The notes below the pieces were generated by a model, which was given only the letters and a program-made list of their open reading frames with translations, was not told the origin of the DNA and did not search any database. 64,000 bases of DNA from Takakia lepidozioides (Eukaryota; Plantae; Bryophyta): NCBI GenBank assembly GCA_030704615.1, contig CM060733.1:31868001-31932000 (forward strand). Direction: 5' to 3'. Of this stretch, positions 1 through 64,000 are shown piece by piece. Made by a program: the position numbers and the translations under genes. How positions within the stretch are numbered: position 1 is the first letter of the stretch; each line of letters opens with the position of its first letter.

Positions 1-2028
1 CTTTGCTATTTTTCCGAATTTCCAACGGCCCAATGGCATCTAAGTAAGTTTTTTTCCAGAGAGCCTACGACCATATTTGAACCGGAGACCCTTACCTTGA
101 TATCTCTCCCGTCGAGGCTCCAACCATTGTCCCATGAATGCCCACTTTGCCATTTTTGCTATTTTTTGTGAATTTCCAGCGACCCAAAGTAGTTGGAATT
201 CCATTCCCTCACCGCTTGTCCAAAAATCGTGAGATCAAGCCGGTGCACCCTTCCTCATCGAGGGTTTTCCAACGGCACCAAGCACCCGCGCTGGGGTCCA
301 GCGGGTTGGGAGATCTCAACGACGCTACAAAACAAAACAAAACAAACGTTTCGGTTCATATATTGACTAGGGTAGCCTATGCTGTTGGCCCAAGTGTCCA
401 GGGTTATGTAAGCCCAAGTGCAATCTCCTATGCATTCAAGTGGGTCTCCTATGTCTAGGCCCAAGTATGACCTCCAGGGTAGCATGTGCCGTTGCCCCAG
501 TGTCCAATGTCATCTAAGTCATCCAAGTCCAATCATTTTTTTTTCCACGGAATCTACGACCTGGTTTGAACCGGAGACCTTTTCCTTGATATCTCTCCCG
601 CCGAGGCTCCGATCATTGTGCCGGGATTAAACCCCACTTTTGTATTTTTTGCGAATTTCTAGTGACCAAAAGTACTTGAAGTTCTAAATCTCCCACATGA
701 AGGGCCAATCATTGCTCCAGGAAAGCCCACTTTGCTATTTTTCTTGAATTTCCAACGACCCAAAGCACTTGAAATTCTAGATCTCCCACACTGCTGGTCC
801 AAAAAACATGAGACCAAGCCGGTGCACCCCTCATTGTCGAGGGCTTTCCTACTTCACCAAGCACCCACGTTGGGGCCCCGCGATTTGGGAGATCTCAACG
901 ACGCTACAAAACGAAACAAACAAAACAAAACAAAACAAACGTCTCGCTTCATATATTGATTGTATACAATTCTCTTCAGTCACTTATCAAGGTGCCAAGC
1001 TACCTTTACTTAAAACTAGGGTAGCCTGTGCCGTTGGCCCATGTGTGACGTATTGAAATCTAAGCCCAAGTGCAATCTCATGTATTCAAAGTGCTTCTCC
1101 CATGTAGAGGCCCAAGTGTGACCTCCAGTGTCCATTGTCATCTAAGTCCAAGGGCAATCCCCTATGCATCCAAAGACCCTACAGTTGGGAGATCTCCACA
1201 TCATTGTTCCAACAAAGCCAACTTTGCTATTTTTTGCAATCTCCCCTGTCGAGGCTTCATATATTTTTATATCCACTTTGCTATTTTTCGCGAATTTTCA
1301 GTGACCAAAAATACTTGAAATTCCAAATCTCCCACGTGAAGGGCCAATCATTACTCCATGAAAGCCCACTGTGCTATTTTTCACGAATTTCCAACGGTCC
1401 AAAGTACTTGAAATTCGACATCTCCCACACCGCCAGTCAAAAAATCATGAGACCAAGCCGGTGCACCCCTCCTCATCGAGGCTTTCCAACGGCACCAAGC
1501 ACCGAGGCTGGGGCCGCGGTTTGGGAGATCTCAATGATGCTACAAAACAAAACAAAACAAACAAACAAACCGGCCTCCTTAATACATTGATGAGTCAGTT
1601 TACTGCATAGAAGGCATGTATCTTAGCTTGCTAATATATGTATTGTATTTTATATACATTACATATGGTCCAAAAGTAGCTTGACATGAAATATTTATAA
1701 GAATCTATCTAGGCTTAAAAGATTCCTCACTTATCAAGCCTGAGGACATGATACATGGAATCTTCACCGATATTCTTCACACATGGGCCAACGATGATAG
1801 GCTACACTAGAGGTCGCACTTGGGCCTCGACATAGGAGACGCACTCGGATACATAATGAATTGTACTTGGTCTTAGATTTCAATTCTTCACACATGGGCC
1901 AAAGGCACATGCTACCCTAGAGGTCGCATTTGGGCCTCGACATATGAGACGCATTTGGATACATATGGGATTGCACTTGGACTTAAACGACACTAGATAC
2001 TTGGGCCAACGGCACAGACTACCCTAGT
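1..2028. repeat. Complex tandem repeat (~580-640 bp period) with inverted copies of a ~110 bp subunit
   Basis: The block AAGCCGGTGCACCC...GGGAGATCTCAA...(CAAAA)n recurs at ~222-348, ~800-942 and ~1439-1572. The subunit CTAGGGTAGCC...GTTGGCCCA at 368-478 and 1016-1128 reappears reverse-complemented at ~1775-2028. Confidence 0.85.
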
Positions 2029-4089
2029 ATAACTAAAGGGATAGTGGCCAGGTTCCAGGGGCACTCCCAACCGCCCCCAAGAGGAAATTGCCCCTCAAAG
2101 AACATGAGGGGGTGGCTCCATGGAGACCTTTCCGTTCACCCCCCTTAAATCATGGCACCAATTGCCATGACATAGTAATTGAAAATTAATTTAGATTTTG
2201 GATGAAATTATCAAAATTCATTCGTTCTCTGAAAGGTACATTCCATTATTGAGCGGGTATATCAATGAGGATACGACACATGGTCTGGGACTGGTAAATA
2301 TGAAATACATTAAAAGCCTATTGGGCCGAACTTGTGAGGAATCAAAGTTTTTTGTGGTCCGGCAGACATGCAATATAATTTGTTTTTCTTTGCACGACAT
2401 GGATATAAATGGCTTGTTTTTATAGAAGTGCGCTGGTCATATAACCTATCTATGTACGACTGTCGACTCCAGCTTTTAATTAATTTGATAGCAAGAATGA
2501 GAAAAAAAAATCTTGCTTGATTTTTTTATTCAGTAACCTACTCTCAAGTACTATGAGGTCATTACTCTTCTACAACGGGGATGCCCATCTTAGGTCATAG
2601 GCTATGAGAGAATTAGGGTGTAAAGAATGTGGCTGAGTCATTGGCACGTTTTTATATTGTTGTCGGTCTTTGTACAACAAGGATGAAAATCTATTGTGAA
2701 ATGTTTAGGGAATAGATTCCATAATTGCTTTTACTGGCTATTATTTTTCATTTCATGATATATTCAAACTTGAATTTCATGCTCATAAACCAGAACTCGT
2801 CAGAGTTTGTATGGACATTCTTCCACGATTATATGTCCGGAGTGGTATTCCATGAGTATAGGTCATATTTTCTTATTGATGATGTGGCGTGAGCCTAGAA
2901 GTTTGTCACCTAGCAGGCGTGAGTCTAGGCTCACGCCATGTCATCAACGCATGAGCGTAGGCTCACAGGCTCACGACATGGACTCATGATGTAGCGTCGT
3001 TGCTTCATGCTGCAAATGCGCAAGGCGCAAGATGGATCTATATATCTTCCGAGTAGGTATTTAGATCCATGTTTCTGACATCGATCAGTTACAACAATCA
3101 TGGGTCCATTGATATGTACAACCTTATTTTAGTTAATATATATTACAAGTTCTAGATCTATTGAGGATCGTTTATCCAGATCCTGCAACGGTTTTGTGGT
3201 TATATCTTTCAACGTTGTGCGTTTTAACTCTCTTATTGATAACTGTAATTGATGTACAATATTCAAGATATAATGTGAGCTATTGGATTGATCATCCGTT
3301 CTAGACAAGAACAACGGATTGTTGAGGCTGGAATACCTTCCATCCCCTTCAATATTATATTTCAAGACGTGCGTTATTCCAGAGTGAAATTAACCGCAGA
3401 CGAGGCTGTGTGCTATTATGTGAAACAAGGTAAATTGGGAAAATTGTTATCAAATTAGATATTATGTCCGCTTCTCAGGAGGTTGCCATGTTGAAGTTGG
3501 ACAGATGCCAAATGATACTCCCGTGGCTATAATATACGATTCGCATATTTTTGTACTAGGATTTTTCACATCCAGGAGGAGGGGCTAAGTTATGAAACGT
3601 GAGTGAAAATGATTTCAGCTTTTCGTGGATGCATGTGGTATACATGTCAGATATTGGTTATTTTGTCTTATACTGCATTAAACTGCTTGTAGCGTCCTTC
3701 CAACCATCTTATTCTAAAATGCCATTTATGATGGTAGTAATTATGTAGGTATTCTCAAGGATCTTCTAAGAACTGGAATGTTGATGTGGAAAGGTGCTCA
3801 GCTAACAGTTTCCGACCTCCTGTGTTATGTCAGATCAAAGATATTATTGATAACTACTAGGCTTTGATGGCTAAATGCCATATCTGGACTGACTCAAAAC
3901 CTCACCCACATCCCTTATTTCTTACTCATCGTTGTAAGTGGAAAGAAAGACCTGTGTGGTTTGGAAAGACCCCTACTGGAAAGAAGATTTTACAAAACCA
4001 AGTGCCGCAAAAATGGGAGTAGGTTTTGAATCTCTAGAAACAAATCACAAATAAAATCGGACATGGAATTCGTGTAACAAAGAGGATGG

Positions 4090-5662
4090 TTGGATAGAAG
4101 TTCTAGTAGTGTTTTGGTTTGCAAGTTATTTGGCTATCGAGATCATAAATCCTATGCAAAGTGAATAATAGTTGCGTGCACTATCAGGCAAGGCTACAAC
4201 CCATCTTGATGAAGTGATTAGCATGGATCAAACAACAGCCTCCGGCCTTGAAATCAACTAGGGAAAAATGGTGCTTACTGGTACTCCAAGACCCTCCCTG
4301 GCCCGGCTTGGACTGGTGTTGAGTTGACGTATTCCTAGTACGGAGGAGTTAGGATGGAAGTGGGCAAGGGACAAGGAGCTCTCCAAGATGTTACGAACTC
4401 CTTTTGGGCTCAGCCTTGTGTGGGAAAGGATTATCGGCAACATTCATGCTGAATGGAAACAAATTCCGCAGGAGGGAGAACCAATTGTTGGAGAAGGCGA
4501 GTGGGTTGCGGCTATTACGGTAATGAATTAGATCAGCTCGCGCCCAAGTTCGTGTTCCAGACTAGTGCAAAAATTTTGCCGGCTTGTGGGCGGGTGCCTA
4601 GAGACATGCTAGTTTGATTGGGGTTTTCTCCGTGAGTCCTTAAACCATGATTCTTAGGAAAATCCAGGGATAAGAGATGACACACCGGCTCGAGCAAGGT
4701 GGAACGATCGAGAAGATTAGGGTGGTGTTGGCTATGAAATGATCGACAAAAGCAAAAAATCTGAGAGACCTAGTCTTGATCCTGATAGATGGCTATGGAA
4801 AAGAGAAGAAGACTTGCTGTCGTGCACTCTAAAGAAGGCCAGAGGATTAATCCCAAACATGCGCTCTCTAAGAGCATTCAACACAAGTGGAGGGATGTTG
4901 GGAAGTTGGAACATATCTCCGTCGTTGAGATAGAAGTTGGTATGGCAACGACCTCGAGCTCAAAAAGAGGCCGCGTTCATCTGGTCGCTATGGCACCGTG
5001 CGATAGTTGTTAATGAATGGAGAACAGTAGCGGACACCTCCATTAATAAAAATGTGCATAATGTGTGATTGCAATGTGCCCCAAACAATTGCACACAGAT
5101 CCTTTGAGTGCCCTCAAGCTGTTAGGGCCTGGAAATGGGGTATTACTGTCATTCACAGGTTGAGGTCAAATGCTCCTCAATTAAGGGCTTGGAAATGTCT
5201 CAACCTACGGTAGTGCCTCTTTGACAAAAAGCTACCCAAAAGCCCTCGGTTCTTTGGTCCAATCTGGTAACTAATGAGAGGCATAATCCTTTGGCTTGTG
5301 TGGATTGAGAGAAACGATCTCGTCTTCAATAGGGTCAGGTGACAACAGGAGAAGCTGCAACAGCTCGTCTGGGAAGCCCTCCTTGACTATGCCAAGATGG
5401 CATGGAAAGAGTAGCAGATGACTTTCCGATGGTTGAACAAGACATCCTCTTTCATTTTGACAAGCTTTGGGGCTACTATTTTACAGGGCTGGTAGACATG
5501 TTATGTGGTCATATCATAGACCTAGAATGAGTCAATTTGTTCATTAATCTCCACGCCCTTGCTGGGCTTGGGGTGAAGCCCCTTTATCTCTTGGCTGGGG
5601 GTCACTTTGTACGCTTCTTGTAGTGAAGTAAACTTGTCTTCTTTAAGTTAGTGCAAAAAAAA
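4090..5662 (+). mobile_element. Degenerate L1-clade LINE, 3' part of ORF2 (zf-RVT region) with short A tail
   Basis: Translates to C..NVPQTIAHRSFECPQAVRAWKW (~5065-5140) and IILWLVWIERNDLVFN (~5284-5330), typical of the L1 ORF2 C-terminus. It has many stops and an A8 run at 5655-5662. The 5' boundary is approximate. Confidence 0.75.
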
Positions 5663-6692
5663 GCAACTGTTGTAGGGGACGTTAACTGCTTTCACCACTT
5701 GGGGTTTGCTATTTGTTCTTGGCGGGACTACTGGTGAAATGATGTTTTAATGGAAAGGGGCGAGTGTCTTGCTTCACTCATTGATCCGCATAGCTACTGA
5801 GTTATCCACAATTTCCTGAGAATATTGACCACATGTACTATTGAGGGCATATCCAAATGAATTGGTAGTGGGGTCTACCCAACATAGGTGGGTTCCCAAG
5901 TGAGCACTGTTTTTCTTTCCGGCGAGAAAAATCGCTAGATTGCGACCTGGAAACTCAGTCCCAAAAAAGCACCAGGAGATAAATTACAAGAGCCTAATCT
6001 TGCTGACGTGGACCAATGAAAACATGACACCTGGAATATAGCCACTTTTCTAACTTTGTCACCTGGATATTCTCGCCACCGCCAGCGATTTTGGAAATAT
6101 GAAAAAAAAAACACTGGAAGTGCGTATATAATTGCAACTGACTCGAGTAGGAAATTAGAGTGCTTCATAATAATAGGAAAGTGAATACGGTTTGTATTGA
6201 GCTTGATTAGAGGTTCAGCCTTGTGCACAGGTTTGTTCAACATCAGACAAATGTTGAATCTGCTTCAAATAGAGAGCCCTTGACTAACTTAACCCCTTAA
6301 ATGTTCGAAATAGTTCATAATGGCGTCAATTTAAGGCAGAATTTTCAGTTCGGAGGGCATGCTGTCCATCTTGCATTGGACTTCTATTTGGTGACGCTCT
6401 CCCTCTTTTTGTTCTCGACGTCATAGCCTACTAGCATAGCGAAGGCAAGACTTCTGCTTCGTTTGAGGTTAGCGGGCCAATCCCGCCTCTCCTTCACTTT
6501 TCTCTTCGTTAACATTTTGCCGACAGAGTTCTTCTTATGCTCATCAAATTATGTTGCTCTGAAGGCTCACCGTTGTCCGACTCTGGTAGTCTCCCTCTCA
6601 GTTTGTGAGACTGTCTCTTCTCTGTCTCTTACAGTCCAATTGAGAATCTGAATCTGTTTGCCTTCTTTCACTTGAAGTTTCAATCGCTTCAG

Positions 6693-7162
6693 TGTCACCT
6701 TTATATCTCTTCTTTCTGCATGTAGCCATGTGGGCCTGGTGGATGAGGGCTGCCACTACTTTGATTCCATGAGTCAAGATCATGGCCTCGCTCCTGCATT
6801 GGAGCATTTTGGTTGCATGGTGGACCTTCTTGGCCATGCAGGGAGAGTGGATGAGGCTGAGGATTTGGTTGACCAAATGCCAATCAAACCAGAGGCTGGT
6901 GTGTGGAGGAGGGCCTTGCTTGCTGCCTGCAGAATTTATGGCTGTGTGGAAGTAGTAGTTTGTGCAGCCAAAAACGTTCTCGACAGTGATCCACAGAGCC
7001 CTTCAGCTTATGTGGTGCTATCAAACATCTATGCTGCAGCTCGCAAGTGGGATGATACAACAAAGGTGAGAAAAATGATGTAGGAAAGAGGTGTGAGAAA
7101 GGAGCCAGGGTGCAGCTCCATTGAGGTCGACAACCAGTTGCACACATTCGTTGTAGATGATC
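6693..7162 (+). pseudogene. PLS-class PPR fragment (last PPR motifs, E domain and PG box), truncated before the DYW domain
   Basis: VTFISLLSACSHVGLVDEG...EHFGCMVDLLGHAGRVDEA...AYVVLSNIYAAARKWD...MM*ERGVRKEPGCSSIEVDNQLHTFVVDD. There is an in-frame stop at 7081, and the sequence then runs directly into Copia RT. Confidence 0.9.
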
Positions 7163-10100
7163 CACGTATAAGAGCCCCTCAACCTTATTTCGTGTAATAT
7201 GTAGACCAACATACACTTCTCCTGGTCCAGTTGTGGCCTCAAAAGCCTCATTCATCTCCTGTACCATTTCGTCCATTGCTGCGACTTGTTTTCCACAAAC
7301 CAGTCCGTCATCAACAAATATTGTCACAATCAACCTTGGAGACGTGACATTGAGATATACACATGGATCAGCAAGACTCGGAACCAGCTTGTACTTGACT
7401 AGAAACTCATTGAATATCTTGTTCCACATTCTTGATGCCTGCCTTAAGCCATAAAGGCTTTTCAGTATCCTGCAGACCTTAGTTTCATTGCCCTCCTCCT
7501 CAAAGCATGGTGGCTGCATCATATAGATCTCTTCTTCTAGATCTCCATTTAGAAACGCTGTCTTTATATCAAACTGTAAAACCTCGAGATCTTCACTCGC
7601 TACTATGGCCAATACAGTCCTGATAGAATCAAACTTGACGACCGGAGAAAATGTCTCTCCAAAGTCAATGCATTTCTGCTGAGAAAATCCTTTGGCCACT
7701 AGCCTAGCCTTACACTACTCCACACTTCCATCAAGATTGACTTTCAACTTAAACACCCACTTACAATGAATAGGTTTCCTTCTTGGCGGCAAATCAACCA
7801 AATCCCATGTCCGATTCTTCATCAAAGAGTTATACTTGTCTCCCATTGCAGCTAGCCAATGGATGCTACAGTCTGACTTCAAAGCCTCATCTAGACTTTG
7901 TGGCTCATCCATCAGTTCAGTTTGTGCAGCATAAGCACTCGACTCTGAAACAACACTGCTTATCTGATAACACCAGTCTCCATACCTTTGTGGTGGCTGC
8001 ACATTTCGTCCTCTTCTTGACGTTCCACTGTGATGATTCACAAGTACATGTGGATTCTGGTGTACTGAGGCTTCTTCCTCAATAGGCAGCACCACCTGAA
8101 ACTCTTGTATCTCATGGAATTCTTCATTCATTTCTCCTACTTCTTCATTTGGTTCTGGAATAATTCATTTTATGAAAACTTTCCCTTAGTCTCTCTTGTT
8201 GCCTTCTCTCCCCCAAAACGTTCTGAGATTATGTCTTCATTGAAGACTATATCTCTACTAATGACAACCTTTCTTGACACAGGTTCCCACATTCTGTGGG
8301 CTTTGCTCTCGCTACAGTAACCAAGAAACAGACATTTCTTACTCGTAGACTCGAGTTTGTGCCTTAAGCTCTTTGGAATGAACACAAAAGCTTCGCATCC
8401 AAAACTCTTAAATGTGCCACTGATGGCTTGATTCCCTTCCACGCTTCCACTGGCGTAACACCACTTAGTGTTTGGCTTCCTGACCTATTCAACACATACA
8501 CGGCTGTATGCATGGCTTCATCCCAAAATTTCAGATCCTTTCCACTTGCATGCAACATACTCCTTGCAGACTCAACTATGGTTCTATTCTCTCTTTCTGA
8601 GAAACCATTCTGCTCCGGTGAATAGGGAACACTCATCTCATGAAATATATCTTGATCATCAAGATATTTCCTCATCTTCTCACTGACGTATTCCCCTCCT
8701 CTGTCACTCCTTAATCTCTTAACTCTCTGACCAGTCTCTCTGCTTGTCTTCTTTACCATATCTCTTACACAGTCAAAGACATCTGACTTCTTGCTCACAC
8801 AATTTATGACTCTATAATTAGAGAAGTCGTCCTTAAAAAGAACAAAATATCTGGCTCCTCCCCGTGACACTACATGCATAGGACCACACACGTCTGTGTG
8901 CAACAGTTGTCCCGGGGTTGTAGCCTTCGCTCTACCCTCATTGACTGGGAAAACCTGTCTGTGATTTTTGCCATGTGCATAGCCTTCACAAAAGCTCACC
9001 TTAGTATCTCCTTCACGGATATTCAGTCCTTCTACCATGCCTATCTTAGACATCTTGATCAGCATGTTACAATTCACGTGACCAAATCTATGGTGCCAGA
9101 GTTTGAGAGTCTTTCTCGGCTGTAGTTCGCCAATATAGGCTCTGCGTTGGTTATCCTCTCTTCCACACAATTTGACTGGCTAGTTGGTGTGACCACTTCT
9201 ATCAGAAATTTAGATAACTTTCCATCTCTCTTACCAGTCATGACCACCTTGCCTGTACCGTCTTTGTCTATCAGTTGACACTCTCTCTTCCCTGAGACCG
9301 TCACTAGACCTTTGTCTGCAGCCTGACCCGTTGAGAACAAGTTTCTGCGCAATCTAGGTACATATAATACTCCCGTCAAAGTCCTTTACTCCCACTGGCC
9401 CTGTACGTAGCACTTGACATTAATGTCACCAACTCCTCTAACCCAAATTTGTCGATCATCAGCAACAGCCACAGACCATCCACCTTCTTCAACACTCTTG
9501 AGATTCTTGAACCATCTCAACTTATCTGTCATGTGCTCGGTTATCCACTGTCGGCATACCAGATATTGTCACCTTCATCATAGGCGAATGCAACAATAGA
9601 CTCTCATTTGATATTTAAACTGTCATCTCTATCATTGATGACAACAAAAGCCTTGGATACTGCTATGTAGGCTCTTCCTTCTTCTGTGCTTGCATCGGCT
9701 GAAGTTTGATTGACCTCACTACTACTTCCAGGATCGATCTCCCTCTTCTTCTTTGGACACTCCCTCTCCCAGTGGCCTTTCTCTCCACAATTATTACATC
9801 TGGTTCTCTTATTAAGCTCACTGATTCTCTTATTGCGCTGTTTTTTCTGCTCCTCAGACAGTCTCTCTTGCAGTCTACTTCCACCGGCTCGGTTATTTCC
9901 CTTTCTCGCAAAGAAAGCTCTATCTCTTTGCTCATCGACATTCCCTCGTTCTTTATTCAATGACTCTTCCTTCAGGAGCCTCGAAGTTAGATTCTCCAAT
10001 GTTCTATTATCAGGAAGTACACCATCTCACGCTGATAAAAGATGTCTGTAACTCGGCGGCAGACTACACACAATCTTTGTAATCATGGCTCTCTCTGAAG

Positions 10101-10341
10101 TGTCATCTCCTAGGTCACTCAATCTGTTTGCCATAGACTCAATGATACTAATATGAGTTGAAATATCATCGTTCTCTCTCATTCTGTACTCAAAGAACTT
10201 TTGCTGAAGGATATGGATGTTCTCACTTGCGTTCTGCTCATGTACTAACTTCAACTTGTTCCACATGAGCGCAACAGATTTACAATTGATCAACTGTTGT
10301 AAGTATTTCCTGTTTTACTGCTGAACATATGAGCATAGTAG

Positions 10342-10651
10342 TGTTGGAAGTGATTAAACATATCTAGTAGAAGACTAAGAGTCTTGAAGGCCAAAGGTTT
10401 AGAAGTCTAAGAGACTATCTTGTTTAACTCATCTTTGGAAGGTGAATGGCTAGAAGGTGGATGGTCACCATAGTGGAAGTGGAAGTGACCAAGTAGGACT
10501 TCCTAGAGACCTTTTTGTACAAGCTCGGGGGTGAAGCCACTAGTCTAAGTGTAAGAGTATGATGGTGGCTTCTATGGTTGGGAGGAGGGCTTTAGTTTTA
10601 GCTTTAGTCTAAGACTTTAGTTCTTGTTTATGTTCTTGCTCAATTCTAACA
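10342..10651 (+). repeat. 5' LTR of Copia B (310 bp)
   Basis: TGTTGGAAG...TTCTAACA, followed directly by the tRNA-iMet PBS. Confidence 0.95.
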
Positions 10652-13600
10652 TGGTATCAGAGCCATTCTTCTCTAGGTGAGAGTTGGTAGTTGAGATTGA
10701 GAGAACTTGATTATGGCTGGAGCGTCATCTTCTAGCAATCCTCTTTCTATGTCTATGACGAGTGCATTAGATGTGAGAGTGGAAGATCGATTCAATGGAG
10801 CTAACTATCAAACCTGGAAGTTTAAGATGGAGATGGTCCTTCTAGACACAGATCTATGGGGAGTGGTTGATGGATCAGTCCCAAGACCTGACACTATTGT
10901 TGGCCAAGCCATATGGGATAGGAAAGATCAGAAAGCAAGAGCTAGCATCATCACAAGCTTGAGAGATAATCAGTTGCATCTCATTATAAGTGCTAAGAAT
11001 GCTAAGGATGTTTGGGACAAGCTAGCAAGCATATATGAGACGAAGGATGTCACATCGCAAGTGTATGCGACGCAAAAGTTCTATGGTCTGAAGATGACCG
11101 AGTCAGACTCAGTTGAACAACACTTGAATTTGTTTTGTGTGTTGCGAGATCAACTAGTCTCTGTGGGAACTAATGTGACTGATGAATACGCCGCAGTGGT
11201 ATTATTGGCAACCTTACCTGAATCCTATGATGGTTTTGTGGTGTTTCTAGCAGGACAAACCAACTTAACTATTGATGTTGTCATAGGACTTCTCCTCAAG
11301 GAGGAAACAAGAAGAAAAGGTCAAGGTACGTCTACAGAGGTAGACAGAGCTTTGTTCACAGGCAAGACTGGAGTAGTCTTGAATAGAAGACTCCCTTCAC
11401 ATGTGTCTTAGAAGTCCCAGAGGTTTCAGAAACCTCAATCTAGCTCAAAGATCAAAAAGACCAAAGTAAGGTGCTTTTATTGCAAGAAACTTGGTCACAT
11501 GATCAAGGATTGTAGAAAGCGCATTGCAGATGAGCGCAGTAGAGAGAGTCAAGAGAACATAGCTACTCATCAGAGGAATGCTATTCTATTTGTTGTGTCT
11601 CTCTCAACCACTACTAGACAGAAGCATGTGTGGTATGTTGATTCTCAACATATGAGTTCAGAGAGAGAGCATTTCCTATCCTATAGATCTCTTTCACCTA
11701 CATAATATGTTCTTTTGGGAGATGATAGCAAGCATGCCATTGGTGGGGAAGGCTCAGTCTCTCTTATGCTCAATGAAGGGGAAACCATAGAGGTGGAAAA
11801 TGTCCTACATGTCCTTACTTTAACAAAGAACCTGCTGTCTGTAAGGCAAATTGTTGCAAAGGGATATAGAGTGGTATTCCAAGATGAGAGTTGTACTATC
11901 ACAGATAGCTCAGGAGCTGTGGTAGCAAGAGCTATTCTTGATAGTTGCTTGTATAGATTACAACATCATGTCTCTAGTGCTCTTACCACATTTTCACCAC
12001 AATTGGGATCTACACCTGTCATGTCAGAAACATAGTTGTGGCATAGAAGATTAGGTCATGTGAGCATTAAGAAGTTGAGACAGATGCAACTCTCAAGCCA
12101 TATTGTGGAAGGACTACCATTGAAGGAGATGAGCGATATGCGTCTATGCAAAGGTTGCTTGGAAAGGAAGCAACATCGAGGTCAATTTCCTAAGGATGGT
12201 GGACGAAAAGCCACAAGTATATTAGAGATTGTACATTATGATGTGTGCGGGCCAATGCAAACCACATCACTTGGAGGAGCAAGAATGGTGTAGCTGAGTA
12301 GCTAAATAGATCACTGCAAGAATCTGCAAGGAGTATGTTGAAAGAAATGAATATTTCAAATCGTTTTTGGGCAGAAGTTGTTGGCACTGCAACATATCTT
12401 CACAACAAAATACCTATCAAATCAGTGTTGGGAAAAACACCAGAAGAGGTATGGAGTGGTCAGAAGCCTAATGTGGCTCATTGTAGGATTTTTGGATGTC
12501 GTGCATATGTCCATATTCTTACTCAGAAGTGAAGGAAACTTGACTCCAAATCAGAAGGATGCATCTTCATTGGCTACACAGAATGTGTGAAGGGATATAA
12601 GTTGTTCAATGATACAACTAAGGTTGTCAAACACAGCAGAGACGTAGTGTTTGATGAAGCTTCATACCCTTTTGGGTAGTGGGAGAAGATAACATGGGAA
12701 TGAACTTAGAGCCATTACACCATTTCCAAGATGAGTCTTATGAGGAGCCAATACAAGAGATGGCTGAAGCAAATGATGGAGGTGTTCAACTTGATGAAGT
12801 TGATCAAGGAGTCGAAGTTGGTGAACCACTTGTTGATATGGACTCTAGAGATGAAGTTGAAGATGTGCCAATTCTAAGGAGATCTCAGCGGGAAAGAAAA
12901 GCTCCTAGTAGGCTGATTACATCTATGAGTGCTATTGAAGCTATGGAAGAAGCATCACAAGTGGTTGAACCTGCTACATATGAGGAAGCGATGCGCTCTC
13001 CAGACAAACTACAATGGAAAGAAGCAATCAACTCAGAGTTGGATTTATTGATGCAAAACAAAGCATGGACACTCACTAGGTTACCTGCAGGACGAAGAGC
13101 CATTGGTTGCAAGTGGATCTTCAAGTTGAAGTACAAAGCTGATGGATCTATTTACCGGTACAAAGCTCGTCTTGTAGCTAAAGGCTATGCACAAGTTCAA
13201 GGAATGGATTACAATGAAACCTTCTCACCAGTGGTGAAGATTTCTTCTATCAGAGTGTTGTTAGCTTTTGCAGCTCAACATGATCACGAAGTTCATCAAA
13301 TGGATGTTAAGACGACATTTCTGAATGAAGAACTACAAGAAGAGATCTACATGAGACAACCTGAAGGGTTTGTACAAGGAGGAAGTGATATTGTGTGTAA
13401 GCTGCAAAATAGTTTGTATGGACTCAAACAAAATCCTCGAGCTTGGTATACCAGGATCGATGCTTACCTCTTAAAGGATTTGAGCGAAGCATTGCTGACA
13501 CAAACATCTATGTGAAAAAGATGGGAGAGCAATTTGTGGTCATAGCTCTATATGTGGATGACACAATTATTGTCACCAACGATCATCAAAGGTTGTTGCC

Positions 13601-14569
13601 AGAAACCAAAGCACTGTTGAGTGCTGAGTTTGCCATGACTGACATGGGTGAGATTCGATTCTGTCTTGGTATTCAAATCAGCAGAGATCGAGTGAACCAT
13701 ACAGTAATCATGCATCAACGACAATACATTGAGACAATTCTACAAAGGTTTAAGTTGGAGATGAGTAAGCCAACATCAACTCTTCTCGAAGTTGGTTTGA
13801 AACTTACGAAGGATATGACACCTAAGACTCAAGAAGAGCAAGAGGATATGAGGAAAACTTCTTATCAAAGCGTAGTCGGCAATTTGATGTATTGCATGGT
13901 TTGTACTAGGCCAGACATTGCACATTCAGTGGGAGTGGTCTTACAATTACTTTCAAATCCCGGACAAACCCATTGGAAAGCAGTGAAGAGGATATTTCGA
14001 TATCTAAGAGGAACATCAACCTCTGGTCTACTCTACAAGAGAGTGGAAGATCCAAGTTTGTTGGGGTTTGCTGATGCTGACTGGGCATGAGACGTTGATA
14101 GTAGAAAATCAACTTCAGGCCATTGTTTTCTCCTAGCAGGTGGAGCTGTATCTTGGTCTAGCAAACGACAAGTTGCAACAGCGTTGTCATCAACAGAAGC
14201 TGAGTACATGTCCATTACACAAGCAGCAAATGAGGCTATTTGGTTACGGAAGTTGTTTGGAGATTTGGGTCATCTCCAATCACTACCTACGACTCTCTAT
14301 TGTGACAATCAAAGTGCGATTGCACTAAGTCAGAATCCGAAGTATCATTCAAGGACGAAACACATTGAAGTGCAACATCACTACATACGGGAAGTTGTAT
14401 GCAAGGAAGAGATCAAGATGATCTATTGTGCTACAGGAGATATGGTTGCGGATGTTTTGACGAAGAATCTACCACAAACAAAACACATGAAGTGTTCAAC
14501 CTTACTTGTGGTGTCTCTTCTCCAAAGACAAACGAAGTAGCTCAATGATATGGTTTAATTGAGTGGGAG

Positions 14570-14874
14570 TGTTGGAAGTAATTAAACATATCTAGTAGAA
14601 GACTAAGAGTCTTGAAGGCCAAAGGTTTAGAAGTCTAAGAGACTATCTTGTTTAACTCACCTTTGGAAGGTGAATGGCTAGAAGGTGGATGGTCACCATA
14701 GTGGAAGTGATCAAGTAGGACTTCCTAGAGATCTTCTTGTACAAGCTCGGGGGTGAAGCCACTAGTCTAAGTGTAAAAGTATGATGGTGGCTTCTATGGT
14801 TGGGAGGAGGGCTTTAGTTTTAGCTTTAGTCTAAGACTTTAGTTCTTGTTCATTGTTCTTGCTCAATTCTAACA
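14570..14874 (+). repeat. 3' LTR of Copia B (305 bp)
   Basis: Matches the 5' LTR with 7 substitutions and 2 indels (counted by eye), and is preceded by a polypurine tract. Confidence 0.95.
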
Positions 14875-15093
14875 AGTAGTTGCATTGTTTCTCTCATCCC
14901 ATTCCTCCTCATTCTCGGCTGTCCTAGTCTCCACTCCCTCGACTAGACTAAGCAGTTTCTTCGATCTGAAAACCACCTGCATCTGGAACTTCAAGAGTTG
15001 GAAGTTGTCTCCATCAAACCTCTCAATATTACTCAACTCCTTGATCTCTATGCCCTTGGACATCATCACTAATTCCTACAAGTGCAGCAAACG

Positions 15094-15106
15094 TGGGCCC
15101 ATAACC
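15094..15106 (-). promoter_or_regulatory. Primer-binding site GGTTATGGGCCCA (half-tRNA-iMet type) of Copia A
   Basis: The minus strand reads ...TTCCTAAC GGTTATGGGCCCA just upstream of the gag start. This is the PBS type of Drosophila copia and related hemiviruses. Confidence 0.8.
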
Positions 15107-15589
15107 GTTAGGAAAACAACACTACTGTATCAGAGCAGTGACAACCACAAGTTAGAGTAAGCTAGAGTACTTTTATTGATCATTGTGAAGACACCGTGAT
15201 GCTTAACCCTTGATACTACACTCTGTGTGTACCTATGCATCCATCATCGTACTTTGGACAGCCTGCACCATATATACTCAAAATAGTGGCAGCGGCCCAC
15301 TTTGAATCAGCAGGAAGGAAGGAATACAGCAGATTTTCATAGGCAGGAAGCTGACTTGGAGGCTGAATTGTGTAAGGCCGAAGCATGAAGAGGGTTTGAA
15401 CAAAACAAAATTACCCATAAATCTTCCTTGAATTTGTTTGCATGGTCTGAAGGGCCTACCCTCGGCACTGACTGAAACTTTAAACTCACCACAAGGGAGT
15501 CTACCTTTGAACAAAAAACAAATAGGGAGATTGTCAATGCTAGATGTGCGGCCTGAAAGCATTATATATGAAAAAGGGGAAGAAGCTCT

Positions 15590-15880
15590 GTATCCATTTT
15601 CTGATACAATGTCCCGGGCATTCTCATCGATCATCAAGCACATTGTCCCTGTGGCTCTCTATTCACCAACTTCCAACATCTGGAGGCGGAGGCTGAAGCC
15701 CTGGCCCTGTTGGGGCCTAATTGCTGGGCGGTTCATAGTGAAGGGCTTTGTAGAGGAAATCTGGAAAGCCCGGACGAACTATTTATATCAAGGTAAGTTC
15801 CACTACTGTCCAGAGTAAGCCCCTCACAAAGGTAGTGTCTACTCCCTCTTGTTCTGCACCAACGAGTGGGCTCTATGGCC
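15590..15880 (-). repeat. Dispersed repeat, probably an old LINE 3' (zf-RVT) fragment; paralog at 54715-55010
   Basis: Shares CCCCTCACAAAGGTAGTGTCT, GTGAAGGGCTTT and AAGCCCTGGCCCTG with 54715-55010. The minus-strand frames read DFLYKALH and DILWKALH. Confidence 0.55.
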
Positions 15881-17167
15881 TACGCGACGTCTCAGGAGTA
15901 CAGTCTAATAAGAAGGTTCTATGCCCGTTATATGCAACAACCCGGCCTGAATTTATCATAGAGGTCCCAAAAGTAATCAGCGTGTCCAAGAGAGAAATGA
16001 AATGAAATGGTGCTTTATGGACCTCCTCAGTGACAGGTTCTTGGTCGTGTTCTGTTGCTCCTGGTAACTCAATTAATGTGATTGTGGAACCATCTGTAGA
16101 GAGAGATCTAGTGTCTTCAACGTTTGTATTGTTTGAGCAGTGGCAACATCAAAGAAATGTAGTGCATTTTCTGTTCTGATACCACTCCAAATGAGGCGGT
16201 GTCGAGGATGAAACTGAATCTCCTCCGACTCAGGAATGACACGCGATTCTGCATGCAGAGCTTATCGATGCAGGACACACGGGCATGGTGCACGAGATCA
16301 GGCACGTGATCCTTTCACTCTTGTGCAATCCTTGATCGACACAGAGACTGCTGCGTCAGATGATCAGTGACCCACTCTCAAATATCCCCTCGGTCTGCCC
16401 GTTGAGCAACTTTTGTCATGGCAGATGCAGAAATATGTAACCCTCGGGATTTATGAATCGCCAGCGAATGGATCTCTACTGAGTTGTGAAAGTTGAGATC
16501 TACAGTGTGTAGATCACATTCATGAAGAAAAATCTGAACTCTGTTATCCAATTGAAAAGCAGCTCAGTTCCGCATTTTGGTGTTAACCCATAGAACTGCC
16601 AAATTGGCAATTGTGATCACTTTCTTCTCTTCATATGGGGCCATTGATTCGGGCAGATTCCGAGAAATTCCCCGTTCGAGGAGGAGTTGATACCCTGAGT
16701 ATAGATAGCCACTCGGAGTCTGTCTTTCCTTCATAGTATCTTATGCGAGCTCAACTCCCGGGAGCGCTCAGATCAGCCCGAGCCGTGTGTCTTGGACGCT
16801 GTTGCTCTTTGTTTTGACAGCTCGTGTGTTTCTCTCAGTATGTGGACTGTTGTGCATCCTCTCTTGTCCCGATGTTACAAGAATTTCAGTTTTACCAAAG
16901 GACGGTTAGGTACGGGTGGGGCACTATTGATGGGCTCCCAATCACTGCAATTGATGAATGCCCAATTGGTGTAGTACTAACTCTAAAGTGAAGTACTAGC
17001 TTTGCAACAGATCTCTTAAGCTTGCTTGTTGAGCATCGCTTTCTGTCTCTTTCTGTCGCTGTCAGATACTTTATGGTTTCTGAGAGCGTGCTAAAACGCC
17101 TATGAGATGGTCAGATTTGAATCCTGGGCAGTATGATGCAGGACTAGTTACCACATTGATTTGAGAT
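15817..17167 (+). repeat. ~1.35 kb segment duplicated in inverted orientation at 57583-59050
   Basis: Long near-identical blocks in both copies, e.g. the sequences behind the MWTVVHPLLSRCYKNF and MPDLVHHARVSC ORFs, which occur on opposite strands. Confidence 0.9.
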
Positions 17168-19489
17168 TTAAATGCTGGGAATTCAATGGTCCCAAGGGAT
17201 AAGAACTAAATCACCTTGAAGAAAAGTTACAAGCTTTCCGTAAAGCAACTACTTATTAGTGGCCTCCCCAACCGTCCGGACTGGGTGGCCTATTCCTGAT
17301 CAGTGTTCTGCAGTTTCTGGAATTCTGTGCAGTCTTGAGCGACCCTCTAGTTTTGCTCAAAAGATTCGGTCTTCTAGATTAGCCCAAATTAGATATACTT
17401 GATGCACAGATTCCTGCTTACATCATATCAAAATTCTGTGTGTTCCACAGAGTGTTGTGAAGCGATCTTCAAGAGATGATTTGCTGGTCGCTGAGCAGTA
17501 AGTTAGTCAATCGAAGCTATAAGACAGTTGTTAGTAGTATTCAGATTCTTATTTACATTTTTCGTAAGAGTTGCATGGGCTTGTTGAATTCGATGATTCC
17601 AAGTTGGATTCTTATTCAAAGCAAGCTGTTCGCATGTGATTCAAACTGTCTTCTGTGCCTACTCAACCATCTGTAGAGGAATTCTTCCACACACACAGTT
17701 CTTTATAGGAGTTACATAGCTTCACACTCAGCAGATCCTACTTGACTTTTCTCCTTTGAAAGTCACTTTGGGCAGTTCATGAGGAGTGGGGGCTGAGGAA
17801 CGTAGGGGGATGTTATCTTCTTCCCTTCATTACATGAGAGAGAGTTACTGAATTTGCATGGCTTTGTCTTTGGGGCACCCTTTTTGTCGGTCAATACCCA
17901 CCTGGTTTGATATCTGGTTAGGGCTGGCTCATACCGCACACAAAATCAAAAATTGAAAGAGATGCAAACTGCTTATCCCTGCTCATAAGCTCACAGGGCT
18001 TTATCAAGACATTACTGTTCTACCTAAGCATTGCAGAGCCACGAGTCACAATCCCACTGTGGGATGGGTAAAGGGCAGGGAGAGATGTACAAATACTGAC
18101 TGTGCCTTACAACACTTGACATTCGACCACCTTGAGGGCAATGTTTTGTTTGTGAGTATTTAACCTGGCTGGAGCTAGGTGTGGGTTTTTCGACTATCAG
18201 GGTATGGAAATGGAAACTCAACCAAGAATCACAAAGTGCTCACTCAGCCAGCAAAATCTGGAGAAAGTGAATTGGGGTGTTGGTGGGAGACTTGGTATAG
18301 ACATCATGTTAACCCAGGCTATTCCAACACTACTTGTCTACCTGCAAACTGGCACAAGATTCTGCATTCCTCAACAATACTCTAGCTTTTCGGAGCTGCT
18401 TTAGGTTTATGTTCACTTGGTGTTTGCATGCAGGCCAAGCAATAAGCCTAGAACGCCTAAGCACAATGGGATGGTGGATGGATATCGAAGTATGGCTTCT
18501 AGGGTCAGCATTGGAGCTCCATTGAGTTGTCAAGATGGGAGTCCAGATTCTGGTAGGATGACAGTTTATGATGAGAAGCCTGGGTCAGGTCAAACAAGGG
18601 CTGCTGCGGAGGAATGTCAGTAATCATCACATCCATCTGGCTGAAGGGTGGCCTTTGGCCAACACAAGCCTTCCCTGTACATTCTACAACGTTTATATTG
18701 TTTCAGGTTCCTCGTTAGCATGAGAGAGAGCAGTAGAAATGTTCTACAAAGGAACAGTAGGTTTCCTCAATATAGCAGTACAAGGCAATTGGAACACTGC
18801 TCGCCATGACAGCAACTTGCCAAACATATTCCTCTCCTAAGGCCAGCTATCTCACCTTAAGACTCTTCAATGTCTCTATGTTCAGATTGTCAGGCTTGGG
18901 GATTGTGATTGGACCCTTCAAGAACAAAGACATACCCATTCATTGACAGATAAGTCTGGGGGAGTCCACCTCTGAGGGCCGGAAGTACCTCTAAGAAGGC
19001 AGTGTTTGCACAACTAACCACAATGAGGTCTGCACAAGCTCAACTGGAGGAGACCAATGCCAAATTTTTTGTTATGCTGTACATAAATGTGGTGGTCTAC
19101 CTAGATGAGTGCATCATGCCACATTCAGTGACTAAAACGCTTACTAAAGAACAGTGAGGTCTGTTTATGTCATAGCAAGGCATATTTGTGTTTCAGTGAA
19201 GTCTTAAAGACACAGGCCTGGGATCAATCTCCACATTCCTTCCAGTCAAAGGCCCACACATCCAAATGCCGCCTCTAGGAACTGTATGGGAGTCTTCTGT
19301 GGCAACAACATAGTCATCAGGCCACATGGCCTCGAGAGAAATAAAGCTCCCTTGGCTTGCTAGGACAGTGGTCCATGCTTTCTGTTATCATGACATGTCT
19401 TCGAAGCATACCGGCAAGTGAGGTAGGCCCTGCTTCACGACTTCACTGGCTCCAGGACTTCACCCAACTAAACCCACATTGGCAAACTA

Positions 19490-22477
19490 CTACTCCTCAT
19501 CAAGGGACAGATCAATCCATTCTGTTGTATTTTCACTGTTCCTCCTGCCGTCGATGCCAAGATCAATGACATCTGTATGTGCACTGTTCCTCATGTTTTC
19601 AGGTCTGGTACGATTAATGACCTCCACATCCACAATCTTCCTCTTGAGGGCGTTAACATTGGGGGACAGATTTTCAGTATCTGGGATGCTTTGTGCTCTG
19701 TCTACGTCTCCTAGTTTCTCAAGTCGAAGCCTCAACATCTTGAGCTCCTCCTGTTCTATTTTCCAATGTTCCACCATGAACTCGAACACCCTCCGATTCT
19801 TCCGGATGTCGCAGTAAGCTCCAGCTCCCCGACCTCCTTCTTTTCCAATTGCGCTGTAGCCATTTTGATATGTACCATTGAAGTATTTGCGCGCGAAATT
19901 CCTGGCATGAGGTAAGTCATTCACACCTTGGTAGGTGATACTCTCCTCCGGCCCCCTGAGAAAAGCTTGGACAGTCGGATGGTTTGGAAGTTCCGCAAAT
20001 GGCTGACACCACGTGAAGTCAGGTCTTCCATGCTCAGAAAGAATTTGAATGCGTTCGTTAGCAAGAGTGTGTATGCCACTCCTGCCCATAGCCGCACCCG
20101 ACAATTCCTTCCAGATCACATCCGAGTCTAGCAACGTCTTCAGAAGGTGTTGCTGCTTGTGCAGCCTGGATTGATCCAGTAGACCTTGAATGAGTTTGTC
20201 GAACAATAGCTTGTTGCCAAGCATGAAAAAGATGCAAAAGAGGTCCACAATCCGACTTTCAACAGATTTCTCTCGCGTACAAGACTGTGGCTGAGATAGT
20301 TTCAAGGGACTGCTACGATGGAAGTCCCTAGTGGTGATCATTTGACAGATTTGCAAGAACAAATGGAGTGTGGCTGGGTCTTCACTCTTTGTGGTAGAGA
20401 TGGCTGCACCATCCGCGCTGCTGCTACCAGGAGTAGGGTATAATTCACAAAAATTTGTAGCATGAATTTGAATCACCAGAGTGCATAAGACAGCCGTATC
20501 AATCTCCTCAAAACGCTCCACGATCTTTGGTCCAAGCTCGTTGTGGAGTTCCTCGAGGGAGAAGAGCATCTTTACCACATTGCAGATGGTTTCTGAATTG
20601 AGCTCGTCAAAAGACGGACGAGCTGTCCACACAAGCTCAAATGTCTTCTTGGCTACACTGACAGCAGCATCCCGACATCCCAAAGTCTGAAGTTCCAGTG
20701 CAAGATGGACGAAGGACTCACCTTGACCGACTGCACAATCCTCGAGAAGCTCCATGACAATAGACCCGCACACATCCCATCCATACCTCTGTACAACGGT
20801 TGCAATTATCGTCGCCACATCTGCATTTCTGACCCCAACTTTCCACTTCACTACCTCGCTGTTGTACTGATTATACTGGCGAGTTTTCAACAACAACTTG
20901 AGGACGCGCAATATATCTTCCAAACCTCCCGCCCTAAGACAGAGGTTTAGCAACCGAGAAGTGACTGGATCTGCATGATGAGGAAAATGCCAAACCATGG
21001 AACCATCCTTCTCGCAATAATTCAGGATATCACACAACAATCCATAGTCGTCAGGTTCGTTTAAAGTTTGCTTGCACTCCAAAATATCCAATGCCCCGGC
21101 AACTCCGGCGTTGCAGGCAATCGACATTGATCTCTTCTTTGGCCACACGACGATCATGGCCTTGTGGTACCAATACTCCAGAGTCGGACCGGAATTACCA
21201 GTATAACCCTCATACTCCTCTTCATCCGGACCATCATCAACATGAAACAGCTCATCTTCAGGATCTTTCCCAGTTACAACTTGGCGATTGAAGTCAACAT
21301 CAAGAGCAAAGCCCACTGTTTTGTTGTCTAGTCCAACCCAATTGCTAGCCCTGATGTCTTCGCCGAAGACATCAACCATTGTATGCTGTCGGAGATCAGA
21401 CTCATTGTCGTACCATCGGCGAGAACGAGAGCGACTATAGTGATCGTCTTCAGCTGCCCCCCTCTTATGTTTAGTCAAGATGCACAAATGAAGATCGAGC
21501 CACCGTTTTCTCTCGCTGTCTCGGCAATTCTTCAGCACTTGTGCCACGATACGGTCGTCCCCCTTCAGCCCAGCAAAGGACAAGTTCTCTTTTGTGTACT
21601 GGTGTTGCAATGGAATCGCAAGTTTATCACCGAACATGTTCGGTGTTTCCTCCATTACGACTTCCAACCAAGGTTGCAATGCCGCCTCAGCCTTTCCCAA
21701 CTTGGAGGAGAATTCCTTCAGCTCTCCTAGCTGCAACACCTCGTCAGAGCTAGCATTGCGTCTTACCAAGTTGAAGGCCAGACATAGTCGTGTACCAGCC
21801 GTGACTTTGAGCAGCTCGTGCTGGCAATCAGCGAAGAAAACTGTGTAGCAAAACGCTGTTGAGCTGACCATGGAGAAATCGAAGATCTTACTCGTATTTT
21901 TGTGGCTCACCACCAATGCTCCACCTTCGAATCCTGCCTCCGTTGGAAGCTGGAGCACCAAGGTAGCAAACATGCCTGGTTCCTTTTCCGTGTCACGATG
22001 GACCTTGAAGTGGCCGTCGCTGTCGTAGAGCAGCAGTTTGTACAGGTGTGCTTCTAGCTGCAGGGCCGCTCCATCAAGGCCCAGCGCGCGTACCGCCTTC
22101 ATCGCGAGCAGCTGGGCAGTCTTGGATATGAACAAGGGCGCCTCTGGGAAGCTCACTTTGGAGGCGTCCACCTGCCAGGACCTGCGCACGGCTGTGTCGA
22201 TGACCGTGGCTGAGCCTTGGCCGAAGGGCGCCTGCTCGCAAACACCACGAAGCTTGGGAGTGTCTTCCGCCGATAGAGGGAGGCGCAATTCGCCAGCACC
22301 TTGGACGTGTAAGGAGTCCAGGACGACTCCCTGCTGAGGAGGGGCGATGATTCCACCTGCTGCGTACGTCCCATTGGTGCCTTCCTCGTCTGCAGGACTC
22401 CAAAGAGCGTCGAGCAGCTTGGTGAAGAACGACTGCCTCCGATGTTGCTCTGCTTCTGAATCTTTTACGGGGCTCAT
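19490..22477 (-). CDS. Intronless 2OG-Fe(II) dioxygenase domain protein (~995 aa; prolyl-4-hydroxylase-like fold with long helical C-terminal region)
   Basis: Open 1022-codon frame. It contains LYKLLLY..GHFKVHRDTEK (HxD), FATLVLQLP, GGALVVSH, FFADCQHE (distal His) and GTRLCLAFNL (2OG-binding Arg), plus family motifs HQYT..LSF..LKG.D and EGYTGNSGPTLEYWY. The start is either the ATG at 22477 (after a CTGCAG acceptor at ~22500) or the ATG at 22558. Confidence 0.88.
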   Translation of the reverse strand: MSPVKDSEAEQHRRQSFFTKLLDALWSPADEEGTNGTYAAGGIIAPPQQGVVLDSLHVQGAGELRLPLSAEDTPKLRGVCEQAPFGQGSATVIDTAVRRSWQVDASKVSFPEAPLFISKTAQLLAMKAVRALGLDGAALQLEAHLYKLLLYDSDGHFKVHRDTEKEPGMFATLVLQLPTEAGFEGGALVVSHKNTSKIFDFSMVSSTAFCYTVFFADCQHELLKVTAGTRLCLAFNLVRRNASSDEVLQLGELKEFSSKLGKAEAALQPWLEVVMEETPNMFGDKLAIPLQHQYTKENLSFAGLKGDDRIVAQVLKNCRDSERKRWLDLHLCILTKHKRGAAEDDHYSRSRSRRWYDNESDLRQHTMVDVFGEDIRASNWVGLDNKTVGFALDVDFNRQVVTGKDPEDELFHVDDGPDEEEYEGYTGNSGPTLEYWYHKAMIVVWPKKRSMSIACNAGVAGALDILECKQTLNEPDDYGLLCDILNYCEKDGSMVWHFPHHADPVTSRLLNLCLRAGGLEDILRVLKLLLKTRQYNQYNSEVVKWKVGVRNADVATIIATVVQRYGWDVCGSIVMELLEDCAVGQGESFVHLALELQTLGCRDAAVSVAKKTFELVWTARPSFDELNSETICNVVKMLFSLEELHNELGPKIVERFEEIDTAVLCTLVIQIHATNFCELYPTPGSSSADGAAISTTKSEDPATLHLFLQICQMITTRDFHRSSPLKLSQPQSCTREKSVESRIVDLFCIFFMLGNKLLFDKLIQGLLDQSRLHKQQHLLKTLLDSDVIWKELSGAAMGRSGIHTLANERIQILSEHGRPDFTWCQPFAELPNHPTVQAFLRGPEESITYQGVNDLPHARNFARKYFNGTYQNGYSAIGKEGGRGAGAYCDIRKNRRVFEFMVEHWKIEQEELKMLRLRLEKLGDVDRAQSIPDTENLSPNVNALKRKIVDVEVINRTRPENMRNSAHTDVIDLGIDGRRNSENTTEWIDLSLDEE

Positions 22478-25400
22478 TGGTGGCCTTTTCGCATAAACCC
22501 TGCAGTCAGACACGTGGAGGAGGACAATTCCTCGATGACTGAGGAAACTTGAGAGCATTTGTCATGCTTTATGCGAAGTATATGCAGGGCTGGTCGTGGC
22601 GGCATGGACTCTCTGTAAAATTCAGACAGAGAGACAGCATTGTGACCATATCACAGACTTTGGGAGTTTTTCGATCGGGGAACACGCAAAGTTGCTCAAC
22701 AATGCCTGTACTCGCTGCATGCAAGTGTCGGAATGACTCTAATCCTCGAGAGAAGAAAAGAAATGAAGAAGGGGACATTGAAACTCCGATGAAACTATAA
22801 AGTAATATACAGTTGTTCCTCAGAACCTCGAATCTTGAAGCTCCAAAACTACTGGAAGAATTCAACCATTCTTCGTCACCAGCCAAGACTACCTACAGAA
22901 GGGATAAAAATGTCGAATAATTGAAGACACCCCTTTCCTTTCTGCTCCGCAAAGATGAATACAGAGACTGAGAGACAGTTACCTGCAACTCGCGGGATAA
23001 TGGGTAATTCGCTACGGGCCGAGCGCCAGCCTCGCTGAAGATTGGTACGTTTCAGGGAAGATGAGTACAGAGCTGACGGAAATAAACTTCAGTTACTCGA
23101 CTGAGACCGCAGATCCCAAACCGCCTGTGGAACAGGATGCGCAACATGAGAATTGAGCATATTCAAGCAAGTCTTGAGCCTGCATCTCTAAAACCCTCGC
23201 TGTAACAATCACATTACGAAAAAACAGGGCATTATGAATCATTTGGCGCTCACACACAGTTCATCTTTGTTTCTTCAGAAATTCCGGAGAACATATTTCA
23301 GACAGGAGCACACATAAGTTTGCTGACGAGTGGAATTAGTGCATTGTTCTACTGCACCGCATCCCTCAACGCTGCCAAACATCGACAACTCCAACAGACG
23401 GAGAGCTCTGCATTGAACTCAAGAAGGGTGCAAATTCATACCCAACTTCAATTCACAACTCCTTGTGCAACACCATCCTGCATGTAGACTACTACGTAGA
23501 TCTTGTTGCGAGATTACTCCTCAAGGACAAAACACATCAAATGGTTGTACCTATATCATCCACATTTGTCCAGAAGAATCTGATCCCTCCCTCCAAGACT
23601 CAGCAGCTCCCAATTAGCTAATACGCATACTAAGCTGATGAGGAGGACGACGATGGAAGCTTAAATTCTCTGCATCGGCAGAAGCTTGCGCAGGAAGGGT
23701 CTTTTAATATTTCTCTGATATCCTTTATGTTCATATGGCTGAAAGACGGCCGCCGACAGAGCCCAGTAAACGCGAGCCCCAGTAATTGTAACCCCTCAAG
23801 TACGAGCCTACCCGAGTCAACCCGTTTCAGATTTCATCCATATGTAGTTTTCGTGGATGACAATGGATGGAAGAGAAGGCTGAAGGTAAATGGTGCACAT
23901 AATTAAGTTAGGGAGGAGCGCATGTGGTAAATTCGCGCCCTCAAATAACTAAACTCCGCTCTCTAGAATTGTCCAAAGTGCGGGGGGACTGGAACTCAGA
24001 AAATGGACCACTTGAAAAAAGTAGAGGGAGATGTACGTTCAACTGTTGAAGAGCTTTATGTTCTATCATGGAACCCATCTTTACAGGAAGCGTCGTGGTG
24101 CAAATATCGCAGTATTGCGGAGTCATCACATATCTAGAGACCAGTTTAAGGTTTCCTAGAACGGAACGAGTAGATCTACCATCAGTATGAATCCGACACG
24201 TCGTTGCTGGCTCAAATCAGGGATCAACAAGGAGGAAATATATGAAAGATTCGCCGGTAGCAGGAAATGGAGAGATCACATGTAGTTCCTTAAGATCCAA
24301 CGCAGACCATGCATTCATCAGGATTCAACGACTGGATAGGAAAGATATTCTGCCAGTGGTGGGCAAGGTGTAAACCACTTGATCAAAGGTACAGCGCATT
24401 GCAGACCCATCTCAAGGTATGCAGATGCAAGACCTGGCAAGGGCGTCAGCAAGAGAGCTAATTGGCGATCACTTGAATTGTGATGCATTTCACATCAAGG
24501 CGTTTTTGGAATTCCCTAAATGCTGTCAAACTCCATGGAACCATTTCAAGATGTGGGCCTGATGTGCGTGGGCCCATAGCATAGGTTCACAGTCGGACCC
24601 ACACAAAACATTCCAGATCTTGTTAACATTGCAAAGTCAACTCTCACTCTACAGTACTAGGTATATACCTGCATGGACCCACGCGTGGACATGTAGCAGA
24701 GCAGCAACTCATTACTGATATTAATCAACTAACTCAACGGGATAGAAACAGGCAAAAAAGTTCGACAGCCCATCCATGATGTGATGCTTGTAAGGATCTC
24801 ATGGTAATGTTTTCCCCTACGAAGCTACTTGCGAGATACTCTCTAGCGGATCGCTGTACTCAATCCCTCAAGCGTGTAATACACAGAACAATCCCAGCAC
24901 ACTTCCAAGCTAGGAGATGTCCATGATTGTCGCTAAGGTTATAATATTTTTAAAATCCTGCTTACATTGAAGATCTCAAAGCTTATAGACTAATTCTAGT
25001 ATCAATATACATGTATGTAGTCACTCGCTCGATGATCATTACTTGTTGAGAAGTTGCAGGATTTGCTGCATCTTACTGCATGTATCTGGATTTGATGGAT
25101 CTCGCTGCGTTCATGGCCATCAACGTCCCTTCATAAGGCCGTAACAACTGGAAATATTTTTCTCCTTCCAACTATAAACACGACAGATTTCCACAAGAAT
25201 TCAATTGAGAAGGCATGTTGAAGAGCACTTACTAAATTTACGTTATAATGCAATAAATATAGGAGATGGCATAGTTTCGAAAGAATGCCAAAACTTTCTG
25301 CAGTCTACACTATCGTTAGTGCACGTTATTTAGTGCGTTTCAACTTCGGGAAAATTAGGTTTTCAAAACCCATCGGATCGTGACCGATCCGACGATCAGG

Positions 25401-27903
25401 AAATCATACAGAAAACTTCCAGGAGTTTCACGCATACAAAAATTCGAGATACTGAACACCCTGGGAGGACCTGCGAGCAAGGGACTCACCACTCCATTGT
25501 CTGAAGTCCCAACTCTGGGGTCTGCACCCCCTTCCTCGAAAAATGAAGCCAACCCTTTCCTCAACTGTAACATCCGCCGCGCAATCATAAAAGTTGAAAA
25601 TTATACACACGTTAGCTAGAAAATATCTTTGCAATTACTATGTACTCTCAGAGTCAGCGCCTCCTACATAATTACTTTGTCCATCGAAAACATGGGATTA
25701 CGATGGCACATTCAAAAAGCTACTAACGTACAGTAGTGGGGAGCTTGTAATCTTCCATTTTTGTTGTGTTGTGTTGTGCTGTGCTCTGTTTTGTTTTGTT
25801 CTAAATTCTTGATTATGAGAAGAGCTCAGAAGACACATACTGGCACAATTTCGCCCGGGAGTGGTTCTTTCACAATTGGAGGGCGAGCCTTCAATTTAGC
25901 ACGCTCCCGTTGGCACATCATGTCCCTGGAGCCACTTGTGGTCCTATATTCGCTATGGCGGGTGTGATCCAAGTTCATCATGTAGTTAGGCTTCACGTTC
26001 TGGACCACCTGTTTCAGTTGCAATGTCTTGGAAATCTCATCAGAGAAGAACCCAGTTTTTATTATCACATCCTTGACATGGGTTCTGTGTACCGGATGTC
26101 TACCTTGGTTGGATTGTTATCATATCCAGCTCATCTATTCTTAAATCCTCCAACCACTAGGGCATAAAACTTGAGATTAGTTAGTTGACGGGGGGAATTG
26201 GAAAACCTGGGGCTTATGGCCTTGATAACCGGCTTCCTTGCTACCCCAAATCTCTCGACTGTACTGGTCAAGATCAAACAACATCATCTTGTCCTTTTCA
26301 GTGGGGCGTGGCATCTTAATGTCGTGATTAGCCGAAACATCATTCGCAGACTGGTATCCGCCATAGCCCGAAATATGCTTCCCACATTGTAACTCCTCTT
26401 GCCAAATCTTTTCCTCCAGATCTCGCACCTGCGAAAAACATGAGTTCACGATTATGGGAAGTTCTGTTTATACTAACATTACCTTTGAGAATCAAACCTA
26501 CATGCATAGTGGTGGATTAAATCTATTTACGTTCAGTAGGAGTTGCAAGATTCCTGCAAGTAACCACCCTTGTAATTTCATCTTAACCTTTTTGCATAAC
26601 ATCTCCATTGTTGCCCTGACTTTGTCCCTGTGTGGGATGTGGAGATTTTTTTATAAGCACCGACTAGGCATTTGCAACCGTCTACGTGTGTGAGTGTGTG
26701 AGAAGAGAGAGAGAGGGAAAGAGGGAGATGGAAAGATAGCTCTTGTGAGCTTCCGAGGACAGACTAGAGGGGAAGTTAGAGATCAACAACTATGTAGACA
26801 ATCGTAGTGGTCGTGGGTTCAAACTCTACATTCCGGAAGCATTTCAACAATCCAATAGAAAGCTGTCAGAAAATGAGTTTCTTCATATCCTTGCTTAGGT
26901 GGTAAAATGCCAAGGTATGGGTGGCTTTTCGAGATTTGCAGCATGAAAAGAAAGTATCATCGTTACGACGAAACCCTTCCTTCAAATTCAGATCGCAACA
27001 TCGAAATTCAGATACTGGACAAAACTATCGTGTGTGGTTCACAAGTCACAACTTCGAGGAAGCTTTGTCGATCTTGATTGGCAGCCTCCCCTACTCGACT
27101 TCACCAACAAATAGGAGGAGCACAGGTGAAACCCAATGCATGGCTGCCCTTTCCTCATAGTTTCCTTTCACATCTGATGATGCAGCACTACTTGGCACCT
27201 TTGGATACCAAGAGGTTTTCTATACAACTGTTTTTCCTGAGTTGATGGTTACTCGCAAACCCAGAATCTTGCGTACACTTTGCAATCTCCAGATGAGTGT
27301 GTTTTTATTGGAAACAATTGGCACAATTCTGTGACATCCACAAGACAAGAGATTACCAAACATCTAACTATCTTATGCAGCCAAGAAGGGCTCTTCAAAA
27401 TAATATGGAGTCAAAGACTGGCATTACCAACCAGCCTCAAATATTGAGGATATAAGGAGTCCAAATGGATTTCAGGAAACAAAACCCATCTGTCACAGGA
27501 ATAGGATACCAGGGGATTGTGAAGAATGCCTTGTGAGCACACGAAAGGAAACTCTCACATGGGATCTAGGATTTACTGATTGAATATCTACATGAAGTTA
27601 GGTGTCACACCCTTGTTGTTGATTCCATATCGAAGAAAATTACCACCAGAGCCCGTTAATACCATAATAATGCCTCCGCAGAAGCTTCACCAAGCCAAGA
27701 TAAGCATCCTGAAACTTCCAGGTAGTCAGAGGATACAATCAAGGTCCTTGACTTCCAACATTGAAATTACCAGACGACTTCAACCTTCAAATCAATTCCA
27801 AGGCCAATCCATACCACTTCAAAACAAAGCAAGTGCGGATGCCTCCATCGGTTATGGTTTGCTCGCAACGTATGCGAGAGAGATGGCGCAGGGAGCTTGA
27901 GAT

Positions 27904-30900
27904 TTATATCTCAACAGTGGCGGTGGCAGCATTTGGCTTCAAAGCTGGTGCCTTGACAAGCTGGCTGTAGTTTCCCTTCTCCTTGAAGAGCTGAGAGTAG
28001 TGGTGTTTGCAATAGAGCCGACCTTCAAGGGCTGCATAGTTGGAGGGGCTGATCACACAGCCCCCATGCACACACTTGAAGCAATTCTTGTGATAGGGAA
28101 GGCTTTCCACGCTTGTCTGTCCCACCAAATAAGTCACCCATAATTTTGTTCCTTGGTCTGTCTCGTTTGATGAATTCCTTGCATTCACTCCACAACCAGG
28201 TGGATAGCACGGCAGCCCCAAAATGCTCTCCTTGCACTAAAGGTGGAGTTTACAAAAGCAACTCTCTCACTTTTTCTCTTTACTTTCTTTTTTGAAAAGA
28301 GGAAACTTGGGCCAAAATCCCAGATCAGAGAGCAACTTCATGTACTGCTCTCTGTGGGCAAGTCCCAGATCAGAGAACCTACCTCTTCACATCCTGCCTT
28401 GCTTCCTCTCTGTCAAAATAAAACAATCAAAGAGATGCTCTGCTCTACATGTTCCATTCAAGTGAGGTCTTGCTCTCAAGCTACTATGGCTGCTTGTAAT
28501 GTGCGTTAAGTGGATAGATCTTACTGGGGTGGCCAGCTGTGTGAGAGATGGGTTGGTTTATATAATGTGGGGGAGGAAGAGGGACAAAGAATGTCACAAC
28601 AGGTAGCAATAGTTACCCTTTCAATGGGGTAGACTGTCTTGTTGCATGCAACACACTTCTCTTGAGTCCCGGAAAACAAGCGCGAAGCCTTTGAGGGTGT
28701 CTTGTTCTACATTCACTCCCATCCCCACCAAAATATATGTCACAATCTAAACCTCTCTGAATCCCCAATGTCACTTCTTCCTCTGCTTCACCCAAATCCA
28801 AGCACAGGTCAAGGGAAAATACATTGTGTGGAACTTACAACTTTTAGAGTATATTGTCTAGAGTACTTTGGGTTATATTTAAGGTAAGTACATCAGCCCT
28901 TTCACTTCGTGTGCCCTTTTCACTCTGCATGGGGAATGGCAGAACAACAACAGCCACTGCCAAAAACACTGACGGGCTAAAAACCCAAAATCAACTCTAG
29001 AAGGTGAGTGTCTGCAGGAAGTATGCTCTCAAAGGATCGTCAACAATGGTTAAATAAGTCCTCTCTGTCGTTGTTCTAATTTGTCCCACGAGCCCTTGGC
29101 TGTGGGTCTTTGGTTCACATGGTTTTCCTGTTTCATTCCTTCGGCTTTGAGCTGGTCTACTTGTGACATAAGTACAACACATAAAATTACGAAAATCACA
29201 AACAGTAGAACCACTCAAAGATCATGCGCTAGAGGGCCGCCCATGGGACAAATGTAGAACAGATTCCTGCATCACGAGTTATGACGTGCCCTTGGGTATG
29301 ACGTAGCTTGCAGGTACGCACCCTTGCAAAAATATCAGTGAAGGCAAGTAGAAAAATGAAATACGCACCAAATTGTTCAGCTGCTGGTCGAACGGAAGCT
29401 TATTTGGTGTTACCCCTGGCCCACATCAGCCCCACTTTCATCCCATCAAGAACTCTCTAAAGTTTTCATATCCAAACCTCAAAGCTGCTGGTAATGAGAG
29501 TGAGCTGCAATGCACCTAAGGAAAAGAACCGTACAATGGAGTGTTCCTGTGATTTGTGTGATTACAATTGCCTTCTACTGCCACAATAGTGTTTTATCTG
29601 TTTTCACCAACTCCTGCCTATGTATCCTTGGAACATTTAAATACTTGGGTCCAGCAAGTTATGTGGAGAACCTGGGATCCGATCTATGCAATATCCAATA
29701 ATGAGGTCTACACTTATGAGTGAATCCCTGTATTCTTGAAAGAGTAGAAGGCCAACCATCGGCACTTTTGTTCTCAAAGCTCTTCTCATAGCTACCGGTC
29801 AGCTTGAACAGCTGGTTGAAATGTGGCTTGCAGTAAAGGACCCCTTCCAAGGATGCATAATTCCCCAGCTGTCACAAGCAACACATAGTGAATGAGTAAG
29901 TTCATCAGGACTGCTTTTATGCTCTAGCAATTGACTAGGAACTTGCAACCGTGAAGTCGGGATCTTTTGTTGTGGAGCAAAGACAAATTAACTCACAAAC
30001 CAGCTACCATATAGTTAGTCTCCAAGCTCCAATACCAGTATTTCCCTCTAGCCTCCATGCATGCACCTTGTGCACAAAAGCAAAATACGGAGAAGACATC
30101 CAAGCCAAAACTCTGATGTTCACACTCGCACCAAAATCCCTGAACAGAATCTGAAGGAAGAAGACCAATTGTTACGACACTGGAAATGTGCCCAAATGGA
30201 GCCCCTAAAAACCTAAAACTTTGCATCAGCACAGAGCATAAATCTCTCGATGAAACGTTGTGAGCACTTTGGACACAGATGTCAGTCAGGAAGAGGGAAG
30301 GGATTTTATGCAGACTGCATAATTTACTTAAAAGATGTAGTTGCCCTGTTAGCAAAAAGGCTCACTGGATTGCCACGGAAAATGAGAAACCATTGAGCTT
30401 TCCCTTTCATGAGATCGATTGATTTGATGCGCACGTGACGATGTCCACTACTATTACTGGATGTGTATACGCCATGTTGATGTCAGCGTTCTCAACTGCA
30501 TGACATCTTCTGAACCGTTTTGACATGAAAGACACTACATTGATCCAATCTACTATCACAATGTTACTTCAGTGTTCATCCATGAACTCCCTGTTTTGCA
30601 TCGAAAAGCAGGAGAGAACAATAGGACCCGTACATTCACAATCACGGTGTGTGAATTCATCGTTGAGTGCGGCATTAGGGAAATAGACCCAGGGTGGTAG
30701 TGGGCGGGACTGGGGATGGAGAGATCAGCAGAAATAGCAACCAGTGAGGATCAGTGTTGGTAGCACTTGACCTCCAGAGCTTCTCGCCATTACCGGTACA
30801 GATCGAAATGCTGATAGTGGACGAGCATTGCACAGTTAAGAGAACGAGAACGGAGACAGTAGAGATCTGGGTAAAGAGCCACCACACCTTCAAGGTTCCC

Positions 30901-31022
30901 TTGCAATGGTTGCATCGGAAGCACGCCTTGTGGTAGATGATACCGTCGGCTGTCAACTGGTCGACCAGATACACCGTCTTCTGGCACGCCGTGCACTTGT
31001 GCTGTGTGCCTGAAAACGCCAT
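27904..31022 (-). CDS. WLIM: Plant two-LIM-domain actin-bundling protein (WLIM/PLIM family), 5 exons, ~198 aa
   Basis: Exon 1 is 31022-30888 ([27 protein letters not shown]). Exon 2 is 29868-29757 (alternative donor 29766; [17 protein letters not shown]). Exon 3 is 29415-29369 (least certain). Exon 4 is 28706-28617 ([20 protein letters not shown]). Exon 5 is 28116-27904 ([19 protein letters not shown]). All introns are GT-AG with compatible phases. Confidence 0.93.
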
Positions 31023-31403
31023 AGCGACCAAGCTCTCCCACACCACCCCACACCACCCCACACCTCTTCCTCTCTTCCCCTCCGAGCTTGTGTCAACGTC
31101 CTCGTGCTTCGGCAACGCAAGCCAATCCACCGAAACGGTTGGGAAGCAGCGCAGATCTGCCTCGCAAGCCTGGCGAGGAAGGATCGCTGGCGGGTGCACA
31201 ACATGCGCGTGTGCGAGAGACAGTCTCGCGAAGTGAGCAGTCTGTCTGTGAGCAGTCTGCCATTTCCCCGGCTACAGACCTTCAACAGACAGCACAGATC
31301 GCCCTCGGTTCAAATCCTCGCCACCACTACGATTGCAACGCCTCCAGAAATTCACAAGAAGGCTTACACTGTTTTCTTCTATAAGCAAATCGTGGGTTTC
31401 GAC

Positions 31404-33221
31404 CAGTGTTGTGCGGGTAGTGCCTTTTTAAGGAACCCGCCAGATCCGGGTTCGGGTTTTCTTTTGGAACCAAGTCCGGGTCCCGATCCGGGTTTTTGAA
31501 ATTTGGACAATCCGGGTTCGGGTCCAGGTAGTTGTTGGGAAATATTAGCAGGTTCACCGGATCCGGGTCCTAATTAATTTATTAAATAAATTGGACAAAT
31601 AAGATTTTTAATTAAGGATAAAGCTACTTTTGGCTAGAGAAAAAATCGTTTTTATTTTAAGACACGTTCCTTCAAAAACATACCATGAATATATATTGCT
31701 CATTTAACCCTTAAGTTCCCAAGCGACCTGAATCAGGTCACTTTGAATTTGTAGGTCGACCTATTTTTTGCAGATCTAATCTGATGGGGCCCACTCCCGA
31801 AGCTTTAATGACAAGGGATTTGTCTCCAGTATGATGGAAAAAAACAAAATTAAAAAAAAACAAAAGCTACAACGTACTCTCATTTACGTTTTGGGGCCTG
31901 AAAAGGGCTTGTTGACCGCTGACGTGGCAGGTAAACAAGCCCAAAACAGATTGCACTCCAAAGGCAATTTTTGGCAGAAAATTAGCAATCTTGGAAAAAG
32001 CGCTTCACCTTCTGGTGTGTGAGCATTACATACACACATCCACCATTGGCTTTTAAAAAATTTGTAGAAAAGTACTTCATTTGGAGGCACATTTTCTCTT
32101 GTCAATTTTGAGATTTCAACCCCCATGTAATTGCATGCATAGCAAGCATAGGTGAAAAAATCAGTTGGACCTGCAATTTAGTGGGGTCATAGCCACTCCA
32201 CTATTGATTTGGAAATGGTGGGTCTTGGGGCAAGCAAAATTGGATAAAGCTAGGTTATGATTTGGTCAAACCAATTTCTTTCTCACTTTTTCTTTGGGAC
32301 CTGATATTTGAGGTCCCGGCCAACGCTATAATCTCACAATTTGCATGGTGGACTTGGCTCATTTTTTGGTATGTCATGCATAAATGAGCTGGCCCATTGC
32401 TATAAGGCTGGAATCTCCAGATGAGTTTTAGGTTTCTAGGGGCAATTTACTGCAGCTGGGTACCCAAAATTGGTAAAAAGTAAAAAAAGGGCTTGGGAAC
32501 TTAAGGGTTAACGCAAGAATTAGAATAGAGTTTGAGTTCCATTCTTCAATATCAATTATTATTTTTTAAACATGTTAAGAATAGCAATCTGCCAAATATG
32601 CCAGTAATATGATTTAAACCAATAAATAAATGCCTCAAGGTTCATAGATCACTATAGCATTGATGTGTGGGAGCTGGCCTAATAATAATATCCCAAAGGC
32701 AGAAATTATGGTGTCACTGGACCCCAAAGGGTGTAACTGTGTGACACCAATCCGTGGATTGAACCCACAACCATTGTTGAGGTGGTATGTGGCCATTACC
32801 AATGAGCTACAACTTGGTGGGGGCTGGCAGGCTGCCACAGTGGCCTATTGCTGGCACACATTGCAAAACCTACCATCTAAGGCTTGGAATGGACATAATG
32901 ATTAATGAAATATATTCTTGTTCTCTCGAAGTGGCGGGTGTTAAGTGGGAGAACATGAGTTAATTACTGTGGGGCTATTCATTGCTCCATTCCTTTTGGA
33001 TCCATTGAAGTGTTCAGCCCCACCTAAAATTAAGACCCAGACCCTCACCCCCTACACTGGCCCGCAGGTAGCGGGTTCAAGGGATTCTGGACCTTGCAAG
33101 CGGGTCCGCGTCCGGTTCCGGGTTCATTCTAGAAGGTCAGGGTTCGGGTTTTTGGTGATGGCGCGGGTCCGGGTCCTAAACCGCCGGGTACCCCGGGGTC
33201 AAAACCTGGACCCGCACAACG
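31404..33221. mobile_element. Non-autonomous hAT-type element in the LIM upstream region
   Basis: The 8-bp TSD GTTTCGAC is at 31396-31403 and 33222-33229. The left TIR is CAGTGTTGTGCGGGT and the right TIR is ACCCGCACAAC(-)G with a 3-bp loss. CCGGGT(T/C)C subterminal repeats occur at both ends. Confidence 0.85.
31708..32507. mobile_element. Non-autonomous piggyBac-like element (800 bp) nested in the hAT element
   Basis: TTAA flanks both sides (31704-31707, 32508-32511). It has perfect 17-bp TIRs CCCTTAAGTTCCCAAGC / GCTTGGGAACTTAAGGG and no transposase ORF. Confidence 0.85.
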
Positions 33222-34299
33222 GTTTCGACGTGTGTCGTGGCAAACCAATCGGACGTGCTCTTGGGGTTATTATATTTTCTGCGGAAATGACTCCAATAAA
33301 GGGTTCAGTGATAACATAACTTATTAAGATTTTTTTTTTCTCCATTAATGTTATGGGTCTATGAATAAATAAAACATTATGGATTTCTTATGTGTTTTTT
33401 GCTCTCCCACCTTGATAAGTTCTTCAAATCGCTTATCTCCCTTTTCAGCTCCAACATTTCCTTTTTCCCTTTTCTTGTGGCGACACTACCATGGAAAAAC
33501 TGCATCCCATATCCTGCTTTTTGTCCCTGCTTCTTCACAGTCCATTTTAGGACTTCAGCCGCACAAATGGGGATGTTCTTTTTGCTCTGCAAATTCACTG
33601 GACATTAAAAAAAAACTTTTATTTTATTTTTATCTCCCACCTTGGTAAGTTCTTCAAATCGCTTATCTCCTCTTTCAGCTCCAACATTTCCAACATGCAT
33701 GTCTCCTTTCAGCTCCAACATTTTTGAGGCACTAATAGTCTTCCCCGATCTGCCCTCAACTCTTCGGAAGCAAACTCTCATGATTGATTTGTATAAAACA
33801 TTCAAGTTGTACCTTCCCAAAAGCTAGCATATATTATATGGAATCAGCTCTCCAATCACAATGTCGAGCACAAAAAAAAAAAACAAAAAAAAATGAGGTG
33901 TTATAAGAGCTTGAAGAGCTAATTAAGAGCAAAAGAAAATTGATACAAAAAAATGGGGCTAAAATAAAATGTCAGAGTGGAGCCCGCGGAAGTTCAAAGC
34001 TGACCAAAAAATCTGAAGCCAAGGCTCGGGAATTGGAGCAGACACGAGCTGCATTGGCCAGCTGTTGCAAAAGGATGGAGGGGGAGATCCGGAAAGCCAA
34101 ACACGTCCCAAAAGGGAATATGGTTGATGACAAGGAGATGTGAGAAAAATTTGTACAATTTTTTGGTCAGCAAGAGTGTTTGTGGGCGAGATGGGCCCTA
34201 TTGCAAATGATATCTTCTTCTCAAGTTTTACCAACAGATTAAAATCGTCAAATGTATTCAACTGGGGTCACTTAAGATTATTATAAAAAGTTTTAATCC

Positions 34300-37200
34300 C
34301 TCTGAAGAGCGTGTAGTTGTCGAGCTTCTTAAGTCATTTTTGAAGAATCCTTACGACGACACGGTGCCTCTAACGAGAGTAAGAGATGGGCACGTCCTCA
34401 TCAGCTTTGCTTGTCGTTGTCCTGTGCATTACAAGCTCAAGGTGGAGCTTGTATCTTTCCTTCCATTCCCAAGTTCCAAGTAGTCCAGTGCAAAGGTTAT
34501 AAGCACCATAATTTTGAATCTCTCGCAGACGTTTAGCATGTTTCAAAATGTCTCTAATTGTAGAACTCTCACTACCGCTTGCTCAATCACCAAGGTCGGC
34601 AATTTTATCCTCTTCGATTTTTTGGGCAAAACGATGTCCTTGGTTCGTGCATCCTCCTCTTCATTCCACATCCGAGGGGCTTCCTCATCCATCCTTGCCA
34701 TGTACTTTGTGCAATAGAACATAGCTTCTTGCAACGTATACCCCTCCGCCATGCTACCCTCCGGGTGCGCCATTTATCTTACAAATCCTTTCAAAGTCTT
34801 CATATAACGCTCAAGGAAGTACATCCACCGAGAATGAACGGGGCCGGCAATCGAAGCCTCTTCCACTAAGTGCACTACCAAGTGCACTTGGATGTCAAAG
34901 AAGGAGGGAGGAAGGTGCATCTCCAGCATACACATTACCTCCGCCGCCTCCTTCTTCATACGTGGAAAATCTGCTTCTTCCAACTCTTTGGAGCAAATCC
35001 ACCGGAACAAGCCTCCCAATCTATAGATTGTCTCACGAACCTCGGGAGTCAATGTCCCACGTACTGCAATGGGCAAGATGTCTTTGCAATAGATTGTGGT
35101 AGTCATGAGACTTCAAACCATGGACCCCGTCTTCTTCGCTGAACTTCGTACGGAGGGATGACCCATAACCAGTTGGTGTTCGGACAGCACTTATGGTGGC
35201 TATCATTTTCTTGTATTCATCCTTTGTCCATTGCCAAGATGCGCGCTTATACTTTCACCATACAACACCCTTTGGGTCCACACCATTTTGTTCGGCCCAT
35301 AGATGGTGCATGCGACCCTGCTCCTCAAGCTCCTTTCTAACACCGAGAGAATCTCCTTTTGCAGCCACTCCCTTTTTTGTCGGCGTGCCATGAAGAACCC
35401 GAAAAAGGGACGAGTAGACATTCTTCTCAATATGCATGGGATCTAGAAGATGGCGAATCTTCAGGTCCTACATATATCTTTTTTACGTAAAAGTGACAAT
35501 GCAACGCATACCAAATGTGGAATATCATATGCATGCATATAGATATTGACGGTGTTTTTGTGGAATATGTACCGCCCAATATGACAACTCGTAGAAGATT
35601 GAAAGTCGTTTCATGTCGGGCACGTCCACTTCACCGTCCGTGCCCGCATGGGCCTCCTTCCGTCGGTCCTCCCAAAACTGCCCGGACGGTGTCATAGGGG
35701 GGGACATACTTCCTCTTTGCCATCAAACAAGTGTTTCTCTCTTCTTCTCCATCGATGGCTCATAGGAAGAAATTTGTAGTAGTTGGGATACACCATCTTG
35801 TGAAGATGGCGGGAGCTATGTGCATCAAGATCATCGCCACAATGCAAGCATGCATGGTACCCTTTGGTGCTTAGCCCCGAGCAAACAGTTAGTCATGTAC
35901 TACACATCCCGCCACATTAGCAAAAACAAAAAGTTGTCATGTGCATGGCCTATAATGTCATCTACCCCACTACGGTGCACAAGACTGTCGCCGCTACTTC
36001 AATCAATCCCAATCCTCATCGATATTATCCGGCATTGACAAGTGAATGTACGCGGGTTGTTCATGGGGAACATAATATACCTGGATAATCATGCATTGTC
36101 CAAAGCAAGATGCCTCTCATCTGAAAAGATTGTCCGGCCATAAGGTCAAGTGAAGCATCCAATGTCGGGACCCCCCTCCATAGCTCTTTAAGTTCATCAA
36201 CAAGAGGTCGCAAGTACGTGTCCATGTTTGCCACTTGTTTTTTCCCTATGAGACATTCACATCATTGTTTCAATGCTCCACCAATATGCAGATTATACTA
36301 CAAAATGAATTACACGTCTTACTCCATGATTATGTCACTCATCAATCTTGCATCCGAATTGCGTCAGAGATCAGAAGTTTAATGTAAAGTCGAAGGCAAT
36401 AATAAACATGAAATGAGTACACTCACCTGACACAATGGCAGCCAACATGATATGGCCTTTTTTAATTGAAAGATACGGAGGGATGTTGTAATTCACCATG
36501 GTCACCGGCCAAGTGGAATGTCTACATGACTGGACAGAGAATGGGTTGACCCCATCCGAGGAGAAGCCGAGGTGGACATATCGTGGGTCCTCCAAGAGAA
36601 AATACCACATCTCTTCAATATGCCTCCATGCTTGTGAATCTTGTGGCCCGCACACCTTTCCCGGGAGGCTCCGATGCGAGGCGTGTCATCTCATGAGTCT
36701 GGCCAATTCGGGGCTTTGGTATTGTGCCCTCAATCGCGGGTTGATCGGAAAGTAATGCATTTTCTAGGATGAAATACCCCATGCCCCCCACATGTAATCA
36801 TCCCATTAGCACACATAATACAACACCCTTATGTCTTTCCCTTTATGCAGCCTCTCCCTCATTTGGGTGTGAATGGTCAAACCAAACGTCGCTCCTTCCA
36901 CTCCTCACTCACTCCTTCCAAAACCACAATCAGATCTTGCATGAGTACTACTCTCTAAACCCTAAACTTTGTGGAATACACTTTATATACATTGAGAAGA
37001 TTAAAGAAAATAATCTCCATGCGAGGGGGAATGGCGCTTATACCTTGCGTGGTACTTTTTTCCCTTGGACATCATCCCGATATCGGTCTTTCTTGCACTT
37101 TGGGCACTTGGTGAGATGCGAATCATCTCCGTAGTATAGGGTTTTATCACATGGACATGCATGAAAATCTTATAGCCCATCCCCACAGAGTCCAAGAGTT

Positions 37201-37680
37201 CGCGCGCCTCTTTCCGCGACCGTGGCATCTTGGGTTTCAAGTGTGGAACAAGGATATAGTCTGCAATAGTTCGCATTATGGCAGACATCCCAACATTACT
37301 TATGCCAAATCGAATTTGAAGATTGAGCAAAAGTAAGATTGTTGAAAGTCGACTCACTTTCGCCCCTTCGTACAATGGAGTTCTCGCCTCCCTCTCCATG
37401 TCATTTGAGGGGGCCATTTCAGGATCATTGATTTGCCGGGTTCCCTCTTCATGGGATGCATCAGCGCCCACATGATGCATTAAGAGATCCTCCATGGCTT
37501 GCACATCCTCCTGGTTAATTCCATGCTCATTGTTGTTGTCACTGTCGCTATCACTATCATAGTCATCATCGTCCGGTACCATGGGGGCGGCGTCTCGTCC
37601 ACGGCTCCCGCCTGATGTACTTGGGTTGTTTTTGGATAGGGTGCCAAGAAAAAAACCGGGAAGGAATGGACAAAATCCTG
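34300..37680 (-). pseudogene. CACTA Tnp2/TnpD transposase (Transposase_21 and DUF4218-type regions), disrupted
   Basis: ARTPLYEG; HACPCDKTLYY..CPKC; DSQAWRHI..DPRYVHLGFSSDGVNPF..STWPV..NYNIPP; LDPMHIEKNV; LPPSFFDIQVHLVVHL..GPVHSRWMYFLERYMKTLK..HPEGSMAEGY. It has frameshifts, stops (e.g. 34774), a deletion near 35130 and several introns. Confidence 0.92.
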
Positions 37681-38690
37681 ATACGAACAAATGAACATAG
37701 GGACATATATTATAATGTGTCTTTGCAACCATACACTTCATTATAAGCGAAATGCAAACAACAACCTTCAATGTGTGTGTGCATCAAATATGTCATTCAA
37801 TAATTACATGTATGTGCGCAACGTACACGCATGCAAAGTTTCAAACCCAAACAAAATCATTTGCCCCCCCAATGACGCATTCACCCTATCAACCAATTTT
37901 TATTTATTAATGTGAAAGAAAATCCTCTCATGCCATTGCACCCAACAAACGGATGTGGCTCAAGCTTCATTTTTTCCTGAATATGTGTGCAACACCTGTA
38001 CAAAGATCCAGTAGGGAAAAGAAAAGAAAAGAAAAGAGAGAGAAAGAAAAAGAAAAAAAAGAAAAAAACCTCCCCAACGACGCACTCACCCTTGCACCAA
38101 TTTTGAATTAAATCGAATTTAAATAATTTTTTGCATTTAGAAAATATATGATTGCGGTATTGAGGGGCGTAATGATTTTATTTTTAGCTCTATTTTGTTC
38201 TGTGACATCGGGCTTTACACCACTACATCCATGCAAAAAATGGGACAAACAAAAAATGGAAAAAAAAAAAAAAAAATGTGTTTCTAGGGTCACTTTTGCA
38301 TAACTCTATATGAAGAGTGCATGAAGTTGAAGATAACTGAACTTTGGAGTGCAAATGAGAGAACAAAATCTGGTTATGGGTCCAAATGACTTTTTTTACT
38401 CCCAAATTTTGCATGCACATTGCATATGTTATCATTAAGCATATGGCTTGAAAAATGGAATAAAAAAAAATCATCTGCAGGCGAAACACAATTTTCCGTC
38501 TCTATGACACGTAGATGCGTTCAACACTAGAATGACCCATTGAATCAACTTGGTTCAAGCTCATATTTGGTCCACATGTGCATAAGTATGTTGAGATCAC
38601 ATATGCAAAGTTGCAACCCACACGAGCAACAAGAAAAAATTTTACATCAATCGATTAATCGGATGTATACAAAGTACATCATGAGAATAT

Positions 38691-39857
38691 CTACAATGCC
38701 CCTCTACGCGATCCTTGTCTCAAAGGAACCCTATTTTTATCATACACATCCCACTCATGCTGTGATCGGAAGTCCCAATCATCCCGGGAGAACTCGTATG
38801 ATGCAAATAGTTCGCTACCAGCCCTAATAGTCCTACTAGAACATGTCATCACAAACATGTGCATCCCCTCACAGTATATTGATGTATGACCACAAAAGCT
38901 CTCATGCCCATCGCTTCGCTCGTCCCATACTACATTGATTCTCCTAGGATGACCAAAAGAACTATTGACCAGCCCAACAACATTGCCGAAGATGTCGGGG
39001 TCACCATCACAAAATCTGATCTCAATGGGAGACAACCCCCGTCTACGTACATCCTGTCCGTTGACACACAAAATGTAGGGTAGGATGTATGGGGCTTCGA
39101 GGCGTAATGTACGGAACTCCGCGGAGGTGTAGTATGGACCGTAGTAGGGAAACAAGTCCACTATGATGTTTCTCCGAGTGGGAACCACAATATCATTGAC
39201 CGTGAATAAACCCCGACCCATAGCAGGGTTTGTAGCGGCTCTCACAACATACCGTCTCCCCCAATACTCGAACTCCACATTTTCTCGGATGGGGGTGGGA
39301 GGGTCGAGATGATTCCCCCAATAACGAGGCTGGACGGTCCTCAGTAACATAGTCCTATGTGCCTCCCATCGGGGACGAGGATCCGGCTCAGGCCGCCCAA
39401 GCCGAAGGGAAAGAAACCTAGGGTGAAGCCGACCCCTCCTAGGGGTTCGGGGGGCACATGCACGTGGAGGTTGAGGTGGTACTGCTGGCGGAGGAGATGA
39501 AAGTGGAGGTGGTTGAGGATGTAATGTCGGAGGTGCAACCGGGGGTACAACATCCGGATCAGGTACAACCGGAGGTGGATCCGGCAAAGAAACAGACGGG
39601 GTGGGGGGTGGGGGGGAGGCCACAATCAGGGGGATCGCCTGAGGAAACTGGAGGGGGGGGGGGGGCTGGGCTGCTCGTCGCCGGCCATAACGCCTACGAC
39701 ACCTACGATACCCCTCGACCCTACGCATCTCATCTACGTGCTGCTGGGGGAACCAACTGGTCACATCGGGCACATGCTCTGGCACAAATTCTGCAAGTAG
39801 ACCGGCGCGAAATGCCTCCTGTGCAATGTGATTGCGAGCTTGGGCATCAAGTTGTGG
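38691..39857 (-). CDS. Proline-rich linker plus SET-domain (lysine methyltransferase-like) exon inside the CACTA element
   Basis: Open frame with YVVRAA..MGRGLFTVNDI (SET motif I), FPYYG, DGDP..GNVVGLVNSS (NHS-like) and RTIRAGSELFASY (motif IV, Tyr retained). There is a TTGCAG acceptor at 39858. Confidence 0.72.
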   Translation of the reverse strand, partial: PQLDAQARNHIAQEAFRAGLLAEFVPEHVPDVTSWFPQQHVDEMRRVEGYRRCRRRYGRRRAAQPPPPLQFPQAIPLIVASPPPPTPSVSLPDPPPVVPDPDVVPPVAPPTLHPQPPPLSSPPPAVPPQPPRACAPRTPRRGRLHPRFLSLRLGRPEPDPRPRWEAHRTMLLRTVQPRYWGNHLDPPTPIRENVEFEYWGRRYVVRAATNPAMGRGLFTVNDIVVPTRRNIIVDLFPYYGPYYTSAEFRTLRLEAPYILPYILCVNGQDVRRRGLSPIEIRFCDGDPDIFGNVVGLVNSSFGHPRRINVVWDERSDGHESFCGHTSIYCEGMHMFVMTCSSRTIRAGSELFASYEFSRDDWDFRSQHEWDVYDKNRVPLRQGSRRGAL

Positions 39858-39999
39858 CTGCAATGTGCGTAGTGAATGACGCATCAATACTTATGTCGTA
39901 ATTTTGATTCATGTATGCTTACCAATCATACTATATTATTAGATAAACCTAAATGTACCTTAAATGAATGTTAATGAGAGGGGTGGGAAAAACACTTAC

Positions 40000-40395
40000 C
40001 TTTGCCGCATCCACAATTTTGTTCTTCTTGTAATGTTTTTCGACAACATGCGGTCGCCGCCTCGGTGGTCTGGTGCCGCCCGGCGGTATCCGTTTCCAAC
40101 ACTTAGTGCACCAACACTCAATCCTATCGGGGGGGTCAAATGTGGACGTGGTTGGACAGGGTAGCCCGCAAGGGGGCAACCCGCGGCGTGCCCGACTCGA
40201 TCTTGGAGTGTCAACATCCTCCGCATCACCTGAAATTTGGCCCTGGTCCCTTCTACGATTGTCCCCGGCAGCCTGTATTGGATCAGGTGCAATGGGTGCC
40301 TCCTCGCCACGAAAAATGGTCGCTCTAGGGCCACAATCGATATGTGGTACTACCTCCCCATCCTCGAGGGAAACGGGTCGATGTTTCCTCACCAT
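40000..40395 (-). CDS. First coding exon of the CACTA element with a transposase-associated Zn-binding motif
   Basis: ATG at 40395. IECWCTKC...HVVEKHY resembles the I.CPC..C...V..H motif at the N-terminus of CACTA transposases. It ends at a consensus donor AAG|GTAAGT (39999). Confidence 0.7.
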
Positions 40396-42229
40396 CCCAT
40401 CCTAATTACCACACACCACCAACACTTTCATTTCTCAAAAATCGTTGGCAAAAAAACCCTATGCCTCAGCCTCGGGGCTTTCAAAATTGGTAACCAAAGG
40501 CGGAGCATCCTTATGGTGCTAGAGCCCAAGACAATAAATCCTTCCTCTTGTACTACGGAAAAATTTGTTGAGATCCAGCGCTTTGCGATTATCAGATTGA
40601 ACCACATTTTGGGTATGTGAATCCTAATTACACCGTTTATCCTTTTAACCCCAAGACCCACAACACCAAACCGCCAATCCAAAACCCAGCACCATAAAGA
40701 AAAGCAAACACCCTAACCCAGTACCATATGAAAAATAAATAAAAAAATAAAAACTAAGAAAACCAAAAGGTCCTAAACCCTAAATCCAAAAAGGCCGGCC
40801 GTCGCCTCCTGCGACACCCTGGCGTCGCATTGGACGACGAGTTTTTTTTTTTTTTGCCTGGGGATCGCACCCCGCGACGGACAGCCGTCGCGGGGGGCAA
40901 CGTGTTTTCTTAATTTATGGGGCCGGGGGTCGCAAGAAACGACGGCCAGCCTTCGCAATCTTCATTTTACATTTCAAAAAAGGGCGGACGCAGGCGTGCG
41001 ACAGCCGGGGTCGCACTTGTGGGCGCCGAGCCTTTTTTTTCCTAAGTGCTTGAAGCATTTTTTTTCCCCTCCCGTTTTCGTTTGTTCTTTGGGAGAGAGG
41101 TAGTTCAAAGAGTGGGGCTTTGGATGGAGGAGAAACGCACCTGTTGCTGAGAGCCCGAGGTGGTCGCAAGGCCCCAACTAGTTTGCCCCAACGCCGCTCC
41201 AACGCCCAAGGTAAGCACCGTCTTCTCCTCACTTTCTGTCTTCTTTCTTGCCCTAAGCACGGGCTGATGTCTCTCTCCTCTGTGTGGTAGGAATGCCGCG
41301 CAGAGGCGCGACCTAACGAGCTGAAGAGAGAGAGAGCCGTGGTGAGCGGGGGAGAGACGCCCTGCAGTGGCGGGGACTCGCGCCGCTGGTAGTCGTGATA
41401 GCACCCGCAGCAGCTCGCCGCAGCCGCTCACTTCAAGCACCAGCAGCGCATAGGTACGTCAGGGCAACGCTCTCCCTTTCCTCCTTCTTCTGTTTACTGC
41501 TCAAGGTAGTAGTCTTCCTGCCCTAACTTTAAATTTAGGTCTGGTGCCAAGAGTGGGATAGACCCTTGAGCGCATCCATGATGTCCTCCCCCATGTCACA
41601 GACTGGAAACAGGTTCAGGGAAGTTTTCTTCCTAACTTCATTTTTCATCGGACATTTTTCTGGTAATAGACATGGCTTTGGACACTACACACACTCTAAG
41701 TCAGGTTATCCAGCAAGGTCAAGACTTGCGGGTCCATATTCAGATCCTTGAGAATCTCTTTTACTCTCTTCTCCCAGGCTCACCCTGTTTGACAGGGCGT
41801 CATGTTTCCAAGATATAGAGTCGATTAACTTAGGATATCTGTGTTTTGGACATATGTTCTGCACTAAACCCACCATCTGACCTTGAATTTAGGGTGTCGG
41901 GAGCTTAAAAAGAGAGAAGCACAGAAGAGAGGGAAGATTACTCATGTCATGTCAGACATGGACAAGACCCCCTAGGGTCATTGTCAATTAAAGACATAAA
42001 CAGCCCATAAACAGGGCACCATCTAACACTTCCATTCTTGTCATGACTTCCCAGTTGATTTCACCCAATATCATGATAAAATAGGGTGGAGGGCGGGGTT
42101 GTTTTTTTATGTACAATCTGACAACAAGACAAGCATATAAGCAAGCATCTTGTGTAACTGAAAAATCAGATTGCTGCAGCATGTTCAAATTCCTGTAAGT
42201 AACCCAGACATGCACCATGCAAGGCTCCT

Positions 42230-42800
42230 TGGGTAGGTAAGAACAGCCTGCCCTGGCTACAGATTCAAGTATGTTCATACAAGCACCTTGAAGGACCAGC
42301 CTGCAATCATAATCAGATTCCTGTCATGTACCGAAGTGAACCTCTTGCACAATAGAAGTCAGATTGCAGCCTCAGATTATATCATCCATAGTTATCCATA
42401 AGATATGCACCATGCAAGATATCATGGGCATATAAGAACTTCTTGCCACATTACAGATCCAAGATATGTATACACAGGTATCTTGAAGTGATCCAAGACA
42501 AGCATTATGCACGGCAGGTATAACAGCCTGCCCTACAACACATTCAGGAATGTACGCACGGGCAATTGGAAGGACCGGCCTGCAATAATTACACTTCGGG
42601 CATGCCACCAGTAACCTTCTTGGGCATGGCAAACCATATTGCAGGCTTCACATTTGGCCAAATGTAAGTGCCCCAAGGCATGCATCGTGCAAGGCCTTCT
42701 GGGTGGGGAAGAACAACCTGTCATTGTACAGATTCAGGATCTGTGTATCACAGGACTCTTGCTGGACCAGCCTGCAGTAAATCAGACTCAAAACATGCAC
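42230..42800. repeat. Degenerate dispersed/tandem repeat (CAGCCTGCCCT..CAGATTCAGG..GGACCAGCCTGCA)
   Basis: Related units at ~42245-42320, ~42524-42595 and ~42715-42790. Confidence 0.55.
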
Positions 42801-42899
42801 CCCCTCGGATCTCCATGATCTCCATGATCATGCAACCCCTCCGGATCTCCATGATGCAACCCCATGATCTCCCTCCTCAGAACTGGCCGGTTGCATCAG

Positions 42900-43544
42900 T
42901 GTTCTTTTCATGATTTTCCATCTATACCAGATGGACTCTAAAAGGATGTTTTCACACCGACTTGTAAGGTTTCTATCCATACCGGAAGAATCACCTGGGT
43001 GGACACTAAAGTACTAAAAATGACCTATAATTTTGTCATTCCTCTTTTATTGACTTTCATCTATTCAGATGAGTCACCAGAGATGAGGAATTCCTCCATA
43101 AGGGTTATGACACTGGCATCCTATCTATAATTTTTCCATCCATGCCGGATGAAAAATACATGATTTGAATTCGTTTTAATTCCCCTTTACGCTTTTTTTC
43201 CGTACTGGATGAGGCTTTCTCTTAAGCGATGACGAATTACCTGTTAGGATGAAAACCCGATGCCCTGAATGATGTATACTACTTTTTCATCCTGCTGATG
43301 GACCTCATCCAAATAAATGAACCTATTTATTTTTTCATCTGGACCGGATGAAAAAAGCATCTTATGATGGCCATGAAGATTTTTTTAATTACCCTTAATT
43401 ATTGCTAATTAAGGAGTGAAACCCTAGCTCCTACCCTATAATTTACTGTTTAAACCCGCTAACGGATGACATCCGTCGGGTTTTTAAGAGAAGGGCTTTG
43501 ATTATTCATCTTCCGGATGAAAAATTGGGCTCTGCCCTAGGGTG
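42900..43544. repeat. Array of TTTTTCATC-n-GGATGAAAAA mini-hairpins, probably a DNA-transposon subterminal region
   Basis: About 9 copies (e.g. near 43130, 43282, 43331 and 43505), ending at ...GCTCTGCCCTAGGGTG (43544). Confidence 0.6.
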
Positions 43545-44473
43545 TCTCTCCCACTGTCAGCTGCATTCCTCATGCTGCTGAGCTCGCGAGTTATGGCGTC
43601 TGAGCTCTGCTGCTACCCTGTCTGCTGCTTCATGCCGGACGAGCTCCTGGGGATGCGCAGTGGCGGCGTCTTGTCTCTTCTCACAGCGGGTTCTGGCATC
43701 GTCCCTTTTCCCTCCTCTGGCTTTTATGTTTCGCAGCGGCGCTTTGGTGGGGAAGTATATCGCTCCCCCTCCCTTCTTAGACCTAGCATTTGTATGCTTC
43801 GCTTCTCCTTAGCTGTGCTGGAGGTGGCGTGTTGGTGGCGATGGCGCAGAGTTACCTTCCCCAATCGCTTAAGGTGCTTTTGGCGATTAGGGTTCCTTTT
43901 ACTTCATATCTTTCTCTCTTGTTTTTTGGGGTTCTTAGTTGACATCGATAACAAGTGTAGGGGTCTGTGATTCACCTGGGGTTCCACAATCCTCACTAAC
44001 CCATTGGTTTTTGTGGGGGCTTGTGATGGGACCAGGTGAGGATCCCTACCTACTTTGAATTCTCGTGAACTTGCAGATAAGGATGTGTGCAAAAGGAACA
44101 TACTGCTGCTGCATGCAGCCCCGATTTCGGCCCGCTTGCTCCCGATTTGACATGATGATGCTTGCGTTTGACTTATCTTTTGTTGCTGCTGATGGAGCAC
44201 TTTGGCCTGGCAGCCTTGTCTCATGCAGCACCAACGACGCTACCGCGTGAACTTGGCACGTGAGCGTGTGAGCGTACGCTCACACAATGATGACGTGGCG
44301 TGAGCCTACGCTCACGCTGCTGACATGGCGCTGATGCTGACGTGGCGTGAGCCTGGTCCAGGTCATGCCACGTCACCACAAAGAAGGTGGGCCTATAACC
44401 GTGGAGCCCCCAACTGCTGATTTCCCCACATGAAGGTGAAACGGATGAAGGGTTTTGGGCTTTCCTGGAGTTC

Positions 44474-44705
44474 AACCTTCTGTTAACAGGAGCTTCATTT
44501 CGTAGAACTGAAATGAACCTCGTGTCGACACAAGGGGGATTTGGAGAACTTCAACAAAACCTCGTGTTAACACGAGGTTGTTTTCCTGGAACAAAAATGA
44601 ACTTCGTGTTGACACGATGTTGTTTTCTGAGAACTAAAATCATCCTTGTGTCAACACAAGGAGGATTTGGAGAACTTCAAGTAAACCTCGTGTTGAGACG
44701 AGGTT
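44474..44705. repeat. Six 22-bp palindromes (AACCTCGTGTTAACACGAGGTT) at an exact 42-bp period
   Basis: Units start at 44474, 44516, 44558, 44600, 44642 and 44684. The 20-bp linkers are related to each other. Confidence 0.9.
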
Positions 44706-44887
44706 GATTTGATCATCTGTCTATCTGAAGGTAGTTTCTTGTGTTTGCTAATGAAAAGAGAATGACAAACCAATGCGACAAATGCATTGACCCACGCATA
44801 GCAAAGATGTTAGACGACATACATTGAGAGTCACTGGACTTGAACAGTCATTCCATTACAAGTTGTAGTCAAGGAAAACACAGATTT

Positions 44888-47800
44888 TTATGGGCTTGTA
44901 TCCCGCTGTAGAAGTGTGTTGACTTTGAAACTCATAGTGGCTTGGTGAATGAAGAAGTCGCGCTTTGGATCACAAACCATCCTTCTCAAGAAGACGAAGT
45001 AAAGGTGTTTGCACGGTATGAACTTCCCTCTCTTTCCCAAACTACTTGAAAGCATACCAACAAAATCAGGACATGTACAATTGGGAAAATTGGAAACAGT
45101 GATTTCGTACGTCCTGTCCTGCAGCGCAGATGCGGATGAGATCATGGTGAAGACCCGACCATACCCTGGATCAGGCACTTCCATTGTTCCCGCAACACGA
45201 GCGTGAAGCATTCTGGCGGACTCAATTTTGCCGTAGTGTTCTGCGGTTGGAGGGAATCGTCGAACCAGCTTCCCATTCCGTCTGGTTGGCCACAAGTGAG
45301 CGTCAGGCGGAGGTACCCGTGAACCGCTTCCACTTGAAGCACCTTCACGTGCAATGGAATGTCTGGCTAGGGAGAAACCCGCCTCTTCCAGCATTGCGAT
45401 CTCTCGGTGAGTGAGACCTGTGCCCATCTTCACAGGCCACACGGTTGGTGGAGTAGGCTTCCTTACCACGGAAGGCCTCACTGTACCATGCACACATCTC
45501 CCACAATCGTCAGCGCAGAACCAGAACTTGTGGTTCTTTGCCTCGCCTTGTCCGTAAGGGAGAAACAAACCCGTGAATGTAGGAGCTGCAGTGCGTTCTT
45601 TCCCTCTGGAGATTAATGATGTACATTTTTCATGATTGGTGGCCCTGATCGCCGCGCATTTCACACGAGATCCAGCACTTGTGCGTTCTATATGCCAAAC
45701 CTCGTCCAAGCCCATGGACTCGATTATATGCGGCACCACGTTCTGGTCTTCAACCATTGCAGTGACAATGCTTGATGCAGGGGTCCGGTCTGGGGCAGAG
45801 TAGCCCTCACCTGTGGATGTTCCGCAATTCCATCTCTGATCCAAGGGAACACGTGGCGTCGAGAAGTTCACCCTGTCCGCCTATGGGAATCTGCATCCGA
45901 TCCCGGAGGGGTGTCCAATTTCCGTTTGCAAGACCCGAATCTCTCTTCGCCTTCCAGATGGGGAACTCTTCCCACGAGAGGGGTGCCATCTGCACATATG
46001 CTCACTGCCCGCGCTATTTTGCTGGGATCCCCTGATCTTCCAGCTGCCCGCAACATCAACTCGCTCCTGTCCGGACCTTTGCCACCAAGGCCACCCCTCA
46101 AGAATGACCTATATCTGGTTTGCTGCTGCAGAGCACGAATGAGGTCATCGGCCGTCGCCGCATACAAATCTCTCTTTTTTTGCCGGATTGCTGCAACCAG
46201 GCATTGTGCACTGTCTCCGCAAGATTGCAAGAAGGCATGTCCGCCATCTCCTCAATGGACATATGCTGCAAGGCAAAAAAACAGAAAGCCGATATTAGGA
46301 TTGGACCCTGAAAGATATATCCGAAGCACCCAAACGAAGGTGAATACAAACCACTCACCGTTGTCATGGCCGCTCCCCACTGTCGGTAACGGAAGTGCCA
46401 AAATGCGAACCAGTCTTGCAGTGCCCTCATGCTGTCCTCCGATGCCGCTCCAGATGAGTACCACCAGGCACGAATTGTCTGGAACAATGTATTCGCTTCC
46501 CCCATAGTTTTGGCGTCTTTGTACTGGTTGCACAGTTGGCGATGCATAGTCTGCATATCTGGCTTGATGTATGTGTGTGTTTGTCCAGGGATTGTGTCCA
46601 ATGGAAAAGACATGTACGTTCTCTTCCAGGCATTGGCACTTTTGGTCTCCCGTCCCGAACACAATGCGGACAGCGTTGAAGTTAGCTTGAGCACTATCGG
46701 CCATGAAACCAACGAAATTGGGAGATGGGAGACCATTGGAGGCCATAACTCGAATGAGAGCTTCCCACATGAGCTGTTGTGAATCTGTGTCCTCTGACTG
46801 CATGTCACACACTGCAATTGTCATGACCCGCTGGTACACAGGGTCGTAAACATGACATGCCATTGTGGTCCAGTCTTTAACCCTCTTGACATGATCGAAC
46901 ATAAGGAAGCAGTTGCCAAGATCGCCACCCTTCTGCATACGTTTAACCAGGCTGACCCCGCTGCCCTCACCTTTTGTGGACATTTTGAACAAGAACACTT
47001 TCCTCCTTGTCCGGGAAAACGCTGTCTTGGATGTAGTCATACATGCTCCTTTTCTTCAAATCCATAATATTGTCCATATAACCTCGGCTCCCAGAGCCCA
47101 TTCTTAAAGCGTTCACCTGATTCCTAATGTTTGGAGAAGTCAAAGTTGAGAAATGGTCCATAACAGTGTCCAAAGCGATCCCTCCAGTATTCCTCCAACC
47201 GAATTTGATGCACACAGAATACGGCTTTCCAGAAAGGACTTGCTCGCCCCCATGGCAATTGCAGATGTGGTTCCAGTTGATTGGTATCCAACTCTTGCCT
47301 TATCAGACGCGAGACTGTGTCAACGCTCTCTCTATAATCCCCCTTGGACACAGGGTGGTTGTGAAAACCGAAATGGACACAGGCTCTAGTCAGGGTTTTG
47401 AATCGATGCACCACATAATACATTCTGGCGCCACACAAAGCAAGGCAGCAAGGTGGTACCCTACAGAACTTGCACACAAAAGTGTTACTGTATGGTGGTG
47501 TCACCCCAGGCTTGAATGGATTCTCACTGACACCATCCCATTCGCTTTGGTTTTGCACACCTGACAATGCGAAGTGTCTGCATTTCATGTTCTCGCATTT
47601 CAGGTGCCCATTACAGACTGTTCGCCTGAATATGAGGTTGTCGTTGTTGTGAATATTGGAGGTTTTTGTGCGGCACCAAGGGTGCCCATCGTGCTTTTTG
47701 TCCATTCCTTCCAGGAGACTAGAAATGCCCCCCAAGGCAGCTCGAAAACAGTATTACCATCAAAAGATTCCGGCAAGAATGCCACCCTCTGAATATTGAA

Positions 47801-48361
47801 AGTGCTCCAGTCTATCCCCCTCAACTCACTCTTGAATCCTGCCATCCCACCCATGGCTTTCAGTTTAGGAATGACACTGGTGATCTCCTCCACATCTGCT
47901 TCTACATGTGGACATGGCTGATCCACGGGCGGTATTGCACATGTGTCATCGGAGGATGAGTCCGAAAGCTCAACTACAGTGTTAACGGTACTCGTCTCCT
48001 TCTTGACAACCACGGGTGTTTTCTCCTGGGCCACTGATGCTGCCGTGCCAGGAGTTACGAAAGATCCTGCAGACTGTCTCAGAGGAGCACTGAGCACCCT
48101 GTATCTGCCTGGAGGCACTCTCCATTGTGTGGCTGGTGCAGTATGCGAAGGTTTCTGGAACACGTACTTGAGCAGTTTTCCATTGGCATCGTACACTTCC
48201 CTTTGAAGGAATAGAGTTCCATTTTCCAACCGAAACTGCGTTGCGAGGACGTGTTCATGCACCAGCGCAAAACCATCATCTTCCACCTCGTAAGAAAATG
48301 GCACAGGGTGGTCCTCACTGAAGAAGTCCGCGTCAAGGGAGCCCATGGCCTGGGAGGCCAT
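44888..48361 (-). pseudogene. Mutator-like (MULE) transposase with an N-terminal GCM-like Zn domain and a C-terminal SWIM finger, frameshifted
   Basis: DGHPWCRTKTSN..RRTVCNGHLKCEN..C..CKFC...GFHNHP (GCM/WRKY-like). The catalytic core reads LMFDHVKR, FMADSAQA, TCLFHW (CxxH) and CNLAETVH. SWIM is CTCPDF-x-CKHL. It has multiple frameshifts and probable short introns near 46270-46357 and 45810-45870. Confidence 0.8.
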
Positions 48362-49017
48362 ATGTCGATGTTGCTTCAGAAAGTAGAGTTCACAGTCCGA
48401 CGGTGCTTGTGAATGCAAATTGTGTGGGAGCGGAGTTTTTGGCGTCCTCACAGAGAATTGCAGGTATCGCTCGGCTTGCAGATCTCCTAACGCGGGTTTC
48501 CACTTCTGTGAAATGTCTCCCCATGCGAACCAAGCGCATGGTCACAGAGTGCCCAATGCGGAGTCCATAATGTCAGCCCTAATCCTAGAATCCAACTGTT
48601 TTTTCACAAGTGCCCCACCAGTGCATTCGTTGACAGATTGACTGACAGAGCCGCCGTTTGGTTGTCATGTCAGAGAGGCCAGAAGAGATGCCCATTTCCA
48701 TTTAATTTTAACGGCACCTGCACCGCTGTACAACTGTACATACTTGACATTCCTCTGGAACATCCCAGAATAAATTGCCCAATAATGAACTTTTTCAGAT
48801 GAGAGGTGATTAGACCCCAACGATTTTTGGATGGATGAGGATCCAATGATCTCCGCCGATTTTCATAACGATTAGATGGACACGTGTTCGCCATGCGAGT
48901 CAGTGGCGCACTGAACGTTCGCGAAGCATCTTGGCGTTGAAGGCCTTGCGATGAACCTCCCATAGTCCTCTTTTTTCCCTCTTCTCCTTATTGTCTTTGC
49001 AACCCTGGATTCTGCAG

Positions 49018-50490
49018 AGACGGTGACCCATTCCGAGGGAGAAGCAAGCGTCGAAGAACACTTTATTTCACATCAAACAAGCAAAGGGCACGCGCTAAGG
49101 AGAGGATGAGGAAGGCGAGACGGGAACTTAGAATGGGAGAAGAAACATCCGGCGTAGAGGAAGACGAAGGGCAAAAACAAGATTCTGCAACCGCAGTGTG
49201 GAGAGGAAGGTCTTGAAGTGATCCCGGAGGCGACCGATGAGCAACCTCCAATAGAAGGGGGGAGGACGAGGAAGTGAGCTGGGCTCGGGAGAGAAAGCAC
49301 TGCGAGTAGAGAAACAGGTCTTCAAAGAGCAGGGAGAACAAACGGACGCGGAAACGATGCCGTCTGCCCTTGTTTCGCACCATCGGGACCTCCTTGGAAG
49401 CATGCTACCTCCAGACCAAATGGAAAGATTGAATGCGTCAGGAGCATCATCAAGTGCAAAGAAGAAACCGGAGGTGGCTATGGAGGCTGATCGGGAAGCT
49501 CTGTGCGTTTGAAGTCGAAGCTAAGCATTGAGGTCGACATCAACCTTGCGTCAACGCAAGGTTGAAGTCGACCTCCTAAGTGTATATATTGGGCATCAAA
49601 ACAGTGCAGATGCTGCACTACAATCAAGCTAGACAGACATGGATGCTTGCGACGCATCATCAAGTTCGAAGAAGAAGAAGAGACGGCAATCTCCTTTTCC
49701 TGTAGCTTTTGTGTTTGTTCAACACCGATCCGAGAGCTCGCAATCAACCTTGCGTCAACGCAAGGTTGATGCCAACCTCCATGGTGTATGTTAGAACTTC
49801 TAGTGAAACGAACAGATGCCGCACAGGAATCAACATTGCGTTGACGCAAGGCTGGTTTTGATGATTTTTTTGTTCAATGGAAGCGTCCGATCTCTCATAC
49901 CCTGAACTGTAAGGTAAGGAAAGTTGATTAGTTGAAGCTCCCAAAAGAACCCTGCGTCAACGCAAAGCATTTTTTTGCTTTAAAAGTCTTTCCTGTATGC
50001 CTTTCAGTCTAAACTACATCCCCATCAATCAACCTTGCATCAAAGCAATGTTGATCCATGGGTGCTCAATCTGTCACTCACAGATAATTCATTCTGTGCA
50101 GAGGAAAAGAAAAAGGAAATCCGAGGGGGAAGATTTGGCCGCGTCAGAAGGTGAAGGTGAGGAAGACTCATCGGAGGGAAACTATGAAGACAAGGCCGAG
50201 GAGATAATTGGTGGGCAAAAAGTGAACTCGTCGAAGGTGATTATGTCGATGGAGGTTCCCGGCGGAAACCTGGTCATTCCGCTGTGCAGGATGATCTCCA
50301 TGCCCGCTGTTCGACCGGCATTGAGGAATGATATAACGAAGTTGAAGAACGACTTTGTTCACGGCTATGTCAAAGGATCAGCAGTGTTCTACGTATCCAC
50401 TATGAACACGAAAGGAGATGAGTGTCTTGTAACAGAGGACATTGAGCAAGGTTGGGATGCATGCTGGCGGGATGTAAACAAGGAGTTCGA
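49018..50490 (+). pseudogene. Divergently oriented second gene next to the MULE (acidic/NLS region, then a ParB-like N-terminal segment), truncated
   Basis: A low-complexity exon runs to 49473, followed by an intron (49474-50101). The next exon reads RKRKRK..EGEGEEDS..IPLCRMISMPAVRPALRNDITKLKNDFVHGYVKGSAVFYVS..W..CW..N.EFE and is cut off by a LINE fragment. The ParB-like call is inference. Confidence 0.5.
49530..50052. repeat. Five 22-bp palindromes AACCTTGCGTCAACGCAAGGTT within a predicted intron
   Basis: Copies at 49542, 49746, 49832, 49948 and 50031. The first extends to a ~46-bp hairpin (49530-49575). Confidence 0.85.
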
Positions 50491-50665
50491 GTTTAAGTAT
50501 CATGGGATCGCCACCATGCTTGATAAGCTCGTTGACAATACCATCAGGTCCACCACCTTTATATCCATTTAAATGTTCAATTGCTTCCACAATCTCAGAA
50601 GAACTAATGGGAGCGTTATAAGCCATTGAAATATACTCCAGTTCATCAGGGCTGTTTTGAATCAT
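50491..50665 (-). mobile_element. LINE reverse-transcriptase N-terminal fragment
   Basis: PISSSEIVEAIEHLNGYKGGGPDGIVNELIKHGG matches the K.PGPDG..E motif of non-LTR RTs. Confidence 0.7.
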
Positions 50666-52612
50666 AGGAACAATTTTTCCAACTGTGTATATGCAGTTCG
50701 GGAAGTCGGCACAGACTTGCAGTGGCTTTGCATGTACATGTCAGTAATCTGATTGTCTGGTGGATATTATAGGGCCATGTTGACAGTCCTTGTTTGTTGC
50801 AGCAAATGCAAGTGGTGGAGAGGGAACTGGACTCTCTAATGAAGGCGAAGATTTTGGCAGTGCGTCAGACGGAGGATATGAAGGGATTGCTCAGGTGGAT
50901 TGAGCATTTTATGGTGGAGTACTGGAACGAGCTTTTCCACTGCGAGATGGTGGAGGGCCCGCGGAGGAGCTGGGGTGTCCTAGAGCAGCCAGGGGGGATG
51001 CAGCCTGCACGTCGACTTGTGTACATGTATGACAATGCAAACCCTGTGTTGTATTTCAAGACGTGGTAGTTGGGAAGTCTGCACATATTTCCCAACAACA
51101 TGCTGACAATGGCAATAGTCTGTGCCGATTTCTGAATCTGAAATGCCTCACTTTTTCAGGTACATCAACTTCTACCTTCTGCCCAACAAACACATACAGG
51201 CTATTCCGGCGATGGTTTCTCAGTGGGCAGGTACACGGTCTGAGTGCACCATGATAATCTGCCGAAGAGCCAGCGGGAGCCGCGAAGTGCTCTACGGCAG
51301 ATTAGTGGCGACCAATGGATGTTGCCGTGCATAATGTGTGTTGGCAAGGAATGCGGAATGATCCAGGGTTCAAATTTCAACATCTCGTAGCACGTGAACA
51401 GCCTATAGGAATTTTCATTTAATCTATATACTTAGGCTAGACATGGGGGGAGAGTGAGCATGAGGACAACTTGCGCTCGTAGAAGCTGCTTGCGTCAGGT
51501 GAGGGGAATGCCCTGGCGATCGATTGGTTGCCAATTATCCCATATCCATTGCCCGTATCTAGCAACCTGTATAGTATATAAGGGGGTGAGCTGCAAAGAA
51601 GTGAGACGTGGGCTCAGACTGTTCTTCAGCTGCATGCACATGGTTCAATGATTAGCATGATAGCAGACCCAGCAGATTATGGCATATAATCTGACCCCCA
51701 AAAATGCCAGAATTTCGAGCCAAAGCAAATTACGTTATAATTTTTTCGCTCTATATGCATAACAATTATCTAGGGTCCACTGTAACAGCACCCTAATTCC
51801 TGGCGACAAGCCTCAGCCTGAGCAACTCGCGATCGAAGCAGGTGACAGTATCTCCTCGGGCAACCCAGCGTTCTGGCGACGGCCCCCTCCACCCCGCTCT
51901 GTCTGGCGATCTGACGGTGGAGGGTGGTGCACATGGCGAAATCTGGCTGGCCCCGGCGCGATGGGGCGCCAGCCCTTCGATTTAGGGCGCCGTGTCCCCC
52001 CCCCCTTCTCAAGCGAAAACGCAGGTCCCCGCCTCGTTTGGGCTATAAATTTAGATTTTGTTTTTGGTGCTATTTTGCTTTTTTGGGCCTAAAAAGGAGG
52101 GTGTAAGTAGCCTCTGAATTTTGTGGGGCCTCCTCCTAATGAGGCCGCCTGGTGCAGAGGGGACAGGGACCTGACAGCGGGTCCCACTGCATTAAAACGA
52201 TCCCTATTGCCCTGTTTCTTTTATATATGAAAAAAACGACATATAGTAGCATGTTTGAGGCAGCGTTTCTTTTAAGTTATTTACATTGTAGCACAATTGG
52301 CATCCATGAGAACCTTAGAGGAGCATGTCTGGCGCTTGTACAAAATGTGTAGTGGAAATGGCTGGCGATAATATGAGATTTTGAATGGGTGTTGGGCGAA
52401 TGAACCTAAGACCTAGTAGACTTGTTGAGGCGAATAACCCAGAATTGAGATAGCAAATTGGAGGGTTTAGGCATCATTGGAGACTAGGCAGAAATTATGC
52501 CAAACACCACCAAAAAAATTTAAACCACCATTCATAAGTAGAAAACCTTAAATTGGCTTATATTGCATTTCAGTCAAATCTACACTAAGTGGCATATTTG
52601 AACCCTGGCCCT

Positions 52613-53560
52613 TTGAATTGTCGGCACACGATTCAATTGAATTGCGAATTGGCAATTCAATTGAATTGTAATCTATAATTTTTAACTTATTTCTGTATAT
52701 AATATATATATATATATATAAATTATACATATATACATACACAGGTATAAGCTAAAAATACATGTTGCCTGTCTATTCTTGCTGTCCGTCTGTCAACTTT
52801 GCCCGTGGTAAGGCTTGAGCCCAAGATAAGCCTAAGGGAGAGCGAGAGAGGGAGAGAGAGAGAGAGGAAGTCACGAAGCGCTTGTAAAAGCGGGATTGTC
52901 TCTCTTTGTGGATGTTGGTGCCAATATATGGCTATGTACATATACCAAACATGATACCAATGTAAGAATATCAATGTGTAAGAGTTTGATATATTAAACT
53001 TATATAGAACACACATCCCAACTTCAACATGATACCTTTGTAAGGGTATCGAAATTTTTGATAATTCTCAAGATGAACATATTTTTTGTTTTCTTTGTCC
53101 TGGGCCAGATACTAGTGTTAGGGGACTACATAGTGATGCAAGGGAAGCCTTTCATCAATTGTCAAGTTTGATTTTGTCTGTTTTTTCCGGAGCCAGCCAT
53201 GTTTCTTTTGCCAATGAATCACAGGAAGCTCCTGATCTGTCTCCGTCTCTGGCTCTCCCTTTCTCGCTGAGGCTGAGGGTGGCTTCACAACTCCACAATT
53301 TCCTCAAGGGCACAAGAAAGAGGGCCAGCAAGAATAGACGGGCAACATGTATTTTTAGCTTATACTCTTATATGTGTATAAATATAATTTGAATATATAC
53401 ATGTACATATATATTATATATTATATACAAAAATAAGTTAAAAAATATAGATTACAATTCAATTGAATTGCCAATTCGCAATTCAATTGAATCGTGTGCC
53501 GACAATTCAATTGAATTGCAAATTAGGGTTAGTTCAATTGAATTGCGCACTTTTTAGGGG
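52613..53560. mobile_element. Non-autonomous foldback/long-TIR element
   Basis: ~170-185 bp inverted arms (52613-52784 and 53326-53510) built from TTCAATTGAA palindromes and an (AT)n tract. The right arm extends to ...GCACTTTTTAGGGG (53560). No TSD was found. Confidence 0.75.
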
Positions 53561-54444
53561 TGATCAAGTGAATTGCGATGCATTTCACATCAAGGCCTTT
53601 TTGGAATTCCCTACATATCACTACAAAGTCTATCTATACAGACAACACTATACTTACCCATATGGACAACATAGCTGGCTCCACGTCCTCCTGCGCACCC
53701 GCGCACTCAGAATGCGGCGATGTCCTGCAAGTGGTCGGTGGGATCTGGCTCCTCTGCTGTAAACTGTCTTCACTCAATATGGCGCCATGTGCCTCCCTTT
53801 GGCGGCCCCTCTAGCGAATGGTGGGCCCATTTTGGCGAAAAGTGATGATTTTTCAGCGTCATTTCCCTTTACCCCTGTCGCCAAGACCTCCGCGAGGTCG
53901 AAATCTGGCGATTATTCGCCACTAAGAGAATGGCTGGTTTGAGGTTGTGGTCTGGTGGTAGGTTGATGGTGATGTAGCGATGCAGGTCTTGGGTTCCAAA
54001 ACCAATTCGGAAGGATTAGCAGACATGCTAACAGACATCTCTTTTTTGTTTTCTGGTCTCTTTAGAGAGGAACTCGGACAGGGCTCCCTATTAATCCCTA
54101 ATGATAGGGCTCCCTATTATTCTATCCGGTAATGGCCTTCCGCACCTCGACTTCCTCGTTCTTTAGTTCTGTTTCCCCTGGGAGGTAAGATGTAGTAATG
54201 GGGTTTCAAAGCCCTAAGCAAACACCATAAGTTAATAATCCTTTCCAGCAGTGGGTCGTCGTCTCCACCAGAGTCCTTCAACACTTATACCCACACAGTT
54301 AGCTCCTTGACCGAGGTTTCTTCTCTTTTGGTTTGTAGAGGAGGTATTTGAGCTCGTCTTGGGGCCAGCCTTAATACCCCCCTTTGCAACTTAGGCCCTT
54401 ACTTGAGGGGGGGTCTCACGATGATCCATACAGACACGAGTTTT

Positions 54445-55010
54445 TGTTTTGTTTTGTTTTATTTTATTTTGTTACATAAAGAGGGGATAGATTCTCTTTG
54501 GGGAAAAAGGGGAAGGGGGGAGAGGGGATAAGGTAGTTACACCCAAATGTGAGCGTTTAAGCAGAGATGCCCAAGGGCCCTTGGTGCAGTAGGGAAAAAA
54601 ATTCTATGAGCAGGTGAGCAACCAAACAAACAGCTTGCGTTATCAATTGCATGAATTCTGGCCCAAGTGGCTAATTGATATATATTATCAAAGTGGCAAT
54701 ACACAAAACAATATCCATTTCCTGAGACATTCCAGGGTATTTTCATCAGAGAGAGTGACCCTCTTCAGGTCGATCAAGAACATTGTCCCTACACCTCTGT
54801 TCACCAACTTTACAAAATCTTGAGTCAGCCAAAAGCCCTGGCCCTGCCACAAACAGCAAGTTGATGCTTGTGAAGGGCTTTCCAAAGGATATCTGGAAAA
54901 CCCCAAGTAATTGTCTTGATCAAAGGTCAGTCACACTACTCGAGTGAGCCCCTCACAAAGGTAGTGTCTGTTCCCTTTTGCTCTGCCCAACCTGGGTGCG
55001 GGGTCTATGG
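54445..55010 (-). mobile_element. Degenerate LINE 3' end with A-rich tail
   Basis: T-rich tract at 54440-54470 (A-rich tail on the minus strand), a DILWKALH frame, and homology to 15590-15880. Confidence 0.5.
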
Positions 55011-55332
55011 CCACAAGGCTACGGCAAACAACGTCTTATGAGTGCATTCTCTAAGAGCTTTAGGTTACAAGCTTCCTCCTTCCTTTCTCACAATATTTGG
55101 TCAAAATCTGTTTGTGGAACCAAAGAGGATGGTCACAAGACGGGCCCCCAGAAATAAGCCTTCAACTAAAATGTTTTTCACAGATATTAGCCATAAGCCA
55201 CTATCTGAGGGCTCAATGGTGTCTGAAAACACTTGTATGTGACCATCACCATGGACAAACAAAATGCACCTATCCTCCATCTATGACCTTTTCATCGTCA
55301 TGTTTGAAGCGATGCACTTTCTTTGAAGAATT

Positions 55333-56590
55333 TTACCAATAATCCCAAACCCTGTCTTGGAAGTGGTGAAAGCGGTTGGCATTCCGTACAACAACTATTC
55401 GCCCAACAATCTTCGAGACCAAAAGCAATGGCCAGCTTCTCACTGTGGTGGCAAAGGGAAGTTTCCTTTTGCTCCTCCTCCACATCATGCAACACGAAAT
55501 GTGTGTCAGGCACATACCCAGCCTCCTTCATCCACCCAGACAATCTCTTCAACTCGGCATGTGTTTCTTCAATTTGTGGATGCAATTTGTCTTCTACAAT
55601 GAATGTATGCACCTGGTTGTTCACCTCAATCCAGCTGCGCCCTGGCACCTTTTTGACACCTGTCCATCATGACTTGTCTCACAATTGCTTGATCGTCCCA
55701 CCTGCCCAGCAGCACTATAGATGTTTGATAGCAGCACATAAGTGGAGGCATGCTTTGGATCCCCCTTGAGAAGACTTTTTGCCGCACGTTCTGCTAGCTC
55801 CATTTCACCATGAATTCTGCAGGCACCAAGCAACCCCACACTGAAGCATCTGGTTTGATTGGCATTTTGTTAACGAAGTCCTCTCCTCCATGCAATCGCC
55901 CTGCACGGCCAAGAAGGTCCACCATGCAGCAATAAATGCTCCACTGTAGGGGTAAGGCCATGGCTTCGACTCATGGAATCGAAGTAGTGATGGCCTTCAT
56001 CCACCAAACCTAAATGGCTACACCGAGAGAGCAGAGAAACAAAGGTGATGCCATCTGGGGAATTCTTCTTCCATTTGTTCAAACAGTTCAAGGGCCTCCC
56101 TCCCATACCCATGCTGACCATATCCTGCCATCATTGCACTCCATGAGACCATGTCTCGTTTAGACATGTTGTCAAATACCTGGCGTGCATGCTACCGCAT
56201 TTAGCGTACATGTCAACAAGGGCAGTCTCCAAATTTATACATGATATAATTCCAGCTTTGATCAGGTCAGCATGAACCTGTCTACCCCTCATACATTTCC
56301 AAAGCCTCCCTACCACACCCAAGCTTGGCGTATCCTGCGATCATCGCATTCCAAGAGACCACATTCCCTTTAGCCATATTAAACACTTGACGTGCATCCT
56401 TCATGCTTCTGCACTTGGCATACATGTCAGCAAGGCCAGTGGCTAGAATGACGTCGAGAACAACTCCGGCTTTGATGATGTCGGCATGAACCTCTTTGCC
56501 CATTTTCAGGTTCCTAGGCTGGCACACGCATTGACAACACAAATGAACGTGACCCTGCCAGGTCTCCACCCTTTGCTTTGCATGCATCAC
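55333..56590 (-). pseudogene. PLS-class PPR-E-DYW RNA editing factor pseudogene
   Basis: LADMYAKCRSMKDARQVF..NVVSWNAMIAGYA; TALVDMYAKCG; PDGITFVSLLSRCSHLGLVDEG; YVLLSNIY; PGRSWIEV..HPQ..GYVPDT..HSEKLAIAFGL; RFHHF..DYW*. It has many frameshifts, and the CxxC segment of DYW is deleted. Confidence 0.92.
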
Positions 56591-57582
56591 CTCCATTGGG
56601 GAGCCTAATTTATACAAATATCTTTGCAAGCCCATGCGACTCGGGAGCTAAATGAAATTAAGAACATCATTACTAACAAACTGACCATTTCTGTTTTACA
56701 GCTTCAATTGACTATCTTCCTGCTCAGCGACCAGCAAAATCATCGCTTGGATATCGCTTCACAATACTTTGTGGAATACAGAACAACAATGTAGATCTGA
56801 TGAAAGCAGGCTTCTGTACATCTGATGTGTGCCAATCTAGGAGGCCAAATCTTTTCTGCAAACGAGCGGGTCGCTCACGAATGTGCACCCTTCAGGAATT
56901 CCAGGAACTGTTCAACACTGATCAAGAACAGGCCACCAAGTCTGACGGTTGGAGAGGGCCACTAATGACGCAAAGCTTGTACCTTTTCTCCAAGGTCATT
57001 TAGTTCTTATCACTTGAGAGCATTGAACTTCCCAGCATTTGAAGTCGAAATCTGCAAGAGTCAAATCGTATTTGGGCATTCGAGGAGAGAGATGATCCCG
57101 AGATGATGCCTCTGATGATGCCAGTTCATGCTCAAAAAGGTCAAAACTTGTTGGACGGAATCAGGTGAATGGACACCTCATAGGCGCTTAGAACTGCCTC
57201 AGGCGCACACCCACGTACGTAACGTTGGAGCCTCCCCGTGATATAGCCGGGGAGATTCTGCGCTTGGGTCGCAGGGTAAGATTTTCGTTGCGATTGAGTC
57301 CATGATCCTGCCTTGAAAGGGAAGACAAAGCTGGTGCGATCGAGCTGGTTGATTGGACCAATCAATTGAGATAATTGCCTGTTCGTGTCTCCGTTGGACC
57401 TCCCTAGATCTATTAGTACACATAGGCATATTTTGATTCTTCAGTACGGTTGAATCTCTCTCTCCTAAGCTTAGAAGTCAACATTAACCTAATTGAGGTG
57501 TGACTTGAACTAATTGAGGGGGCTGTTGAACAGTGTGCGCAGCCAGCGACATGTTAAAAACTGCCCTCCCCTAGAATAAGTT

Positions 57583-59050
57583 ATCTCAAATCAATGTGGT
57601 AGTCCTGCAACAGACTGCTCGGGATTCAATTCTGACGGTCAGGTCTCATACGCATTTTAGCATGCTCTCAGAAACAATAAAGGGTCTGATCACAGCGACA
57701 GAACGAGAAAGAAAGCGATGCACTTGCCCTCAATAAGGGCGCTTCAAGAGATCTGTTGCAAAGCTAGTACTTCATAGTCCTTTAGAGGGATGTACACCAA
57801 TTGGGCATTCATCAATTGCAGTGATTGGGAGCCCATCAATAGTGCCCCACCCGTAACTAACCGTCCTTTGGTACAATTGAAATTCTTGTAACATCTGGAC
57901 AAGAGAGGATGCACAACAGTCCACATACTGAGAGACACACACGAGCTGTCAAAACAAAGAGCAACAGCGTCCGCGACACACGGTTTAGCTATTTGCGCTG
58001 AGAGTGTACTGAGCGCTGCCGGGAGGTAAGCTCAAGATACTATGAAGGAAAGACAGACTCCGAGTTGCTATCTATACTCTGGCAGTCGAGGGTATCAAAC
58101 CCTCCCTTGAACGGGAAATTTCTTGGAATCTGCCCGAATCAATGGCCCCATATGAAGAGAAGAAAGTGATCACAATTGACAATTTGGCACGTTCTATGGG
58201 TTAACACCAAAATGCGGAACTGAACTGCTTTTCAATTGGATAACAAAGTTCAGGTTTTTTCTTCATGAATGTGATCTTAGACAATCTTTAGTTCTCCAAT
58301 TTCACAGAGATCCATTAGCTGGCGAACACAAATTATACCAAAGGATTGCATATTTCTGCTCAAAGCTCGGAAAAACAAGACCGAGGGGATATTTGAGAGT
58401 CGGTCACTAAATCATCTGACGCAGCAGTTTGTGTGTCGATCAGGGATTGCACAAGGGTGAAAGGATCACGTGCCTGATCTCGTGCACCATGCCCGTGTGT
58501 CCTGCACCGAGAAGCTCTGCATGCAGGATCGCGTGATCATTCCTGATTCGTGGGAGATTGACACCGCCTCATTTCGACTAGTCCCAATACAGAGAATGCA
58601 CTACATTTCTTTATTTTTTTCTGAATTAAAGGGAACGGAGGCCCTGTACTCAAAAGAGAACGAGGAAAATAACCTCGCCAGGGCCATAGGCCAATACAAT
58701 CGGGGGGACAGCTGCAATGGGCAACAAGTAACAATGACGACAGGTTCACTGAAGAATCAGCCCAGTTCAGAACCTTGTCTTGAAAAACAAATCCAAGGAT
58801 CATAAATCTAAGAGAACCTGTAGAGAGCCCTACCATCTACCTAAGTCCAAGCCTAGACTACATTTCTTGATGTTGCTACTGCTACCAAATGTTGAAGAGC
58901 TGGACCTCTCTTTCTTGGACACACTGATTCTTTTGGGAAGTCTGTGATAAATTCAGGGTGAATGAGACGTTAGTTGGGGTAGGCCAGAGACGTGATCCAA
59001 GTTTGAGGAGAACAAGAGGGAGCAGAGCAGAGCCTAGCGTTATGAGGGTA
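57583..59050 (-). repeat. Inverted copy of 15817-17167
   Basis: Reverse-complement identity over many blocks, e.g. ATCTCAAATCAATGTGGT versus ACCACATTGATTTGAGAT. Confidence 0.9.
58612..58856 (-). mobile_element. Short retroposed insertion (5'-truncated LINE or SINE)
   Basis: The 12-bp TSD ACTACATTTCTT is at 58600-58611 and 58857-58868, with a T tract at the left edge. The paralogous segment near 16155 has the site once and lacks the insert. Confidence 0.8.
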
Positions 59051-59414
59051 GGGTAGGGCCAACTCGGGTATTGAATAAGCGACCAGGCTGGTATTGGCAG
59101 TTGTAATACTAGGGTTAATAGCCACCTAGTGTTGATACCTAGGCCAAATACGATCAGGTATGCTTCTAATTAAAAGGGAAGATAATAGGAATAATGTAAG
59201 AACTTAATGCAAGCGCGTCAGGACGGTCCAGCCCTGACACCCGTATCGCCGGTTCTTCGCCTCCGGCAAACATCGAAAGGCAACCGGCTGGGCTCGGTCA
59301 ATCCCTCCCCACCCCCGCCCTCATCCCATCGGCGTCATCGCCCCAGGCGCGTCGTCGCCCCTGCGTCGTCGTTCTGCGACACCAGTCCGCCGCTTCCAGC
59401 AGTCCGCCAGTTCC

Positions 59415-60250
59415 CTGTAACCCCCGCCCGGGTTCAACCATCACCCCCATGTAACCCTCTGTAACTCCCGCCGAGAGTGTAACCCACACCACCATGTAAC
59501 CCCTGTAACCCATGTAACCCTCTATAACACCGCAGAGTGTCACCCCACCCCTATGTAACCCTCACTACATGTAACCCTCTGTAACACTTTGCAACCCATG
59601 TAACCCTATGTAACCCTCTGTAACACCGCAGAGTGTAACCCTCACTCCATGTAACCCTCTGTAACCCTTGTAACCCATGTAACCTCTGTGACCCTCTGTA
59701 CCCCCTCAACCCTCACCACCATGTAACCCTCTGTAACACCGCAGAGTGTCACCCTCGCCACCATGTAACCCTCCGTAACCCTCACAAACCCTCTGTGGCT
59801 TTGTAACCTATGTAACCCTCTGTAACACCGCAGAGTGTCGCCCTCACCCCTTATGTAACCCTCTCCATGTCCTCTGTAACCCATGTAACCTCTGTGACCC
59901 TTGTAACCCTCACCATGTAACCCTGTAACACCGCAGAGTGTCACCCTCACCCGTATGTAACCCTCATTCCATGTAACCCTCTCTGACCTCTGTAACCCTC
60001 ACCACCATGTAACCCCCATGTAACCTCTGTGACCCTCTAATCCCTCCAGGTGTGTAACCCTCTGTGACACCGCAGTCACCCTCACCCATGTAACCCTCAC
60101 TCCATGTAACCCTCACCTTCCGTGGCTCTGTAACCATGTAACCTCTGTAACACCGTAGAGTGTCCCTCACCCCTTATGTAACCCTCATGTAACCCTCCCA
60201 TGTAACCCTCTGACCCTTGTAACCCTCACCACCATGTAACCCTCTGTAAC
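59415..60250. repeat. TGTAACCC-based minisatellite (~40-bp higher-order unit CCATGTAACCCTCTGTAACACCGCAGAGTGTCACCCTCAC)
   Basis: Dozens of TGTAACC(C) copies, with recurring ACACCGCAGAGTGT spacers. Confidence 0.95.
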
Positions 60251-60436
60251 ATCATACACGTATAAACTATCCGACGGCCGAATGGAGGTTTAAATAGAGG
60301 CCGAAACCCTAATTTGCTCTCTCCATCCGTTTTCAGATTCCTAGCTCGCTCGTTTTTTTTGCTTTGGGGCATCAGCTTTCAATTCCCATGGTGCCCAATC
60401 GGCTTCACACATCAATGCGAAAGATTTGTAGTTCAT

Positions 60437-60730
60437 TCAGTTCAGTATCGTCATCCCAGCAACATACAAGACAACGCTTTCCGCGCACGATCCGTCAAAT
60501 CTATTACTACGGTTTTCTCTACGATTGATACGGTTGTCTCTATTCTTTTTCTTTCTCAATGTCATTCTTGTTGTTTTGTCACCGTCCCCGATGGCTATGG
60601 TATTCCTAAGATCCGCATTAGGAAAGGGTTTTGTTTCTTTCGGTCTAGCCATGCAAGCAGCCGCTCATTTGACGGGGTGCCCATTCACTCTCCTCTCGTG
60701 TATCTTTTGTTCACACACCAGCCGGGGCAG
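60437..60730 (-). pseudogene. Degenerate inverted paralog of the zinc-finger gene at 61.5-62.1 kb
   Basis: AAACMARPKETKPFPNADLR versus TAACMARPKGTKPFPDAELK, and NRRENRSNRF versus NRGNRSSRF, with stops. Confidence 0.7.
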
Positions 60731-61545
60731 CCTACTCATCGCTATTATGGATGCAATACGTATCGAATCATGCGTGTTTTGCAAGCACTGTCAACCGGTT
60801 ACATGTCTGATGGTTTATATGACTACCTCACGTGTGTATGGTTACACACAGGGGGTTACACGGTGTTTTCTTTCTCAATACATGCTAGCTTGGTAGACGG
60901 TTTAGTAATGGAGGTTTAGATGGGGTTGACATGTTTGATGGGTTACGTGGATGTTGCGCTCGCGGAGCCACATAGGCTAGGGTTACATGGGTGGGGCATT
61001 TTGACCATGTTTACCTGGAGGTTGCATACTAATGGTTTGATATGACAGGGTTACATCGATGTTGTGTTCGGGAGTCACATAGACTAGGGGTACATGAGGT
61101 TGTGACGAAGGGTTACATCATATGTGGGTACCTGACGGAGGGTTACACTCGACGTGCCTGGCATGCGGGTAACGGCCGGTTTGTCGCGCTCACAAGTGTA
61201 GGGTTACGGGTTACACTCCGCTTCCGGGTGACACCGGGGGATTGCAACTCATACACGTGTGAGTCAGTGCGGATATAATTGATTGCAAGCCGCCAGATTT
61301 TAATGAACCGCCGTCTTTCGCTTAACCGACGTGCCTTACGGTGACATCTAGCTAGCTTCGTTCTTCGTTCTTTGATCATTGTTCAGTTTTCCCCTTCTCG
61401 CAGCCTTTCATATTCTTCCTGCACTCCTTGCTGTGCGTGCTCCCTGTTGTGCGTTCTTCGGAATTCTCTTGGTCTTGGTCTTTTCTTGTCTTGTCTTTTC
61501 TTGCTCTTGCTCTTCTCTTCTCTTCTGTCAGCTTTTTCTTTTGTC

Positions 61546-63436
61546 ATGCTGATTGTTATTTGTTCCTGGAGAGGCTACTATTCCATTTGATCACTTGAAA
61601 AGGGATGGCGAACGAGTTCGCTTCTGGTACTTGAGCATGCCGCATGTGTACACCAGGTGTAGAGAGGCCAAGGTGGAGGGAGCAAAGGGCCGGCCTAAGT
61701 TCAAATGTCCTTATTGTGGGGCAGTAAAGGTAGATAAGAGCAGATTGAATCGGCATATTGTCGATGGAACGGCCGCATGTATGGCCAGACCGAAAGGAAC
61801 AAAACCGTTTCCTGATGCGGAGCTCAAGCATGCCATGGCTGTTGAAAATGTGATGAATTCTGTTCCAGCTTCTTCTGTTGATGCATATCATGCATGGATT
61901 CTGCAAAATAGGGTGGCTTTGGGTGAGATTGCAGATCCTATTGAAGTGCCTGCTGTTGTACCTTCTTCGGCTATTTCTGCTACAGAGGTTCCATCTTCTG
62001 GTGCTCCTGCTGTTTCTGTCCCTGGTCCTTCGGCAGGTTTCTAACGAGAGAGACAAGCGGCGATTGAGCCCGCCTCTACCTGTCCCTATTGCAAAGAAAA
62101 TCAACATTGGAAACCGGGGAAACCGGAGCTCAAGGTTCATCTTGCGAAAGCGAACTCCAGGCTCAATCCTTCTGCTACCGCATGGCCTTATTCCTCAGTT
62201 CCCATTTCCGAATGTCAATGAGAAGGGGTTTTGGCCGGCATTCCAAGAATTTGTTGCGCGAGGCGAGGGCGCAGTCCATGCGACAGCTGCAAAATCAAGT
62301 TGGTTCTATCGACAGACAATCAAGTTGGATTCCCTGCCATTTCTCTGTTTTTCAAATTTTGGGCTGTTGTCTATCCATGTAACCCTTGTGTTACCCCCCC
62401 TGTCTCTCCTGTGGCGTGTAACCCAGAGTGTAACCCACCTACAGAGGACCCCTTTTAAAAACCCCTATGGTGTGTAACCCACCTCTGTGTAACCCCGTGT
62501 AGCCCATCTTGTTTGTAACCCATTTTCATGTGTAACCCCTCGTGCTGTAACCTTTTTCTCTGGTGTAACCCCTCACGCTGTATTGCGCAGGGAGCTCGAT
62601 ATCATCTTAGAAGCGATGATATGGACAGTGTTGTTGCTGCCCACAAGGCGTTTACTGCCCAGCCGGATCATGGTCCGTTAATGATAGAGGAATTGAATCG
62701 GGTGAAGGAGTATTTAGAGAGCATTGGGCATCCTGACATGCCAAAGCAGAAAAAGAAAAAAGGTGGGAGACTTACACGAGTCCATCGAGAGAGCCAAGCC
62801 TCACATGATGATGACACGATGGACGAACTAGCTGTTGGCAATACCGACCTTGACGATGCCAGAACTTCAAATCCTCTTGTCATCACTATTACTGTAGATG
62901 GAATCAAAGGTTTGGTTGTTCCAGATCCGTTGGAATTCACTCGTGGTTTTGCCGAAGGATTGATCAGTCAAATGGAGAATCTCACCAAACCGCACATTGG
63001 ACCGCCACCACTCCTTTTGAGAATTCTGGCCCACAACGATGTAAGAAATCATGGCAGGTCAGTTTCCCAAACGCATCCCAGGTTGGGGTTCACGACTGAA
63101 CTTCTGGAAAGTGCTCTTACGGCCTCAAAGGTGAAGGACCTGGTCGATGAGTATTACGGCTTTAGTCTGATGTACTTTGCACAACCTGGTGACGGAATTG
63201 CGACCTTGGATTCTGAGCTCGAAGACTTAAGATCGAGTTTGAGTACAGAAGAGTGGGGTGACCGGTCAATTAAGATCAACGGAGCTATACAGTTTTGCAA
63301 GGCAAGCCGTCGTCGCGCCGCCCATCACTTTGCGATCCAACAGAGAGAATCGTTTATCCAGCTTTGGTGTTGTGGCCTCTTCAGCGAATCACCAACAGAA
63401 ATGGATTCAATGCGCGTTTGGGCATCCAGTATATGA
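61546..63436 (+). pseudogene. Unknown gene with N-terminal C2HC zinc finger, probably TE-associated, frameshifted
   Basis: FKCPYCGAVKVDKSRLNRHIVDGTAAC (C-x2-C-x12-H-x7-C), an Ala/Pro/Ser linker and a frameshift near 62040. A probable intron lies at ~62324-62590, followed by an open ~280-aa exon with a PKQKKKK NLS. Confidence 0.5.
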
Positions 63437-63599
63437 GAGACCTTGGGTCTGTAGTGCCTTGGTATCTCTGTAATGTTTACGGTCATAACCCCTAATCTTG
63501 GTAATATGTCTTGTAACTTGTAAAGTGTTCAAGATGTGGAATGTCAGTGAATGTGGTCAACCTCTCTCAGAATGACCCAGCCTTCGTGGGTCCCATTGA

Positions 63600-63965
63600 T
63601 GCGCAGGGTGACACTGCAAAGGGGAGGATGCCCTGAAACCGAGGGTTACACTGCACCACTACCTGTGACACTGTGCAGAGAGGAGCAACAGGGAAGGAGG
63701 GTTACACTGCAAGGGTGACACTGTTAGGGAAGGAGGGTTACACTGCACCTCAGGGTGACACTGCGGATACCGGTGGCTGACTGAGGGACATTGTCGTGGG
63801 TGACACACCATTGCCCGTGAACACTGCAACTTCCGTTGAGAGTGACATTGACATGGGTTACACTGATAGGGGTGACACCCCACAGCCAACCCACATGGTA
63901 GATGTCAGTGAGTGTAACACTGTCATGGATGACATTCCACTACCACTAGTCGTGGAAGGTGACAC
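63600..63965. repeat. GGGT(T/G)ACACTG repeat cluster (reverse-strand version of the TGTAACCC motif)
   Basis: More than 10 copies of GGTTACAC/GTGACAC downstream of the zinc-finger gene. Confidence 0.75.
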
Positions 63966-64000
63966 TCCTTTGCCACGGCCACTAGTCGCGACGGATGACG

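Follow-up and report, generated by a model that had tools for sequence, protein, structure and literature searches.

A SET-domain gene accompanying the transposase in a land-plant lineage of CACTA (Tnp2) transposons

Results

A two-exon SET gene lies upstream of a Tnp2 transposase remnant

The window, i.e. the whole stretch of 64,000 nucleotides of Takakia lepidozioides that we analysed, carries on its minus strand a two-exon gene encoding a SET domain and, 3' of this gene, the remnant of a CACTA/En-Spm transposase. The features of the locus, in the order in which they are read on the gene strand and with positions counted from the first letter of the window, are as follows.

40811-41014, no strand assigned: three GCGAC-N-GTCGC hairpins 5' of exon 1, the sole repeat-like feature nearby
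40395-40000, minus: exon 1 of the SET gene (ATG at 40395, 132 codons, last codon AAG at 40002-40000)
from 40116, minus: zinc-like motif CxCxxC...H..H in exon 1 (IECWCTKC..HVVEKHY)
39999-39858, minus: intron of the SET gene (142 nt, GT..AG)
39857-38694, minus: exon 2 of the SET gene (388 codons, followed by the stop)
39857-39321, minus: first part of exon 2, a disordered Arg-/Pro-rich linker of low complexity that is not conserved among the homologues
39320-38787, minus: SET domain of ~178 residues, with GxG (GRG), FPYYGPYY, VNSS and ELFASY
38786-38691, minus: C-terminal tail (no conservation, low confidence in the model) plus stop codon
37783-34546, minus: Tnp2 (CACTA/En-Spm) transposase remnant with recognisable exons

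The original prediction, made from the letters alone, described an open exon with SET-like motifs at this place, and this is borne out by the minus-strand frame 39887-38691, which runs uninterrupted for 398 aa and holds GRGLFT, FPYYG, GLVNSS and RTIRAGSELFASY. The same prediction joined this exon to an upstream one by a phase-0 donor and an acceptor at 39858. Both sites are present in the sequence: the last codon of exon 1, AAG, is directly followed by GTAAGT, which makes a phase-0 donor, and the acceptor TTGCAG ends at 39858, also in phase 0, so that exon 2 opens at 39857 with PQLDAQ. The predicted gene has 132 + 388 codons, i.e. an open frame of 520 codons.

We aligned contigs from four public runs of the same organism to positions 34750-40700 of the window. 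One contig, from a run (X9) that we took as RNA by guess, joins 39857 to 40000 and omits exactly the 142 nt in between (39858-39999), and its shorter flank at the junction spans 60 letters; the skipped stretch has the ends CT..AC on the plus strand, which read GT..AG on the gene strand. This contig differs from the window at ~5% of positions and hence derives from a sister copy. If X9 were DNA, the contig would represent an intron-less copy, which would still point to the past existence of a spliced RNA. Further contigs read through the intron unspliced. A homologous locus, L004, has the architecture of the window gene, with an exon 1 of 88 codons, a phase-0 GT donor, an intron of 125 nt and then the SET exon. 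The claimed splice to the upstream CxCxxC exon is thus backed both by the X9 junction at 40000/39857 and by the matching exon structure of L004.

By eye, the CxCxxC...H motif was recognised 5' of the SET domain in the window, in L003, in L004 and in the L009 family, and also in the gene models P0005 and P0011. Exon 1 of the window gene does not match the transposase-associated domain of Pfam (PF13963), and P0005 is the sole homologue that does, weakly (E 0.15) and over the CxCxxC..H part; the identity of exon 1 with this domain, as put forward in the original prediction, is tentative.

The window copy is a dead element

Pfam analysis of the minus-strand pieces of the transposase identified PF02992 (E 4e-23) and PF13960 (E 1.5e-24), and the window transposase is collinear with those of the nine homologous loci L001-L009. 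A GT..AG intron within it, at 37043-36764, is seen in a contig of run X8. As had been claimed, a broken transposase lies beside an open SET frame on the same strand, with five lesions in the former against none in the latter. The lesions are frame changes near 37170, 36690, 35710 and 35083 and an in-frame TAA at 34776-34774; the sister-copy contigs vary by a 1-nt indel at 35083. By our estimate, five lesions in ~900 transposase codons correspond to ~3 expected in the 520 codons of the SET gene, and 0 were seen. We put the chance of this at about 1 in 20, which is only weak evidence that the open SET frame is more than luck.

A CACTA terminus had also been proposed for the window copy, and this part of the prediction was not confirmed. 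Our search for TIRs and TSDs around the copy, using both CACTA and looser CAC..GTG ends, gave chance-level pairs only, and no terminus, TIR pair or TSD was found, which indicates that the copy is decayed or truncated. Two candidates for element ends were rejected: the perfect 25-mers at 16922 and 57844 are part of a separate pair of inverted repeats of 1.4-2.4 kb, and no partner was found for CACTTAGGAAAAAAAAGG at 41048-41031. The sequence that X8 contigs show at their loose end upstream of 40403 is absent from the window. Three GCGAC..GTCGC hairpins were observed at the listed position against 0.13 expected; they occur nowhere else in the window and have no partner cluster at the other end of the copy. 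They could be subterminal or promoter repeats.

Contigs from the four runs that are 90-99% alike cover both the SET gene and the transposase, and some of them carry frameshifts, so that multiple copies are present in the organism. We classified the window copy as a CACTA remnant based on its transposase and its gene order. It is a dead element, with a broken transposase and ends that are not recognisable.

The C-terminal region of the window protein is a SET domain

The simplest searches did not reveal the identity of the domain. The Pfam scan of the window ORFs gave no SET match, the single-sequence search of the PDB with the window protein gave chance matches to HTH proteins only (E ~0.6), and the word-index homology search found nothing with either the whole ORF or its C-terminal region. 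We attribute the failure of the word-index search to the distance of the relatives and to noise from the Pro-rich linker, whose words probably swamped the first search; with the family alignment as the query it retrieved 10 proteins only, all of them named Riccia ones.

An exhaustive phmmer search, in which the 209 C-terminal residues were compared with 1.84 billion representatives, gave 60 homologue clusters at E<=1e-3, 25 of them at E<=1e-10, with a best E of 3e-19 and identities of 33-42% for the best-scoring homologues. The SET domain of Pfam (PF00856) is matched by 27 of the 30 homologues that were scanned (best E 6.5e-9), and several full-length homologues pass the Pfam gathering score. 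When compared with the PDB, the family profile matches SET structures of the LegAS4/RomA type with E 1.5e-4, and more weakly those of MLL, EZH2, SETD8 and ATXR5.

We predicted the 3D structure of the domain with AlphaFold2 using the family alignment, and the model has a pLDDT of 81.4 and a pTM of 0.77. The SET fold had been claimed from the motifs, and the structure search agrees with it: the best 50 Foldseek matches of the model in the PDB are all SET enzymes (best E 2e-6, probability 1.0), including SETD8, SET7/9, LegAS4, G9a/GLP, MLL, EZH2 and ATXR5. Viral SET proteins match the window domain as well. In the ESM Atlas a SET cluster from Streptophyta was matched with a TM score of 0.70 over 162 residues, and a language-model search also yields SET clusters. 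The C-terminal ~180 residues of the window protein are a real SET domain, though Pfam misses it. LegAS4/RomA of Legionella, SETD8 and SET7/9 share its fold, but their identity to it in the structural alignments is only 13-19% and their contexts are unrelated, being those of a bacterial effector and of animal host enzymes.

The active site is largely kept and activity is likely

We counted the conservation over 30 family sequences at about 30-35% identity. In the numbering of the window domain, G37, G61, Y64, Y82, N129 and E170 are invariant, and the nearly invariant positions include G35, F39, D105, G106, P108, N113, G116, S120, G168 and Y175; the window keeps 21 of the 23 positions that are invariant or nearly so. 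The equivalents of the SET motifs in the window are GRG for GxG, FPYYGPYY for YxG, VNSS for NHS and ELFASY for ELxxxY. There are two departures from the classical motifs, namely that the His of NHS is replaced by Ser throughout the family and that the Asp of ELxxDY is absent (ELxxSY in the window). In addition, Gln replaces the motif Asn in a few family members, and a post-SET region is lacking, many members stopping a few residues past the last motif.

The original prediction raised the worry that the change of NHS to NSS may mean an altered or lost activity. This is weakened by our data, since almost all family members share the Ser, which hence is no lesion peculiar to the window copy, and since the profile alignment places the YINFS of LegAS4 opposite the YINSS of the family. 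LegAS4 and RomA are active histone methyltransferases, and small viral SET proteins that have no post-SET region are active too. The cofactor pocket looks intact, and the retention of GxG, the motif Asn, the Tyr of ELxxxY and 21 of the 23 family positions makes it likely that the protein is an active SAM-dependent lysine methyltransferase. Its activity is not assured, because of the Gln in some members, the missing post-SET region and the changed His and Asp.

An alternative hypothesis could be that the SET-like domain has lost catalysis and serves as a binding module or decoy on histone tails or on a host factor, writing no mark. The departures just listed are what such a protein might show, i.e. 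NSS and ELxxSY in the window, Gln at the motif Asn in several homologues, and an end soon after the last motif in many members. We nevertheless consider this hypothesis unlikely. An alignment of some 30 family sequences, which share 30-35% identity, keeps GxG, the motif Asn and both the Glu and the final Tyr of ELxxxY invariant or nearly so; LegAS4, the solved relative closest by profile, combines NFS with activity; and the viral proteins dispense with the post-SET region.

The SET gene belongs to the transposon lineage

The named homologues of the window protein are many paralogues of the liverwort Riccia sorocarpa and one Ginkgo protein, and the remaining ones come from Logan, ENA and JGI contigs. 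We examined the DNA around ten homologues. In L001-L009, tblastn gave the same order on one strand, i.e. SET domain, N-region of the transposase, PF02992 core, middle pieces and PF13960; for L010 and L011 the order was taken from gene calls plus tblastn. The SET gene is followed by Tnp2 on the same strand in all seven lineages that can be distinguished (the window, L001, L002, L003, L004, L005-8 and L009-11), which come from the window, Riccia sorocarpa, metagenome and Logan contigs and show 30-60% protein identity between them. An opposite-strand gene upstream in Riccia was considered as part of a conserved core and rejected; only L003 shares it, and the window does not.

Each of the three Riccia copies L009, L010 and L011 is on a chromosome of its own, and over ~11 kb they share 94-98% identity. 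The termini of this family are CACTACTAC, the similarity between copies beginning with CACTACTACAAAAC and stopping with GTAGTAGTG, and the SET gene is inside. TSDs of 3 bp were found for L009 (TGT) and L011 (AGA), and the 3' end of L010 enters an assembly gap. The L009 family is a textbook CACTA element that encloses the SET gene. A transposon-borne SET gene had been claimed for the window, and the co-occurrence in seven of seven lineages and within TIR/TSD-bounded Riccia copies supports it. Subterminal repeats of the type TACCATGG/TACGAT were also noticed in the L009 family. In L004, a TIR pair at 3665/9748 with the TSD ATT was discarded, its right arm lying inside the transposase coding sequence.

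The pairwise divergences of the SET gene and of the transposase are correlated across the lineages (Mantel r 0.69, p 0.0014, all 5040 permutations), though one host accounts for four of the seven lineages, and host relatedness may add to this correlation. It fits one old acquisition of the SET gene followed by co-inheritance with the transposase. For the window itself, we infer from the conserved order and the co-divergence that the SET gene is inside the element.

Could the window gene be an ordinary or domesticated host gene that adjoins a dead transposase by chance? We hold this to be very improbable. No TIR or TSD encloses the SET gene in the window and its frame is open next to a dead transposase, as one would expect of a host gene, but the Riccia gene lies in TSD-flanked copies across three chromosomes, and the runs of the window organism contain many copies that are 90-99% similar, some of them frameshifted.

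A dN/dS analysis had been proposed as a check for constraint, and it does not reveal any. The values among the three recent Riccia copies range from 0.5 to 1.4 on 19-23 changes, which is uninformative, and one of these copies has a stop codon in the SET domain. Both observations are consistent with single insertions decaying neutrally, so that selection on the SET gene is deduced from its deep conservation only. Plant CACTA and MULE elements often pick up host-gene fragments, and the neutral decay of recent copies would suit such a fragment, captured by one element in the style of Pack-CACTA transduplication and having no function for it; we give this explanation next to no credence, as the gene occupies the same place in seven lineages at 30-60% protein identity, has diverged together with the transposase and has kept its own exon-intron structure and active-site motifs.

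Discussion

A probable accessory gene acting on the element

Our analysis suggests that the window gene is an accessory gene of a distinct and old land-plant lineage of CACTA (Tnp2) transposons, and that it encodes an active methyltransferase that is recruited to the element and alters its silencing or its transposition; we give this reading a probability of roughly 0.8. The zinc-like N-terminus, the basic linker or both would bring the protein to the element DNA or to the transposase. There it would methylate a histone or a part of the transposition machinery, and this methylation would change either the silencing of the element by the host or the transposition of the element. The product of intact copies may also work in trans, on dead ones like that in the window.

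A more detailed arrangement can be imagined, in which the SET exon is nested in intron 1 of the transposase gene and a single promoter together with the CxCxxC exon gives rise, by alternative splicing, to a Zn-SET or a Zn-transposase product. Both products would target the subterminal repeats of their own element, and the SET product would mark a lysine on the element chromatin or on the transposase and thereby shift the choice among the host silencing pathways. This would be an En/Spm-like design with a chromatin enzyme in the role of TnpA, predating the divergence of the liverworts and the window plant. L004 has an open transposase frame whose first codon coincides exactly with a phase-0 acceptor, complete with pyrimidine tract, and this position is compatible with one first exon for both products. 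The one spliced joint of exon 1 that was seen leads to the SET exon. In the loci examined, the interval from the SET gene to the transposase has no CxCxxC..H motif in frame, and the window copy has no in-phase acceptor for a splice from exon 1 to the transposase. We regard the two-product arrangement as tentative and rather unlikely, and return to the broader reading of a recruited accessory methyltransferase.

Relation to known systems

In En/Spm of maize, splicing yields the transposase (TnpD) and a second protein, TnpA, which binds the subterminal repeats and counteracts methylation. En/Spm and the window element are both CACTA systems with a spliced second product. They differ in that the window protein has no sequence relation to TnpA (no match to PF03004), in that the second gene of the window lies upstream and not downstream of the transposase, and in that the window shows the SET splice only and no shared-exon transcript. 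In primate SETMAR (SET-mariner) a SET domain and a transposase are likewise linked by splicing, but SETMAR arose when a host SET gene took up a dead mariner transposase, whereas the SET gene of the window appears as the cargo of mobile elements.

Several DNA transposons that carry SET genes have been described. According to the account of Kojima and Jurka (2014) in PMC12730594, SET histone methyltransferase genes are found in HarbingerS and in Phytophthora MuDR families. These resemble the window element, by their description, in being cut-and-paste DNA transposons with SET as a second, non-transposase gene; they belong to PIF/Harbinger and Mutator rather than CACTA/Tnp2 and live in other hosts. 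SET genes carried by Helitrons are also on record (PMC12730594; bioRxiv 10.1101/2025.02.11.637652). In the red alga Bostrychia moritziana, the Plavaka element, which is related to EnSpm/CACTA, has an accessory gene, PAG2, in which a DNA methylase (PF01555) is combined with SET, and the authors discuss self-modification (bioRxiv 10.1101/2025.02.11.637652). Plavaka and the window element are both EnSpm-related with a SET accessory gene, but the Plavaka transposase is only distantly related to plant Tnp2, and the SET domain of the window has no DNA methylase with it and follows a CxCxxC exon and a Pro-rich linker.

A further parallel is VANC of the VANDAL (MuDR) elements of Arabidopsis, an anti-silencing protein according to Hosaka et al. 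(2017) as cited in PMC12730594. Like VANC, the window protein would be a transposon accessory protein that acts on the epigenetic state of its own element. The two differ in that VANC, which acts on DNA methylation, is no enzyme of known fold, whereas the window protein has a lysine-methyltransferase fold.

The original prediction regarded a self-regulating SET protein of this kind as new, and this claim was too strong in view of HarbingerS, MuDR, Helitrons and Plavaka. The narrower part of it stands, as our full-text literature searches, with Repbase outside their scope, returned no description of SET genes in land-plant CACTA elements. SET-carrying DNA transposons are already known, and a land-plant CACTA lineage with SET as its second gene is added to them.

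Implications

To our knowledge, few transposons carry enzymes able to rewrite their own epigenetic state, the cases being VANC, fungal TET/JBP, the SET gene of HarbingerS and Plavaka. The lineage described here appears to be an old and widespread one in land plants, with a second gene that would encode a methyltransferase of the SET type. DNA transposons carry H3K27me3 preferentially in many species of the green lineage (PMC11982613). An enzyme active on histones would make it possible to ask whether a plant transposon can steer the silencing mark that is placed on it. The complete, TSD-flanked Riccia copies and the tractable liverwort models make an experimental test practical. In Riccia, members of the family are annotated as host 'SET domain-containing proteins', and hence the counts of host SET genes are inflated.

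Gene models of the SET proteins in Riccia sorocarpa

Two annotated gene models of the Riccia homologues run from the SET gene into the transposase. P0003 continues, by a splice, from the end of the SET exon into the transposase's acidic N-terminal region (L011:11601, the C-terminus of P0003), and in P0090 the SET part is joined to the start of the Tnp2 transposase core (PF02992). The SET proteins annotated as 'host' proteins in Riccia are therefore partly chimeric transposon models.

The Riccia CACTA family, represented by the loci L009, L010 and L011, also carries a third gene of ~340-400 aa (L009:5616-7744, minus strand, and likewise in L010 and L011), which lies upstream of the SET gene on the opposite strand. 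This gene has no Pfam match and is not present in the window, and it shows weak similarity (E 5e-8) only to L003:8542-8856, in another locus with a SET-gene homologue.

The 5' boundary of the SET gene in the window

The contigs of X8, a public sequencing run of the same organism, match the window up to a point just upstream of the ATG, where the match ends beside an AG at 40403-40402. For the contig sequence beyond 40403 we found no counterpart in the window. This break marks either an intron in the 5' UTR or the place at which the window copy and its sister copies diverge.

Other repeats and open reading frames in the window

The window holds the following further features.

10340-10631 and 14568-14853: two repeats in direct orientation, with 97-99% identity and 4.2 kb between them
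16151-17527 and 56691-58612: inverted repeat pair, copies of 1.4-2.4 kb, ~40 kb apart
30675-31199, minus strand: ORF with a LIM-domain-like stretch
31440-31570 and 33050-33250, minus strand: clustered short repeats resembling GGACCCGGA, located downstream of the Tnp2 remnant
44474-49789, minus strand: Mutator-like remnant
44474-44710 and 49526-49789: hairpin repeat arrays with units of ~42 nt, flanking the Mutator-like remnant on both sides
44888-45871, minus strand: ORF with a SWIM zinc finger (PF04434), part of the Mutator-like remnant
59413-60250: array of degenerate, GTAACCC-rich repeats of 43-69 nt

The inverted copies are 85-96% complementary in blocks, and the entire studied region falls between them; they may represent either a different element present twice or a large structure of which they form the arms. 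The direct repeats resemble LTRs, as of a short retroelement. The GGACCCGGA-like clusters may be the subterminal repeats of a different element. The ORF with the LIM-like stretch is probably a host-gene exon adjoining the transposon cluster. We also observed more ORFs in the Mutator-like remnant, extending to 48451.
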